From: Mobula hypostoma
Lineage: Eukaryota
Reading direction: 5' to 3'
DNA length: 64,000 bases
Assembly (NCBI RefSeq): GCF_963921235.1
Contig: NC_086097.1
Span: forward strand, 176,702,001 to 176,766,000
This document shows, in pieces, positions 1 through 64,000 of this stretch (positions within the stretch are counted from its first letter, which is position 1; every line of letters begins with the position of its first letter). A program made the position numbers and the translations under genes. The notes under the pieces were generated by a model. That model had not been told where the DNA came from and searched no databases. It saw only the letters and a program-made list of their open reading frames with translations.

Positions 1-285
1 CACACATTGCCCTGTCTCCCCTCTCTGTTTGGGACTGCTGTCTCTCTGTGAGCCATGTTAGCTGCTTTGTGGGTCACGCATGTTTGTTGTTTTTGTCTTG
101 TACATTCTATTTCTCCTCTTTCTCAGTCTATGAGAGCACCTGTCTTACTCAGTGTGTCTATCTCCAGAAGCAGCCCGTTTTCAGTGGAAGTGTTTGACAG
201 GACAACAGCGGTGCAAATGCAGTAGAAGTTTCCTGTGCAGGTCCAGAGCACAGCTTGAAAAACCCAGTCTCCATAAAAGAGAGGT

Positions 286-1850
286 ACTGCTGAGTGGAGC
301 AGTCATTGTCGGAGTGGTCATCGTGGGAGTGGTCTGAGTCAGACTAATAAGGCTTTGGCAAGAACAGGCGGAGGCGAGGTTAGTAGGTATGTTTATTTCT
401 CATTTCTTTTTTTCCTATTTACTTCTTGAATAAATACGGGGTATGTCTACAGGGCCAGTGTTGTGTTCTGAGTGTTAGATGTGGGATTTCCAGGAGACTT
501 CCAGCCTCCCCAGTGGCCACATCTGCACCAGGTGCACTGAGATGCAGCTCCTCAGAGACAGTGTTAGGGAACTGGAGCTGCAGCTCGATGAAAATGAGGA
601 GGTGATAGACAAGAAGGCATAGGCGGTGGTGTGGCTCTGTTGGCATGGGATGGAATTTAGAGAGAAGTGACATAGGGTCAAAGAACATCGAATCTTTGTG
701 GGAAGAATTAAAAAACTGCAATGATAAAAAAACAGATATGGGAATCATATATTGGTCTCCAAGTAGTAGCCAAGATGTGGAGTTGAGATTGCAAAGGGAG
801 CTGGAAAAGACATGTAACAAGGGTAATGTCACAATTGTAATGGAGAACTTCAATACACAAAGGAATTGGGAAAATTAGGTTGGTGTCAGATCGCAAGAGA
901 TGGAATTTATTGAATGCCAATGAGATGGCTTTTTAGAGAAGCTTGAGCTTGATCCTATTTGGGGAGAGGCTATCTTAGATTCAGTGTTGTGTAATAATCC
1001 AGATTTTATTAGGGAGCTTAAGGTAAAGGAGCCCTTTGGAGCCTGTGATCATAATATGATTGAATTCATACTGCAATATGAGAGGAAGAAGCATAAGTCA
1101 TATTCATCACTATTGCAATGGAATAAATGTAATTAAAGAGGCATGAGAGAGGAGTTTGCCCAGGAGGATTGGAGGGGGACTCTGGCGGGGATGATTGCAG
1201 AGCAGAGGTGGTTGAAGTTTCTGGGAATAGCTCACTAGGTGCAGAATGTAAAAACAAGGAGATAATGCTGAAGCTTTATAAGACACTGGTCAGGCCGCAC
1301 TTGAAGTATTGTCAACAGTTTTGTGCCTCATATCTCAGAAAGGATGTGTTGTCATTGGAGAGAGCCCAGAGAAGGTGCACGAGAATGATTCTGGGAATAA
1401 AGGGATTAACATATGAGGAGCATTTGGCAGCTTTGGGCCTGTACTCACTGGAATTTAGAAGAATGCTGGGGTGTCTCGTTGAAACCTACTGAATGATGAA
1501 AGGACTAGATAGGGTGGATGTGCAGAGGATGTTTCCCATGGTCAAGGTATCCAGAACTAGAGGGCACAACCTCAAAATTGAGGGGTTACCTTTTAGAACA
1601 GAGGTAAGGAGGAATTTTTTTAGCCAGAGAGCAGTGAATCGGTGGAATGCTCGGCCACATGTTGCAATGGAGGCCAAGACCATAGGTATATTTAAAGCAA
1701 AAATTGGTACTTTCCTGATTGACCAAGGCATCAAAGGTTATGGCTAGAAGGCAGCTGTATGGAGTTAAGTGGGACCTGGGATCAGACATGATAGAATGGT
1801 GGAGCGGACTCGAATGGCCTAATTCTGCTTCTATGTTTTACGGTATTATA
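286..1850 (+). mobile_element. CR1 LINE, internally deleted (5' UTR, ORF1 start, endonuclease part, ORF2 C-terminus, 3' tail)
   Basis: ORF1-like start MSTGPVLCSEC near 443; endonuclease-like GGGVAL and IVMENFN; ORF2 end LYKTLVRPHL...TRGHNLKI...FFSQRAVN; many stops and frameshifts. Confidence 0.9.
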
Positions 1851-2347
1851 GTACATTCGTTGTTTGGGCAGACCCAGAAACCTACAGGAAGCTGCACCAC
1901 CTCAATCTCAGATACCTGGGGCTAACTTCTCTCTGTCCTCATTGTTTCATCTCTTGCACTGGTAATGTAACTCACCTCTCCACTCATGGGCAAGGGTAGA
2001 TCAGTTATCGATATCGACGACCCGTGTCCATGGACGTTTCAGATTACCACCCCCCAAATAAACCTCTTGTGTACATCCGTAGATGACCACCATTGGCAAT
2101 AGAGGCTGTTGTGTATGCCTGATCACACTGGCTCTATAATCTGGTCAGCCGTCAAATCAGAAAGAAAGCGCACAGCTGTGGATTCGGCCTGCTTTTGGGA
2201 ATGATACTCACACATTGCCCTCTCTCCATGCCTCCAGCCGTGGCCTGAGAAGCTGCAGCTGTAATAAATCATCTTCTTTGCCTTCCCACATCTATTCTGG
2301 CATTTCCTTGCTCAGGGCCCTGGCTGCTGGCACAGAAAGCAAGGTCT

Positions 2348-2361
2348 CTGTGACGTCACAG
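2348..2361. promoter_or_regulatory. Perfect 14-bp palindrome containing a CRE motif (TGACGTCA)
   Basis: ctgtgacgtcacag in non-repeat sequence; function not shown. Confidence 0.3.
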
Positions 2362-3324
2362 CACCACATCCACTGCAGCCACTTTACGACTCCTCTTCCC
2401 TTTCATCAGCCCATGATACTATCACAGAATGGGTCGATCCCACCTCCATCTGCATATCTAAAACTTCCTGGTGAGCTGAGCTCAGGCCTTCCTCCAGCAT
2501 TTTCAGGAAGACTAGGCCATCCCTCCCTGGATTATCCAACCCTCAATACTCCTTTGATGCTCAATATTTGCGTTCTTCACAATCCATGGCTGGCTCATCA
2601 ACTCCTTCAATCACTGCTATTATCACTCCCCAGTTACTCTCATTTCCCCTTTAAAGAAATAATATCTCTCTTCAGTGTTGGCATTCCCTGTAGTTGCTCA
2701 CGCACCATACTGTCCCACTTATTCCTTGGGCACTTCACTTTTACCAGCACATGTATATATTTGGGGTGCTGCTGATGAATTTCAATCATTTCCTTGAGCT
2801 TGCACTAGAACTCTGCATTCCCACAGGCGACTCCGGCAAAATGCTATGCTTCTCCCCAGGGTGGAAGGGCTTATGGATGGTCATAATCAAGGTTAAAGGC
2901 AGCCTCAGGTCATCTGGGTTCTTGACCTGATGTTGCTTAACCTCAATTGGTGTCATCCTAACAAATTTATCTACGTATAACCTTTCCTCAAATAGCTCTA
3001 CATTAGTTCTCATACTATGCAAAACATAAAATTAAATTAAACAGTACATATTTAAAACCACCGCGAATGTATTTTGCAACCTGCCACCTGTGAGCATCAG
3101 AATGCATAATGCCCTTGTATTCCTTTACATTTAAAACTGTTACACCAAGGTTACAGACTTATTCTTAAAACACACAAGCACATTCGCAACAAGTCTGCTC
3201 CTATATAGTTTCTGTAAGCGAGTATACACACACCCATTGGCATCCCAAATGGACAGTAACCACCCTTCTCTACTGGTGGCACCATCTCACCAAATTAACA
3301 CAAAAATGTCTAGTTACTCATATA

Positions 3325-3366
3325 AACACAGACACACAGACACACAGACACAGACACACACAACAC
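3325..3366. repeat. CA/GACACACA microsatellite
   Basis: acacagacacacagacacacagacacagacacaca. Confidence 0.9.
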
Positions 3367-3526
3367 AATTTTTATAAGTGGCAGTTCAGCTCGCCACTGT
3401 GTTCATGATACTTTGTGATCCTGTCGTCACTGATCTGAAGAGATCTGAGTGTGGTTACTAATATTAAAACAAATAGTCACCCACTAGACTGCTGGGATCG
3501 CTGACCACACAATGGGATGCAGACGT

Positions 3527-3850
3527 ATCCCGGATGAACCCCAAAATGGTGTGACAGTTAACAAAGTCACCGGAGAGCTACTGAAGCTGGTGGATGTAGA
3601 CGTTTTTATCAAAATGAGCAGCAGGCATTATATTTGAGACATTCTTGGAAGAAGAGACCTGTTTGACCCAATATTACATGACATTTTTATATGCTAATGA
3701 TCAAAAAGTAACAGCAGGACAATTCTATAGATAGTGTTTCCTTTGAATTACACACAATTTTCAAACATCTTCATTTTCACACCCACACTCTGCACACCAA
3801 AAATGAATGTTAATTCCTAATGATTCCGGTCCGCATTCATGTATATGCCG
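3527..3850 (-). mobile_element. Probable LTR remnant with tRNA-Pro-like primer binding site
   Basis: Minus strand 3543-3527 reads TGGGGTTCATCCGGGAT, close to the tRNA-Pro PBS TGGGGGCTCGTCCGGGAT, next to a TG-starting segment; far boundary uncertain. Confidence 0.4.
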
Positions 3851-4024
3851 GCATCTGAGGTTAGATGGACTGTTTCTTTGCTTGCAGTTAACCCCAAAAT
3901 GCAACTCCAGGATGACCATTGTTCAGAGCTGCATTTTAAATTCAATGTACAATTCATAATCAGGTCTGAAGATTTGCTGCTGTTGAAATTAGTATTTTCT
4001 ATATACCATAACTCCAGAATACAT

Positions 4025-5870
4025 ACGAACAAGAATACCAAAATTTTCTTCAAATGTATAAAGAGTAAAAGAGAGGTGAGAGTGGATATCAGACCACCGG
4101 AAAATGATGCTGGAGAGGTAGTAATGGGGGACAAGGAAATGGTGGATGAACTGAATAGGTATTTTTCATTGGTCTTCACTGTGAAAGGCACTGGCAGTGT
4201 GCTGGAAGTTGCTATTGCTAGGGAGAAAGTGCTTGGAAAACTGAAAGATGTGAAGGTAGATAAGTCACCTGGACCAGATTGTCTACACCCCAGGGTTCTG
4301 AAAGAGATGGCTGAAGAAATTGTGAAACATTAATAATAGTTTCAACAGATTCTGGCAGGGTTTTGGAGGACTGGAAAACTGCAAATGTCACTCCATTCAA
4401 GAAGAGAAAGAGGCAGAAGAAAGGAGATTATAGGCTAGTTAGTGGTTGGGAAGATATTGGAGTCAATCGTTAAGGATGTGGCTTTGGGGTACGGAGGCAC
4501 ATGATAAAATAGGCTGGTTAGCATGGTTTCCTTAAGAGAAAATCTTGTCTGACAGATCTGTTGGAATTCATTGAAGAAATTGCCAACAGGATAGACAAAG
4601 GGGAATCAGTGGATATTATGCACTTGGATTTTCAGAAGGCCTTTGACAAGGTTTTACAGGAAAGCTACTAGCATGGTTAAAGCATTGGCTGATTAGCAGG
4701 AGGCAAAGAGTAGAAATAAAGGGAGCCTTTTCTGTCTGGCTGCCAGTGACTAGTGGCATTCTGCAGGGATCTGTGTTGGGACCAGCCCTTTTTACATTAT
4801 ATGTCCATGATACGGATGATGGAATTGATGGCTTTTTGGCTAAGTTTGTAGATGATACAAAGATAGATGGAAGAGCAGGTAGCAGTGAGGAAGCAGAATG
4901 GGCAAAGATATGGCAGATAGAATACAATGTCTTGAAATGTATGGTCATGCTCTTTGGTAGAGGAAATGAAAGCACAGAGTATTTTCTAAATGGAGAGAAA
5001 ATTCAAAAATCTGAGCTGCAAAGGGATTTGGCAGTCCTCATGCAGTATTCCCAAAAGGTTAATTTGCAGGTTGAGTTGGTGGTGAGGAAGGCAAATGCCT
5101 CCAGAAAGTGTCCACAGCAGGGGTGATTGATAAGTTTGTGGCCTGCGGTAGAAGGAGTTGAGTTATACAGCTCTCGTTACATGCACATGCAGTTCAACTC
5201 TTTGAGTGATTATGCAGAAAGCTTGAAGTTAGTAACTCATCTCCTTCTACCTTAGGCCACAAACTTATCAATCACACCTGCTGTGGACACTTTCTGGAGG
5301 ACCAAGATCCGTATGCTCCACAGCCGCTGGACTAAGTGTGTAAATGTAGGAGGGGACTATGTTGAAAAATAAATGTGTTAGGTTTTATAAAATTGACTCT
5401 TTCTACCTTAGGCCACAAACTTATCAATCACCTCTCATAAAAGGAGTATTTGATAGCTATGGGTCCATACGCACTGGAATTCAGAAAAATGAGGGGGGAG
5501 TTCAAAGAAACCTATCAGATGTTGAAAGGCATTGATAGAGTGGATGTGGAGAGAATGTTTTCTATAGTGGGGAAGTCTGAGACCAGAGGACACAGCCTCA
5601 GAATAGAGGAATGTCCCTTTTGAATGGAAATGAGGAGGAATTTCTGTAGCAAGAGAGTGGTGAAACTGTGGAATTCATTGCCACATGCGGCTGTGGAGGC
5701 CAAGTCTTTGAGTATATTTAAGCAGACATTTGATTAGTTAGGGCATGAAAGGTTACGGGGAGAAGGCAGGAGACTGGAGCTGAAAGAGAAGTGGATCAGC
5801 TGTGATAAAATGGTAGAGCAGACTCAATGAGCCCAATGGCCTAATTCTGCTCCTTTATCTTATGGTCTTA
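4025..5870 (+). mobile_element. CR1 LINE ORF2 (RT) 3' part, degenerate, interrupted by a mariner relic
   Basis: KVDKSPGPDCLHPRVLKE, SGILQGSVLGP, AKFVDDTK; CR1 3' tail ttatcttatggtctta. Confidence 0.92.
5098..5439 (+). mobile_element. Non-autonomous Tc1/mariner derivative with internal inverted repeat
   Basis: Encodes mariner transposase C-terminus RWTKCVNVGGDYVEK*; TIR-like ggtgattgataagtttgtggcct present three times; right end finishes at TA. Confidence 0.85.
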
Positions 5871-6489
5871 CCATCTAAACATTTCTAAGATAATGCAGGG
5901 AAACTGAGACTGATTAGGTAAAGCCTTAGTGAATTGAATGGTCTCAAAATTGAGCCTAAAACTTTGGTTGCAGTGGCATTTTATCTCTCAGTTTTTTTTG
6001 TTCTAAGCAACATTTCTCTCTGGCTGGATTGCCCAGGATTCCATTCTGCACAGTAGGACTGTTTTTAATAGCAGCGCTAGGAGCCTCCACAAAAAGGTCA
6101 CGCTATTGAGAAAATACTTGGCCTCATTCCCGCAGCCAGACAGCTAAAGACTGTGCATGTGCTGCCAAAAGACTTCAGCGCCAACTTTTATTTGGCTGTC
6201 TTGGCAGTACGAAGCCTGGTTGTCAAGAATGCATGACACATCAAAGTAAAAAGTAATAAATTCATGGGCCCATTAAAAACTATACCAATGGACAGCTTGA
6301 ACCTCATTAAAACTCTCAAACATGTCTCTCAAATTCAGTTTAATAGCTGCCTTATTGTTCCCATGCCAATGCATAGATTGTTTAGATCTGGAACAAAGGC
6401 AAATGTATCCTTCCCAAAGAAACAAACTTCTGAAAAGTGTGTGTGATTTGTTTCCACATAGATAAGGGTTTTCCTAAACTTTAGGGAAT

Positions 6490-6790
6490 TATGCACTTTG
6501 ACTCTCAAATCCCTTTGTGAATCCATTTCTGAATTCACTTCTCATTTAAAACTAGCGTACACTTGTATTACTTGTACCAGAGTGCATGACCATACACTTC
6601 CCTGAAATGTATTCCGTTTGCCACTTGTTTGCTCATTGCCATAATTTGTCCAAGTCCTTCTGCTGACTTCCTGCTTCTTTAACATGACCTGTCCCTCCAC
6701 CTATCCTTACATCTTCCACAAACCTAGCCACAAAGCCATCAATTCTGTCATCCAGATCATTAACATATAATGTGAAATGTAATAGTCCAT
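6490..6790 (-). mobile_element. CR1 RT fragment
   Basis: FTLYVNDLDDRIDGFVARFVEDVRIGG. Confidence 0.85.
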
Positions 6791-6906
6791 ACAGCAACTT
6801 CATGTTCAAGATCAAGTTCAAGTTTATTGTCATCTTACTGTGCATATTGTATATACAACCAAAAGAACAACATTCCTTCAGATGATGGGGCTCCCAACAA
6901 TCATAT

Positions 6907-7236
6907 TGTGGTGAATGTTTGGTCCATGATGACAGATGAGAAAGCTCGTTTAACTCAACAACTATTTTTATCGTAACAAGCACAAAAACAGACCAGGCAC
7001 TATGACCCAGGGAGAGGACCCGTTCAGTCACATACAGATGGGGGAGGTAATGATCACACACCCTGTTTACATTCAGGATGACCCACACAAGCAAATAACA
7101 CAAACTTAAATGTAACAATAAATGAACTTGAACTTCCCACCATAATCCCACAAGAGCATTTTAACACGAGAAGAATAAATAGCACTGGTTATTAGGAAGG
7201 CTGGCGTGATCTATCGACCACATTCCCCCCACCACA
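6907..7236. mobile_element. Solo-LTR-like insertion
   Basis: Ends TGTGGTG...CACCACA (7-bp inverted termini); interrupts the LINE 3' UTR; no clean TSD. Confidence 0.55.
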
Positions 7237-7894
7237 GCATCACCCTATATCACACACAGTACATAAAATAAATATTACCATAAATAGGTTAATAAATGAT
7301 AATTAAAATGCATGTAGCACACAGCAAAGGTAGACAGTAAACAGTTTGGTGTCATAGTGACGAGATCTCGGTGGTGGCAGGTATTCATTAGTCTCACAGC
7401 CTGAAGGAAGAAGCGGTTACCCAGTCTGGCAGTCCTAGACTTGCTGCTCCTGTACCTCCTTCCTGATAGTAGTAGGTCGAAAGGATTTTGGGATGTTTGG
7501 TAGGGATACTCAACAGTGCTTTGGAGCCTTTGTTTACAACGCTCCTGATAAATGTTACAAATAGAGGGAGGGAGACCCTATTGATCCTTTTGGTGGTTTT
7601 CACTGTTCGTTGTAGGGTCTTGCGGTCCGATGCCTTGCAGCTTCCATACCACACACAGGTGCAACCAGGCAGGACATTTTTGATGGTGCTCCTGTAGAAA
7701 GATGTTAGAATGGGAGTCTTGCATGCCTCAATGCCCATAGAAAGTGTGGATGCTGCTGTGCCTTCTTGACTAATGAGGAACTGTTGTGGGTCCCAAGTTT
7801 TGTGCAAACTAAGGAACTTTGTGCTCTCCATAGCAGTCCCATTGATGTGCAATGGTGAGTGCACATCCTGCATCTTCCTGAAGTCTCTCCCTGC

Positions 7895-8245
7895 TAATAC
7901 ATTGCCTATCCAACAGCAAAACTCAGGTAGTGCCTCCCCTCTGGCAACGCACGGAAACTGAACTCCTTTCGAACTCAGGCTGAACTGTAGAAGGTGAGAA
8001 GGAGGTCTGTCTTCTGCACACTGAGCATGCAGGTCCACCAGCATGTGGACATATCCTGGTGCTCATGAACCAGATCTCCTGCTATGGGTAAAAGGCCCTA
8101 CTGCTTTAAGGGCAGCCTCGGGAGGGACGAAGGCTGACAGGAGCACAAACTTTCTGCCCAAGTTTGTGCTCAGGAGAGGTCACGCCAGTGCCACTTTTCC
8201 ATTGCCTTTTGAGATAAATGGATACCATCACCATCATCATCATCA
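7895..8245 (+). mobile_element. Short non-autonomous retroposon with (CAT)n tail (RTE/Vingi-type SINE)
   Basis: Tail accatcaccatcatcatcatca; 3' motif tttctgcccaagtttgtgctcaggagagg resembles the element at 15203-15778. Confidence 0.5.
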
Positions 8246-8254
8246 AAAGGTGAG

Positions 8255-8886
8255 AGGAGAAGATAGCATCACGCTGTGCGTGCGCAGCTCTCCGGTAAAA
8301 ATGATATTGTATCTGTTAAATAGGAACCATGGACAATTCTGATTTGATGGAGACAGACATGAAAGCACAAAAGAACATCTGGAGAAATTTCTGAAATGCT
8401 GGTTCGCTGCCGCTGTTACTGGGCGATCAAGAATCTTCTGGAGGGAAGGCCCCAAAATCCTTGGCTTTGCCTGCTACTGGCGACCGAGATTGAGGTCAAA
8501 TCATTCGGATAGAGATGGTGCTCGGTACTTGGTGTCGGAGGGCTGATCAGAGCTCGAAGTTTTCGGACGACTCAGAGTCGGACTGTGGTCGGGCATGGCA
8601 GGGAGAGTTTTCTTCCTTCTCCCGTCTGCGTGAGATGAGGGACATTCGAAGTGGCTTTGAACTTTTTACTGTGCTCATGGACTGTTCTTCATCAAGTTAT
8701 GGTATTGTTGCACTGTTGTAACTATATGTTATAATTATGTGGTTTTGTTAGTTTTTTCAGTCTTGGTCTGTCCTGTGTTTTGTGATATCACACCGGAGGA
8801 ATAGTGTATCATTTCATAATGCATGCATTACTAAATGACAATAAAAGAGGACGTGTCCTCATAATCTAATCTAATCTAATCTAATA
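8255..8886 (+). mobile_element. Non-coding retroposon with (AATCT)n tail
   Basis: CpG-rich 5' part, aataaa signal, tail aatctaatctaatctaatctaat; no ORF. Confidence 0.6.
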
Positions 8887-9409
8887 ATATGTGTAAGAGT
8901 TCCTAATGGCACAGGACAGCATAACTCTTGTTCATCTTAGCGTCGTCCTGTCCCCCAACCTGAAGACAACACCCCAATCCCTAAGTAGTGCACGAACCTC
9001 TGCAGTCAGCCATAGTTTCTGGCTTGCTTTGGCAGTGTAGAGTTTAATCACGGTGATATCCTCAATGCAGTTTCCTGTGTAGACGGTCATCGATCCCGCA
9101 TATTCATCATTGTTGGCGTGATGATCATAGGTACTCACCTCCCTGAATATGCTCCAGTCTGTGCTTGTGAAACAGTCCTGCAGCGGTGAGGTGGTACTTT
9201 CTGGCCAGGTTCTGATCTCCCTGTAAACCAGTTTGACTCATTTAATCTGTGGTCCATTTGCAGGGATTCATAAAGTGGACATGTGGTCTGAGTATGCGAG
9301 GTGAGGACGTGGGAGGTGGGAGGTGGGGAAGCCATGTAGGCTCCACAAACGTTGGTATAAACCAGATCTAATATGTTCTCTCCTTTGTTTGCGAAGCTGA
9401 CGTGCTGGT

Positions 9410-9880
9410 GGACAGGCGCTGAACAGCACCAGTCACCATCAGCCAACCAGGAAAGAGCCCCTTTCTCCCCTCTCTTTGCCTTCTGCCAGTCAGCCAATCT
9501 TCTGTCCACGCTAGAATCTTTCTTGTAAAACGATGGACTCTTACCTTGTTAAACAGCCTCATGTGTGGCACCTTGACAAAGGCCTTCTAAAAATCCAGGT
9601 AAGCAACATCTACTGACTCTCCTCTGTCTATCCTGCCACTTATTTTCTTAAAGAATGCTAACAGTTTGTCAGGCAAGATTTCCCCTTAAGGAAGCCATGC
9701 TGACTTCAGACTTCTTTATCATGTGCCTCCAAGTATCCCGAAACCTCATCCTTAATAATGAACTCCAACATTTTAACAATCACGGAGGTCAGGCTAACTG
9801 GCCTATAATTTCCTGTCTTTTACCTTCCTCCATTCTTAAAGAGTAGAGTGATATTTGTAATTTTTCAGTCCTCTGGAATC
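9410..9880 (-). mobile_element. CR1 RT fragment
   Basis: PHMRLFNKVRVH...ILAWTEDWLTGRRQR. Confidence 0.85.
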
Positions 9881-11871
9881 ACAAAATGTCACACAGCGCT
9901 CAGAGATGAAAGATTGGAGGGTTCACCTACTGAAGCAATATGGGTGGAAATGAAGAATATAAAACTGGTGACCATGTTAATGGTATTATATTATAAGACC
10001 ATGAGACCATAAGTCGTAGCAGCAGAATTAGGCCACTTGGCCCATTGAGTCTGCTCCACTATTCAATTATCCCTGATCCTTTTACCCCTCCTCAGCCCCA
10101 CTCCCCAGCCCTCTCCCCATAACCTTTGATGCAGTGTCCAACAAGATCCTATCAATCTCTGCCTTAAGTACACCCTACAACCTGGCCTCCACAGCTGTCT
10201 GTGGTAATAAGTTCCTCAAATTCACCAGTCTCTGGCAAAACAAATTTCTCCGCAAACCTGTTTTAAATGGACACCCCTCTATCTTGAGGCTGTGCTCTCT
10301 TGTCCTAGTCTCTCCCACCATGGGAAACATCCTTTCCACATCTACTCTATCTAGGCCTTTCAACATTCGAAAGGTTTCAGTAAGACCCCCTTCATCTTTC
10401 TAACTTCCAGCAAATACAGACCCAGAGACATCAAACGGTCCTCATATAATAACCATTTCATTCCCGGAATCATCCTTGTGAACTGCCTCTGGGCCCTCTC
10501 CAATGCCAGCACAACTTTTTCTAGATGAGGAGCCCAGACCTGATCACAATACTCAAGGAGAAGCCTTCACCAGTGCCTTATAAAGCCTCAGCATCACATC
10601 CCTGCCCTTGTAGTCAAGACCTCTTGAAATGAATGCTAACATTGCATTTGCCTTCCTCACCACTGACTCAACCTGCAAGTTAACCTTTAGAGTGTTCTGC
10701 ACAAGGACTCCCAAATCCCTTTGCATCTCAGATTTCTGGATTTTTCTTCATTTTAGAAAATAGTCTGCTCATTTATTTCTACTACTAAAATGCATGACCA
10801 TGCATTTTCTAACATTATGTTTCATTTGCCATTTTCTTGCCCATTCTCCTAATCTGTCCAAGTCCTTCTGCAGCCTACCTGTTTCCTCAACACTACCTGC
10901 CCCTCCACCATCTTGTATCATCTACAAATTTGGTAACAAAGCCATCTGTTCCATCATCAAAATCATTGATATACAGAATAAAAAGCAGCGGTCCCAACAC
11001 CAACCCCTGCGGAACACCATTAGTCACTGGCAGCCAACCAGACAAGGATACTTTTATTTCCATTCACTGTCTCCTACAAATCAGCCAATGCTTAAACCAT
11101 GTTAGTAACTTTCCTGTAATACCATGGGCTCTTAATTTGGAATCGCCTCATGTGTAGCACCTTGTCAAAGCCCTCTGAAAATCTAAATATACAACATCTA
11201 CTACATCCCCTTTATCTATCCAAATGTAATCCCCTCAAAGAATTCCAACAGGTTCATTTAGGCAATATTGTCCCTTAAGGAAACCATGATGAATTTGTCC
11301 TATCTTGTACTGTGTCACCAAGTACTCCATATCCTCATCCTTAACAAATGACTCCAACATCTTCCCAACCACTGAGGTCAGGCTAACTGGTCTATAATTT
11401 CCTTTCTGTTGCCTTCCTCTTTTCTTAAAGAGTAGAATGTCATTTGCAATTTTCCAGTCCTCTGGCACCATGCCAGAGTCCAATGCTTTTTGCGAGATCA
11501 TTGCTAGTGCCTCCACAAACTCTACCACTACCTCTTTCAGAACCCTAGGGTGCAGTTCACCTGGTCTGGTTGACTTATATACGTGCCCTTCAACACCTGG
11601 CACACTGCTACTGTCTTCCACAGAATGATGAAAAATACTCACTTAGTTCATCTGCCACCTCCTTGTGCTCCACTATTATTTCTCCGGTCTCATTTTCTAG
11701 CAGTCTTATATCCACTCTCATCTCTCTTGTTTTTTACATAATTGCAAAAGCTTTTACTATCCACTTTGATATTGTATGCTAGCTTGCTTTCATATTGCAC
11801 CTTTTCCCTTCTAATGATTCTTTTAGTTGCTCTCTAGGGTTTTAAAAGCTCCCCAATGCCTTATCTTCCCA

Positions 11872-11986
11872 GCAACTTTGATGTGTGTTGCTTGAATTTC
11901 CAGCATCTGCAGAATTCCTGTCGACTGTACCTCTTCCTAGAGATGCTGCCTGGCCTGCTGAGTTCACCAGCAACTTTGATGTGTGT
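11872..11986 (+). mobile_element. Short Penelope terminal-repeat insertion, circularly permuted
   Basis: 15-bp direct repeat tgccttatcttccca at 11857-11871 and 11987-12001; terminal redundancy ccagcaactttgatgtgtgttg. Confidence 0.85.
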
Positions 11987-13149
11987 TGCCTTATCTTCCC
12001 ACTACTTCTTGCTTTGTTGTATGCCCTCTCTTTTGTTTTTACATTAGCTTTGACTTCTCTTGTCAGCCACAGTTGTACTATTTTGCCTTGTGAATATTTC
12101 TTCATTTTTGGAATACATCTGTCCTGCACCTTCCTCATTTTGCCCAGAAACTCAAGCCATTGCTGCTCTGCTCTCATTCCTGCCAGCAGCTCCTTCCAAG
12201 TTACTTTGGCCAACTCCTTTCTCATACCACTGTAATTTCCTTTGCTCCACAGAAATACTGCTACGTCAGACTTCAGTTTCTCCCTTTCAAATTCCAAGTT
12301 GAACTCAATCATATTGTTACCACTGGCTCCTAAAGGCTCTTTTACCTTAAAGTCCGTAATCGCCTCTGGTTCATTACATGGCACCCAATCCCATATAGCT
12401 GATCCCCTAGTAGGCTCAACAACAAACTGCTCTAAAAAACCATCTTGTAGGCATTCAACAAACTCACACTCTTGAGATCCATTACCAACCTGATTTTCCC
12501 AATCAAGTTGCTGTTAAAATCTCCAATGACTGTCATAACATTGCCCTTATGATGTGCCTTTTCTATTTCCTGTTGTAAGCTGTGGTACACAGCCTAGTTA
12601 CTCCTGGGAGGCCTGTATGTATCTGCCATCAGGGCCCTTTTACCCTTGCAGCTTCTTAACTCAACCCGTAAGGGTTCAATATCTTCCGATCCTATGTCAC
12701 ATCTTTCTACTGATTTGATGCCAGTCTTTACTAGCAGAGCCACGCCACCCCCTCTGCCTACCATCCTACCCTCCGACTCAATGTGTAACCTTGGACATTC
12801 AGCTCCCAGCTACAACCATCCATCAGCCATGATTCAGTAATGGTCACAACATCATACCTGACAATCTGTAATAGTGCAACAAGATCATCCACCTTATTCC
12901 TTATACTCCCTGCACTGAGATGTAACACTTCGAATGCTGTATTTCCTACCCTTCCTGATTCTGCATTCCTAAAGCACTGATACTCAACCTGCTGGCTGCA
13001 AATTAGTCCTATCATCTGGTGCCCTTCCTGACAGTCTGAATGCATGTTATCTTTGTTTTTTATAACTATCTGTCCTATCCTGGTTCCCGCCTCACTGCCA
13101 AATTATTTTAAACCCTCCCCAACAACTCTAACAAACCTGCCCATGAGAA

Positions 13150-13340
13150 CACACATCAAAGTTGCTGGTGAACACAGCAGGCCAGGCAACATCTCTAGAA
13201 AGAGGTACGGTCAACGTTTCAGGCCAAGACCCGAAGGGTCGACTGTACCTCTTCCTAGAGATCCTGCCTGGCCTGCTGCGTTCACCAGCAACTTTGATGT
13301 GTGTTGCTTGAATTTCCAGCATCTGCAGAATTCCTGTTGT
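13150..13340. mobile_element. Short Penelope terminal-repeat insertion, fold-back
   Basis: 13-bp TSD ctgcccatgagaa (13137-13149, 13341-13353); arms of about 65 bp are reverse complements. Confidence 0.85.
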
Positions 13341-13939
13341 CTGCCCATGAGAATATTGGTCTCCCTCAGGTTCAGGTGTTACTTGTCCCTTTTGTACAGG
13401 TCATACCTCCCCCAGAAGTGATCTCAATGATCCAAGAACCTGAAGCCCTGCCCCCTGCACCAGCTTCTCAGCCACACATTTACCTGCCAAGTCATCCTGT
13501 TTCCACGTTCACTAGCACATGGCACAGGCAGCAATCCAGAAATTATTATCCTGGTGTTCCTGCTTCTCAGCTTTCTAGCTAGTTCTCTAACTTCTGTCTT
13601 CAGGACCCCTTTGCTTTTCCATCCTGTCATTGGTACCAATATGTACCAAGACATCTGGCTGCTCTCCCTGCCTCTCTGAAATGCTGTGGATACGATCCAG
13701 GACGCCCCTGACCCTGGCACCTGGGTGGCAACATATCATTCGGATGTCCCATTCACATCCACAGAATCTCCTGTCCGTTTCCCTGAATATTGAGTCCCCT
13801 ATCACTACCTCTCCCCTCTTCTCCCTCTTTCCCTCCTGCACCACAGACTCATGCTCAGTGCTAGTAATCCAGTCTCCATGGCATTCCCCTGGGAGGTCAT
13901 CCTGCACAAAAGCATCCAAAACGGTTTACTTCTTGTAAA

Positions 13940-14060
13940 GTCACTGCCCAGAAGAAGACAAAGGCAAACCATTTCTATAGAAAAATTTGCCAAAAATAAT
14001 CATGGTCATGGATAGACTTGATTGCCTATGTCATACAACACAGCACATGACGATGGTGAT
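13940..14060 (+). mobile_element. RTE-type retroposon 3' end
   Basis: ggcaaaccatttctatagaaaaatttgcc...catggtcatgg motif with short gat-repeat tail. Confidence 0.5.
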
Positions 14061-14351
14061 TCTAAGGAACTGGATATATAGGTATTGAGTTAGACAGGGA
14101 AGGACCACAAAACGTGTGCATGGTAGGTTGTGTCTAACCAGTCTTATACTGGTTTTGGAGCAGGTTACTAGGAAAGCTGATGAAGAAAAGGCAGTGGAAA
14201 CTTCATCAAGGAACTTTAATAAAGTCCTATGTGGAAGTCTGGTCTACAAAGTTCAGTCGCTTGGCGTTCAGGATGAAGTAGTAAATTGGATTCCAAGAGT
14301 GGATAGTTGCCTCCCTGACTGGAAGCCTCTGACTAGATGTGTAACTGCAGG

Positions 14352-14552
14352 CAACACACATAAAAGTTGCTGGTGAACACAGCAGGTCAGGCAGCATCTC
14401 TAGGAGGTGGTACAGTCGACGTTTCGAGCCGAGACCCTTCTTCAGGGCTAACTGAAAGAAGAGCTAGCTTCTGCCTGGCTTGCTGCGTTCACCAGCAACT
14501 TTTATGTGTGTTGCTTGAAATTCCAGCATCTGCAGATTTCCTCGTGTTTACG
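14352..14552. mobile_element. Short Penelope terminal-repeat insertion, fold-back, with hammerhead core
   Basis: 14-bp TSD tgtgtaactgcagg (14338-14351, 14553-14566). Confidence 0.85.
14412..14450 (-). ncRNA. Minimal type I hammerhead ribozyme motif (Penelope-associated)
   Basis: Minus strand gccCTGAAGAagggtctcggctcGAAACGTCgactg: CUGANGA, stem II, GAAA, GUC cleavage triplet. Confidence 0.65.
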
Positions 14553-15202
14553 TGTGTAACTGCAGGGATTGGTTCTCTGTCTGTTGTTACCTGTCATCTA
14601 TTATTAATGATTTGGATGATAATGTTGTAAACTGAATCAGCAAATTTGCAGATGACACAAAGATTGGGGACACAGTGAACAGTAAGGAAAGCTGTCCAAG
14701 CTTGCGGCAGGATCTGGACCAGATGGAAAAATGGGCTGAGATATAGCAGATGGAATTTGATACAGACCAGTGTGAGGTGTTGCATTTTCTGAGGATAAAG
14801 CAAGTTAGGACATTCACAGTGAACGGTATCCCTCGGGTCCTGAAAGGGCCCTGACTATTATGAGATCTGGGAATACAGATCCATAGTTCCTTTGAAGTTG
14901 TTCACAAGTAGATATGGTCACAAAGAGAGCTTTCTGGTACATTGGCCTTCATAAATCATAGTATTGAATAAGGAGTTGAGACATTACGTTGAAGTTGTTT
15001 ACGATGTTTGGTGAGGCCAAGTTTGGAATATTCTGTGCAGATCTGGTCAGCTATCTACAGGAAAGATATCAATAAGATGGAAGGATTACGGGGAAAATTT
15101 ACAAGTATTTTGCCAGGACTTGAGGAGATGAGTTATAGGGGAAGGTTGAATAGGTTAGAACTTTATTGCCTCAAGTTTAGGAGAATGAGAGGGAGATTTG
15201 AT

Positions 15203-15778
15203 AGTAGTAGCAGCCATCGATCCCAGGGGATCATGGGATGGAACCTCTGATGGACTGTGCCCTCTCAAGAGCACAAGCCTGGGCGGGAAGATTTGAAGAA
15301 CTGGCTGTTGCCCATGCAGCGGGATTTCCCCTCTCCACGTCACTAATTTAGTCTAAGGGAAGGGCAAGCGCCGATATGGCTTGGCACCTGTCTCGTCGCA
15401 GATGTTGCCAGAGTGAAGTTGTAAGCAATATCAAACTGCCTTAGGGACTCCGGCTCCAGATTTCTTCCTTAGCATTTACTCCTGAAGCCTTTCCTTTGGG
15501 TGGATATGGCCGCAAGATAGTGAAGGTTTAAAATCAGAGTTTTCCTTCTCCCAGGCAGGTTGCTATTCAAGGCTGACGAGACCCACCTGCCCAAAGCAAC
15601 TAGTTTTGAGGTACCAGTGGTCCATCTTTTTCCCTTCTCTTGTCAGTAGAAACAGTTCCGCTGGGCCTAGTAGCTAAGCCACACGTGAAGGCCAAGAGAT
15701 GGACTTGGTTGTCAGAGGCTGTTAGTGACACAAGCCATTTGGAGCACTTCATAGGTAGTGGGAGCTTATCAATCTTAC
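15203..15778 (-). mobile_element. Non-autonomous RTE/Vingi-type SINE
   Basis: (CTA)n tail on minus strand, terminal stem ccatgatcccctgggatcgatgg, motif shared with 7895-8245. Confidence 0.55.
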
Positions 15779-15779
15779 T

Positions 15780-16905
15780 ATTGAGAAAGTAAAGAGGCAT
15801 GGGATCCAAGGGGACATTGCTTTGTGGATCCAGAACTGGCTTGCCCACAGAAGGCAAAGAGTGGTTGTAGACAGGTCATATTCTGCATGGAGGTCGGTGA
15901 GCAGTGGTGTGCCTCAGTGATCTGTTCTGGGACTCTTCATGATTTTTATAAATGACCTGGATGAGGAAGTGGAGGGATGGGTTAGTAAGTTTACTGATGA
16001 CACAAAGGTTGGAGGTGTTGTGGATAGTGTGGAGGGCTGTCAGAGGTTAGAGTGGGACATTGATAGGATGCAAAACTGGGCTGAGAAGTGGCAGATGGAC
16101 TTCAACCCAGATAAGTGTGAAGTGGTTCATTCTGGTAGGTCAAATATGATGGCACAATATAGTATTAACGGCAAGATTCTTTGCAGTGTGGAGGATCAGA
16201 GGGATCTTCGGGTCCGAGTCCATAGGATGCTCAAAGCAGCTGCGCAGGCTCTTTGGTTAAGAAGGCGTACGGTGTATTGGCCTTCATCAATCGTGGGATT
16301 GAGTTTAGGAGCCGAGAGATAATGTTGCAGCTATGTAGGACCCTAGTCAGACCACACTTGGAGTACTGTGCTCAGTTCTTGTCACCTCACTATAGAAAGG
16401 ATGTGGAAACCATAGAAAGGGTGCAGAGGAGATTTACAAGGATGTTGCCTGGATTGGGGAGCATACCATATGAGGATAGGTTGAGTGAACTCGGCCTTTT
16501 CTCCTTGGAGCGACGGAGGATGAGAGGTGACCTGATAGAGGTGTATAAAATGATGAGAGGCATTGATCGTGTGGATAGTCAGAGGCTTTTTCCCAGGGCT
16601 GAAATGGTTGCTGCAAGAGGACACAGGTTTAAGGTGCTGGGGAGCAGGTACAGAGGAGATGTCAAGGGTAAGTTTTTTACTCAGAGAGTGGTGGGTACAT
16701 GGAATGGGCTGCTGGCCACTGTGGTGGAGGCAGATACAATAGGGTCTTTTAAGAGAATTTTAGATAGGTACGTGGAGCTTAGTAAAATAGGGGGCTATAG
16801 GTAAGCCTAGTAATTTCTAAGGTTGGGACGAGTTCAGCACAACTCTGTGGGCTGAAGGGCCTGTATTGTGCTGTAGGTTTTTTATGTTTGTATGTTTCTA
16901 TGACT
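15780..16905 (+). mobile_element. CR1 LINE 3' part, relatively young
   Basis: ORFs 15939-16322 and 16253-16804 with SKFTDDTK and LVRPHLEYCAQF; tail tatgtttgtatgtttctatg. Confidence 0.95.
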
Positions 16906-17845
16906 ATGACAACATTAGGGGGATTTGATAGAGGCACAGTATGCCATATTGTGAGAGGTACAATAGGATAATGCAAGCAAGCTTTTTCTGCTGAGTTTGG
17001 GTGACACTAGATCTAGTGGTCATAGGTTAATGGTGAATATTGTAGGGAAAGATAGCGGGGGTCTTCTTCACACAGAATGCAGAGCAAATGAGAAATGAGA
17101 TGCCAACGGATGTTGTGGATGCAGATACAATTACAATATTGAAGAGAAGTTTGGATAAGTATATAAACTGGAGGGATATGGAGGGCTATGGTCCAGGTGC
17201 AGGTCAATGGGACGAGGCAGATTAATAGTTTGACATGGACTAGTTCGACCAAAATGCCTGTTTCAGTGCTGTAGTGCTCTATGACTCTTTGACACTATCA
17301 CTTTATGTTCTGACATGCCCAAAGCATCCTTGAAGGATTGCATTATTGCCACTGATTCCTGCGGCTCTCTGTCCCATGAAATGGAGAAGGAGGATCGAGG
17401 ATTGTGTGAAGAAGCCTGCCTTGCTTGCTGTCTACTGCTACTCCTCCAAACTTTGTGTGATCTGCAATTTTGCTGATCAAATTTACCACTTTAATTGGCA
17501 CCAGGATCACGTGCAGCCCCTGGCTGAAGGAGTGAATCATCTCACAAACTACCCTACCCCTCACCTTGCCCATCTGTGGAATGTTCTGTAGGTTCACGCT
17601 GGTCTCAGCAATCGTCTCAGAGTCTACAGAACTGGAGTTGAAGCAGGCTACATTCAATCCATGGAAATGCCTATGAAAGAATAAGTATTACAATCTTATA
17701 TAGCTTGCAAAGTTATTACTGCATGTTTAGACAGGTTGCACCTGAACTGGAGGGGAACCAATATCCTAGCTTGGAGGCTTGCTAGTGTTACTCAGGAGTG
17801 AGAGCACCAGGTTAGAATGTGAAGGGATGGAGAAACAGATAGATA

Positions 17846-20584
17846 TAGAAAACATAGAAAACATACAGCACAATACAGGCCCTTCCGCCCACAAGCTGTG
17901 CCGAACATGTCCCGACCTTAGAACTACCTAAGCTTTACCCATAGCCCTCTATTTTTCTAAGCTCCATGTAGCCATCCAGGAATCTCTTAAAAGACCCTAT
18001 CGTTTCCGCCTCCACTGCTGCCCTTGGCAGCCTATTCCACACACTCACCACTCTCTGTGTAAAAAACTTACCCCTGACATGTCCTCTGTACCTACTTCCA
18101 AGCACCTTAAAACTATGCCATCTCATGCTAGCCATTTCAGCCCTGGGGAAAAGCCTCTGACTATCAACACGATCAATGCCTCTCATTATATTGTACATCT
18201 CTGTCAAGTCACCACTCATCCTCCGTCGCTCCAAGGAGAAAAGGCCACATTCACTCAACCTATTCTCATAAGGCATGCTCCCCAATCCAGGCAACATTCT
18301 TGTAAATCTCCTCTGCACCCTTTCTATGGTTTCCACGTCCTTCCTGTAGTGAGGCAACCAGAATGGAGCTCAGTACTCCAAATGGTGTCTGACCAGGGTC
18401 CTATATAGCTGCAACATTACCTCTCACTCTTAGACAATCCCACGGTTGATGAAGGCCAATGCACCGTACGCCTTCTTAACCACAGAGTCAACCTGCATAG
18501 CAGCTTTGAGTGTCCTATGGATTCAGACCCCAAGATCCCTCTGATCCTCCAAACTGCCAAGAGTCTTACCATTAATGCTGTATTCTGCCATCATATTTGA
18601 CCTACCAAAATGAACCACCTCACACTTATCTGGGTTGGATTCCTTCTGCCACTTCTCAGCCCTGTTTTGCATCCTATCAATGTCTCTTTGTAACTTCTGA
18701 CAGCCCTCCACACTATCCACAACACTCCCAACCTTTGTGTCATCAGCAAATTTACTAACCCACCCTCTACTTCCTCATCCAGGTCATTTATAAAAATCAC
18801 AAAGAGTAGGGGTCCTAGAACAGATCCCTGAGGCACACTATTGGTCACCAGCCTCTATGCAGAATGTGACCCATCTACAACCTCTTTTTGCCTTCTGTGG
18901 GCAAGCCAGTACTGGATCCACAAAGCAATGTCCCTCTTTGATCCCATGCCTCCTTACTTTCTCAATAAGACTCGCATGGGATACCTTATTAAATGCTTTG
19001 CTAAAATCCATAAACACTACATCTACGGCTCTACCTTCATCTATGTTTAGTCACATCCTCAAAAAGTTCAGTCAGGCTCATAAGGCACGACCTGCCTTTG
19101 ACAAAGCCATGCTGACTATTCCTAATCATATTATGCCTCTCCAAATGTTCATGAGTCCCGCCTTTCAGGATGTTCTCTATCAACTGAAGTAAGACTCACT
19201 GGCTTATAATTTCCTGGGTTATCCCTACTCCCTTTCTTGCACAAGAGAACAACATCCGCAACCCTCCAGTCCTCCAGAACCTCTCCCATCCTCATTGATG
19301 ATGCAAAGATCATTGCCAGAGGCTCAGCAATCTCCTCCCTCACTTCCCACAGTAGCCTGGGGTATATCCCATCCCATCCCAGTGACTTATCCAACTTGAT
19401 GCTTTCCAAAAGCTCCAGCACATCCTCTTTTTTAATATCTACATTCTCAAGCTTTTCAGTCCACTGCAAGTCATCCCTACAATCACCAAGATCCTTTTCC
19501 ATAGTGAATACTGAAGCAAAGTATTCATTAAGTACCTCCACTATTTCTTCCGGTTCCATACACACTTTTCCATTGACACACTTGATTGGTCCTATTCTCT
19601 CATGTTTTATCCTCTTGCTGTTCACATACTTGTAGAATGCCTTGGGGTTTTCCTTAATCCTGTCCGCCAAGGCCCTCTCATGGCCTCTTTTGGCTCTCCT
19701 AATTTCATTCTTAAGCTCCTTCCTGCTTGCCTTATAATCTTCTAGATTCATATCATTACCTACCTTTCTGAACCTTTCGTAAGCTCTTCTCTTCCTCTTG
19801 ACTAGATTTGCAACAGCCTTTGTGCACCACAGATCTTGTACCCTACCATCCTTTCCATGTCTCATTGGAACATACCTACTCAGAACCCCACGCAAATATC
19901 CCCTGAACATATGCCACATTTCTTCGGTACATTTCCCTGAGAACATCTGTCTCCAATTTATGCTTCCAGGTTCCTGCCGATAGCCTCATATTTCCCCTTA
20001 CTCCAATTAAACCTCTCCCAAACTTGTCTGTTCCTATCCCTCTCCAATGCTATGGTAAAGGAGATAGAATTGTGATCACTATCTCCAAAATGCTCTCCTA
20101 CTGAGATATCTGACACTTGACCAGGTTCATTTCCCAATACCAGATCAAGTACAGCCTCTCCTCTTGTAGGCTTATCTGCATAATGTGTTAAGAAACCATC
20201 CTGAACACACCAAACAAACTCCACCCCATCTAAACCCCTCACTCTATGGAGATGCCAATCAATATTTGGGAAATTAAAATCTCCCACCACGACAACCCTG
20301 TTATTATTACTCCTTTCCAGAATCTGTCTCCCTATCTGCTCCTCGACGTCCCTGTTACTATTGGGTGGTCTATTAAAAACACCCAGTAGAGTTATTGACC
20401 CCTTCCTATTCCTAACTTCCACCCACAGAGACTTCGTAGACAACCCCTCCATGACTTCCTCCTTTTCTGCAGCCATGACACTATCTCTGATCAACAGTGC
20501 CACGCCCCCACCTCTTTTGCCTCCCTCCCTGTCCTTTCTGAAACATCTAAAGCCTGGTGCTTGAAGTAGCCATTCCTGCCCCAT
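17846..20584 (-). mobile_element. CR1 LINE ORF2 nearly complete (endonuclease + RT), frameshifted
   Basis: ORFs 19958-20584 (GDFNFPNIDW, GDSDH), 19149-19946, 18591-18848, 17935-18357; tail aaaacatag repeats. Confidence 0.95.
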
Positions 20585-21075
20585 TGAAAATAGACAGGAG
20601 CAAAGTAATAGATAGGATAGGATGGATTGTTAGTTATGTGTATATTTTACGGCTAGGATCATTATGGGTAAAGGAGATGAACTTAAAGCATGGATTAGTA
20701 CATGGAACTATGATGTTGAGGCTATTACGGAGACTTGATTGAGAGAGGGTCAGGAATGGGTGCTTAATGTCCCAGGTTTTCGATGTTTTAGAAAAGATAG
20801 AGAGGGAGGCAGTGTGGAGTTGCACTACAAATCAGGGATAATATCACAGTTGCACTCAGAGGGGACATAATGGAAGGCTCATCCACTGAGTCTATATGGG
20901 TACAACTTAAAGTCACCCTGATGGGATTGTACTTCTGGGCCTTCAACCCCAACCCCTGACCCTCACACAAATGTCATTGGAACATTAAGGAACAGATAAC
21001 CAAGCAAGTTGAGGGAAGATGTAAAAATAATAGGGTTGTTGTCATGGGGGACTTCATTTTCCCTAATATAAATTG
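20585..21075 (+). mobile_element. CR1 endonuclease fragment
   Basis: Degenerate VEAITET, PGFRCFRKDR, VVVMGDF. Confidence 0.8.
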
Positions 21076-24065
21076 GGACGGATGGTAGTTTGTCTTCCAG
21101 GTGCCAGGGTCCGAGATGTTTCTGGATGCATCCACAAGATCCTGAAAAGGGAGGATGAGCAGCCAGAGGTCATAGTACATATTGGTGCCAACAACATAGG
21201 TAGGAAAAGGGAGGAGGTCCTGTAAAAAGAATACAGGGAGCTAGGAAGGAAACTTAGAAGAAGGACATCAAGGTAGTGATCTTGAGATTGCTGCCTGTGC
21301 CATTCGACAGTGAGGATAGGAATAGAATGGAGAGGCAGATAAATGCATAGCTGAGGAATTGGAGCAGGGGGCAGGGATTCAGATTTCTGGATAATTTGGA
21401 CCTCTTCTGGGGCAGGTGTGATCTATACAAAAGGGATGGGTTGCACTTGAATCCGAGGGGGGCCAATATTCTTGCAGGCAGGGTTACTAGAGTTGTTGGG
21501 AGTAATTTAAACTAATATGGCACGGGGATGAGAACCAGTATGGGAGAGCTAAGGGTGAGCCAGCAGGTTTACAATTGGGTGATGGATTGTAGCATGAATG
21601 TAAGGAAGGACAAGCCAATGACTGGGTACAAATTCAGACAGTGCAAAGAGTTAAATTGTACCACAGAGACAACATTCAAATGGGAAAAAAATACAGGACT
21701 GAAGGTGCTGTATTTAAATGTGCGTAGCATTTGGAAAATAAGGTGGACGAACTCGTGGTGCAATTAGACATTGATCAGTATGACGTTGTGGGCATCACTG
21801 AGTCATGACTAAAATAAAGGCCATAATTGGAAGCTTAACATCAAAGGACATACATTGTATCAAAAGGACAGGCAGGAAGGCATAGGTGGTGGTGTGGCTC
21901 TGTCGGGAAGAGATGGAATTACATCTTTAGAAAGAGGTGACGTAGGTTCAAAAAATGTTGAATTTTTTGGATGAAGTTAAGAAACTGCAAGGGTAAGGAA
22001 ACATTTATGGGTATCATATATAGGCTACCAAATAGTAGCTAAGATGTGGGGTTGAGATTACAAAGGCAGCTGGAAAATGCATGCAATAAGGGTAATGTCA
22101 CAATTATAATGGGGAACTTCAATATGCAAGGGGATTGGGAAAATCAGATTGATGTTGCATCGCAAGAGAAGGAACTTGTTGAATGCCTATGAGGTGGCTT
22201 TTTAGAGCAGCTTGTGTTTGAACCTACTTGGCAAAAGGCTACCTTAGATTGGGTATTGTGTAATAACTCAGATCTTATTAAAGGAACCCTTAGGAGGCAG
22301 TAATCATAATACGATTGAATTAATACTGCAATTTGAAAGAGAGAAGCATAAGTCACATGTATCAGTATCACAATGGAATAAAAGGAATTACGGAGGCATG
22401 AAAGAGGAGCTTGTCCAGGTGGACTGGTGGAGGATACTATCGGGGTGATGGCAGATCAGAGGTGGCTGATGTTTCAGGGAATAGTTCACAAGGTTCAGGA
22501 TAGATATATCCCACAGAGGAAGATGTTATCAAATGGCAGGGGTAGTTAAACGTGGCTGTCAAAGGAAGTTAAGGACTGCATAAAAACCAAGGAAAGGGAA
22601 TATAAGGTAGCAAAGGTGAGTGGGAAGTTAAATGATTGGGAAGTTTTTTAAATCCAACAAAAGGCATAAGAAGGGAAAAGATTAAATATGATGGCAAACT
22701 AGCCAATAATATAAAGCAGGATACTAAAAGTTTTTTTTTTCATTTATACAAAGAGTAAATTGGAGGTGAGAGTTGATATTGAACCACTGAAAAATGATGC
22801 TGGTGAGGTAGTAACAGGGGACAAAGAAATGGCAGATGAACTTAATGGGTACTTCGCATCAATCTTCACTGTGGAAGACATTAGTAGTGTGCCAGAGGTT
22901 CGTGACTGCCATTGTTATTACAAAGGAAAAAGTGCTTGGCTGACTCAAAGATCTTAAGGTGGATAAGTCACCCAGAGTCCTAAGAGAGGTTGCTGAAGAG
23001 ATAACGGATACATTGTTCATGATCTTTCAAGAATCACTTGATTCTGCATTGGTCCCGGAGGACTGAAAGATTGCAAATGTCACTCTGCTCTTTAAGAAAG
23101 GAGGAAGGCAAAAGAAAGGAATTTATAGGCCAGTTAACCTAACCTCGTTGGTTGGGAAAATGTTGGAGTCTATTATTAAGGATGAGGTTTTGGGGTACTT
23201 GGAGACTACTGATAAAATAAGTCAAAGTCAGTATGGTTTCTATAAAGAAAAATCTTGCCTAACGAATCTGTTAGAGTTCTTCGGGGAAGTAACAAGGTGA
23301 GTGGACAAAGGAGAGGCAGTGGATGTCATTTGCTTGGACTTTCAGAAGGTGTTTGATAAGGTGTCACACATGAGGCTGCTTAACAAGATCAAATCCTATG
23401 GTGTTACTGGAAAGATACCGGCATGGATAGCAGAATGGCAGCGTGTGAATAATAGGGGCCTTTTCTGATTGGCTAATGGTGACTAGTGGTGTTCCTCAGG
23501 GGTCAGTATTAGGACCACTGCTTTTCACATTGTTTGTCAATGATTTAGATAATGGAATTGATGGCTTTGTGCAAAGTTTGCAGATGATAAAAAGATAGGT
23601 GGAGGGGTAGATAGTGCCGAGGAAGCAATGCGATTGCAGCAGGACTTATTGGAAGAATGGGCAAAAAAGTGACAGACTGAATACAGTGTTGGGAAATGTA
23701 GAATAATGCATATTGGGAAAAGGAACAATAGTGCAAACTATTATCTAAATGGGGAGAAGGTTCAAACATCAGAGGTGTAAAAAATCTTGAAAGTCCTTGT
23801 GCAAGACTCCCAGAAAGTTAACTTACAGGTTGAGTCTGTGGTAAAGAAGGCAAATGCAATGTTGGCATTTATTTCAAGGGGAATAGAATATAAAAAACAA
23901 TGAGATAATGCTGAGCCTTAATAAGATTCTAGTTAGGCCACATTTAGAGTATTGTCAACAATTTTGGACCCCATATCTCAGAAAGGATGTGTTGTCATTG
24001 GAGAGAGTCCAGAGGTGGTTTACAAGGATGATTCTGGGAATGAAGTGATTAACATATGAGCACTG
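21076..24065 (+). mobile_element. CR1 LINE (ORF1 C-terminal part + ORF2), degenerate
   Basis: ORF1 VHIGANN and DGLHLN; ORF2 LKVLYLNVRSI through LVRPHLEY; many stops. Confidence 0.92.
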
Positions 24066-24910
24066 TTTGGTCTTATGGGACCTTCTGAATGCAAGAGGCT
24101 CAGATGGAGTTGAATTTATTAGGTACATCCAAGAGGCTTTCCTAATTCAATATGTAGATAGTCTAACAAGAGGGAGGGCTGTACTGCACCTGGTGTTGGG
24201 TAATGAGCTTAGCCAGGTGACCAACCTTTCAGTAGGTGAGCAGTTAGAAAACAGTGACCACAAACCCATTAGTTTTAAGATACGTAGCTATAGATAAGGA
24301 TAAGTAATGGACCTTGCAGGGGAGCATTAATTTAGAGCAGTGCAAATTATGAGCACGTTAGGGAGAAACTAGGGAGAGTTAATTGGGAACAGTTGTTTTT
24401 GGGCAAGTCCATATCTGACACATGGAGAATCTTTAAAGACCAACTGCACAGAGTATAGGACAGATATGTTCCGGTAAGAAGGAAGGACAAGGATGGCAAG
24501 TTGAGGGAACCTTGGATGAATTTAGTCAAAAAGAAAAAGGAAAAATATGTGAAGCTTAGGAAACTAGAATCAAACAGAGCCCTTAAGGATTATAAAGAAG
24601 ACAAAAAAGAATTAGAAAAGCCAGGAGGGCCCATGAAAAGTCCTTGACAAGTAGGATTAAAGAGAATCCCTAGGCATTCTATACATACATCAAGAGCAAG
24701 AGGATAACTAGGGAGAGGGTAGGGCCACTCAGAGATAAAATTCTGACATTTGCTTTGATGGGGAAGATGTAGGTGAGGTCCTTAGTAAGTCATTAGTACT
24801 TAACTCCTGGATAAGTATTTACCAAGGACAAGGAGGATAGGGAGATCAGTGCTGGGTGTATTGATATGCTGGAGCATTTTGAAGTAAAGGAGGAGAGAAG
24901 AGCAATAAGG

Positions 24911-27900
24911 TGTTGCAACGAATGAGGCGAACCCAAGCACAGGACACAGGCACGGAGATTTAGTTAGGATGCAGACACGGGCATGAGCGTTGAATGGCAA
25001 ACAGGAGGGAGAGCAGGAAGACAAGAGACAGGCAGAATTTATCTTGACACGGAGAGACTGGGTTTCACAGGTAAACCTCAGAACTGGAGTAGAACTTAGA
25101 AAACTGATCTGACACTGGGAGATTGAGTTTCACAGATAAATCTCGGTACTGAAGCAAAAATTAAGACACACAATCCTAAGCGGCCGCACTGGCAAAACCA
25201 ACAATCTGGCAACTAGTGGGTGCAAAGCCGGGCTTCTTATGCTGCAGATATTGAGGAAAACCAGGTGTGTCGTCATCAAAGGGAATTAGGAGAAAATGGC
25301 GAATTAACGGTCAGGACTGTGACAGGCCCGCCATCCCCCCTTAACGAGAGCCTCCACGCGAACCACCAGGATTGTCTGGATTGTCTCGATGGAAATCACG
25401 GATGAGGGAAGGGTCCAGGATGAAGGAGTGGGGAATCCAGGTGTGCTCCTCAGGGCCGTAATCCTCCCAATCGACCAGGTACTGGAGACACCTGCCTCAA
25501 CGGCGCACATCCAGTATTCACCGGATGGTGTACGCTGGGTAATCGTCAATGACCCGGGTGGGAGGAGGAGGTTCAGCAGGAGGGCACAAAGGGCTGACAG
25601 ACACAGGTTTCAATTGGGAGACGTGGAACGCGGGATGAAACTGCATGGATCTGGGCAGTTTGAGTCTGACTACCAAGGGGTTGATAATGCTCTGAATCTC
25701 GAATGGCCCGAGGTAGCGAGGGGCGAGTTTCTTGGGGGGATGTCTTTTGACGAGAGCCAAACCTTCTGACCAGGCCAATAATTAGGTGCATGAATTCGAT
25801 GGCGATCGGCAATCCTTCTGTTGCAGTCGGCTGAGCGGAGCAGGGCTGCGCGTGCATCCTTCCAGATCTTGCGGCACCGGCGGGGATGAGCCTGAACTGA
25901 AGGCACAGCAATGTCATCTTCGTGGGCAGGAAACAGAGGGGATTGATAGCCAAGGGAGCATTCGAAGGGAGACATTCTGGTGGTGGTGCTGACCAGGGAG
26001 TTGTGGGCATACTCCACCCAAACGAGATGGGTGCTCCAGGATGACGGGTTGTTGGCGGTTATGCAGCGCAGTGCTTCCAAATCCTGGTTTGCTCGTTCTG
26101 TTTGACTATTAGTCTGTGGATGGAAGCCAGAAGACAGGCTTACTGAGGCTCCAAGGGCTTGACAAAAGGATCTCCAGAATTGAGAGGTGAATTGGGGGCC
26201 CCAGTCAGAAACAATGTCAGAGGGAATTCCATGAAGGCGGAAGACGTGATGGACAAGGAGGTCGGCTGTCTCATGGGCTGTAGGGAGTTTGGGAAGGGCT
26301 ACAAAGTGCACGGCTTTGGAGAAGCAGTCCACCACGGTGAGTACGGCAGTGTTCCCATGTGAAGTGGGTAGTCCAGTGACGAAATCCAGAGCAATGTGAG
26401 ACCAAGGGCAGCTAGGGACAGGTATGGGACGAAGCAACCCAGCAGGTGTTCAATGGAAAGCTTTTCCGTGGGCACACACAGTACAGGCAGAGACGAAGGG
26501 GCGAGTGTCAGCATCCATGGCGAGCCACCAGAAATGACGCTTCAGAAGTGACAGAGTTCAATCGATTCCAGGATGGCAGGTGAACTGGGAAGTAGGCCCC
26601 CACTGGAGAACCTTAGACCGAACAGAATCAGGCACAAAGAGGCCACTGGGGGGTCCATTGCCTGGGTCAGGTTGGGTCCGTTGGGCCTCTTTGACTACAG
26701 ACTTGATCTCCCAGGTGAGGACAGCCACAACACAGGATGGTGAAAGGATGGTATCGGAGTTGGGAAGGCCCTCCTCAGAGATGTATTGACTAATTATGAT
26801 CAGAGATTAAGGGAGCTAGGGCTTTACTCTTTGGAGAGAAGGAGGATGAGAGGAGGCATGATAGAGGTGTACAAGATAATAAGAGAAATAGATAGAGTGG
26901 ACAGCCAGCGCCTCTTCCCCAGGGCACCACTGTTCAATACAAGAGGATATGGCTTTAAGGTAAGAGGTGGGAAGTTCAAGGGGGATATTAAAGGAAGGTT
27001 TTTTACTTAGAGAGTGGTTGGTGCGTGGAATGCACTGCCTGAGTCAATGGTGGAGGCAGATACACTCGTGAAGTTTAAGAGACTACTAGACAGGTATACG
27101 GAGGAATTTAAGGTGGGGGGTTATATGGGAGGCAGGGTTTGAGAGTCGGCACAACATTGTGGGCTGAAGGGCCTGTAATGTGCTGTACTATTCTATGTTC
27201 TATGTTCTAAAGAGAGCATCGGGCTTCCCGTTCTCGGAGCCAGGACTATAAGTGAGTGTGAGTCTGAAATGGCCAAAAAATAATGCCCAACAGGCTTGGC
27301 GGGAATTTAGGTGTTTGGCGGTTTGGATGTATGCAAAGTTCTTGTGATCTGTCCAGACAATAAATGTATGTTCTGCTCCCTCCAGCCAGTACCTCCACTC
27401 CTCCAAGGCGAGTTTGACGACCAGCAACTCCTGGTCCCCAACGTCGTAATTCCGTTCAGCGGGGGATAGACGATGAGAGAAGAAGGCGCAGGGATGGAGC
27501 TTTTGGTCTAGGACAGAGCATTGGGAAAGGACCGCTCCCACCCCAGAGTCAGGGGTGTCGACTTCCACAATGAATTGACGAGAGGGGTCAGGTTGGGCCA
27601 GGATGGGAGCGGAAGTGAAATGCCTCTTTAGCTTCGAGAAGGCTGAGTCCACTTTGGGGTCCCAGTGAAAAGGGGTCGTAGGAGAGGTGACTCGAGTAAG
27701 GGGCTGCCACCTGGCTGTAATCCCTGATGAAGCGACGATAAAAGTTTGTGAACCCCAGAAATCACTGGGGTTGTTTGAGCGTCATGGGTTTTGACCACTC
27801 TGCCACTGCCCGGATCTTTTCAGGATCCACCCTCACTTGCCCCCTCTCAATGATGTACCCCAGAAAACTGACAGAAGGGACATGAAACTCACACTTCTCT

Positions 27901-30543
27901 GCCTTAATGAATAGCTTGTTCTCCAAAAGCCTCTGAAGAACATGACGGACATGGTGGGAGTGTTCCTGAAGACTGCGGGAGAAGATTAGGATGTCAACCA
28001 AATAAACAAAAACGAAACGGTTAATGAAGTCCCTAAGGACATCGTTTACCAGGGCTTGGAAGACGGCGAGAGCATTGGTGAGACCGAGTGGCATGACCAG
28101 ATATTCAGAATGATCAAGAGGGGTGTTAAATGCTGTTTTCCACTCATCTCCCTCCCTTATCCTGACCAGGTGATAAGCACTCCATGGGTCCAACTTAGAG
28201 AAAATTGTGGCTCCGTGAGGTGGTTCGAAAGCAGAGTTGATAAGGGGCAGGGGATACGTATTCTTTATGGTGATGCTGTTCAGGCCACAGTAGTCAAGGC
28301 AGGGGCACAGTGAGCCGTCTTTTCTCCCCCACAAAGAAGAAACCTGCGCCTACAGGAGAGAATGAGGGTCAGATAATGCCAGCCGCGAGAAAGTCATTTA
28401 GGTAAGCCTCCATTGCTTCCCTTTCTGGTCGAGACAGGTTATACAGCCAACTGGTGGGTAGAGGGGCTCCGGGGAGAAGGTCAATTGCACAATGGTAAGG
28501 GCGATGTGGAGGCAGGGAAAGAGCCCGTTGCTTACTAAACACTTCTCCCAGGTGGTGATACTCTGCTGGAACCTTGGATAAGTCGGGGGTTCAGAGGCAG
28601 ACGAGGTCATGGTGACCTCCACTGGGGAAAGGGCTGATTGTAGACAAGTGGAGTGACAGCTGACTATCCTCCCAGTGGACCAGTCAATGCAGGGGTTATG
28701 GCGGCTTAACCAGGGGTAACCAAGAACTATAGGAGCTTGAGGAGAGGAAATTAAATTGAATTGTACCTGTTCCCGATGGTTCCTGGAGAGAAGGAGAGAC
28801 AGGGGTGGTGTGCAGTGTGTGACTCGGGCCAGTAATCTACCGTCCAGTGCCCGGGCTTCCAGGGGGGCACGCAACGGCTCACGAGGAATTCTGGCCCAGA
28901 AAGCTAAGTCTTCATCCAAAAGGTTTCCCTCGACGCTGGAGTCTACTAGTGCTGACAGAGGCAGGGACTGTTGGTTGTAACATAAAGTAGCTTGAAGCTG
29001 CATCCGGGTTTGGGGGACGGAAGGGAATGTTGTCTGGCTCACCAGGGTCCCCCTCTCTACTGGTGAGTCTTCCCTTTTTGGCTGAAGGGGACAGGTAGCA
29101 CGGAAGTGGCCGGACTGGCTGCAATATGGTCGCTCACCCACTCTCAATCTCCGGAGTCGTTCTGTGGAGGAAAGACAGTTCCGCCCCAGCTGCATGGGTT
29201 CCTCTCCCAGGTCAGTGGAAACGGCCGGGCTGGAAACTACTCTAGGAGCAGGAGGAGGAGAGAGACTTGTTCTGGCGGGAGGCGGTAATGAGTGCCGAGG
29301 AGTGGCCAAAGGCTGTGGACGACCAGTTCTTTCTCTATGGCATTCTCGGAGACGATTGTCCAACCTGGTGGCTAGGGAGATCAAGGAACCCGGGCTGTCG
29401 GTGTCGTCTCTTGCCACCAACTCGTCTTTTACCATGTTGCTGAGACCATTCCGAAATAACCCTTGGAGTGCCTCATTGTTCCACTCCGAGTCGGCCGCTA
29501 ATGTCCGGAACGCCACAGAATATTCGGCAACACTGCGTGAACCCTGACTGAGAGTGAGTAGACATTTGGCGGCGTCTTTACCACGGACGGGGTCGTCAAA
29601 GATCTTTCTCATTTTCACGATAAAGGTGGCAAAAGAAGAGCAGATATCCGGTTGGCTATCCTCAGCAGCTGTGGCCCATGCTAAGGCACTTCCCCGCAAC
29701 AACCTCATGATGTAATCAATCTTTGATTTATCCGTGAAGTACATGGACAACTGCTGTTCGAACACCAAGGAGCACTGAAGAAGGAAGGCCCGGCACTTTC
29801 CCAAATCCCCAGCGTAATGCTTCGGTTCAGGTACGTGATGCTGTCTTGGCGGGAGTGTTACTGGCATGTAGGGGATTGCCGCTACAGGCTGTCTGGGCTG
29901 GTCAGACAGGGTTCCAGGAGTGGATAGGGTAAAATGAGTGGATACACGGTCCACCTGGTCACCAATCTTTGTTATGTCAGCAGACAGGGAACGGAGGTTC
30001 TTCATGACCTCCTGGAGGAGTTGGTCGTACAGACTCAGTAGGGAACCCTGGCTGGCGAGGGCTTGTTGAAGAGTATTCGTGTCCACTGGGTCCATAATGG
30101 CCAGATCGTTCTGTTGCAACGAATAAGGCGAACCCAAGCGTAGGACACAGGCATGGAGATTTAGTTAGGATGCAGACGCGGGCGTGATTGTTGAATGGCA
30201 AACAGGAGGGAGAACGGGAAGGTAGGAGACAGGCAGAATTTATTTTGACATGGAGAGACTGGTTTTCACAGGTAAACCTCAGAACTTGAGTAATACTTAG
30301 AAAACTGATCTTGACACAGAGAGACTGAGTTTCACAGATAAATCTCGGTACTGAATCAAAACTTAGGACACACAATCCTAAGCGACCGGGAAACGTTAAT
30401 TACCACACTGGCAAAACCAACGATCTGGCAACTAGTGGGTGCAAAGCCGGGCTTCTTATGCTGCCATTCTTGATGAAAACTAGGTGTGTCATCATCAAAG
30501 GGAATTAGGAGAAAATGGGGAATTAACAGTTGGGACTGTGACA
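24911..30543 (-). mobile_element. Full-length Ty3/Gypsy chromovirus (sushi-like) LTR retrotransposon, inactivated
   Basis: LTRs 24911-25324 and 30112-30543 (TG...CA); 5-bp TSD TAAGG; gag-protease 28398-30137, RT 27762-28334, RNase H 27200-27652, integrase 25670-26437 ([20 protein letters not shown]), GPF motif and chromodomain ([13 protein letters not shown]). Confidence 0.97.
26790..27207 (+). mobile_element. 5'-truncated CR1 inserted in Gypsy pol
   Basis: [20 protein letters not shown]; tail ttctatgttctatgttcta; possible ctaa TSD. Confidence 0.92.
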
Positions 30544-31232
30544 TAAGGTGAATAAGTCCCCAGGTCCTAATGAGATATCCCCCACATTATAGATAGAGGC
30601 AAGACAAGAGATTGCTGGGACCTTGATGAATATCTTTGCGTCCTTTCTAGCCACAGGCAGGGTCCCGGAGGACTGGTGAGTAGCTAATGTTGTTCCATTA
30701 TTCAAGAAAGGAACCAAGGATAATCCTGGAAACTATAGACCATTCAGTCTCACGTCAACGGCAGCGGTGTTACTGGAGAGAATTATTAGGGTTAGGATTA
30801 ATGAGCATTTGGAGAACCATGGCCTAATTATGGAGAGCCAGCATGGCTTTGTGCAGTGTAGGTCCTATCTTAATACCTTGATTCAGTTTTAGATGAAATG
30901 ATAATATTGATTGTTGGAGGTAGAGTTTTAGTATGGCTTATGACAAGGTCCCTCATGGGAGGCTCATCAAGAGGATTGAGGTACATTGGATCTGTGGTGA
31001 ATTGGCTGCTTGGATTCAGAACTGGCTTGCCCATGGAAGGGACTTATTTTGGCTATAGGTCTGTCAATGTTTAATAGAGGTAAGGAGAGAAATAAAGGGA
31101 ATGAGAAAAAAAGATAGTAAGGGAAACACAAGTAATATATGGAAAAATAAAGCAGAGAGAAAGATAAAAATTGAAAAAGAAATAATGAGGGAGATAAAAA
31201 TGGAAAAGAAGAGATAGGAGAGACAAAATGAT

Positions 31233-31236
<4 letters not shown>

Positions 31237-31266
<30 letters not shown>
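31237..31266. repeat. (AG)n microsatellite in a purine-rich tract
   Basis: About 15 AG units. Confidence 0.95.
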
Positions 31267-31269
<3 letters not shown>

Positions 31270-31426
31270 TGGAATGTGAATGAGCTTTTCATGCTAAGTT
31301 AGACTGATCATTTTCATTATCACCCAAGGTGGCTTCAACACCAACCTTTCATCTCTCAGACTGGTATTCATCTGGAAGAGCGGGAGAGGCACATAAACGT
31401 GGTTAAAGTGAAAGTAAATGAAATAA

Positions 31427-31921
31427 CGCTCAGAGAGATTCGGCGGGGGGGCCATGGTCGAGTGGTCGGTGACATGGGCTGGCTCCCCCATTGGACTTAG
31501 TCTGGTGAGGAGGGTGTGAGGACACCCTGCAGGACTGAAAAAACAAGACCTGACAAAGGGCAGATGAGCTCCTTGTGAGCCAACGGCCATCTTCCATGGA
31601 AGAGATTAAAGCCTCACCACGTATCTACGAATCGTATGCTATGCACCTAGTTAGAAGAGATATGATGAACTTGGGCACTGCACCATGTACCTGGACCTGC
31701 CCAAGGCCTCTGCCTAAGGAAGGGCCGAGCTCGAAGAAGCGGCCGCAGCTGGAGGCTGACTCGGCCTCGGGCTCGAGTTAGGCGGCGGCGGACGGTGCCA
31801 AGGCGGTCAGCAAGAAGAAACTGGAGGAGAGGCTGTACTTGGTGCTGTCACAAGATCAAAGAAGATGGAGGTGCATAGCCACCAACACCGGATTCGGGAC
31901 GGCACCCACTGACTGACTGAC
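31427..31921 (+). mobile_element. Non-autonomous RTE-type retroposon carrying a host-gene fragment
   Basis: tgaaataa direct repeat (31419-31426, 31922-31929); RTE-like ORF start MMNLGT; RTE-like end QDQRRWRCIATN; (ACTG)n tail. Confidence 0.7.
31678..31848 (+). pseudogene. CYHR1: Circularly permuted fragment of the CYHR1/ZFTRAF1 5' coding region
   Basis: CTMYLDLPKASA* precedes EGPSSKKRPQLEA...KKKLEERLYLVL; recalled CYHR1 order is PPKKRLR...[25 protein letters not shown]. Confidence 0.82.
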
Positions 31922-32980
31922 TGAAATAAGAGGGTTATATTTTGTCTTTGACTCAGGAGGTTGCCTACCCAGGAAGAAACTGAGTGAAACTGAGTGAATG
32001 AACACCACTATACCTTGCTATTCCTCTTTCACACTGTTAATTTATTTTTGGTGTTATTTATAGTCATTTGTAATGCCTGCACTGTAATGCTTCAAAACAC
32101 AAAAAAAATTCACGACTTAATAAACCTGATTCCGAGAGTCAGATGGGCCATCACAGACTCCTTCACATGTGTTGGAAGGACACTGGACCTGTTGTGGAGG
32201 ACTTTATGGTTTGATATCTTGTGATGCCACTACAACAGATTTTGTGGCCCTAGACACAACTGCTGGATCTTGCTGTGCACAGACTGAGACTGCTCTGCAA
32301 ATGTCTGACACTGCCTTCTCTGAGCCCCCGACAGGCAGCCCCTTCCTGGAATTGGGTTGTAGAGGCAAATGTGCCCACCAACACTTCTACTTCCTCATAC
32401 AAGCCAAAGAAATTCGACATTTCTCTCTTAGCTCCCTCCAACTTTCATTGATCCACCATAAAAAGCATCCTGTCTGGATGTAACGTAGATGGTATGGCAA
32501 CTGTTCTGCACGTGACCACAAGAAGCTGCAGAGAGTTTTGGACACAGCTCGGCACCTCACAGGGAAGAACCTCCCCTCTATGGCCTCAGTAAATCAGCCA
32601 GCATATTTGCATGGGCATCTCAGGAAAGCGGGGTGACAGGAGCTAGGGATCGCCCATTGATATTGGTATTGGTAGGGTTGAGGGTCCATTGTATCATTCA
32701 GGAGGTCCATTCAAGAGTCTGACAGCAGCAGGATAGACACTGTTCTTCAGCTTTATTGATAGGCTATTTTAGGCTATTTTATTTTTGAGGTACAGAAACA
32801 TTTTACCAGGATGCTGCTTGGATTAGAGGGTATGAGGTATTTGGGGAGGCTCAAGAAACTTGGGTTGTTTTCTCTGGGGTGGCAGAAGCTGAAAGGAAAA
32901 TAAGTTTATAAGCATATGAGAGGCATAGATGGTCAGCCTTTTTCCCAGCGTAGAAATGTTAAGTAATAGAGGCCATAGAT

Positions 32981-34179
32981 CAGGGGTCCCCAACCTTTTT
33001 TTGCACTGCGGACCGGTTTATTATTGACAATATTCTTGCAGACCGGCCGACCTGGGGGGTGGGGGGGTTAGGGCTACCAATGGACAAGAGTAGCAGTTAC
33101 ACACATCAAAGTTGCTGGTGAACGCAGCAGGCCAGGCAGCATCTCTAGGAAGAGGTACAGTCGGCGTTTCAGGCCGAGACCCTTTGTCAGGACTCGTCGT
33201 TTTTGGCAATTCTGTTCGGGGGGTTGGGGGTGTTAATCACGACCGGAATATAGGTGATAAGTGGCTAATACACTCAATTTCGTTTCTAAAAGGGTTCATC
33301 TAACGAACTTAATATTAAAAACGCAGCACATATTTTCCTGGCATGAATACAGTGATAAGTCAATTATCAGGGGAGCTTGAAGTAAGTGTTGAATGAACTT
33401 CCAGTAGAAGTGGTAGAGGCAGGTTCGATATTATCATTTAAGTAAAATTGGATAGGTATATAGACAGGAAAGGAATGGAGGGTTATGGGCTGAGTGCAGG
33501 TCGGTGGGACTAGGTGAGAGTAGCGTTCGGCACGGACTAGAAGGGCAGAGATGGCCTGTTTCCATGCTGTAATTGTTATATGGTTATATAAGTCAATAGC
33601 ATCATAACATTTTAAGTAACGTTTGGATATTAAACACACAGCACATATTTCCCCGTATGAACATATAAAATCATTGCAACACACCAATATCGCTGAATCA
33701 GTGGGAGCCCTGGGCTGAATACTTGTTCCCTGCAACAAGACGGTCCTATCGAGGGGTGATGAGAGATGGCAATACTCGAAGGCAGTTCCTTATGTCCAGT
33801 CTATACCGCAATTTAGTTTTCGTTGCATTCATTGCAGAGATACGTTGGAAATGGAAGCAACGTTTTCGGTGCTTTCCTGGCTATCTCAGGATATTCAGCC
33901 TTGACTTTGATCCAGAATACCGGCAGAGATGTTATGTCAAACATACTTTTCAGCCCGCCGTCACTTGTAAGCTTGAGGAGTTGATCTTCTTCTCGCGCTG
34001 ACGTGGATGACGCGTGCATAATGACCTCGCGTGCATTCAAATTCCAACAGTGGCCGTGACAGGGAATGAGGAAAGGTGCAGCTGACTCATATCACCAAAT
34101 CATATTGTTTCCTCGCGGCCCGGTAGCGTATGCTTTGCGGCCTGGAACCGGTCTGCGGCCCGGTGGTTGGGGACCGCTG
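32981..34179 (-). mobile_element. hAT (Charlie/Buster, MER1/Charlie3-like) internally deleted DNA transposon with nested Penelope and CR1 pieces
   Basis: TIRs caggggtccccaac / gttggggaccgctg; 8-bp TSD ccatagat/gcatagat with central TA; dimerisation-domain peptide FWIKVKAEYPEIARKAPKTLLPFPTYLC. Confidence 0.92.
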
Positions 34180-36679
34180 GCATAGATTATATGATGGATT
34201 TACTGAGTATGTCTACAAGAAAATAATCTCAGGGTTGTATATGATGATATATATGTACTTTGATATTAAATTTACATTGAATTTTGAACTTTGAACATCA
34301 ACATAGAAATTTTGATCACGGATACAGGGAGAAAATGCAAAGTATATACAGGACTGAACCTTTCACACTATCCTAATTTGGAAATAATTTTGTGATTTAC
34401 GGTATAGTAATTTAATCTTTGCACAGCATTGATGCTGCAAATTTTATGCCATGTAAGTCAGGTACAATAAATCTGATTCTGATTCTGGAATATATCACTG
34501 GTCCTTCATCAACACTGAGTCTAAATCCTGGAACGTCCTTGCTGACAGTACTGTGGAAGCACGTTCACGAAAAGGACCGCAGCAGTTCTGAAAGGCAGCT
34601 CACCATTGCCTCCTCGAGGGCAGTTAGGGATGGGCAATAAATGCTGGGCTAGGCTCAACACTGAACAATTAAAATTGGTAGTTTAGCCACAGCCTGCCAA
34701 GGGATACATATGATGAACTCATTTGCCTCTTCCTGTGCCTCTCCATGATTCCACAAATTACAATGGGGAGTGCAAAATGGAATTGGGGATTGGAAGAAAA
34801 GATAATTCAAATCAGGAGATGACACATAATTGGCACAATGTTAGAAAATGATTGTCAACCCACCACTCTTGTAGTTCTCAAAAGCTTTTGATATTATTTA
34901 ATCATCTTTTGTAAGCCTTGAATTGGAAATCAACTCGTTTTAGCTTTGATACACAGATATATGTAGAGAAAAGCTGCTTATCACAAGTGCTTTTGAAAAG
35001 CTGGCTTCTCATTCTGCCTGAGCAGAACAATGTGGCAATAATTGTGTATAATTTGCAATAAAGGCTCCATAAAAAAATTGGATTCATGACTGGATTGTGA
35101 AGTATTGTAAAGTTTGTGGGTTTTTATTTAGAAGGCATTCTAACTAGTGTTTTTGCATTTAAAATTGAGAAGAAAACACTTCTGTATAAAGTTATTTTTC
35201 CAAAGTTTCCAAATCTTAGAAAACAAAATAAGAACTTTCATGTTGATGTGTCATGGTATTCTGGTGAAAGGTTAGGGACCTGAAAAGTTAACCTTAACTA
35301 TAGCTTTACAAAAAACTAGCTGCAAGAGGACTCAATGGATCAGGAGGGAAATGGAAAGTTGACATTTTGTATCGGGATCCTTCCCTGGAGTGAAAGATAG
35401 AGGATACATAGTCAGTATTCAGCGATGATGGGAAGCAATGGGAGCAGATCAGTGGGCAACAGGTGTAACTACAAACACAAGAAATTCTGTAGATGCTGGA
35501 AATCCAAACCAACTTACACAAAATGCTGGAAGAACTCAGCAGCATCTATGAAAATGAGTAAACAGTCTGCGTTTTAGGCCAAGGTCCTTCTTCAGAACTG
35601 GAAAGGAAGGGGGAAGACACTAGAATAAAAAGGTGGGGGTAGGGGAAGAATGATAGCTAGAAAGTTATAGTCGAAGCCAAGTAGATGGGAAAGGTAAAAG
35701 GCTGGGATTGAAGGCATCGGATTGGAGAGGAAAGTGGACCATAGGAGAAAGGGAAGGAGGAGGGGCACCAGGAGGAGGTGATAAGCAGGTGAGATAAGCC
35801 AGAGTGGAGAATAGAAGGAGGGGAGGGAAAGGGAATTTTTTTACTGGATGGAGAAATCGATATTCATGTCATCAGGTTGGAGGCTACCCAGATGGAATAT
35901 AAGGTATTGCCCCTCCACCCTGAGGGTGGCTTCATCATGGCACAAGAGGAGGCCAGGGACCGATATGTCAGAATGGGAATGGGAATGGGAATTAAAATGT
36001 TGTGCCACTGGGAATTTCCACTTTTGTTGGATGGAACTAAGGTGCTTGCCAAGGCGGTCCCCCAATTTACATTGTATCTCACCAATGTAAAGGTGGCCAC
36101 CTCGGGAGCACTGGACACAATAGATGACTGCAGCAGATTCACAGTGAAGTGTTACCTCATCTGGAAGGACTGTTTGAGGCCCTGAAAGAACCTGAGAAAA
36201 CAAGTGAATGGGCAGGTGCAGCACTTCAACCATATGCAGGGATGAGTTGGGAGGGGTGAACGGACAAGTGAATCACAGAGATCCCATGGAAGGCAGAAAG
36301 CTGGGGGGAGTTAATGACGGGTTTAGTGGTAGGGTCCCTTGGAGATAGTAGAAGTTGCAGAGAATGCTGTGGAGGCTCTTGTGGTGGTGTATAAGGGCGA
36401 GATGTACTCTATCACTGCTAAGGCGGCAGGAAGATGGGGGTGAGTGTGGATATCCAGGTAATGGTGCAGATGTAAATGAGGGCAGCAACCAATGGTGGAG
36501 GAAGGGAAAGTCCGTTGTTTGAAGAAGGAGGACAGCTCTGATGTTCTGGATAGAAAAGCCTCATTCTGGGAATGGATGCGGTGGAAACTAGGAACTGAAA
36601 AAAGGGAATAGGATTTTTAGAGGACACAGGGTGGGAAGAGGTATAGTCAAGATAGTCATGGGAATCGGTAGGTTTCCAC

Positions 36680-37476
36680 TGGGGCTGAGAAGTGGCAGAT
36701 GGAGTTCAACCCGGATAAGTGTGATAGGTCAAATATGATGGCAGAATATAGTATTAATGGCAAGACTCTTGGCAGTGTGGAGGATCAGAGGGATCTTGTG
36801 GTCCGAGTTCAAAGGATACACAAAGCTGCTGCGCAAGTTAGCAATGTGGTTAAGAAAGCATATGGTGCATTGGCCTTCATCAATCATGGGTTCGAGTTTA
36901 AGAGCCGAGAGGTAATGTTGCAGCTATATAGGACCATGGTCAGACCCCACTTGGAGCACTGTGCTCAGTTCTGGTCGCCTCACTACAGGAAGGATGTGGA
37001 AACCATTGAAAGGGTGCAGAGGAAATTTACAAGGATGTTGCCTGGATTGGGGAGCATGCCTTATGAGAACAGGTTGAGTGAACTCAGCCTTTTCTCCTTG
37101 GAGCAATGGAGGATGAGATGTGACCTGATAGAGGTGTATAAGATGATGAGAGGCATTGCTCGTGTGGATAGTCAGAGGCTTTTTCCCAGGGCTGGAATGG
37201 CTAGTACAAGAGGGCATAGTTTTAAGATGCTTGGAAGTAGGTACAGAGGAGATGTCAGGAGTAAGTTTTTTACGCAGGGAGTGGTGAGTGCGTGGAATGG
37301 GCTGCCAGCGATGGTGGTGGAGGCGGATACGATAGAGTCTTTTAAGAAACTCTTGGACAGGTACATGGAGCTCAGAAAGATAGAGGGCTATGGGTAACCC
37401 TAGGTAATTTCTAAGGTAAGGACATGTTCAGCACAACTTTATGGGCCGAAGTGCCTGTATTGTGCTATGTTTCTAC
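36680..37476 (+). mobile_element. CR1 3' part inserted in Penelope
   Basis: ORF 36699-37397 (232 aa) is CR1 ORF2 C-terminus. Confidence 0.95.
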
Positions 37477-38427
37477 GTTTATAAAAGATGTCGGTCGACA
37501 GTTTGTCTCCAATTTTGAGACAGAGAGAACAAGACAGGGGAAGGAGATGTGAAATGGACCAAGTGAATTTAAGGGAAGGGTGGAAGTTGGAAGCAAAGTT
37601 AAAGAAATTGACAAGCTCAGCATGGGTGCTTGAAGTAACACCAATGCAGTCAACAATGTAGTGGAGGAAGAGTTGGGGAGCATTACCAGGCAAAACTGGG
37701 AACATGGACTGTTCTACATAGCCAATGAAAAGGTATGCATAGCTGGGGCCCATACAGGTGCCCATGGCTTCCCCTTGAGCCAGGAGAATGTGGGAGGAGC
37801 TGAAGGAGAAATTGTTGAGGGTGAGGATCAGTTCTGTCAGATGGAGGAGGGTGGTGGTGGAGGGAAATTGGATGGTCCTTTTATTAAGAAAGAAGCAGAG
37901 AGTTTTAAGGCCATCTTGATGGGTGATAGAAGTGTATAGGAATACTACACCCATGGTGAAAATGAGGCAGTCAGGGCCAGGGAATTGAAAGTTAATGAGG
38001 AGATGAGAAAGTTGCAGATGTAGGAAAGGAAAAAACCAAGGAAGAGAGAATAGAGTCAAGGTATGAAGACACGAGTTCAGGGGGACAAGAGCAGACGGAG
38101 ACAATGGCCCTACCCAGACAATCAGATTTGTGGATCTCGGGCAGGAGGTAAAAGTGAGAAAAGAGGGGTAAGAGAACTATGAGTTTTGTGGCAGTAGATG
38201 GGAGCTCTCCAGAGTTGATGAGATCAGTGATGGTGCTAGAGACAGTTTTCTGATGGTCTGGTGAGGGGTCCTTTTCAAGGCATAGTTATGAGGAGGTGTC
38301 TGAGAGATGCTGCCTGGCCTCAGCAAAGGTAGAGGTCAGTCTGTCACACTGCAACAGCACCCCGTTTGTCTGCGAGTTTGATGGTCAGGTTAGGATTGGT
38401 GGGGAGAGCGCGGAGGGCAGTGCATAC

Positions 38428-38567
38428 AGTGGCTACAGGGGTCAGGGGGTATGGAGGGAAGGCTGGGGCGGGGTTCTGAGTTGGATGATCAGCCATGATC
38501 ATAATAAATGGCGATGCAGGCTCGAAGGGCCGAATGGCCTACTCCTGCACCTATTTTCTATGTTTCT
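38428..38567 (+). mobile_element. Very short CR1 3' UTR insertion
   Basis: Matches the 3' end of the CR1 at 41564-43707; atac flanking repeat. Confidence 0.85.
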
Positions 38568-39092
38568 ATACTGAAGGGGTAAGATTGGAGGAGAAGAGAG
38601 GAGTACTGGAGGTGAGCTGGTTGCTGTCTTGTCGACATTTCAAGATGATAGGACCCAGGGAAGGCAAAGAACCAAAGCGGGCTGTCCAAGAAGAGGAGGA
38701 GGGTTGCAGATGGGACAAGGGATCATCAGTGCGGTGTGGGAAATTCTTGCAAAAGAAGTGGGCCCAAAGACAGAGGTGATGGAAGGAACACTTGGCATCA
38801 TACGGGAGCAGAACTCACTGAGATGTGGGCATTTCAGTGAAAAGGGTCAATGGAAAGACCTCAGAGAGGGGAAGGTCAGAAAGAATGGCGAAGTGGAGAG
38901 AGTAGAAGGTGTCAGAGGAAGAGAGACAGTTAGGGTGTAAAAAGAAGGTAGGATGGGAGGGAGATGGAGGTCTGAGGATCCAAGAGCTGATAGTAGAGCC
39001 TGAGAGATCCTGAGTTGGAGTGTGGTGTTGGGGGAAGGGGAGAAGGGGAGCCTGGGGGCCCAGTGGCAGAGAGGAAGGTCTCAACCTGGAGG

Positions 39093-40026
39093 TAAACATA
39101 CATAGAAACATAGAAAATAGGTGCAGGAGTAGGCCATTTGGCCCTTCGAGACTGCATCGCCATTCAGTATGATCATGGCTGATCATCCAACTCAGAACCC
39201 TGTACCAGCCTTCCCCCCATACCCACTGATCCCTTTAGCCACAAGGGCCATATCTAACTCCCTCTTAAGTATAGCCAATGAACTGGCCTCAACTGTTTCC
39301 TGTGGCAGAGAATTCCACAGATTCACCACTCTCTGTGTGAAGAAGTTTTTCCTAATCTCGGTCCTAAAAGGCTTTCCCTTTATCCTCAAAATGTGACCCC
39401 TCGTTCTGGACTTCCCCAACATCGGGAACAATCTTCCTGCATCTAGCCTGTCCAATTCCTTTAGGATTTTATGCGTTTCAATAAGATCCCCCCTTGATCT
39501 TCTAAATTCCAACGAATATAAGCCTAGTCGATCCAGTCTTTCATCATATGAAAGTACTGCCATCCCAGGAATCAATCTGGTGAACCTTCTTTGTACTCCC
39601 TATGGCAAGGATGTCTTTCCTCAGATTAGGGGACCAAAACTGCACACAATACTCCAGGTGTGGTCTCACCAAGGCCTTGTACAACTGCAGTAGTACCTCC
39701 CTGCTCCTGTACTCGAATCCTCTTGCTATGAATGCCAGCATACCATTCGCCTTTTTCACCTCCTGCTGTACCTGCACGCCCACTTTCAATGACTGGTGTA
39801 TAATGACACCCAGGTCTCGTTGCACCTCCCCTTTTCCTAATCGGCCATCATTCAGATAGTAATCTGTTTTCCTGTTTTTGCCACCAAAGTGGATAACCTC
39901 ACATTTATCCACATTAAATTGCAACTGCCATGAATTTGCCCACTCACCTAACCTATCCAAGTCACGCTGCATCCTCTTAGCATCCTCCTCACTGCTAACA
40001 CTGCCGCCCAGCTTCGTGTCATCCGC
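39093..40026 (-). mobile_element. 5'-truncated CR1, same subfamily as 41564-43707
   Basis: ADDTKLGGSVSSEEDAKRMQ...; one frameshift; aaacatag tail. Confidence 0.95.
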
Positions 40027-40265
40027 AGCCAAGGTCCAGCCTGGAGCCAGAGTTGGGGGCCATGCAATTTTCAGTCTGAAGATGTCGGGAGTTGTTGGAA
40101 CTGGCACTGATGGCAGTGGAATCTGAGCTCTGGATCTAATCGAGGTTATTCGAACCAGTGTGGACAACAAGTGTGTCATTGGTCCAGAGGAACTGGAGCA
40201 GGAACCGGGCTTGGCAACAATTATATCACTGGTCCAGAGGCATCTAGGTCTGTCAGAGCGGGGGT

Positions 40266-40964
40266 TGTGATCATTTTTACTGTTTAAAATGTATCAAGCG
40301 GTGGCTTGAATCAGGACAACGACTCTGCCCACTGCGCCGTACTTCTCCAGATGATGGTTATGTACCAGCGGTAACAGAAGAAATAAGTGAAGCTGTAGCA
40401 AAATTAGTCATATTTCGCAAGATGTGCGATGCATTTTTCATAGCTTTGGTTTCCATGGTCTGCTTCAAAGATGACTTGCCACCGACAAAAGAAGTGATTG
40501 GTGATCTTCTGTCTCTGCTAGTTATTCAAAAGTCGGGCAGTCCAATGACTCACAGAAAGATTAGTACTTTACCAGTAACAGTTCACCATTTGGTGAAGCA
40601 GTTGATCGAAATCCTGTTGTTCGTTCCATTGTTCTTAGGCTGCTGTTAAAGTACAGTTTTGCTGATATTAAGGATTACCTGCAGTGCTATCTGTCTAGCT
40701 CAGGAGGGAGAATTCCTTCTGGTGCACATTGAGCACAAGTGTGAAAATACAACAATGGAACCCTTACAGTTTGTTGCCAGAATTCGCCTCTGTTTTGATG
40801 CTGTTTCCCAACTTTTTTGTGAGAAGCAAGACACATTGGCTGAGGATTCAAAATATGTATGTGCAAAAGAAACTTTCCTGCAAAGGATTAAGTGTATGAT
40901 TCTCAATGGAGGAAATGATTGGTTCGAGATTTACCTTGTGCAAAAGCTGTTCTGTTTGAATGGA
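40266..40964 (+). pseudogene. RNF213: Intronless RNF213 (mysterin) fragment: RING C-terminal half and following E3 region
   Basis: CDHFYCLKCIKRWLESGQRLCPLR...FRKMCDAFFIALVSMVCFKDDLPPTKEVIGDLLSLL; SPFGEAVDRNPVVRSIVLRLLLKYSFADIKDYLQ; VARIRLCFD...[12 protein letters not shown] match recalled RNF213; frameshift and internal deletion. Confidence 0.9.
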
Positions 40965-43744
40965 GATGCTGGTCTTTTCGGAGATTTAAGCTTATTGAGA
41001 ATTTGCAGATCTTCCATTATCTGTTCATCTGTTTACAAGTAATTTAACAGCGCAGGTGCAGGTTTTTGTCTTTTGTCGGTAATTGGAACAGGGTCATTAG
41101 GTCTCCTCCTTAGTTTCCTAGTCGTTATTGACTTTACCTCTATAGAAACTCCTGTGAGTTCTATTGTTAGTCTCTCATTCTCAATCATCTATTTTCTTTT
41201 CTTCTAACTCAATCTTCTTATCTTCAAATTCCTTCACTGCTGCTTTCTTTCACTTGTTCTGTCTCCAGTTGCAGAAAAAGTTCTGCATTTCATATTCTTT
41301 CCTTGTATTGTTGATCTGGTTTCTTCATCCTTTTCTGATACTCCTGCAAAGTGCCTTCCTGCAACTGCTGTAGCTGTCTTTTGAGAGATGTCAATTTCTC
41401 CTGGTACATCTGCTGTTTTACTTCCAGGTAGACTTCATCATCCTGCTTATTGGCAATATCTGTCTCCCTTGTATCCTCTGTATCATCATCAGAGTCGCTG
41501 CCACGGATACTGCATTTTTCCTCATCATCAACGCTGTCTAGCTCTTCCTCATTGTAGTAATAGAAACATAGAAACATAGAAAATAGGTGCAGGAGTAGGC
41601 CATTCGGCCCTTCGAGCCTGCACCGCCATTTATTATGATCATGGCTGATCATCCAACTCAGAACCCAGCCTTCCCTCCATACCCCGTGACCCCTGTAGCC
41701 ACAAGGGCCATATCTAACTTCCTTTTAAACATAGCTAATGAACTGGCCTCAACAGTTTGCTGTGGCAGAGAATTCCACAGATTCACCACTCTCTGTGTGA
41801 AGAAGTTTTTCCTAACGTCGGTCCTAAAAGGCTTCCCCTCTATCCTCAAACTGTGACCCCTCGTTCTAGACCTCCCCAACATCGGGAACAATCTTCCCGC
41901 ATCTAGCCTGTCCAATCCCTTTAGGATCTTATACGTTTCAATCAGATCCCCCCTCAATCTTCTAAATTCCAACGAGTACAAGCCCAGTTCATCCAGTCTT
42001 TCTTCATATGAAAGACCTGCCATCCCAGGAATCAATCTGGTGAACCTTCTTTGTACTCCCTCTATGGCAAGGATGTCTTTCCTCAGATTAGGGGACCAAA
42101 ACTGCACACAATACTCCAGGTGTGGTCTCACCAAGGCCTTGTACAACTGCAGTAGTACCTCCCTGCTCCTGTACTCGAATCCTCTCGCTATAAATGCCAG
42201 CATACCGTTCGCCTTTTTCACCGCCTGCTGTACCTGCATGCCCACTTTCAATGACTGGTGTATAATGACACCCAGGTCTCGTTGCACCTCCCCTTTTCCT
42301 AATCGGCCACCATTCAGATAATAATCTGTTTTCCTATTTTTGCCACCAAAGTGGATAACTTCACATTTATCCACATTAAATTGCATCTGCCATGAGTTTG
42401 CCCACTCACCCAACCTATCCAAGTCACCCTGCATCCTCTTAGCATCCTCCTCACTGCTAACACTGCCACCCAGCTTCGTGTCATCCGCAAACTTGGAGAT
42501 GCTGCATTTAATTCCCTCATCCAAGTCATTAATATATATTGTAAACAACTGGGGTCCCAGCACTGAGCCTTGCGGTACCCCACTAGTCACCGCCTGCCAT
42601 TCTGAAAAGGTCCCGTTTATTCCCACTCTTTGCTTCCTGTCTGCTAACCAATTCTCCACCCACACCAATACCTTACCCCCAATACCATGTGCTTTAAGTT
42701 TGCACACTAATCTCCTGTGTGGGACCTTGTCAAAAGCCTTTTGAAAATCCAAATATACCACATCCACTGGTTCTCCCCTATCCACTCTACTAGTTACATC
42801 CTCAAAAAATTCTATGAGATTCGTCAGACATGATTTTCCTTTCACAAATCCATGCTGACTTTGTCCGATCATTTCACCGCTTTCCAAATGTGCTGTTATC
42901 ACATCCTTGATAACTGACTCCAGCAGTTTCCCCACCACCGACGTTAGGCTAACCGGCCTATAATTCCCCGGTTTCTCTCTCCCTCCTTTTTTAAAAAGTG
43001 GGGTTACATTAGCCACCCTCCAATCCTCAGGAACTAGTCCAGAATCTAACGAGTTTTGAAAAATTATCACTAATGCATCCACTATTTCTTGGGCCACTTC
43101 CTTAAGCACTCTGGGATGCAGACCATCTGGCCCTGGGGATTTATCTGCCTTCAATCCCTTCAATTTACCTAACACCACTTCCCTACTAACATGTATTTCG
43201 CTCAGTTCCTCCATCTCACTGGACCCTCTGTCCCTTACTATTTCTGGAAGATTATTTATGTCCTCCTTAGTGAAGACAGAACCAAAGTAATTATTCAATT
43301 GGTCTGCCATGTCCTTGCTCCCCATAATCAATTCACCTGTTTCTGTTTGCAGGGGACCTACATTTGTCTTTATCAGTCTTTTCCTTTTTACATATCTATA
43401 AAAGCTTTTACAGTCCGTTTTTATGTTCTCTGCCAGTTTTCTCTCATAATCTTTTTTCCCCTTCCTAATTAAGCCCTTTGTCCTCCTCTGCTGAACTCTG
43501 AATTTCTCCCAGTCCTCAGGTGAGCCACTTTCTCTGGCTAATTTGTATGCTACTTCTTTGGAATTGATACTATCCCTAATTTCTCTTGTCAGCCACGGGT
43601 GCACTACCTTCCTTGATTTATTCTTTTGCCAAACTGGGATGAACAATTGTTGTAGTTCATCCATGCAACCTTTAAATGCCTGCCATTGCATATCCACCGT
43701 CAATCCTTAATAGTCGACAATGGATAGAGGAGAGCTGTGGACAT
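40960..43744 (-). pseudogene. SUDS3: Processed SUDS3 (Sin3 complex SDS3) copy, 3'-truncated, split by a CR1 (parts 43744-43708 and 41563-40960)
   Basis: MSTALL..(V)[15 protein letters not shown]...[31 protein letters not shown]...[14 protein letters not shown]...[22 protein letters not shown]; no introns; stops and short deletions. Confidence 0.95.
41564..43707 (-). mobile_element. Young 5'-truncated CR1 with uninterrupted 681-aa RT frame
   Basis: ORF 41658-43703 with [25 protein letters not shown]; 6-bp TSD taatag (41558-41563, 43708-43713). Confidence 0.97.
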
Positions 43745-45560
43745 CTTCCCTGCCAAGCTGCCCTCCTTTGTTGATACATCTAGTGCCTTGATGGTGTGCC
43801 AATCCAGCTGGATTTTCCTGAGCCATTCACGTCCCAGCGACGGTGGTCCTCCATTTTTCAGTACATAGAGGTTCAGCTGCTGTGTTTTGTCTCCGTATGT
43901 CACTGTCACTTTAATTTTGCTTTTGGGACACACTTTCTGTCCTGTGTAAGTCTTTAGCAGTAGTGTAGTTCGTTTCAGAGGTATGTGAGAAAACAGTTGT
44001 TTGTAGTTGTGTACAGAGATCACTGTTAAAGCTGAGCCTGTGTCTAACTCCATTTTCATTATCACGCCTGCCACTTGTGGAGTGATCCTTATTACTCTTT
44101 GATCACCTGTCTCTTCCATGTTGTGAAGTGGCAGACAAGACAATTCATTTTCATCTGAGTCTTTTTCATCAGAACTGCTTTCTTCCATTTTGTGTATATT
44201 ATTGTGTTTTCCTTTCTGGGCTTTCTTGTTTCTCTGTATTTTGTCCTTTTTCTGCTGTTTACTAGCTTTGCATACTCTGCCAATGTGGCCCTGTTTGCCA
44301 CAGTTTTGGCATTCTTTGTCTTTAAACCAACAGTCATACAGGTCATGTGACCTGTTCCCACAACGGTAACATTTCTTTCCTTCATTTCTGTTCAGTGACA
44401 TTTTATTCATAGCATATTCCAGAGATTTTTGTTGTATCTCGGAAGCACCCCATGCCGCTATTTCCATTGATATTGCAATGTTGAGCGCTTTCTCGAATGT
44501 AAGGTCTCTTTCACACAGAAGCTTCATCTGTGTTGTTTCACAGTGCATGCCACACACTAACCTGTCCCTCAATGCATCTGATAGACCAGCTCCAAATTGA
44601 CAATGTTCTGATAATTTGCGCAATTCAGCACAATATTCAGAAAGGCTTTCATTTTCACTCTGATTCCGATTGTGAAATTTAAATCTTTCAGCAATGACCA
44701 TTGGTTTGGGGTTTAAATGCAGTTGGAGAGTGTCGACTATTTGCTTGAACATTTCGTCAGCTGGCTTTTCGGGGGTTAACAAGCTCCGTAGCAGGCCATA
44801 TGTTTTTGCTCCCATAATACTGAGTAAGACTCTGGCTTTCTTTTCATCCTTAACACCGTTAGCCTCACAATATAACTCCACTCTTTTAATGTAAGTTGCC
44901 CAATCTTCAATGTCACTATCAAATGCTGTTCCAATCATCACCATCTTTGTTATGTTAATTAAGCCCCGTTCTCCCCTTATTTTCCTTTTTGATTCATGTG
45001 TCCTTTTTGCTAGCGCCACGAGCACACTCCGTCTAGACGTGTGTGTGTCGCTCCTTTTTATCTCCCTTCTGGGGCAGGCAGACCCGCAGACCCTCAGCCC
45101 CTGGGGGTCAGCGCCGGCTGTGGTCTCGGCTGGACGTACTGTGGATCTGACTGTGTCTCTTGATCTCCCGATGTTCCCGATCCCGGCTGTGCTCCCGCTT
45201 CCTTTCAGACTCGCAGCCTCACTCTGCCTCCTTCTCCTGCTCCTTGGCTCGTTCCTTGCGCTCTTCCTCCAAGTGTCATTATCAACTAAAACACAACGTT
45301 CCGATAAGGTGTAGGTTCATTAACCTCGTCGCCAATTTGTTGTGTATGTGGCCCAGTTACACAACAATGCTATTAATAAAAATGCTGCACACGGGAGCTA
45401 AGTTTTATGGTTCTTTACTGGCATAATCCAAACTTGGCACACACGTACAGATCAATACGTGCCTAATAGCGCATGCTCAATATGCGCGTAATAGCGCATT
45501 CAACGACGTGTTACTAAAACATAAATTAGTCCCTTATTATACTGTAGGCTATATGGTACA
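43745..45560 (-). mobile_element. Gypsy (Mag-like) 5' half: LTR, PBS, open gag-protease
   Basis: LTR about 45338-45560; PBS TGGCGACGAGG (45334-45324, complementary to the tRNA-Ser(GCU) 3' end); LRDRLVCG; two CCHC knuckles CYRCGNRSHDLYDC and CQNCGKQGHIGRVC; protease LDTGS...LGREWL. Confidence 0.92.
45062..45272 (-). pseudogene. ACIN1: ACIN1-like C-terminal coding fragment with stop codon and short 3' UTR, inside the Gypsy leader
   Basis: LEEERKERAKEQEKEAE*GCESERKREHSRDREHREIKRHSQIHSTSSRDHSRR* versus recalled Acinus end [39 protein letters not shown]; low complexity reduces certainty. Confidence 0.7.
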
Positions 45561-45779
45561 TCCCCCATCCCTCTTCTTTCTTCTCCTGGTTTTTTTCTTG
45601 CACCTTATTACCTGTCTACAATACACTTTCTTTGTAACTACACCTCAATCTGCATTCTGTTATTGTTTTCCCTTGTACAACCTCAAAATATTAATGTGAT
45701 GAAATTATCTGTTTCACAGTACTTTGGTAAATGTGGCAATACAAAATCAATTTACCAATTTATCAGTTCTCCCTACAGC

Positions 45780-46245
45780 ACCATCTCCACCATCACTGCC
45801 AACCTCCCCTGCCCTTTTTCACCTTGTTTCTTTCCCCTCTTCCATTCACTCCATCTGCCCGTCTCTCACACATTCCTCCTACTGGGTCTCCTCTCCCACT
45901 GCTCCCATGTGGCCTCGCCACCTCCCTTATTTGGTTCCATGCTCTTACTTCCTCTCCTAAAAGATTCCACCACCTGCAGCCCTTTGTCACCACCATGACT
46001 TACCTCTCAGCTTCTGCCTCTATTCCCCCTCTCCTCTCCTCCATCTGCCTATCACCCCTCCTCACCTGGATCCTCCCGTCACCTGATGCCTCTTGCTCCA
46101 CCCTATCCCTTCACATTTTTACACTGGCTACCTCACTTCTACCTATCAGTCCTGAGAAAGGGTCTCAACCAAAAACTTTGACTATCCATTTCCCTCCACT
46201 GATGCTCTTTGACCTGCTGAGTTTCCCAGCTTTTTGTGTGCAGCT
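45780..46245 (+). mobile_element. Penelope 3' region with decayed hammerhead
   Basis: Pyrimidine-rich UTR then agtcctgagaaagggtctcaaccaaaaactttgac...gacctgctgagtt. Confidence 0.75.
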
Positions 46246-46254
46246 CTTTATGGT

Positions 46255-46690
46255 AGCATCTGGGCCTATACTTGCAGAGTTTAGAACAATGAAGGGGGAT
46301 CTCATTGAAACCTACTGAATATTGAGAGGCTGTGGATAGAGTGGATGTGGAGGGGGTATTTCCAACAATGGGAGAGTCTAGGACCAGAAGGTACAGCTTC
46401 AGAACAGAAGGATGTCCCTGTAGAAAAGAAATGAGGAGGAACTTCCTTACGCAGAGGGTTATGATTCTGTGGAATTTATTGCCATAAATGACTGTAGAAG
46501 CCAAATCATTGGGTATATTTAAAGTGGAAGCTGATAGGTTCTAGATTGCTAGGGGTGTTAAGTTAGAAGGGGTTCTTGGTTAGGAAGAAGTAAAAACAGA
46601 AGAATGAGATTGAGAGGGAAAATAAATCAGCCATGATCGAATGGTGGAACAGACTTGACAATTTGAATGACCTATGGTCTTAAGGTCGTA
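46255..46690 (+). mobile_element. CR1 3' end
   Basis: EFRTMKGDLIETY and CR1 3' UTR. Confidence 0.88.
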
Positions 46691-47869
46691 AGGAATCAAA
46701 ACATTCGCTGTCTAATTCTGTCCATAGATGCCTCTTAACTTGCTGAGTTCCTCCAGCAGATTGACTTTTGCTCCAGGGTCCAGTATCTGTGATCTTATGT
46801 CATTATCTGTACAGATCTGCTGAGGGCTTCCAACATTTTCTGTCTTCATTTCAGATTTCCAGCATACTATGCTTGAAAAAAATCACATATGTGCCTCTTA
46901 ACAAAGAAAGTGATTACAAATTTATGACAGTATCAGGGTCAAACTTGACACAGAACCAATCGTGTCATATTGAGAGTGTGATCCAGAGCTCACTCAACAA
47001 CATAAGGAAATCACAGAGGGATATGGATAGGTTAAGTGGGTGGGCAAATATAAGATAACTTGATTGTATTGTGGGAAATATGAAATTGTCCAACTTGGCA
47101 AGAAAAATAATTAAAAACTAGCACATTATCTAAGTGGTGAGATGCCAGGGGGTGGTGGTGGAAACAGATACAATAGGCATTTAGTCAGACACATGAACAA
47201 ATTTAAGTCTAAGTTGAGTTTATTTTCAAATGCACAAGTGCAATGAAAAACTTGCTGCAGCATTGAAGGCACATAGCATCAGATAAAAAGAATTCACAAG
47301 AAAGACATAAATTTAGAATCTATATGATTTGTATGAAAAGGAACACAATTAAAACAGAAAATTAGTCAAAGTGCAAAGTCATCAAAATGGGTATAGTGTT
47401 GCCATACTGAGACAGTGATTAGAGATGTGCGGGTTGGAATAACAACTGAATGGCAGTTGCTATTGAACCTGGTTGAGTGGGACTATATCCTATTGGGCTT
47501 CTGTACCATCTGCCCAATAGGATATAGAGCATGTGCAGGCACATCAAATTAATTTCAAGTTGCAATTTAAGTTTAATTGTCATTCAGCCATACACATGAT
47601 TCAGCCAAATGAAACAGTGTTCTCCTGAGGCCAAGGTTCAAAACACAGTACCAATAGTCACACACAGTACACAGCACATATAGCACAAAAAATTATGATA
47701 GCAGAAAAACATTCAGTTACAAAAAATATATATTGAAAAATTTAATATAGTCCAAGCCCCTGGTGCATGCATGTGGTCCTGGAGCCACGTTTTTGCAAGA
47801 ACAAGTTCTCAGCAGTTCCTCATTCGCACGAGGGCAGCCATAGATGAATACCATCCAGCTTGTCTTCCA

Positions 47870-48480
47870 CCAAGCGGCTATACTTTATTAGGAGTTTGAA
47901 GAGATTTGGCATGTCAACAAATACACTCAAAAACTTCTTTCGTTGTGCTATGGGGAACATTCTGACAGGCTGCATCACCGTCTAGGATGGAGAGCTACTG
48001 CACAGGACAGAAAGAAGCTGCAGAAGGTTGTAAATCTAGTCAGCTCCATCTTGGGTACTAGCCTACAAAGCACCCAGGACATCTTTAGGAGATGGTGTCT
48101 CAGAAAGGCAGCATCTATTATTTAGGGTTTCCACCACCCAGGGCTTGCCTTTTTCTCACTGTTACCATCAGGTAGGAGGTACAGAAGCCTGAAGGCACAC
48201 TCAGCAATTCAGGAACAGATTCTTCCCCTCTGCCATCTGATTCCTAAATGGACATTGAATCTTTGGACACTACCTCACTTTTTTTAATATACAGTATTTC
48301 TGTTTTTGCACTTTAAAAAAAAATCTATACTGTAATTGATTTACTTATTTATTGTTATTATTATTTTATTTATTATTATTATTTTATTATTATTTTCTCT
48401 CCGCTAGATTATGTATTGCTGCTGCTAAGATAACAAATTTCACATCACATGCTGGTTATAATAAGCCTGATTTTGATTCT
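47870..48480 (+). mobile_element. Rex1/Babar 3' fragment
   Basis: TAQDRKKLQKVV...CLRKAASII; tail cctgattttgattctga. Confidence 0.8.
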
Positions 48481-49051
48481 GAAGTGAACACAGGAGGGCA
48501 GCATCAATGGGAGAAGGCAGTCCTCAATACAGCACGGGATCTCCTTCCTGGTGGCTGCAAAAGGTGAACCCGAGGCATGAGGCCGTGGTCCACGCAACTC
48601 CCCCGCCGTCGGAATCAACAACGAACCAGTGAATTCGATCCACAGTAATCTACATTGCCAATGTCCAACAGAGTCTTGCGATCACAATAAAAATGTCCAA
48701 GGCAATGAGTTCCACTATTTGTTAGGCTGCGCACCACCTCAGCACACTGCTTTTGATGCTTCTTCCCTGGATGGCTGAAGCCAGCAACTCTACAGGTATG
48801 CAGCAGAGAGCCTCCTAACGAGCTGCATCAGTGCTTGGGACTTGGTACAGAAACAGCACTGCAAGGGCAGGAAGGCACCACAGCGGATAGTCAGAGCTGC
48901 CCACTGCATCACCAGCATCAGCCTACCTGCCATCAAGGACATATATACAGAAAGGGGCCAGAGACATGAAGGATCACACCCATCCTGTTCGTAGTTGCTC
49001 ATCCCACTCCCACCAGGAAGGAGGCAACGTAGTATCCATGCCAGGACCACC

Positions 49052-49291
49052 TGATGTTCTATCAATTACTCCAAAAGACTGGAAGTTGAGTAAATACTGA
49101 AAGGCTTTTATTAACAGTAAATAGACACATGTCCATGCTGAATATCTGTCCTGGACTGAGGGAGGAGCAGTGGCACAGTCGCCTTTATTCAGGGGTCTGT
49201 GGGAGGACCACAGGAGCAGTCAATAGAGGGGCATGTCCAGACATGTCCAGACAGGTAACCCAGTTACAACCTATATACATGGTTTACCACA
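49052..49291. mobile_element. Short solo LTR in a Rex1/Babar fragment
   Basis: TG...CA ends; 5-bp TSD ccacc (49047-49051, 49292-49296); host frame ARTTRLKNSYF is restored on removal. Confidence 0.85.
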
Positions 49292-49891
49292 CCACCAGAC
49301 TCAAAAACAGTTACTTTTCCCAAGCAGTAAGGCTGATCAACACTTTGACCTACTAATCCACCCCTCCACACCTCCAAAAACCACTATTTACTGTTCTGTC
49401 AGTCTCCTTATGTATAGACAGTCCTGTGCCTAGCATCATTTTATAGACATACAATCATTCTATGTATTTATATTTATAGTGTTTTTTTTTATTATTAATA
49501 TTATGTTCTTTATCTTTTTTTCCTGCCTCTGATCTGGAATAACAATTATTTCATTCTCCTTTACACTTGTGTACAGGAAATGACATTAAACAATCTTGAG
49601 TCTTGATTCTTGAACTTGATAGTAGGGTAGACCTACAGTACTTGATATTCTTGATAACCAGTAATGTCTTGTGATTGTAAAAAAAGACATACAGAACAAA
49701 CAATTACATACAGAGAGGCAGCTGCAACTGAGAGTACCAGCAACTTAGATAGGCATTATTGTGAGAACAGACACTATAGGACAAAGGGTCTGTTCCTCCT
49801 GTTCTATACCCTTCTCTGAAATTTTCCTCGGCCAGCTGGTGAGCTTTGCCTTCCTCCTGTTAATGGGATCTGACCAGCAGACACAGGAGTA

Positions 49892-50016
49892 AACACAAAA
49901 TACTCTGCAGATGCTGGGGTCAAAGCAACACTCACAACACGCTGGAGGAACTCAGCAGGTCAGGCAGCATCCGTGGAAAAGATCAGTCGACGTTTCGGGC
50001 CGGAACCCTTCGTCAG
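49892..50016 (-). mobile_element. Short Penelope terminal-repeat insertion
   Basis: 12-bp direct repeat gacacaggagta (49880-49891, 50017-50028). Confidence 0.85.
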
Positions 50017-50019
50017 GAC
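49984..50019 (-). ncRNA. Minimal type I hammerhead ribozyme motif with intact core
   Basis: gtcCTGACGAagggttccggcccGAAACGTCgactg; palindromic ACGT stem III. Confidence 0.75.
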
Positions 50020-50814
50020 ACAGGAGTACAATGCACCATGGAGAAGTTTGGTATTCTTGGGAAGCTCCATTCTTTCCTGGCCTGACATATGAGAAGTGTG
50101 ATGAATAGAGAGGCTAGGAGAGACCCACATGTCCTCCCTCCACCACCAGGCTACATAATGTAAATATATCATTATCTGACCCGGAAGCAAGCAGGTACTT
50201 GTACGTAAACATTCACAGGCAAGCTCACCTCGGTAGTGATTGAGAATGTGGTCCTTGCCTGCTTAGATCCACTGAGCTAAACAAAAAAAATCATTCCAAA
50301 CTGTCATTTTGATCAATTTTGAATTGGCAGATTTTTAATATAATGAAAATTCTGTCTCCACCCCTACCCCCAATAAACTATTTTTGTCAGTCTTTTTTTG
50401 AATCTGATCCACTTATGTTGTATGATAATTCCAAGGTTCTGAAAGCAGATAATTAAAATTCCATTAATTTAAATTTTAGATCAGCTGGAATCTGTAGGAT
50501 GCCATTTGACTTTGAATTAATCATAATAGCAAAGATCTATTGCATTAAACATACTGCAGATCACAGTGTTAATAATAAAATCATTGCTTCATCTCAATGT
50601 GGTCCAACAAAAAGTAAATAGAATGACTGACATGAAGAGGAACAAAAATTCCACAGAATTACAAAATGCTGACAACAATGACCTAATTCCTCTCGCCCCT
50701 CTGCCTCATGCTGCTGTCTAGGCAGCAGTCAACTGTCCCATCTTGTCTCCTTCATTTCATCCTGCTCCTCTTTCCTTTCTTCCTGTGTGTTCATCCTGCT
50801 TTACCTGATAAATT

Positions 50815-51340
50815 GGTAATTTGGTTTGTAATTGTCACGTGGACTGAGTTACAATGACAAACTTTGTTTTCAGTGCTATCCATATAGAGCACATTACATC
50901 AGTACAAGGGAAAACAATATCAGAATGCAGAATATGATGTTCCAGTTACAGAGAAACCATTGCGCAGGCAGACAGTAGGTTGCAAGGACATAATGAAGAT
51001 TGTGAGGTCAGGAGTATTCAGAGGTCTTAACAGAGGGAAAGAGGCTGTCCTCAAGCCTGGTGGTATGTGCTTACAGGCTTTTGTATCTTCTGCCTGATAG
51101 GAGGGTGGAGAAGGGAGAATACCTGGTGATGGGCTGGGTTTGTATGTGGCCTCCTTTATTGAGACAAAGTAATAAATAGACAGGGTCAATTGAGGAGCAG
51201 CTAGTTTCCATGACGTACCAAGATGCATCCACAACTTTGTAGTTTCTTCTGGTCCCTGGCCAAGCAGATACCATCGTAAGCCATAATGTATCTGCACAGG
51301 GTGCTTTCAATCGTGCATCTATAAAAACCGGTGAGAGCCA
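50815..51340 (-). mobile_element. Rex1/Babar 3' fragment
   Basis: FYRCTIESTLCRYIMAYDG..ARDQKKLQ. Confidence 0.78.
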
Positions 51341-51461
51341 ACAGGGATATGCTGAGGATCATTGGGGATATGCTCATACATCTCGCACCTGAACCAGCAG
51401 CTAGTGTCTGAAGCACTGATACAGAGAATTTGGAATGCCTGCCACCAAAGACGTTTACGAA

Positions 51462-52291
51462 TGTAATCCCCTCATCGCAAGCTTGTTTCATTAGCGACTT
51501 CTTCTAGCAGCCACGTGACTCAGTGGTGAGAAGGCCACTTTTTAATAAACTATACACATCTAGGGTAAGCATGATTTGGGATTCAACCAAACGGGAATGC
51601 CGTGATGTTCCAATTAAAGAAACTTCGATTTGGATGAATGCTGTTTAAGTACTGCCCATACAGAATTATCAGTTGGCAAGAAATAACAGATCATACACTG
51701 CATAAAGTTATAAAGAATGTATATTTACTAATTTCAGCTTTATCAAACAGTTATTAGGAAAAAGAAAGAAAACAAAAGGGCCCAGAACAGTTAAACCAGC
51801 TTAAATGTGCACATGACCATTGGAGCTCATCTCTTCCAATACCGGGTATTCAGGGATGTATCTCTTACTTATGCACTGGACTCATGGACTGCGCGAAAAC
51901 ACCCGCCACATTTTTGAACTCCCTCAAAGACCAACTCGAATGAACTGGCTCTCTCAGGAGGATTGGCCCTTCCTCCGTGGAGCCATTTATCTGCACAAAG
52001 CACTTCTTGCAACAAGGGCTCACCTTCCAACAGCATTCTGTGGCATCTTCCCTTCTGTCCCACTCCACAGCCCCTACCAAAAGACCCCAAACCGGGCTAC
52101 TGTCCATCATTAAATTCTATCCACCCCACTCTCTCTAGAACTTTCTCCAGATCCCACTATCCTGATTGGCTGACACGACATTCCTAAGTTGAAACAAAAC
52201 ATTCTACCAACAGAGCAGACTGCTTTTGCAGAAAATTGCTAAAATGAAATAGCAACAGCATAGCAGTAGAAATCTTAACCAGGGCATTACA
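51462..52291. mobile_element. Solo LTR (about 830 bp) in a Rex1/Babar fragment
   Basis: Termini tgtaatccc / gggcattaca; 4-bp TSD cgaa/caaa; host frame PKTFTNFYRC is restored on removal. Confidence 0.8.
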
Positions 52292-52679
52292 CAAATTTCT
52301 ATAGATGTCCAGTGGAAAACAATCTTGATTGCAAGAGGCTGCAGAGGGTTGTAGACTAAATTGTCTCCATCACTGGAACAACCCTCCCATGATCAAGAAG
52401 AAATCCACATCCATCATTAAGGGCCATCACCATCAAGGACATATCCTCTTCTCACTTCCACCACTGGGAGAGAGGTTAGGGAACCTGAAGAATCACACTC
52501 AATGATTCAGCAACAGTTTCTTCCTCTCCTCCATCAGATTTCTGCATGGTCCACGATCCCATGAACACTGCCTCACTTTTTGCTCTCATTTTGCACTACT
52601 TATTTTTGCAACTGATAGTAATTTTATATATTTATTCACTACCTCTGCTACAAAACAGCCAGTGATAATAAGCCCGGTT

Positions 52680-53785
52680 TGGGTGGAGCATTGGCTGATC
52701 GGCAAAAAACAGAGAGTGGGAATAAAGGGATCCTATTCTGGCTGGCTGTCAGTTACCAGTGGAGTTCCACAGGTGTCGCTTTTGGGACCGCTGCTTTTTA
52801 TGACGTATGTCAATGATTTGGACTATGGGATTAATGGATTTGTGACTAAGTTTGCTGATGATACAAAGATAGGTGGAGGAGCGGGTAGTGTTAAGGAGAT
52901 AGAGAGCCTGCAGAGAGACTTAGGTAGTTTAGGGGAATGGGCAAAGAAGTGGAATGGGCAAAGAAGCATGAAATACAATGTTGGAAAGTGTATGGTCATG
53001 CATTTTGGTGGAAGAAATAAACGGGCAGACTATTATTTAGATGGGGAGAGAATTCAAAAGCAGAGATACAAAGGGACTTGAGAGTCCTTGTGCAGGATAC
53101 CCTAAAGGTTAACCTCCAGGGTGAGTTGATGGTGAAAAAGGTGAATGCAATGTGAATTGGCATTCATTTCTAGAGGTATAGAATATAAGAGCAGGGATGT
53201 GATGTTAAGGCTCTATAAGATACTCATGAGACCACACTGTGAGCAGTTTTGGGCTCCTTAGTTTAGAAAGGATATACTGACATTGGAGAGGGTTCAGAGA
53301 AGATTCACGAGAATGATTCCAGGAATGAAAGGGTTACTGTATGAGGAACCTCTGGCAGCTCTTGGGCTGTATTTCCTGGAGTTCAGGAGATCTCATAGAA
53401 ACATTCAAATGTTAAAAGGCCTGAACAGATTAGATATGGCAAAGTTATTTCTTGTGGTAGGGGAGTCCAGGGCAAAAGGGCACAACTTCAGGATTGAAGG
53501 ACGTCCATTTAGAACAGGGAAGCAGAGAAATTACTTTAGTCAGAGGGTGGTAAATCTGTGGAATTTATTGCCATGAGTGGCTATAAAGGCCAAGTCACTG
53601 GGTGTATTTAAGGCAGAGATAGAAATGTTCTTGATTGGCCAGGCATCAAAGGGTATGGGGAAAAGGTAGGGCACTATGGAATGACTGGAAGAATGGAATC
53701 AGCCCATGATTGAATGGTGGGTCAGACTTGATGGGCCAAATTGCCTACTTCTGCTCCTATATCTTATGGTTTTATGGTCTTATGA
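52680..53785 (+). mobile_element. CR1 3' half
   Basis: SGVPQVSLLGP, TKFADDTK, ERVQRRFTRMIPG; tail ttatggttttatggtcttatg. Confidence 0.93.
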
Positions 53786-54889
53786 TCTGATTTTATTAAT
53801 TCAAATTATAATGAACTCAGGGAAATGTACATGTTCCGATTATACTTGGAGCCAAAGAAACAGACTATATGACTGAGTTCAGCGTAGGTCCTGTTTTAAG
53901 GCCGACACACTATTTATTTTAGCAAAGCAATACTAACACTCAGTATTGGAGTCACATCATCTGTGGACCACAGTAGTGCAAAGCTAGCTTTATCAGAAAA
54001 GGAAGCAATATTTCTTGAATGTTGCACAGTTTCATCATAAAACATGAGACTCAGTGCATGACAACATTGAATAAATACAGTTACGTGAATTAGCCAGAGA
54101 AAATAAAATTACAAAACCCTTGCTTTATAACCACATCCACAGAAAGCATGTGTCCATCTTTTCCAACAATGAAGGGGCCAGATGGTGATACAATAAAAGT
54201 AGCCCATGCACAGAGATTGACTGGACCTGATAATCCAGCATTTCTGACCATCAGAATCAACTTTATAACCACTGACTTCATAGATTCATGGAATTCTATA
54301 GCATAGAAACAGGCCCTTTGACCCATTTGGTCCATGCCAACCTGTTCTTCTGCCTTGTTCCATCTACCCGCACGTGGGCCATAGTCCTCTATACTCCTCT
54401 CATCCAAACTTCTATACCTATCCAAACTTCTCCCTGAATTCATGAAATGTGTCATTTTATGGTAGCAGTACAGTGCAAAACATAAAAATTAGCATGTTAC
54501 AAAAAAAAATTGTGCAAAACGAGAAATAGTGATGAAGTGTTCATGGGTTCAAAGGCCCTACAGAAATCTGACGGTGTAGGAAACGAACTGTTCTTAAAGT
54601 GTTGAGTGTGGGTCTTCAGGATCCCGTACCTCCTCGCTCATGGTAATAATGAGTAGCGGGCACATACTGGATCTTTAATTGGTAACCAAGCAAATAAATA
54701 TCTGAAGATATGAGATAGAGGTTATGTTGAGGTTTGCTGAAGTTTACTCCTCTGTATCCTGCTCTAAACACTGTAGACTGCCACTATTACAATTTACAAG
54801 ACAATGAATTAACTATTATGCTTACACCATGCTTGGAACTGTAACTTTAGTCTGTGGCTCAACCACACGTTGAGGCAGAAGGAAACCTC

Positions 54890-55405
54890 CTTAAGATACC
54901 TCCCAGCTCCTTGCTTCATCCCACCTTCCCTCTTGCTTGGTCTCACCTCTACACTGTCCTCTCCTATTAGGTACCTTCTTCTTCAGCCCCTTACTTCTTC
55001 CATCTATCAACTCCCAGCTTCTTACTTCAACCCCATCACACACCATCCCTCTCACCTGATCTCATTTATAATCTCTGCTCCTCCCCTGCCCATCTCCTCC
55101 TTCTGGATTCCCTTCTCCTTCCATTTTGTCCATGGTCCACTGTCCTCTCCTATCAGATTCATTCTTCTTCAGTCCTTTACCTCTTCCACTTATCATTCCA
55201 AGTTTCTTGTATCATTCCCTCTTCCCCCATCCACCAACCTACCACTCACCGAATTTCACCTATCACTTGCCAGGTTCTTATTCAGGATTCTACCCCCTTC
55301 CTTTCCAGTTTTGATGACGGGTCTCAGCCAAAACATTGAGTATTTACTTCCCTCCATAGATGCTGTCTTATTTTCTGAATTCCTCCAGCATTTTGAGCAT
55401 GTTCT
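54890..55405 (+). mobile_element. Penelope 3' region with decayed hammerhead
   Basis: agttttgatgacgggtctcagccaaaacattgag...ttcctccagcatttt. Confidence 0.75.
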
Positions 55406-56433
55406 TTAATGACAATTGATTGGTTCACTGGTTTAATGCACATTTGGAGTGCCGATAAGGACATAGCAAGTGGATGGCAGGGCCTTGGGAGTCTTGAGGA
55501 ACAGAGGAACTTCAGTGTAAACAGCGCAGAACATAGAACAGTAGAGTACAGGAACAGCCCCTTCGGCTCATTGTGTCTGCACTAAACTCGATTCCAGTTT
55601 AAACTGAACCTGTCTGCCTATACACAGTCTGTATACTTCCATCCTGTGTCTGTTTATCCATCAGTCCAAATGCCTTGTAAACGTTGTGATCACTTTTGCT
55701 TATATCGCCTCCCCAACAGCATGTTCCAGGCACCTCGGCATTGGAATTGATTTATCATTGTCACATGTACCAAATTACTGTGAGAAGCTGTTGTTTTGCA
55801 TGCCATCCAAGCAGATCATATACATTAGTGCATTGAGATAACACAAAAGGAAAACAGAATTGAGAATATAATGCTAGAGTTACAGAGAAAATGCAGTTCA
55901 GGTAAAACGTGCAAGGGTCGATTGAGAGGTAGAGTTCATCTCCAGCAGATGAGAAGTCTGTTAAAAAGTCTGATAACATGGGATAGAAGCTGTCCTTAAG
56001 CCTGGTGGCAGGTGCTCTCAGCTTCTACTTCACTATTAGAAGGTAGGGAGGGAGATGAGAGAATGGCTGGGATAGGGAGGGTCCTTGTTGGCTGATTTCC
56101 CAAAGTAGTGGACATGTAGATAGAACACAGAAATGCAACACAGAACTGTACAACAAAGTACAGACCCTTTTGTCCACAATGTAGTGTCAACATTTTAACC
56201 TACTCCAAAATCAATCTAACGATGCCCTCCCACGTAGCCCTCCAATTTTCTTTCATCCATTTGCCCATCTAGGGGTTTCTTAAATGTCCCTAATGTATGT
56301 GCTTCTCCTACCACATCTGGCAGCACATCCAAGCACCCACCACTTTATGTGTAAAAAAAATCCTGCTCTGACATGCCCCCTTATGCTTTCCTCCAAACAC
56401 ACTAAAATCATACCTTCTTGCATTAGTCATTTT

Positions 56434-56678
56434 CAGACATCCCACCCTGCAAAAACTCATTTCAGGGAGGTAGCACACCACCCCCCTGTCGACCTCCAAG
56501 GGTGTATGTAATACTTTGTTTAGTGATCTACTTAGCACGAACAGACACCAATCAGGATGCTCGCTCTCGTTCTCAAAAAAATCGATTTCCGGGATATTGT
56601 ATATAATTTCTGGGCATCAGGGAGCTGCTATCAATATGTGGGAGACCCCCGGAACTTCCAGGAGAGGTGGGATGTCCG
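56434..56678. mobile_element. MITE-like DNA transposon
   Basis: TIRs cagacatcccacc / ggtgggatgtccg; flanking direct repeat catttt(ca). Confidence 0.7.
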
Positions 56679-57539
56679 CATTTTCACCCTATCCCAGTCA
56701 TTCTTCACCTCCCTCCCTGTCTTCAGACAGTGAATTAGAAGCTGAGAGCACCTGCCACCAGGCTTAAGGACAGCTTCTACCCCATGTTATCAGACTTTTC
56801 AACACACTTCTCATCTGCTAGAGATGAACTCTGGATCTCCCAATCAACCCTTGCACTTTTTACCTGAACTAATGTTGAGTGAAGGTTGTTATTGCACCAC
56901 TCAGCCAGCTTACTCCTGTACACCTCCTCGCCACCATTTGAAATTCTGCCAACAATCAGCAAATTTATAAATAGCATTTGAGCTGTGCCTAGCACACAGT
57001 CATGGTTGTAGAGAGAATAGAGCAGTGGGCTAAGCACACATACTTGCGGTGCGCCAGTATTGATTGTGAGTGAGGAGGAGATGGTATTTCCAATCTGTAC
57101 TGATTGTAGTCTCTGGATAAGGAAGTCAAGGTTCGAGTTGCAGAGGGAGGTTCAGAGGCCTGGTTGCATGAGATGACTGGTTACATCACAGCCTGGCATG
57201 GAAACACCAATGCCCATGAATGGAAAATCTTACCAAGAGTAGTGATTATGGCTCAGTTTATCACAGCCCTCCCCACCCTTGAACACAACTATACAAAGTG
57301 CTGTCGCAGGATAGCAGCACCGTCATCAAGGACCCCACCTATCAGGAAGGTGGTACAGGACCCCTCAACACCTACTCCACCAGACTCAGGAAAAGTTATT
57401 ACCCCTCAACTATCTGGCTCTTGAACCAGAGGAGATAACTTTACTCAACTTCATTCACCCCATCACAGACCACTTCCCACAACCTATAGACTCACTTTCA
57501 AGGACTCTTCATTCTACTTGAATTAATTACTTTATTGAT

Positions 57540-57815
57540 GAAGGAGTGTATAATTTCAAATCACCCATGAAGGTCTGTCAAGGTATAATATGTTTGGCTA
57601 TTTCTGGTTTGATATCCTATTTTCGTCTGATTCAGTAAATTAGAGAGTGAGTTTACAGCTAGATAAAGCCAAATTTGGCTTGGAGAATCACCCTGAAAAA
57701 TGCCTTGGTTTATTTTGATAAGGGTGGATTTACTTTGTTGGATTTTGATAGAGAGGGTGATTACAGTATGCTTTATCAAAAGTCTTAGGAATTTCAAAAG
57801 TATTAGTTGTAGTTT
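57540..57815 (-). mobile_element. R4/Dong-clade non-LTR RT fragment
   Basis: IKINQGIFQGDSPSQIWLYLAVNSLSNLLNQTKIGY matches the clade motif GIFQGDSLSPLWFCLALNPLS. Confidence 0.7.
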
Positions 57816-58019
57816 ATAAATATTAAGAATTATTACCTTCTATTATTATCATTATTATTTTTCTTTGCACATTAGTTGTTTGTCTTTTGTGTGGTCTTTC
57901 ATTGATTCTACTGTGTTTCTTGGATTTACAGTGTATGTCCCCAAAAAAATGAACCTCAGTGTTGTATACGGTGATATATGTGTACTTTGATAATAAATTT
58001 ACTCTGAAGAGCTTGAAGA

Positions 58020-58850
58020 CTTGAAGGCCCATATTTTGGAACTTGATGATTAGTACTGAGGGATGATGGTGTTGAATGCTGAGCAGCAATCAATACATGG
58101 CAGCCTGATATAGGTATAGTTATTGTCCAGGCAATCCAAGGCCGAGTGGACAGCCAATGAGATTACATCCACTGTAGATCTATTGTTGCAAGAGGCAAAA
58201 TGCAGCAAGTCCAGGTCCTTGCTTAGGTAGATGTTAACTCTGGTCATGACCAACCTCGCTAAGTACGTCATCACAGTAGATATGAGTGCCACTGGGCAAT
58301 AGTCTCTGAGTCAGCTCACCCTGCTCGTCTTGGACATGATTGTCACTCTTTTGAAGCAGGTGGGGACCTCCAACTGCAGCAGTGAGAGATTCAAGATATC
58401 CTTGAACGCTCCTGCCAATTGGTTGGCACAGGTTTTCAATGTCCTACCAGGTAGACTATCAGGGCCAGTAAGGGTTCGCTCCCTTGAAATCTGTTCTGAT
58501 GACACAGAGATCACAGGGTAACACAGGTGTAATTTTATTCTCCCTTACATAAAAGGCATTGAGCTCATCTGGGAATGAAGTGTCACAGCCATTCATGATG
58601 TTACGTTTCACCTTGTAGGAAGTAATGGCTTTCAAACCCTGCCAGAGCTGCCGTGCATCCGATTCCATCTCTAAATTCAACTGGAATTGCTTTTCCTGCT
58701 CTTAAAGTAGCCTTCTGTAGGGCATACCTGGACGACTTGTATAATTCTGGATCACCAGTCTTAAATGCCACGGATGTAGCCCTCGACTGACTATGACTCT
58801 CCTTGTTCATCCACAGTTTTTGGTTTGGATATTGCTCAATCATCTTCATA
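58020..58850 (-). mobile_element. Rex1/Babar RT fragment
   Basis: [50 protein letters not shown]. Confidence 0.85.
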
Positions 58851-58852
58851 TG

Positions 58853-59270
58853 GCATACTCTCTAATCCAGGCAGCATCCTGGTAAAAATTTTCTGCATCC
58901 TCTTTAAAGTTTCCACCATGTCCTTCCTATAATGAAGGGACCTGGTCTGAGCAAAATATTCCGATTGTGGTCTAACTAGAGATTTATTCAGCTGCAACAT
59001 TACCTCATGGCTCTTGAACTCTATCCCCTAACTAATGAAGACCAGCACACCATTTGCTTTCTTAGCCACCCTACCAACTTGCATGACAACTTTGAGGGGT
59101 CTATGGATGTGGACCTCAAGATCCCTTTGTTGCTCCACACTGCTAAGAATTCTGCCATTAATTTTGTACTCTGCCTTAAAGTTCAACCTTCCAAAATGTT
59201 TCACTTCGCATTTTTCTAGATTGAACTCCATCTGCCACTTCTCAGCCCAGCTCTGCATCCTATAAATGTC
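58853..59270 (-). mobile_element. CR1 fragment
   Basis: WAEKWQMEFNLEKCEVKHFG. Confidence 0.88.
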
Positions 59271-61079
59271 CTACAGATAGAGTCTGTGGAGGGGAGGCTG
59301 GGTTGTGCTCATAACTCTGTGTTGGGTAGAGCAATTGCCATACTAGGCTGTGATGCATTTGATAATAGTGCATCTGTATGGATGAGTAAGCTGAACTTCC
59401 TTAACCTACCAGTGTAAAATATATGCCTTATAAATCTCCCCTTAACTTTTCTCTCTCACTTTAAATCTATGCCTTCTAGTGTTAGATATTTACACCCTAT
59501 GAAAAAGACTATCTACACAAGAAATGGAAAGTCATTTTCCAACTGTCTATGCGTCTCATTATTTTATATATTTCTGTACTGACAGGTAAAATGGGCCAAA
59601 ATACTACATTCAATTTGTGTTATCCTGCGAATTCCTACAGGGAACAATTTAATGTGAATCTTTTGCTTCTTGCGGCTACACCCCATTTTATTACCTGCAA
59701 TTCTGACCATCATTCGATTGCATTTCCATTTCAGTGAGAAAGGGGAGCTTACACCACATCGATCAAAGATTTTACCACTTGAGATAAACAATTGCAAACT
59801 CCGCTGGGCCTTTGCGGGAATAAATCAAAATCAAGAACAGGTTAATTCAATCTTCGAGTGCACATTACGGAGTGGAGCCATGGTTAAATTCTGTGTACAC
59901 AGCAGTGAAGTAGTAGCAGTAACTCTGCTTCCAGGCTCCAATACGGAATAAATGTAAGCGAGACGCATTGATAATATCTTACTGTCACAGAGCAACACGG
60001 GTTAGTTCTCAGAAGGCTTTCTGCTTCTATTGCTTGTCTGATTCAGCTTCATTTAATTTTATTTGAACAGATTTTACACCTCGCTGGGGTAACACAGTGG
60101 TGGAAGCAAGGTCAATGTAGTGCACTTAATACCACAGGAAACATTTTCACTTCTTCCTCACCAATAAATAAGTTACTAAAATAGTCTCAGAGTCCAGATT
60201 TGCCTCCAAAAGACAGAGCCTTGTGGCTCATGATTCAGCGATCATACCTTTACTTACTTTTGATTCTGATAAGCTGGTAAGTTAAATAAGCTTATTATTG
60301 TCACATGTACTAAGATACAGTAAAAAAACATTGCTTTGCCTGCCACCCATACAGATCACTTCGTTACGTCTGTGCATTGAGGTTGTACAGGGATAAGCAG
60401 TATCAGAGTGCAGAATAAAGCATTACAATTACAGAGGAAGTGAAGTGCAGGTAGACCACGTACGCAAGTGCTATGAAGAGGTAGCTTGTGGGGTCAAGAG
60501 TACAACTGCACTCCATTCAATAATCTTACAACAGTGGGGTGGAAGCTGTCCTTGAGCCTATTGGTACATACTTTCAGGCTTTTGTATCTTTCATCTGATG
60601 GGAGGGAGCACGAGGAGATTGGCTGGGGTGGGAGAGGTCTTAATTATGTTGGCTACTCTATTCATGCACTGAGAATTGCAGACAGATGTCATGGAGGGGA
60701 GGCTGGTTTCTGTGATGTGTTGAACTGTATCAACAACTCTGCAGTTTCTAGCAGTCTCTGAGACAGCAGCTGCCATATCAAGCAATGACGCGCCCAGATA
60801 GAAAGCTATCTATTGCATTCAATAACAATCGATAAGGGTCAAGGGCAACATGCCAGGCTTCGCTGGCCTCCTGAGGATGTAGAAGAGTGGTTGAGCTTTA
60901 TTGACCATAGTGTCTACGAGGTTGGTTCAGTACAGGTTTTAGTGATGCCCACACCCACATTTCAGAAAGTCTGATCACCTGGCTGTACTTCTACTCCCTG
61001 AATATAGGCAAAATCTGGAGACTGCAGCACCAGTAAAGAGGACCAAGAAAGTGTGGACAAAAGAGGCAGAGGAACGTTT

Positions 61080-61670
61080 ACAGTCCTCATTGAGAGTTCA
61101 GAAGTAGAAAGGGAGAGCAATTTCAAGTTCCTATGTGTAGACATCTCTGAGGATTGAACCTGGGCCCAACATGTTGATGCAGTTACAAAGAAGACACAGC
61201 ATTGCTATATTTCATTAGGTGTTTGAGGAGACTTGGTATGTCACCCAAGACACTCTCAAGTTTCTACAGATGTACCGTGGAGAGCATTCTAACAGGCTAC
61301 ACCACTATCCAGTATGGTGGTGGGGAGGCATTGTGGAGGATTTAAATAGCTATGGGAAGTTGTAAACTTAGTCAGCTCCGTTATGGGCACGAGCATCCCC
61401 AGCATCCAGGACACCTTCAGGAGCAATGCCTCGAGAAGGTGCATTCAGGATCCCCATCACCCACAACATGCCCTCTTCTGATTGCTGCCATCATAGAGGA
61501 GGTTCAGGAGCTGGAAAGCACACAATCAGCTATTCAGGAATAGATTTCTTTTTTAATGCATTTTTAAAACTGTAATTTACAGTTTTTATTTATATGTATT
61601 GCATTACGCTGCTGCTGCTGCATAACAATGAATTTCATGACATATGCCAGTGATACTAAACCTGATTCTG
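61080..61670 (+). mobile_element. Rex1/Babar 3' fragment
   Basis: FKFLCVDISE, KFLQMYRGEHS / FYRCTVESIL; tail aaacctgattctga. Confidence 0.78.
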
Positions 61671-62849
61671 ATGTTCACTCCCAGGAAACTGAAGTTTCCG
61701 ACCCTCTCGACCTCAGCTTCATTGATGTAAGCTGTTGATTATCAGCACTTGAGATGATTTTAGCAGTCAACGTCTCTTGTGAGAAGAGGTTTGAAATGAT
61801 TGACCCTCAACACCACTTATCATAAGGCCTCAACATGGAAAGAGACTCTTTGTTACATTCTTGAACGAACTCTCCATTTAATGTCTTTCTTCTTATTGTC
61901 TCTGTGGCCCTCCAGACGTATTTCCTCCAGAATACATCCAATACCTTTCTGAAGGTTCTGCTTTGAACTTGTCATCAATGCTTTCCCAGTTCCCTGCAAA
62001 GAAATTGGCAAGAAAGATTCTCTTTGCATTTGGTAGCATGAAGATAGATAGTGGGAGAAAACAAAAGTGAGTGCCAAATGAGGAGCTGAAGAAGATTGAA
62101 TAACTCACCTCCTCGCTCCCCAAAGCCTGCAGAATACTTACTATTCACTATTCACTATTTGTATGTGTTGCACTATTTGCAAAGCCCAAGTCAGGAGTGT
62201 GATGGAAAACTCTTCACTTGTCCCAATGAGTGCACCTTCAACAACCCTCAAGACGCTTGACTGCCCAGGACCTACCATCCAGCCTGTTCGATAGGTATCC
62301 CATTCACTCACTCCACCACCAACAAACAGTAGCAGTGCTTGTACCATCTACAGGAGATACTGTGGCAGCTCACCAAGACTCTTTAGGCAGCACTTTCCAA
62401 AACCACCTCCTCTAACAACTGGAAGAACAAGGATAGCAAAAGCACAATGACCATTACCCCCTGGATTTTGACGTCCAAGCCACACACCATCCTCTCTTGG
62501 AAATACTGTATATTGCCCTTCCTGCACCATCACTGGGTCAGAATCCTGGAATGCCCTCCTTAATTGCATTGTGATATTGGTTTATTATTGCCAAGTGTAC
62601 CAAGGTATACTGAAAAGGTGTGTTTGTGTGCCATCCAGAAAGATCTTGCCATACATAATTAGATCAAATTAGTAAAGAGAAAATAGAATGCAGAATATAG
62701 TGTTGCAGTTACAGAGAAAGGGTGGTGCAGATAGACGAATAAACTGCAAGGGCCGTGATACAGTAGATTAGGAGATCAAGAGTTCATCTTTTAGCATACG
62801 AGAGGCTCATTCAAGATAGAACCTGTCCTTGAAATTGATGGTCTGATTT

Positions 62850-63615
62850 CTTGGTGTTATTATTTCAGGGGACCTGTCACGGGCCCAGAAGGTAAATGCA
62901 ATTATGGAGAAAGCATGGCTGTGCCACTACTTCCTTAGGAGTTTGTGGAGATTTGGTACGCCATCTAAACTTTGACAAACTTCTATAGATGTGCAGTGGA
63001 GAGTATATTGATTGGGTGCATCATAGCCTGGTATGGAAACACTAATGCCCTTGAATGGAAAAATTCCTAAGATATAGTCCAGCCCATTACAGATAAATCC
63101 CTCCCAAACATTGAGCTTGAAACACGAATGTAGGAAGTAACATTCATCATCAGGAAACCCCACCACCCAGGACATGCTCTCTTCTCGCTGCTGACATCAG
63201 GAAGAAGATACAGGAGCCTCAGGACTCACACTACCAGGTTTAGGAACAATTACTACCCCTCAACCATCAGGCTCTTGAACCAAAGGGGATAACTTCACTC
63301 AAATTCACTTGCCCATCAATGAAATATTCCCACAACCAATGGACTCACCTTCAATGACTCTTCATTTCATTTTCTTGATATTTATTGCCTATTTATTTAT
63401 TATTTTTATTATTATTTCTTTCATTTTCTATTTGAAAAGTTTGTTGTCTTCTGCAGTCTGTTTGAATGCCCAAGTTGAGTGGTCTTTAACTGATTCTGTT
63501 ATGGTTATGATCCTATAGGTTTATTGAGTATGCCCACAAGAAAATACATCCCAGGGTTATATATGGTGACATATATGCACTTTGATAATAAATTTACTTT
63601 GAACTTTCAACTTTG
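62850..63615 (+). mobile_element. Rex1/Babar 3' fragment
   Basis: NFYRCAVESILIGCIIAWYGN; tail aataaatttactttgaactt. Confidence 0.8.
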
Positions 63616-63799
63616 AACATTCTCTCAGGCTTTTTTTACTTTATGACCATTGGGAGAGGGGAGGAGAGAGAATGATTGGGGTGGGAGAGGCCTTTGATTT
63701 TGTTGCCTACTTTCCTGAGGCAGCAGAAAGTGTTGACAGAGTCCACAGAGGGGAGGTTGGTGCTTGTGATGGAATGGGCTGTGTTCACAACTGATTCTG

Positions 63800-64000
63800 A
63801 TTCTAAAAAAATGCTCTTCTTTTCTGAGTCTGTGTCCTCTGATCCTGGACTCTTCTAATATTGGGAACATCCTCTCCACGACCACTCTATCTGGGCCTTT
63901 CAATATTTGGTAGGTTTCACTGAGATTCCCCCATCATTCTTCTAAACACCAGTGAGTACAGGGCTCAGAGCCGTTAACATTCTTCATGCGTTAACCCTTT
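63800..64000 (-). mobile_element. CR1 3' fragment running off the window
   Basis: KGPDRVVVERMFPILEESRIRGHRL. Confidence 0.85.

Follow-up and report, generated by a model that had tools for sequence, protein, structure and literature searches.

The window, which is the whole 64,000-nt stretch of DNA that was analysed, contains one copy of a repeated element of ~570 nt that is built from a LINE 5' part, two blocks (A and B) of the first coding exon of the host gene ZFTRAF1 (CYHR1), a LINE 3' end, and an (ACTG)n tail. The two halves of the ZFTRAF1 piece are swapped relative to the gene, and this permutation is real and exact. It is almost certain that the stretch is the middle module of a family of non-autonomous, LINE-derived retroposons with several hundred copies. 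A sequence-only reading made earlier had taken it for a pseudogene or a DNA-circle insertion made at this site; this had to be given up, as a fixed module of a repeat family flanked by target-site duplications (TSDs) was found instead. A one-off event at the window locus is thereby ruled out, the locus holding an ordinary TSD-flanked copy of a dispersed family. The window copy spans 31427-31921 between 8-nt TSDs, and its features are as follows.

31419..31426, plus strand: left target-site duplication, 8 nt, identical to 31922-31929
31427..31676, plus strand: 5' module, derived from the partner APE-RT LINE's 5' region, 5'-truncated, matching long LINE copies at 81-91%
31427-31490, plus strand: remnant of the family's fold-back head, left arm absent
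31638..31879, no strand: 11-nt inverted repeat (31638-31648 / 31869-31879) with one arm in the 5' and one in the 3' LINE-derived module, on either side of the captured piece
31641..31916, plus strand: mini frame that opens at the LINE's first in-frame ATG, crosses all three junctions, and closes at the LINE's own stop; 93 codons in the family majority, 91 here, with one premature stop
31677..31716, plus strand: block A, ZFTRAF1 exon 1, 40 nt, ending 4 nt before the splice donor and starting at the base after B's end in the gene
31717..31848, plus strand: block B, ZFTRAF1 exon 1, 138 nt (132 nt here), sense, upstream of A in the gene
31849..31921, plus strand: last ~70 nt of the partner LINE (ORF end, stop) and (ACTG)n tail, joined bluntly to B
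31922..31929, plus strand: right target-site duplication, overlapping the tail repeat

The retroposon family and its partner LINE

A 172-nt query from the window returned 894 candidates, and the best 40, which were scored, all match end to end; the best 39 non-self matches of the 894 show 88-91% identity over the whole 172 nt. The copy number is roughly estimated at ~860, from 384 matches to a pattern for the permuted join and from the fit of this pattern to 13 of 29 copies picked by their 5' module. Flanking repeats of at least 8 nt are present in 36 of 101 copies, compared with 0.6% of shuffled pairs, and the 5' ends are staggered among copies, i.e., 5' truncation is variable. Divergence from the column majority has a median of 6.4% (28 copies) and amounts to 7.6% in the window copy, of which the 5' module (~318 nt at full length) starts near the loop of the head hairpin, is without the left arm, and has the 7-nt and 10-nt deletions of the family. 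The window locus itself is ordinary, being one decayed copy in repeat-rich DNA. Roughly 1.3 kb upstream of the element, minus-strand frames of a Ty3/gypsy-type LTR retrotransposon (gag, RT, RNase H, and integrase) are found at 25670-30164, and 41658-45316, also on the minus strand, contains long frames of 538 aa and 682 aa, of which the latter has an RT domain; together they likely represent a two-ORF LINE.

The 3' end of the element led to its partner. The tail pattern with an upstream side other than ZFTRAF1 gave 193 matches, 26 of 30 fetched tail loci run on into a LINE ORF, and an upstream walk reached LINE copies whose 5' region matches the 5' module of the short element at 81-91%; the 3' part in the window is 92% identical to one LINE copy. 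The LINE frames contain the Pfam domains Exo_endo_phos and RVT_1, and the nearest homologues of the LINE protein are ~1000-aa APE+RT products on 3.2-3.7-kb contigs. The single ORF of ~1000 aa with AP endonuclease and RT, the length of ~3.5 kb, and the microsatellite tail correspond to the RTE architecture, which makes the LINE a putative member of the RTE clade. In the shared tail, the LINE (25 copies) and the short element (64 copies) have an identical column majority over 40 nt and the same median divergence of 7.5%, and this equal divergence suggests that both were active in the same period. One LINE copy (L131, G000:C2:26354700-26360500) has an inverted 5' segment.

All 29 copies that were picked by their 5' module run into block A (27 are whole, 2 break off early), and the eight off-pattern 5' hits all bear the insert. 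An empty two-ended element had no match to the patterns used, which are exact and would miss a diverged precursor. Because no empty element was found and the insert is present in all 5'-module copies, capture and internal deletion look like one event. With respect to known classes of short retroposons, neither a tRNA in the head nor an Rfam family at gathering score was found in any of five loci, nor was a ribozyme, and Pfam gave no domain for the two short window frames; the head derives from the LINE and not from tRNA, 5S, or 7SL, as the head of a SINE in the strict sense does. A partial literature search yielded no published description of this family, which repeat databases such as Repbase and Dfam, or paper supplements, may hold.

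The donor exon and the permuted join

The open B frame of one copy (L002) gave six protein matches among 185 candidates, all of which are ZFTRAF1/CYHR1 from cartilaginous fishes or lamprey, with a best E-value of 1.5e-7. A search of the 3.48-Gb genome with a pattern for the join in gene order (B then A) gave one match, compared with none for a control pattern, and this sole match (locus L031) is ZFTRAF1 coding exon 1; the donor is single in the genome. The protein matches and this exon bear out the CYHR1 identity given in the sequence-only reading, and the A-before-B order reported there was likewise confirmed, with both blocks translating as it had stated and the order B-A being unique in the genome. 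The exon comprises 327 nt, lies inside a CpG island (69% GC and a CpG o/e of 1.0 in the region around it), and is directly followed by GT, while exon 2 resumes in phase 0, 91,110 nt downstream, behind a pyrimidine-rich AG. As judged from this GT and the in-phase exon 2 behind AG, the splice donor is real. Tandem duplication at the donor, which had been named as a possible explanation of the swapped order, was looked for and is ruled out: the 178-nt piece is present once in 115 kb around ZFTRAF1, and the gene-order match is the only one genome-wide.

The captured piece consists of 178 nt (138 nt of B and 40 nt of A; 71% GC) in the order A-B. The block bounds, previously placed at 31678-31718 and 31719-31848, were corrected to 31677-31716 (A, 40 nt) and 31717-31848 (B). 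The earlier description of almost exactly one turn of a ~170-nt circle was right about the single turn, the size being 178 nt and the turn being exact: in the gene, A begins at the base after the end of B, with no gap and no overlap. About one base had been thought missing; in fact, 81 of 103 distinct copies keep the gene's G at this opening point, and its loss from the window copy is, by comparison with these copies, CpG decay. When the insert was compared with gene A followed by gene B in the 103 distinct copies, three fixed substitutions and a mean identity of 92.3% were found. The piece is in sense orientation and wholly exonic, and it ends 4 nt before the real splice donor; the end of A had been taken for an exon end, and a donor with its GT does follow there, but A stops short of it. 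Both outer joins are blunt, with zero microhomology and no bases added, and a 3-nt AGG repeat is present at both circle ends.

At the inner join, the base 4 nt before the donor adjoins AGG in mid-exon. The permuted join has 384 exact pattern matches, and the short form is present in 100 of the 100 matches listed. The clean back-splice form, which is two bases longer and which the sequence-only reading had thought the family consensus might show, had no match genome-wide with up to 2 mismatches allowed. Copies with a gene-like base beside the join still have the short form (14 of 14), and this base looks like the result of back-mutation in them. An older, more gene-like subfamily was considered and rejected: apart from a single copy at a single site, the copies with the gene-like base at the join do not match the gene at the two other positions. 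Either a back-splice or closure via the AGG repeat would yield a circle of 180 nt, i.e., two bases more than the 178 nt observed. An AG precedes B, as had been anticipated, and stands in exact register with the exon's last AG. This candidate acceptor is a GAG with 53% pyrimidines upstream (36 AGs are listed in exon 1), while the best acceptor-like site of the exon is a CAG with 76% pyrimidines, 24 nt further upstream, with another AG between. A branch-point-like motif is located at most 50 nt upstream of B, and another AG precedes the join AG. Splice acceptors are preferentially YAG and the first AG past the branch point. The first exon of ZFTRAF1 has no annotated acceptor.

Several irregular copies were observed around this join. 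L067 and L122 have in common a 13-nt deletion near the A-to-B join, at a place where two near-identical 8-mers stand 13 nt apart; the second 8-mer spans the join, and templated insertion is therefore another reading of the join. An inversion is present in L081, and L066 is interrupted after the first few bases of A.

Fold-back head and mini reading frame

Full-length copies (e.g., L073, L037, and L032) open with a ~135-nt fold-back hairpin (z = -7.4 versus 200 shuffles; 15 G-U pairs), both arms of which originate in a single deleted stretch of the LINE's 5' region. The rearrangements of the master comprise the fold-back and deletions of ~100 nt, 7 nt, and 10 nt. Substitutions in the head were scored between the column majority of 13 full-length copies and that of 9 LINE copies. 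In the hairpin region, 11 of 13 substitutions are A-to-G on the RNA strand (8 in the right arm and loop, 3 in the left arm) and 2 are of other types, whereas in the next 195 nt of the 5' module none of 55 A's is changed and 4 other substitutions are found (Fisher p = 3e-8). The differences between the two arms, which are independent of the choice of parent, are mainly A/G (9) and C/T (4). The head likely preserves, as a fossil, edits that ADAR made in a duplex and that became fixed when the master was reverse-transcribed; ADAR is assigned as the enzyme from the A-to-G duplex signature. The fold-back head with its clustered A-to-G changes indicates that the master passed through RNA and through template rearrangement, and it speaks for an RNA phase in the history of the master but not in that of the captured piece. 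Judged by its signature, the head documents a rare case in which RNA editing of a transposon master became heritable, and no description of a comparable edited master was found in a partial literature search. The family's 5' ends form one cluster at the start of the full-length element (23 of 101) and another around positions 19-25, in the left arm of the hairpin.

The mini frame, which holds the basic KKRPR stretch of ZFTRAF1 in its native frame, is open in 19 of 72 scorable copies, the other 31 of the 103 being without the anchor. In a chance control, 16% of 20,000 random permuted exon-1 pieces gave such an open frame. The 178-nt form stays open, while a 180-nt form would stop at codon 81 of 93. 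No clear sign of selection on the mini frame was seen among copies in indels, 62 of 84 of which are frame-shifting, or in transition rates, the non-CpG replacement-site rate being 0.73 of the silent-site rate, uncorrected for base composition. The frame may be due to chance, or may have acted as a filter on which master spread.

Capture route and known systems

How circular RNAs or small DNA circles return to genomes is unsettled, and the mechanism of circRNA retrotransposition has been called mysterious by Dong et al. (PMC4897178). It is tentatively proposed, as something quite possible, that a small RNA circle from ZFTRAF1 exon 1 was opened once and captured in the single ancestor of the family. 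The proposed route would involve four steps: I) exon-1 RNA would have been looped at or next to the splice donor, either because its ends were trimmed and then ligated or because an aberrant back-splice occurred with the loss of two bases; II) the loop would have been cut once, at B|A; III) the reverse transcriptase would have left a short LINE 3' fragment for the cut 3' end (B), read across the join as far as the cut 5' end (A), and switched from there to a LINE 5' fragment, so that ~3 kb of LINE would have been replaced in one event; and IV) the LINE protein would have recognised the 3' end that was kept and mobilised the product in trans. End-to-end template jumping is a property of non-LTR reverse transcriptases, and the proposed route would require it of this LINE as well.

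Given the zero-gap geometry, one cut in a closed loop is the simplest account of the permutation. That the loop consisted of RNA is favoured because the piece is sense and wholly exonic, ends 4 nt from the donor, and comes from a first exon before a 91-kb intron, and because the turn is exact, the outer microhomology is zero, capture coincides with the internal deletion, and the master underwent RNA-level events. Sense orientation, first exons, and a long next intron are also the profile described for mRNA/LINE-1 chimeras (PMC13174262), although long introns may be common in a 3.5-Gb genome, which would weaken this argument. As intact RNA circles are described to be copied by LINE reverse transcriptases in a rolling manner (PMC11331410), a single exact turn is in better agreement with a circle that was cut once than with an intact one. 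Against an RNA circle stand the join, which in every copy seen is two bases short of a clean back-splice, the weak GAG acceptor with its better CAG 24 nt upstream, and the size of 178 nt, 71% GC, and CpG-island origin, which fit mononucleosome DNA circles as well.

These last features are central to a rather unlikely alternative, in which a DNA microcircle (178-180 bp, nucleosome-sized, from a CpG-island first exon) would have been opened at one point and used as a patch for a double-strand break at which a LINE copy had lost its interior, this copy then becoming the master. Germline eccDNA includes a GC-rich class of 175-185 bp that is enriched at gene 5' ends and closed by microhomology (PMC10581685), and a swapped block order is an accepted mark of circular DNA intermediates (PMC7450558). 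The piece has the ~180-bp size, the GC-richness, and the 5'/CpG-island origin of such microDNA, its donor region has 69% GC and a CpG o/e of 1.0, and the 3-nt AGG repeat is found at both circle ends; yet closure via this repeat predicts the two bases that are absent from the join, which is 2 nt shorter than the repeat would give. Moreover, an end within 4 nt of a splice donor would then be a coincidence (estimated at a few per cent), the sense orientation would be a coin toss, and both outer joins are without microhomology. It is unlikely, too, that the piece passed through no covalent circle, i.e., that an exon-1 RNA fragment was cut once, with its halves held by base pairing or in one particle, and that reverse transcriptase or end joining took up the halves in swapped order. 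One cut would give the same zero-gap geometry, other rearrangements of the master (the fold-back and the ~100-nt, 7-nt, and 10-nt deletions) would be in keeping with such an event, and Dong et al. mention such a route as one that can imitate circRNA pseudogenes (PMC4897178). In the predicted mRNA fold, pairing between the circle ends is possible (top 5.5-8.4% of window pairs at the same distance) and the bases immediately 3' of the cut come out as unpaired, but the end pairing is non-significant and vanishes in the pre-mRNA fold (top 34%), and one more independent join is needed.

The strictest form of the RNA-circle proposal and of the sequence-only reading's back-splice idea, a spliceosomal 180-nt circRNA from the donor to a cryptic exon-1 AG with two bases lost later in the master, is improbable. 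The register of this AG with the exon's last AG means that one 2-nt deletion would suffice, a branch-point-like motif lies within 50 nt upstream, and the master carries other small deletions; moreover, the mini frame stays open in the shorter form and would be closed at codon 81 of 93 in the 180-nt one. However, no copy has the clean join and all 14 gene-like copies are short, while the acceptor would be a weak GAG that is not the first AG after the motif, in a first exon with no annotated acceptor. The fuller scenario built on the RNA circle is doubtful: here, a non-LTR reverse transcriptase would have captured a covalent circRNA of a host first exon, and this would have been multiplied ~850-fold at the core of a retroposon, with a master that had fixed an ADAR-hyperedited head and a frame between LINE start and LINE stop. 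If true, a fossil circRNA would have become a mobile element in a non-mammalian genome, and RNA editing would have been inscribed in the germline. The capture route is testable, since the donor, the LINE partner, and each of the three joins can be read to the single base and the ancestral state is fixed by hundreds of copies.

Among known systems, the element resembles bipartite (ORF-absent) non-autonomous LINEs of the RTE, Ingi, Vingi, and R2 clades, e.g., Bov-A, RTESINE1/2, and WALLSI3 (Kojima 2018, PMC5786205), in that it joins the 5' part of one LINE to the 3' end of the same LINE, has a microsatellite tail, bears marks of retrotransposition, is without a small-RNA head, and would be mobilised in trans. 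Bipartite LINEs, as described in the available part of that report, consist of LINE-derived 5' and 3' parts only, whereas here 178 nt of host exon, in permuted order, replace the interior, the fold-back head is A-to-G hypermutated, and a frame links LINE start and stop; the family is thus a variant rather than a plain member. SVA_F1 (MAST2 exon 1) and the chimpanzee STK40-SVA likewise contain a host first exon that was captured once and amplified in a non-autonomous retrotransposon, but in the accessible text their exon is colinear and spliced to the 5' end, while here it is internal, permuted, and blunt-joined (Damert 2018, PMC6139936). The mRNA/LINE-1 chimeras also have a sense first exon that ends at or near the donor ahead of a very long intron; those described in the portion available are colinear single insertions at the LINE 5' end and not amplified families (Law and Burns 2026, PMC13174262).

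With circRNA-derived pseudogenes, e.g., the 33 mouse circRFWD2 copies (Dong et al. 2016, PMC4897178), the element has in common a join that is non-colinear relative to the parent gene and near a splice site, no poly(A), and many retroelement-associated copies. Those pseudogenes, as far as the consulted text goes, join the annotated donor and acceptor of different exons, whereas here one end is mid-exon, the parent circRNA is putative, and the join is not exactly at donor and acceptor, being either 4 nt short of the donor or the product of a 2-nt deletion. Swapped blocks with one closing and one opening point are shared with duplications via circular DNA intermediates (PMC7450558), and size, GC content, and 5' position with the ~180-bp germline eccDNA (PMC10581685). 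The integrated circular-DNA cases published in the available parts of these two reports are 20-600 kb and single-copy, while the piece described here comprises 178 nt inside a retroposon.

What the first reader, a model, noticed from the sequence alone, without database searches (positions are those of the whole stretch)
40266..45560. Gypsy element loaded with three unrelated host transcript fragments (ACIN1, SUDS3, RNF213)
Seen: on the minus strand the order is LTR - PBS - ACIN1-like 3' fragment - gag/protease - SUDS3 from its ATG - inverted RNF213 fragment. None has a poly(A) tail or its own TSD, and pol is absent where SUDS3 starts. Established: LTR-retrotransposon-mediated retroposition makes tail-less, often chimeric retrocopies by RT template switching between co-packaged RNAs. 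Inference: this is a cargo-collecting, gag-retaining non-autonomous element, not a set of LINE-made processed pseudogenes. I could not find a 3' LTR in the window.
Basis: partly seen in the sequence, partly recalled or inferred. Interest (0 to 1): 0.92.

Follow-up and report, generated by a model that had tools for sequence, protein, structure and literature searches.

The report
Ray retrotransposon family carrying host mRNAs
This is one decayed copy of a jumping-gene family in a ray that picked up pieces of three host messenger RNAs one after another and then copied them to hundreds of places, which probably explains why the gene SUDS3 has so many pseudogenes in rays.

Summary
It is a Gypsy (Mag-like) LTR element with three host cargos, all traced to parent genes in the same genome: the end of ACIN1's last exon in the leader, spliced SUDS3 replacing pol, and a spliced antisense RNF213 piece inside SUDS3.

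Junction counts: ACIN1 425 places, protease-to-SUDS3 334, protease-to-RT (pol-type) 185, SUDS3-to-RNF213 37. Each step survives as its own subfamily. Siblings have paired LTRs and 5-bp TSDs. SUDS3 joined through 7-bp microhomologies and is in frame with Gag-protease, but shows no purifying signal; gag does.

RNF213 is flanked by a 10-bp duplication and is antisense, so it did not enter by the usual minus-strand switch.

The mechanism is known (Tan 2016; maize Bs1). The scale, the nested series and the antisense step are unusual. It offers a one-capture explanation for SUDS3 being a top retrocopy parent in cartilaginous fishes (2026 preprint). The scan met this family three times before at other places in this genome.

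The parts
45338..45560 (-). 5' LTR, 223 bp, TG...CA, with a 25-bp internal tandem repeat
   Evidence: the same sequence is the 3' LTR of siblings
45324..45334 (-). primer binding site (tRNA-Ser type; that assignment is recalled, not tested)
   Evidence: same place in siblings
45070..45270 (-). ACIN1 cargo: end of the last coding exon, stop codon and about 40 nt of 3' UTR, sense, in the untranslated leader
   Evidence: 86% to the parent exon at G000:C40:~16.843 Mb; absent from pol-type copy L058
43757..44944 (-). gag (two CCHC knuckles by eye) plus aspartic protease, 396 codons, frame open in this copy
   Evidence: length; weak Pfam hits, all below cut-off; homologues named K02A2.6-like, many with RT downstream
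43757..43763 (-). 7-bp microhomology at the protease-to-SUDS3 switch; the join is in frame
43708..43756 (-). SUDS3 5' UTR (12 nt) and first codons; ATG at 43744; a 1-nt shift in this copy
   Evidence: matches parent exon 1 at G000:C78:~8.4395 Mb
41564..43707 (-). later CR1 LINE insertion (5'-truncated ORF2, 8-bp repeat tail, 6-bp duplication); not part of the family
   Evidence: absent from siblings
40962..41563 (-). spliced SUDS3 cargo, codons about 12-226 of the parent protein, with the family's 8-codon in-frame deletion
40962..40971 (-). left copy of the 10-bp duplication that flanks RNF213 in siblings; spans the SUDS3 exon 9/10 join
40266..40964 (+). spliced RNF213 cargo, antisense to the element (end of RING onward; about 920 nt in siblings, cut at 40266 here), with an internal deletion of about 128 nt
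40028..40265 (.). older unrelated repeat that follows the deletion; not cargo
   Evidence: 37 other places at 68-85%; no sibling continues into it
39100..40027 (-). second, shorter CR1 piece beyond the break
   Evidence: 91-97% to the first CR1

Best explanation
A Mag-like Gypsy LTR retrotransposon of rays gained host mRNA in steps and kept multiplying.

(1) A pol-bearing element took about 200 nt of ACIN1 3' end into its leader. Shown: pol-type copies exist with and without it.

(2) During reverse transcription RT switched onto a co-packaged SUDS3 mRNA and back, through 7-bp shared words, so that the whole SUDS3 coding sequence replaced RT, RNase H and integrase. Junctions and intron loss are shown; the switch inside a particle is inferred.

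(3) The result kept LTRs, PBS, PPT and gag-protease, and was copied in trans by pol-bearing relatives to at least 334 places. Paired LTRs and separate 5-bp TSDs are shown; the helper is inferred.

(4) One SUDS3-bearing copy gained a spliced RNF213 piece in reverse, with 3-bp microhomology at each end and a 10-bp duplication, and founded a subfamily of at least 37. I think this most likely happened when RT making the plus strand jumped onto RNF213 mRNA and returned 10 nt back (about 45%); LINE-primed insertion or break repair into a genomic copy is nearly as likely (about 40%).

(5) Subfamilies recombined. The cargo is a passenger. The window copy later took a CR1 insertion and lost its 3' end.
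For: Family: 40 of 40 scored candidates (3042 in the first look) match over 1500 nt, the 39 other than the window at 86-90%. Of 19 fetched siblings, 18 run into SUDS3 at the same base and 1 into RT. Junction counts, up to 3 mismatches, reversed-pattern controls all 0: 425, 334, 185, 37.

Spliced: SUDS3 exons 9 and 10 joined without their intron; four RNF213 exons joined.

Microhomology: 7 bp at the SUDS3 5' join; 7 bp at the short 3' join, read against pol-type L058 and a long-form copy; 3 bp at each RNF213 end.

True retrotransposition: of 7 elements with both flanks, 4 have a perfect 5-bp TSD, 2 have one mismatch, 1 has two. L058 has RT, RNase H, integrase in Gypsy order.

Passenger: shared differences are enriched at third codon positions in gag (OR 2.40, p 0.005) but not in SUDS3 (OR 0.84, p 0.65).

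Recombination: both 3' forms occur with and without RNF213; cargo class does not cluster on the gag tree.
Against: The RNF213 step departs from the standard model: antisense, and with a duplication that looks like a TSD. ACIN1 lies within one exon, so intron loss cannot show an mRNA origin; its junction words are only 4 bp and 1 bp against a diverged relative. The gag tree is nearly a star (5 of 32 inner branches well supported), so it gives no order of events; the order rests on nesting. The SUDS3 last exon was not fetched, so the long 3' join is not mapped to the parent. The neutrality test has few shared sites (55 in SUDS3; 6 in RNF213-free copies) and the sample is biased to RNF213-bearing copies (26 of 45). 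The protease part also lacks a purifying signal (OR 1.20, p 0.68).
Confidence: 0.85

Rival explanations
1. The RNF213 piece was put into a genomic SUDS3-bearing copy by LINE-type target-primed reverse transcription or by RNA-templated break repair, not inside the Gypsy particle. The rest of the story is unchanged.
For: 10-bp flanking duplication; antisense orientation is free under this route; 3-bp priming microhomology. The genome is rich in CR1, and a CR1 inserted into this very cargo with a short duplication.
Against: No poly(A); the piece ends mid-exon about 1,000 codons before the RNF213 stop. It also has an internal deletion with a 4-bp shared word, like the RT-slippage deletion in SUDS3.
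Confidence: 0.4
2. The SUDS3 cargo helped the element spread. It is in frame behind Gag-protease, so a Gag-PR-SUDS3 polyprotein could be made, cut, and act on Sin3/HDAC silencing.
For: In-frame join: 25 of 29 printed junction translations run from the protease motif into the SUDS3 start; the other 4 were printed in a wrong frame by the script. SUDS3-type copies outnumber pol-type 334 to 185. Several annotated SDS3-like proteins in rays have full frames of about 311-321 aa.
Against: No third-position enrichment in shared SUDS3 differences. An 8-codon deletion in the coiled coil and other amino-acid changes are common to copies while parent proteins of three genera are identical there. The RNF213 subfamily truncates the frame and still multiplied. 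An in-frame join has a 1 in 3 chance.
Confidence: 0.08
3. Independent LINE-made processed pseudogenes landed in Gypsy copies, or one chimera spread by segmental duplication, or the locus is a misassembly.
For: The RNF213 duplication; a repeat-rich region.
Against: Identical joins at 334 places on many contigs; pol is replaced, not interrupted; different flanks and TSDs; contigs of another run (X10, organism D) bridge both the protease/SUDS3 and RNF213/SUDS3 joins.
Confidence: 0.03

Closest known systems
LTR-mediated retrocopies of animals (Tan et al. 2016, PMC5131818; passages read)
   Same: mRNA replaces internal ORFs; microsimilarity at switch points (median 6 bp there, 7 bp here); no poly(A); several parent genes possible; further retroposition as a non-autonomous element.
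   Different: There, a few insertion sites per event in the passages read; here hundreds. Here all intermediate steps survive as subfamilies. One cargo is antisense with a 10-bp duplication; the passages read do not discuss cargo orientation ('orientation' and 'opposite' 0 hits).
Maize Bs1 (as described in PMC5131818; primary papers not read)
   Same: LTR element with exonic pieces of three host genes; all copies share switch points.
   Different: 1-5 copies per species against at least 334; plant; partial exons rather than a whole coding sequence.
Crocodilian CrocERV29 (KIT ligand) and CrocERV31 (nectin3) (PMC4299795; passages read)
   Same: Old vertebrate LTR elements that carry a whole host coding sequence in several copies and across species.
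   Different: Retroviruses; 9 and 6 copies; cargo added beside pol or in place of env and under purifying selection. Here cargo replaces pol and shows no purifying signal.
Defective transducing retroviruses with gag-host fusions (recalled, no call)
   Same: LTR-gag-host cDNA in frame-LTR, helper dependent.
   Different: No env; germline amplification; no sign that the cargo is selected.
Mag lineage of Ty3/Gypsy (features from PMC3286476 Table 1; passages read)
   Same: About 4.7 kb, LTR about 200 bp, 5-bp TSD, single gag-pol frame.
   Different: No RT tree against Mag references was made.

Membership tests
Ty3/Gypsy LTR retrotransposon | paired LTRs TG...CA, PBS, PPT | tested here: met
   siblings; the window copy has only the 5' LTR and PBS
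Ty3/Gypsy LTR retrotransposon | pol order protease, RT, RNase H, integrase | tested here: met
   pol-type relative L058; window copy has no pol
Ty3/Gypsy LTR retrotransposon | short TSD at each insertion | tested here: met
   5 bp; 4 perfect, 2 with one mismatch, 1 with two, of 7
Mag lineage | RT phylogeny with Mag references | not tested
   no reference set; size, LTR length and TSD agree; tRNA-Ser reading of the PBS is recalled
LTR-mediated retrocopy (Tan 2016) | cargo lacks introns | tested here: met
   SUDS3 and RNF213; ACIN1 is within one exon, so not testable
LTR-mediated retrocopy (Tan 2016) | internal element sequence replaced, not merely interrupted | tested here: met
   SUDS3 replaces RT to integrase
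LTR-mediated retrocopy (Tan 2016) | microsimilarity at switch points | tested here: met
   7 bp and 7 bp for SUDS3; 3 bp and 3 bp for RNF213; 4 bp and 1 bp for ACIN1, weak
LTR-mediated retrocopy (Tan 2016) | no LINE hallmarks (poly(A), own TSD) on the cargo | tested here: inconclusive
   met for SUDS3 and ACIN1; RNF213 has no poly(A) but a 10-bp duplication
LTR-mediated retrocopy (Tan 2016) | secondary retroposition as a non-autonomous unit | tested here: met
LTR-mediated retrocopy (Tan 2016) | co-transcription from the LTR | tested here: inconclusive
   only contigs of runs guessed to be RNA
LINE-made processed pseudogene | poly(A) tail and mRNA 3' end | tested here: not met

The most novel reading that the evidence does not exclude
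The element did not just carry SUDS3. It expressed it as a Gag-protease-SUDS3 polyprotein, and the released, slightly deleted SUDS3 interfered with Sin3/HDAC silencing, helping the family outgrow its pol-bearing helper. Some intact copies may now act as extra SUDS3 genes in rays.
Probability: 0.08. Interest if true: 0.85.

Novelty: new variant of a known kind. Interest (0 to 1): 0.55.

Why it matters
A 2026 preprint on 244 vertebrate genomes (10.64898/2026.06.26.734816; passages read) lists SUDS3 among the top retrocopy parents of cartilaginous fishes and reads such lists as transcript capture that tracks non-LTR elements, followed by selective filtering. Here at least 334 SUDS3 copies come from one capture multiplied by an LTR element, with no purifying signal. 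In this genome SUDS3's rank would be pseudo-replication, not repeated retroposition or selection. The same check can be run on the other listed parents (MIPOL1, SDF2L1, SLU7, ZNF276).

The family also preserves a nested series (empty, +ACIN1, +SUDS3, +RNF213, deletion derivatives) with parents in the same genome, a clean natural record of RT template switching, including an antisense step. Practically, databases annotate these copies as SDS3-like genes, which can look like a gene family expansion.

I found no paper describing the element (searches; the library lacks most subscription journals and Repbase/Dfam were not available; the preprint's supplements could not be seen and may bear on this).

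Tried and rejected
Protein search for longer RNF213 relatives: 0 hits among 114 candidates, limited to 2000 aa. The first splice-anchored pattern for the SUDS3 parent found nothing; a looser one found it. The RNF213 paralogue at C68:41.28 Mb was rejected as parent: only 34-57% protein-level matches, no DNA match.

A pattern for ACIN1-free leaders gave 9 hits against 13 in the control, which I first read as 'no ACIN1-free form'. L058 then proved ACIN1-free with a diverged leader, so that negative was wrong. L059 is broken by nested insertions and was not used. 40028-40265 was considered as a fourth cargo and rejected. No tRNA genes in the window.

Expression: no RNA holder listed. Among the pieces shown (about 30 of some 6,900) none from the three RNA-guess runs bridges a cargo junction of the reference in one stretch; this is no evidence either way.

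LTR pairs with under 150 aligned columns (4 of 14) were dropped from the age range. The RNF213 control for the codon-position test was not completed. A finer tally of long and short 3' forms, of open frames among copies and of the 24-nt deletion was not made; the 3'-form counts come from the cruder. The stingray genome paper PMC10787021 (passages), the snail paper PMC9719178 (passages) and the VGP preprint PMC13320880 (passages) do not describe this element.
Full report
Setting. The window is G000:C1:176,702,001-176,766,000 of a 3.48-Gb genome. The nearest named SUDS3 proteins are from rays (Mobula, Pristis, Hypanus, Hemitrygon).

Anatomy of this copy (minus strand). LTR 45560-45338, PBS, ACIN1 piece 45270-45070, a 396-codon gag-protease frame 44944-43757, 12 nt of SUDS3 5' UTR and the SUDS3 ATG at 43744. 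A CR1 LINE (43707-41564; RVT_1 E 5e-34) interrupts SUDS3 after about 12 codons. SUDS3 resumes at 41563 and runs to 40962. RNF213 follows on the opposite strand, 40964-40266. Beyond 40266 lies an older unrelated repeat. No second LTR is in the window.

Parents. ACIN1: the RSB-motif exon is at C40:16.84 Mb and the last exon matches the window cargo at 86% over 184 nt and nine siblings at 82-87%. SUDS3: exon 1 at C78:8.4395 Mb and exons 9-10 at C78:8.3945 Mb; the cargo joins exons 9 and 10 without the intron. RNF213: of two paralogues on C68, the one at 48.8 Mb matches at 91-98% over four exons that are contiguous in the cargo; the start of the piece maps to C68:48,810,679 (1 hit, control 0). So two of three cargos are shown to be spliced. 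ACIN1 cannot be tested.

It is a family. The LTR-to-protease query matched all 40 scored candidates over more than 1500 nt. Of 19 fetched siblings, 14 carry uninterrupted SUDS3, 2 carry SUDS3 with RNF213, 2 are broken by other insertions before that point, and 1 (L003) runs on into RT. Genome-wide junction counts with up to 3 mismatches, each with 0 in the reversed control: ACIN1 5' join 425, protease-to-SUDS3 334, protease-to-RT 185, SUDS3-to-RNF213 37. The SUDS3 pattern catches 38 of 43 distinct fetched copies that have the join, so about 380 is a fair estimate. Siblings end in PPT and a 3' LTR. Of 7 elements with both flanks, TSDs of 5 bp are perfect in 4, one mismatch in 2, two mismatches in 1. 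LTR pairs differ by K2P 0.06-0.14 (10 pairs of at least 150 columns; 4 shorter pairs dropped), and end branches on the gag tree have median 0.05: an old, finished burst.

The series. L058 is a 4.7-kb pol-type copy with RT, RNase H and integrase in Gypsy order, in broken frames, and no ACIN1. L003 is pol-type with ACIN1, and five more listed pol-type places have the ACIN1 join 1.5-1.7 kb upstream (comparing the 100 listed rows each). Then come SUDS3-only and SUDS3+RNF213 copies. The order is read from nesting; the tree does not test it.

Junctions. At the SUDS3 5' join, the pol-type element and the SUDS3 5' UTR share 7 bp exactly at the switch (window 43763-43757). The join is in frame (25 of 29 printed translations; 4 printed in a wrong frame). 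The 3' join has two forms. The short form returns to the end of integrase through another 7-bp shared word; the long form carries about 250 nt more UTR and rejoins a little further on. One search classed RNF213-free copies as 4 short and 3 long and RNF213-bearing loci as 12 short and 3 long; the other 28 of 50 loci were unclassed. Neither form can come from the other by simple deletion, so lineages recombined. Cargo class is also unclustered on the gag tree (11 changes against 11.9 shuffled; well-supported branches force at least 3), although that tree is nearly a star.

RNF213 is different. It is antisense, sits at the SUDS3 exon 9/10 join, has 3 bp of microhomology at each end, and duplicates 10 bp of spliced SUDS3 that include both words. 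It has no poly(A) and ends mid-exon. It lacks about 128 nt internally; RNF213-like contigs in two other runs have 131 letters there. A minus-strand switch would give sense cargo (established retroelement biology, recalled). I put a plus-strand jump onto co-packaged mRNA at about 45%, LINE-primed insertion or break repair at about 40%, and capture from an antisense transcript of an older retrocopy at about 15%.

Is the cargo useful? Counting differences by codon position at non-CpG sites, shared (3 or more copies) against private: gag-protease 28/19/42 against 158/150/139 (OR 1.98, p 0.005); gag alone OR 2.40, p 0.005; protease part OR 1.20, p 0.68; SUDS3 22/17/16 against 155/129/139 (OR 0.84, p 0.65). 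All 8 annotated SDS3-like proteins shown lack 8 residues (138-145) that 3 of 3 parent-type proteins have. So gag was constrained on shared branches, perhaps partly through recombination with pol-type copies, and the cargo was not. Power is modest.

Other species. SDS3-like proteins with the same deletion are annotated in two Mobula species and in Hypanus sabinus, and one (P0084) contains the junction read in another frame. Contigs of run X10 (organism D) bridge the protease/SUDS3 join and the RNF213/SUDS3 join. The SUDS3 capture therefore seems older than the split of devil rays and whiptail stingrays; the Hypanus evidence is one protein.

Known context. The mechanism is LTR-mediated retroposition (PMC5131818, passages). 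Bs1 has three host pieces in 1-5 copies (as cited there). Crocodilian ERVs carry KIT ligand and nectin3 in 9 and 6 copies (PMC4299795, passages). A 2026 preprint lists SUDS3 among the top retrocopy parents in cartilaginous fishes without, in the passages read, tying it to an LTR element. Earlier scan notes report this family at three other places and similar families with USP35, RBM25 and MYH16 cargo (the latter unchecked here).

Verdict. Known mechanism, unusual scale and layering. New variant of a known kind; interest 0.55.

Noticed in passing
L026:916-1675: A 758-nt deletion joining RNF213 cargo to SUDS3 3' part, with 3 shared letters, appears in contigs of all 4 runs laid; probably a further amplified subfamily. 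L033 and L045 show similar deletions.
   Followed up: no
L026:2439-3890: One contig of RNA-guess run X18 joins the 5' part of gag directly to internal SUDS3 (skips 1450 nt, non-canonical ends): a deletion copy that may be transcribed.
   Followed up: no
window 45452-45499; L007, L011, L013, L018: The LTR has a 25-bp tandem repeat present once or twice, and several elements differ between their own 5' and 3' LTR, in L018 despite a perfect TSD.
   Followed up: partly
G000:C68:41.28-41.30 Mb and 48.81-48.85 Mb: Two RNF213 paralogues; only the second gave the cargo.
   Followed up: partly
G000:C66:7268735: A second SUDS3 exon-1-like match followed by a donor-like site; could be a decayed copy or a duplicate exon.
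   Followed up: no
L059: A pol-type copy with a CR1 in gag and a different Gypsy element nested in its RT.
   Followed up: no
window 41564-43707 and 39100-40027: Two CR1 copies 91-97% alike, 2.5 kb apart; the first keeps a 682-aa open frame, so it is much younger than the Gypsy copy.
   Followed up: partly
window 35793-38285: Decayed frames that look like Penelope-type RT and GIY-YIG endonuclease (label recalled).
   Followed up: no
P0073, P0076, P0079-P0084: Public annotations call family copies 'SDS3-like' protein-coding genes.
   Followed up: partly

Follow-up and report, generated by a model that had tools for sequence, protein, structure and literature searches.

In the acutely transforming gag-onc retroviruses, a coding sequence taken from the host continues the gag frame, the replication genes are lost and a helper is needed; these viruses are enveloped, and their fusion protein is strongly selected. 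Among LTR elements, the accessible text of Tan et al. (2016; PMC5131818) describes LTR-mediated retrocopies of animals in which spliced host sequence replaces the internal genes of the element, with host pieces of two or more genes per element, a sense-strand cargo that often keeps the reading frame of the parent protein, and older copies lacking one side of the element, all traits shared with the locus described here. Maize Bs1, as covered in parts of PMC5131818 and PMC5408686, is similarly an LTR element with several host-gene pieces, and a title cited there names a hybrid open reading frame. Mouse IAP 1-delta-1, according to the portion of PMC6466679 available, is another likeness: this LTR element is non-autonomous, depends on helper enzymes and has gained a fused frame beginning in gag.

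The present locus lies in a 64,000-nt stretch of Mobula hypostoma (the window; NC_086097.1 of GCF_963921235.1, 176,702,001-176,766,000), to which all positions are relative. Whereas the cases in the text seen of PMC5131818 are single or few loci, the descendants of one founder here occupy many loci, spread over at least three species of ray; whereas Bs1, in the same partial sources, is a plant element, this is a vertebrate Gypsy in which a whole chromatin-regulator coding sequence is joined at its own start codon; and whereas the fusion of IAP 1-delta-1 is gag-pol and is reported in the available text of PMC6466679 to have been shown to act in cis, a gag-host fusion is here read from sequence alone. 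In contrast to the gag-onc retroviruses, the gag-PR is of Gypsy type and env is absent. Fish K02A2.6-like Gypsy polyproteins share with the window a Gag with two CCHC knuckles and a protease in one frame (50-77% identity), but they continue into RT, RNase H and integrase, whereas the window continues into SUDS3.

Layout of the element and the gag-SUDS3 join

The element is ordered as LTR, primer site, gag-PR, spliced SUDS3 (interrupted by CR1) and an antisense RNF213 piece:

45338..45560, minus strand: 5' LTR, 223 bp, TG...CA ends, the sole LTR copy in the window (motif positions)
45324..45334, minus strand: primer-binding site, 3 bases behind the LTR (sequence motif); we take its tRNA to be probably Ser
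44945..45323, minus strand: 5' leader of the element, in which the gag frame is stop-free up to 45316 (ORF list; many contigs cover the leader)
43745..44944, minus strand: gag-protease ORF, 400 codons, with two CCHC knuckles and a DTG protease motif (ORF list, protein comparisons; Pfam matches below curated cut-offs)
43708..43744, minus strand: start of SUDS3, its ATG in frame with gag; the frame is then lost through one base too few at 43722-43725 (parent proteins, contigs)
41564..43707, minus strand: 5'-truncated CR1 LINE, a later insertion, ORF2 open for 682 codons (RVT_1 E 5e-34; 6-base target duplication)
40958..41563, minus strand: intronless SUDS3 body, about parent residues 12-226, with 2 stops, another 2 frame changes and the gap of 8 residues typical of the family (protein alignment)
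40266..40960, plus strand: internal RNF213 piece (the RING and what follows it), lying antisense within the element, internal deletion near 40696 (E 1e-24 to solved RNF213)
40031..40265, no strand assigned: low-copy stretch, a third captured piece or flank (no match in searches; at 40070, runs X1 and X5 give 5 contigs apiece)

Self-blast of the window returned the LTR at 45338-45560 as the sole copy, and a 1633-nt contig from run X15 starts matching exactly at 45338. Seven gag-pol relatives, searched over 36-46 kb for RT, RNase H and integrase, match only 44953-43730 at meaningful E, and the window's ORF list holds no env-like frame. Neither a second LTR nor a polypurine tract nor a target duplication of the element was found in the window; the right end has been lost in this copy. 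The left flank of SUDS3 is LTR-element sequence, and the right-hand element segment is absent from this copy. By its layout, the element is a non-autonomous Gypsy/Ty3 derivative of K02A2.6-like type. The stretch 40036-40265 was considered as an integrase tail and set aside, with no tblastn support and nothing usable from Pfam, PDB or Atlas. The CR1 is flanked by a 6-base duplication (43713-43708 and 41563-41558), and an X15 contig joins 41563 to 43726 without it. Both the ORF list and the contigs show CR1 to be very active here.

The minus-strand frame 45316-43700 spans 538 codons from stop to stop and reads ...DWHTIKALDVSTKEGSLAGKMSTALLYPLSTIKD. From its Met at 44944 to 43745 it contains exactly 400 codons and 0 stops (26 and 33 stops in the shifted frames), and the SUDS3 ATG at 43744 follows in the same frame, right after the codon ending at 43745, which bears out the open run into SUDS3 proposed in the first-pass annotation. 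The ORF is K02A2.6-like Gypsy, 63% identical over 99% of the query to its best long relative and 77% over 271 aa to P0243, 77% being also the best value for an annotated relative among the matches listed. Because the ray parent SUDS3 proteins (P0126, P0125, P0122, P0136) begin MSAALLSPIVDYY, the Met at the join is the true SUDS3 start; the fish-type N-terminus given in the first-pass annotation departs from this ray sequence at several positions. Element-derived sequence stops at about 43770-43750, and we infer that the final few codons of the gag ORF are probably SUDS3 5' UTR, the window passing into SUDS3 about 15-20 residues past the protease domain. P0133 aligns gap-free to 43781-43710 (15 of 24, E 0.003), a match that extends into the part still alignable with P0243, the Gypsy relative.

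Contigs from 4 of the 24 listed sequencing runs, two of them only presumed RNA, were compared with the window; the comparison is swamped by CR1, and 40 of 740 differences, 12 of 38 indels and 15 of 550 joints are listed. The base missing at the SUDS3 start is present in most contigs there, and for this reason the family very probably began as a Gag-PR-SDS3 fusion in frame. According to the contigs, the base is missing at 43722-43725, slightly upstream of the spot first proposed. In this copy the fusion frame breaks a few codons into SUDS3, while P0124, P0127, P0128, P0129, P0131 and P0132 read through the start without a break. These six models and the contigs supply the copies without the 1-nt deletion that had been sought, and the X15 contig supplies one without the CR1; the ancestral in-frame join is supported. 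A frame break common to P0133 and the window was rejected as a sign of descent, since it falls in a short CT repeat at which P0123 shows yet another difference. No annotated Gag-SDS3 fusion protein occurs among the best 120 + 120 gag matches (of 473 and 389) and 121 SUDS3 proteins, a null result weakened by repeat masking.

The SUDS3 cargo and its family in rays

As the first-pass annotation had noted, the cargo is rich in lesions, with 2 stops, 3 frame changes and the CR1 in 638 bases. It is intronless, with about 215 codons in 605 bases spanning four points where parent isoforms differ, exon positions being taken from the isoforms rather than from parent DNA. Nine annotated "SDS3-like" loci (Mobula, Hypanus), all off the parent's contig, are without the same 8 residues as the window, and these residues are present in all 4 parent-type ray proteins that span the gap site; the comparison leaves out P0159, P0209 and P0238 (non-ray SUDS3 without the scoring motif) and isoform P0121, which skips the region. 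The gap falls within the solved SDS3 coiled-coil chain 4zqa and sits between two in-frame Glu-Leu repeats, and is therefore in frame by mechanism. Of the proteins retrieved, P0241 alone contains the window's decapeptide that spans the junction of SUDS3 with RNF213. The antisense RNF213 piece cuts SDS3 short, so that the C-terminal domain is lost in the RNF213 sub-lineage, while P0123, P0124, P0128 and P0133 still read to the natural SUDS3 C-terminus.

In the tree, a branch with support 87/84 (not starred) separates the SUDS3 copies and the window from the rest, and the window groups with P0128 (88/91). An RNF213 clade of the window, P0128 and P0124 is absent from the best tree though not rejected (p-AU 0.116). 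End branches of the copies are long, inner branches near zero and parents of zero length, and the founder SDS3 protein was nearly identical to the parent except for the gap (stem 0.0047); the short inner branches suit a quick burst or purifying selection in masters equally. Contig depth in X1 is 9,420-11,378 over SUDS3 and 14,563-27,448 over gag, against 11.2 for the contig identical to the window locus, values that are not copy number. The element is a multi-copy family, in which one founder gave rise to numerous loci among three or more species of ray; the further replication originally supposed is borne out by the derived gap shared by nine loci, and the locus is not single-copy.

The accessible text of a preprint on 244 vertebrate genomes (10.64898/2026.06.26.734816) names SUDS3 as one of the top five genes by retrocopying in cartilaginous fishes, and explains such rankings by expression bias and host selection, LINEs supplying the machinery. 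From the gap and junctions held in common, at least the ray copies seen here are shown to be one capture amplified as a mobile element, not independent retrocopies, and the SUDS3-bearing family probably explains the high rank of SUDS3. Ray copies of this capture are currently annotated as "SDS3-like" genes, and the family offers many natural copies for asking whether a captured host frame aids the spread of an LTR element. No paper describing the family was found in a search that was thin in subscription journals; supplementary tables 8-11 of the preprint may hold information on the number of copies and the species concerned.

Decay of gag and of the cargo

The first-pass annotation also suggested that gag had been kept under selection. 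Among the 40 of 740 differences listed, 8 of 10 copy-specific gag sites are non-synonymous; two or fewer synonymous sites of 10 would have P 0.43 if neutral, 0.11 at omega 0.5 and 0.004 at omega 0.2. Invariant gag columns are altered in the window at 4 of 65 positions (6%), against a leave-one-out median of 0, and the changes include radical ones at residues conserved in P0243 and in 30 relatives. The cargo carries 24 differences in 181 residues, 12 of them private (12/181, 7%; 2 of these, next to the CR1 boundary, are doubtful), with an end branch of 0.071. Private cargo changes occur at a rate indistinguishable from that of changes in gag invariant columns (Fisher P 1.0), and total cargo divergence does not differ significantly from the latter (24/181 vs 4/65, Fisher P 0.17). 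Selection on gag in this copy is thus not supported, its invariant residues being lost at the cargo's rate; here gag has diverged as far and as neutrally as the cargo, the outcome that the first-pass annotation named as refuting its suggestion. This copy is dead and, to judge by these substitutions, is decaying neutrally in gag and cargo alike. A neighbouring dead Gypsy (LTRs 91% alike, pol fragmented) likewise retains an open gag frame, of 588 codons. However, the 638 bases of cargo hold five frame-breaking lesions, whereas the 1200 bases of gag are free of them (post-hoc P 0.005), a contrast exceeding what neutral decay readily yields; the closest sibling models, P0128 and P0124, are free of all five. 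Among the indels listed, a 6-base, frame-keeping length difference occurs near the gag start (44927) in 6 contigs each of X1 and X5.

Proposed history and rival explanations

The present data are probably best accommodated by LTR-mediated gene capture of the Bs1 type, amplified in trans with SUDS3 as a passenger. This history proposes that a Gypsy LTR retrotransposon co-packaged spliced SUDS3 mRNA and that its reverse transcriptase may have switched template just past the protease, as the available text of Tan et al. (2016; PMC5131818) would suggest. SUDS3 would thereby have replaced RT-RNase H-integrase, with its ATG ending in the gag frame, as the structure records. An early copy may then have dropped 24 bases between two short repeats, presumably by slippage, to give the observed gap, and the defective element would have multiplied into its many copies with the enzymes of intact relatives, although no helper element was identified. 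A sub-lineage would next have acquired the antisense RNF213 piece that truncates SDS3, the junction being shared, and this copy would have inserted, decayed neutrally in gag and cargo, received the CR1 and lost its right end. Its open gag frame would be inherited and have survived mostly by luck, possibly helped by selection that once kept gag translatable in the masters from which copies were made.

It is conceivable, if clearly less probable, that the open translated frame mattered in cis rather than through SDS3 function, translation of the gag fusion aiding packaging or stability of the defective RNA; masters would then have held gag open during replication, with lesions accumulating in the cargo. 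The available text of PMC6466679 provides a precedent in IAP 1-delta-1, and the five cargo lesions against none in gag, the frame-keeping difference at 44927 and the spread of the RNF213 sub-lineage despite a truncated SDS3 are all consistent with this. However, gag has lost invariant residues at the cargo's rate, its listed changes are mostly non-synonymous, and the Fisher comparison (P 0.17) does not separate the two. An unlikely alternative takes the Gag-PR-SDS3 polyprotein as the selected unit, with the gapped-coil SDS3, freed by the protease or tethered to Gag, disturbing Sin3L/HDAC silencing or binding element nucleic acid and so driving the burst. The entire coding sequence was captured from its ATG in frame, several copies (P0123, P0124, P0128, P0133) reach the natural C-terminus, the founder protein was close to the parent save for a gap within the coiled coil of 4zqa, and SDS3 dimerises Sin3L/Rpd3L and is tied to heterochromatin (PMC8800102, in the part available). 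If true, a counter-silencing or RNA-recruiting Gag-PR-SDS3 would have propelled the element to hundreds of copies in rays, and a vertebrate retrotransposon would be using a stolen chromatin regulator. However, in-frame joining has a prior of one in three, the gap between Glu-Leu repeats is in frame by mechanism, no fusion protein appears among the best 240 gag and 121 SUDS3 matches, the RNF213 sub-lineage is without the C-terminal domain, and the long end branches look neutral. The likeness to gag-onc transduction drawn in the first-pass annotation survives for the in-frame gag-host join, by inference in the founder, and otherwise as analogy only: env is missing, nothing indicates that selection acted on the fusion protein, and one sub-lineage spread with truncated SDS3.

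That the host keeps this locus as a domesticated gag-protease gene is very improbable: the frame is open, the CCHC and DTG motifs are present and the upstream LTR is intact, but radical changes affect residues conserved in P0243 and 30 relatives, 8 of 10 listed changes are non-synonymous, and no close annotated orthologue occurs among the matches listed (best 77%). Somewhat less remote, yet still improbable, is a LINE-made SUDS3 retrocopy that landed behind the protease of a resident Gypsy, the hybrid then spreading. CR1 is very active here, and the accessible text of preprint 10.64898/2026.06.26.734816 links non-mammalian retrocopies to CR1/Tx1; however, a plain insertion would keep RT-integrase downstream, and none was found in the window.

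Anatomy of the element and its gag-SUDS3 join

The SUDS3-carrying element, a minus-strand Gypsy, comprises or is interrupted by the following features:

45560-45338, minus strand: LTR (motif positions)
45334-45324, minus strand: primer site, 3 bases from the LTR
41564-43707: CR1 inside SUDS3, with a 682-codon RT frame and a 6-base duplication
Down to about 40958, minus strand: SUDS3 body, after the CR1
40266 to about 40960, strand opposite to the element: RNF213 internal piece (E 1e-24 to solved RNF213)
40031-40265: low-copy 235-base stretch between the RNF213 piece and the second CR1
39087-40030: second CR1, beyond the 235-base stretch

The minus-strand frame 45316-43700 is stop-free throughout, and the first-pass annotation was right that some 400 open gag codons run in frame into SUDS3: starting at the gag Met (44944) and ending at 43745, it counts 400 codons and no stop, where the shifted frames contain 26 and 33 stops. 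As four parent-type ray proteins begin MSAALLSPIVDYY, the ATG at 43744 is, by its sequence, the SUDS3 start codon. Among the matches listed, 96-99% of the gag-protease frame aligns with K02A2.6-like Gypsy gag-pol proteins at no more than 63% identity. It is 77% identical across 271 residues to a Gypsy relative, P0243, whose homology extends until about six codons before the ATG, so that few codons would remain for a SUDS3 5' UTR. Past the ATG the reading frame is broken. The one-base loss proposed there holds, although its position is 43722-43725, a few bases from that first given; copies free of the deletion, which it had been suggested to seek, are represented by contigs of four sequencing runs with one extra base (depth 51.3 of 60.1 in X1, 94.3 plus 101 of 262.2 in X5, 13.7 of 26.1 in X16 and 12.8 of 12.8 in X15), these contigs being few and the parent gene a conceivable source of some.

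The SUDS3 body has no intron across four points of difference among parent isoforms and is thus a spliced copy, exon positions being placed from those differences. CpG observed/expected is 1.04 in the LTR, where CpGs are kept, and 0.31-0.46 in the depleted gag, cargo and CR1. With seven gag-pol relatives as queries, RT, RNase H and integrase were absent between 36 and 46 kb, and a search within the window found no second LTR for this element. Its right end is missing at the border of the second CR1; the two CR1s are young, of one subfamily, 91-97% alike and less than 1.5 kb apart, and CR1 pieces crowd the window. The 235-base stretch holds a 39-base imperfect direct repeat (40152/40202) and is possibly a third captured piece. 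At 37439-38176 (minus strand), a decayed frame presumably resembles a Penelope-type reverse transcriptase; Pfam gives no match there.

Just within the antisense RNF213 piece lies a strong splice-donor-like site (about 40935, minus strand), and the sibling gene models P0124 and P0241, two isoforms of a single locus, resume SUDS3 past the RNF213 region; the insert might therefore be removed as an intron, whether in the gene model or in reality. From 40335, at 11 of 18 listed RNF213 sites, transitions give the window G/C against A/T in almost every contig, opposite in direction to the gag drift; dsRNA editing could lie behind this, or the piece could come from another RNF213 paralogue.

A multi-copy family in rays

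The window is ray DNA: SUDS3 proteins of Mobula, Pristis, Hypanus and Hemitrygon match it best, with identity of no more than 88%. Among 121 SUDS3 proteins, nine "SDS3-like" loci lie off the parent's contig (five in M. hypostoma, three in M. birostris, one in H. sabinus), and all nine share with the window an 8-residue gap, the residues being present in 4/4 parent-type ray proteins that span the site. In a 16-row tree leaving out P0121, P0131, P0136, P0241 and most outgroups, a branch (87/84, not starred) separates the nine copy rows from the rest; the tree is a star, its end branches measuring 0.02-0.09 and its inner ones 0.001-0.02, while the parents have zero length. The RNF213 junction is also shared: P0241 contains the window's ten residues across it, followed by SUDS3 again, and this decapeptide is absent from all other fetched proteins. 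An "SDS3-like" protein, P0133, matches 43781-43710 in a shifted frame (ungapped, 15/24, E 0.003), suggesting that a second locus has this gag-SUDS3 join; CR1-derived residues occur within its N-terminus. The CR1 inside SUDS3 is late, and an X15 contig links 41563 to 43726 CR1-free with the SUDS3 frame kept. Summed X1 contig depth, which does not convert to copy number and is read as "many" and no more, is 9,420-11,378 for SUDS3, 812-1,442 for RNF213 and 14,563-27,448 for gag, the contig identical to the studied locus having a depth of 11.2.

Decay of gag and cargo

The contrast drawn earlier between a cargo full of stops and deletions and an open gag is borne out, at two stops and three frame changes per 638 bases of cargo against none per 1200 of gag (P 0.005, post hoc, for all five in cargo under even spread). 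A stop-free gag is no puzzle, the probability of no stop being 0.24-0.38 at 2-3% divergence; the missing frameshifts are more so. Luck is favoured, since short repeats abound in the cargo, the studied copy was chosen for its open frame, and a dead, unrelated Gypsy taken as control 15 kb off (24911-30543, minus strand, both LTRs, 91% alike) still has an open 588-codon gag-protease frame, its pol being split among several frames. This leaves room for masters that may have required translatable gag in cis, as is reported for mouse IAP 1-delta-1 (PMC6466679).

In the studied copy, however, there is no sign of gag kept under selection, contrary to the first-pass annotation. Of the best-supported 40 of 740 window-contig differences, on which the codon test rests, gag holds ten, at which most contigs disagree with the window; eight are residue-changing, at codon position 1 or 2, and two silent (P of two or fewer silent: 0.43 neutral, 0.11 at omega 0.5, 0.02 at 0.3 and 0.004 at 0.2), while the cargo is residue-altered at 4/5 sites listed among the 40. 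Against 30 long relatives, the window gag departs from the invariant residue in 4 of 65 columns (6.2%, where leaving one out gives a median of 0 and a maximum of 0.11), and private changes in the cargo, whose end branch is 0.071, number 12/181 (6.6%; Fisher P 1.0). Gag here thus decays as much and as neutrally as the cargo, the outcome that the first-pass annotation had named as refuting its reading, and for this locus it holds.

Capture, and a possible role for captured SDS3

The nested sharing of these features points to an order of capture, gap, spread, RNF213 and CR1; the tree neither recovers nor rejects an RNF213 group (p-AU 0.116). SUDS3 would have entered the element by being co-packaged, followed by a switch of template (Tan et al., 2016, PMC5131818; PMC5408686), the gap may have arisen by slippage between repeats, and a helper would have moved the defective element. 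The founder seems to have held the entire SUDS3 coding sequence in frame, nearly unchanged apart from the gap, which falls within chain 4zqa, a coiled coil of solved structure. According to PMC8800102, it is SDS3 that dimerises the Sin3L/Rpd3L complex, via an antiparallel coil, and its C-terminal domain binds G-quadruplexes; a counter-silencing role is therefore possible. However, an in-frame join is expected 1 time in 3, the gap is flanked by two in-frame Glu-Leu repeats, a sub-lineage kept spreading once RNF213 had truncated SDS3, and no Gag-SDS3 fusion protein occurs among the gag and SUDS3 matches listed; a Gag-PR-SDS3 fusion as the selected unit is quite improbable.

LTR-mediated retroposition, multi-gene chimeras and Bs1 are of a kind already on record, and no description of a SUDS3-carrying ray Gypsy family was found in the literature searched. 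In a preprint (10.64898/2026.06.26.734816), SUDS3 ranks in the top five of cartilaginous fish genes for retrocopies, a rank for which the family offers a simple cause. In RefSeq-type Mobula and Hypanus sets, mobile-element cargo stands as "SDS3-like" protein-coding genes (P0123-P0133, P0241).
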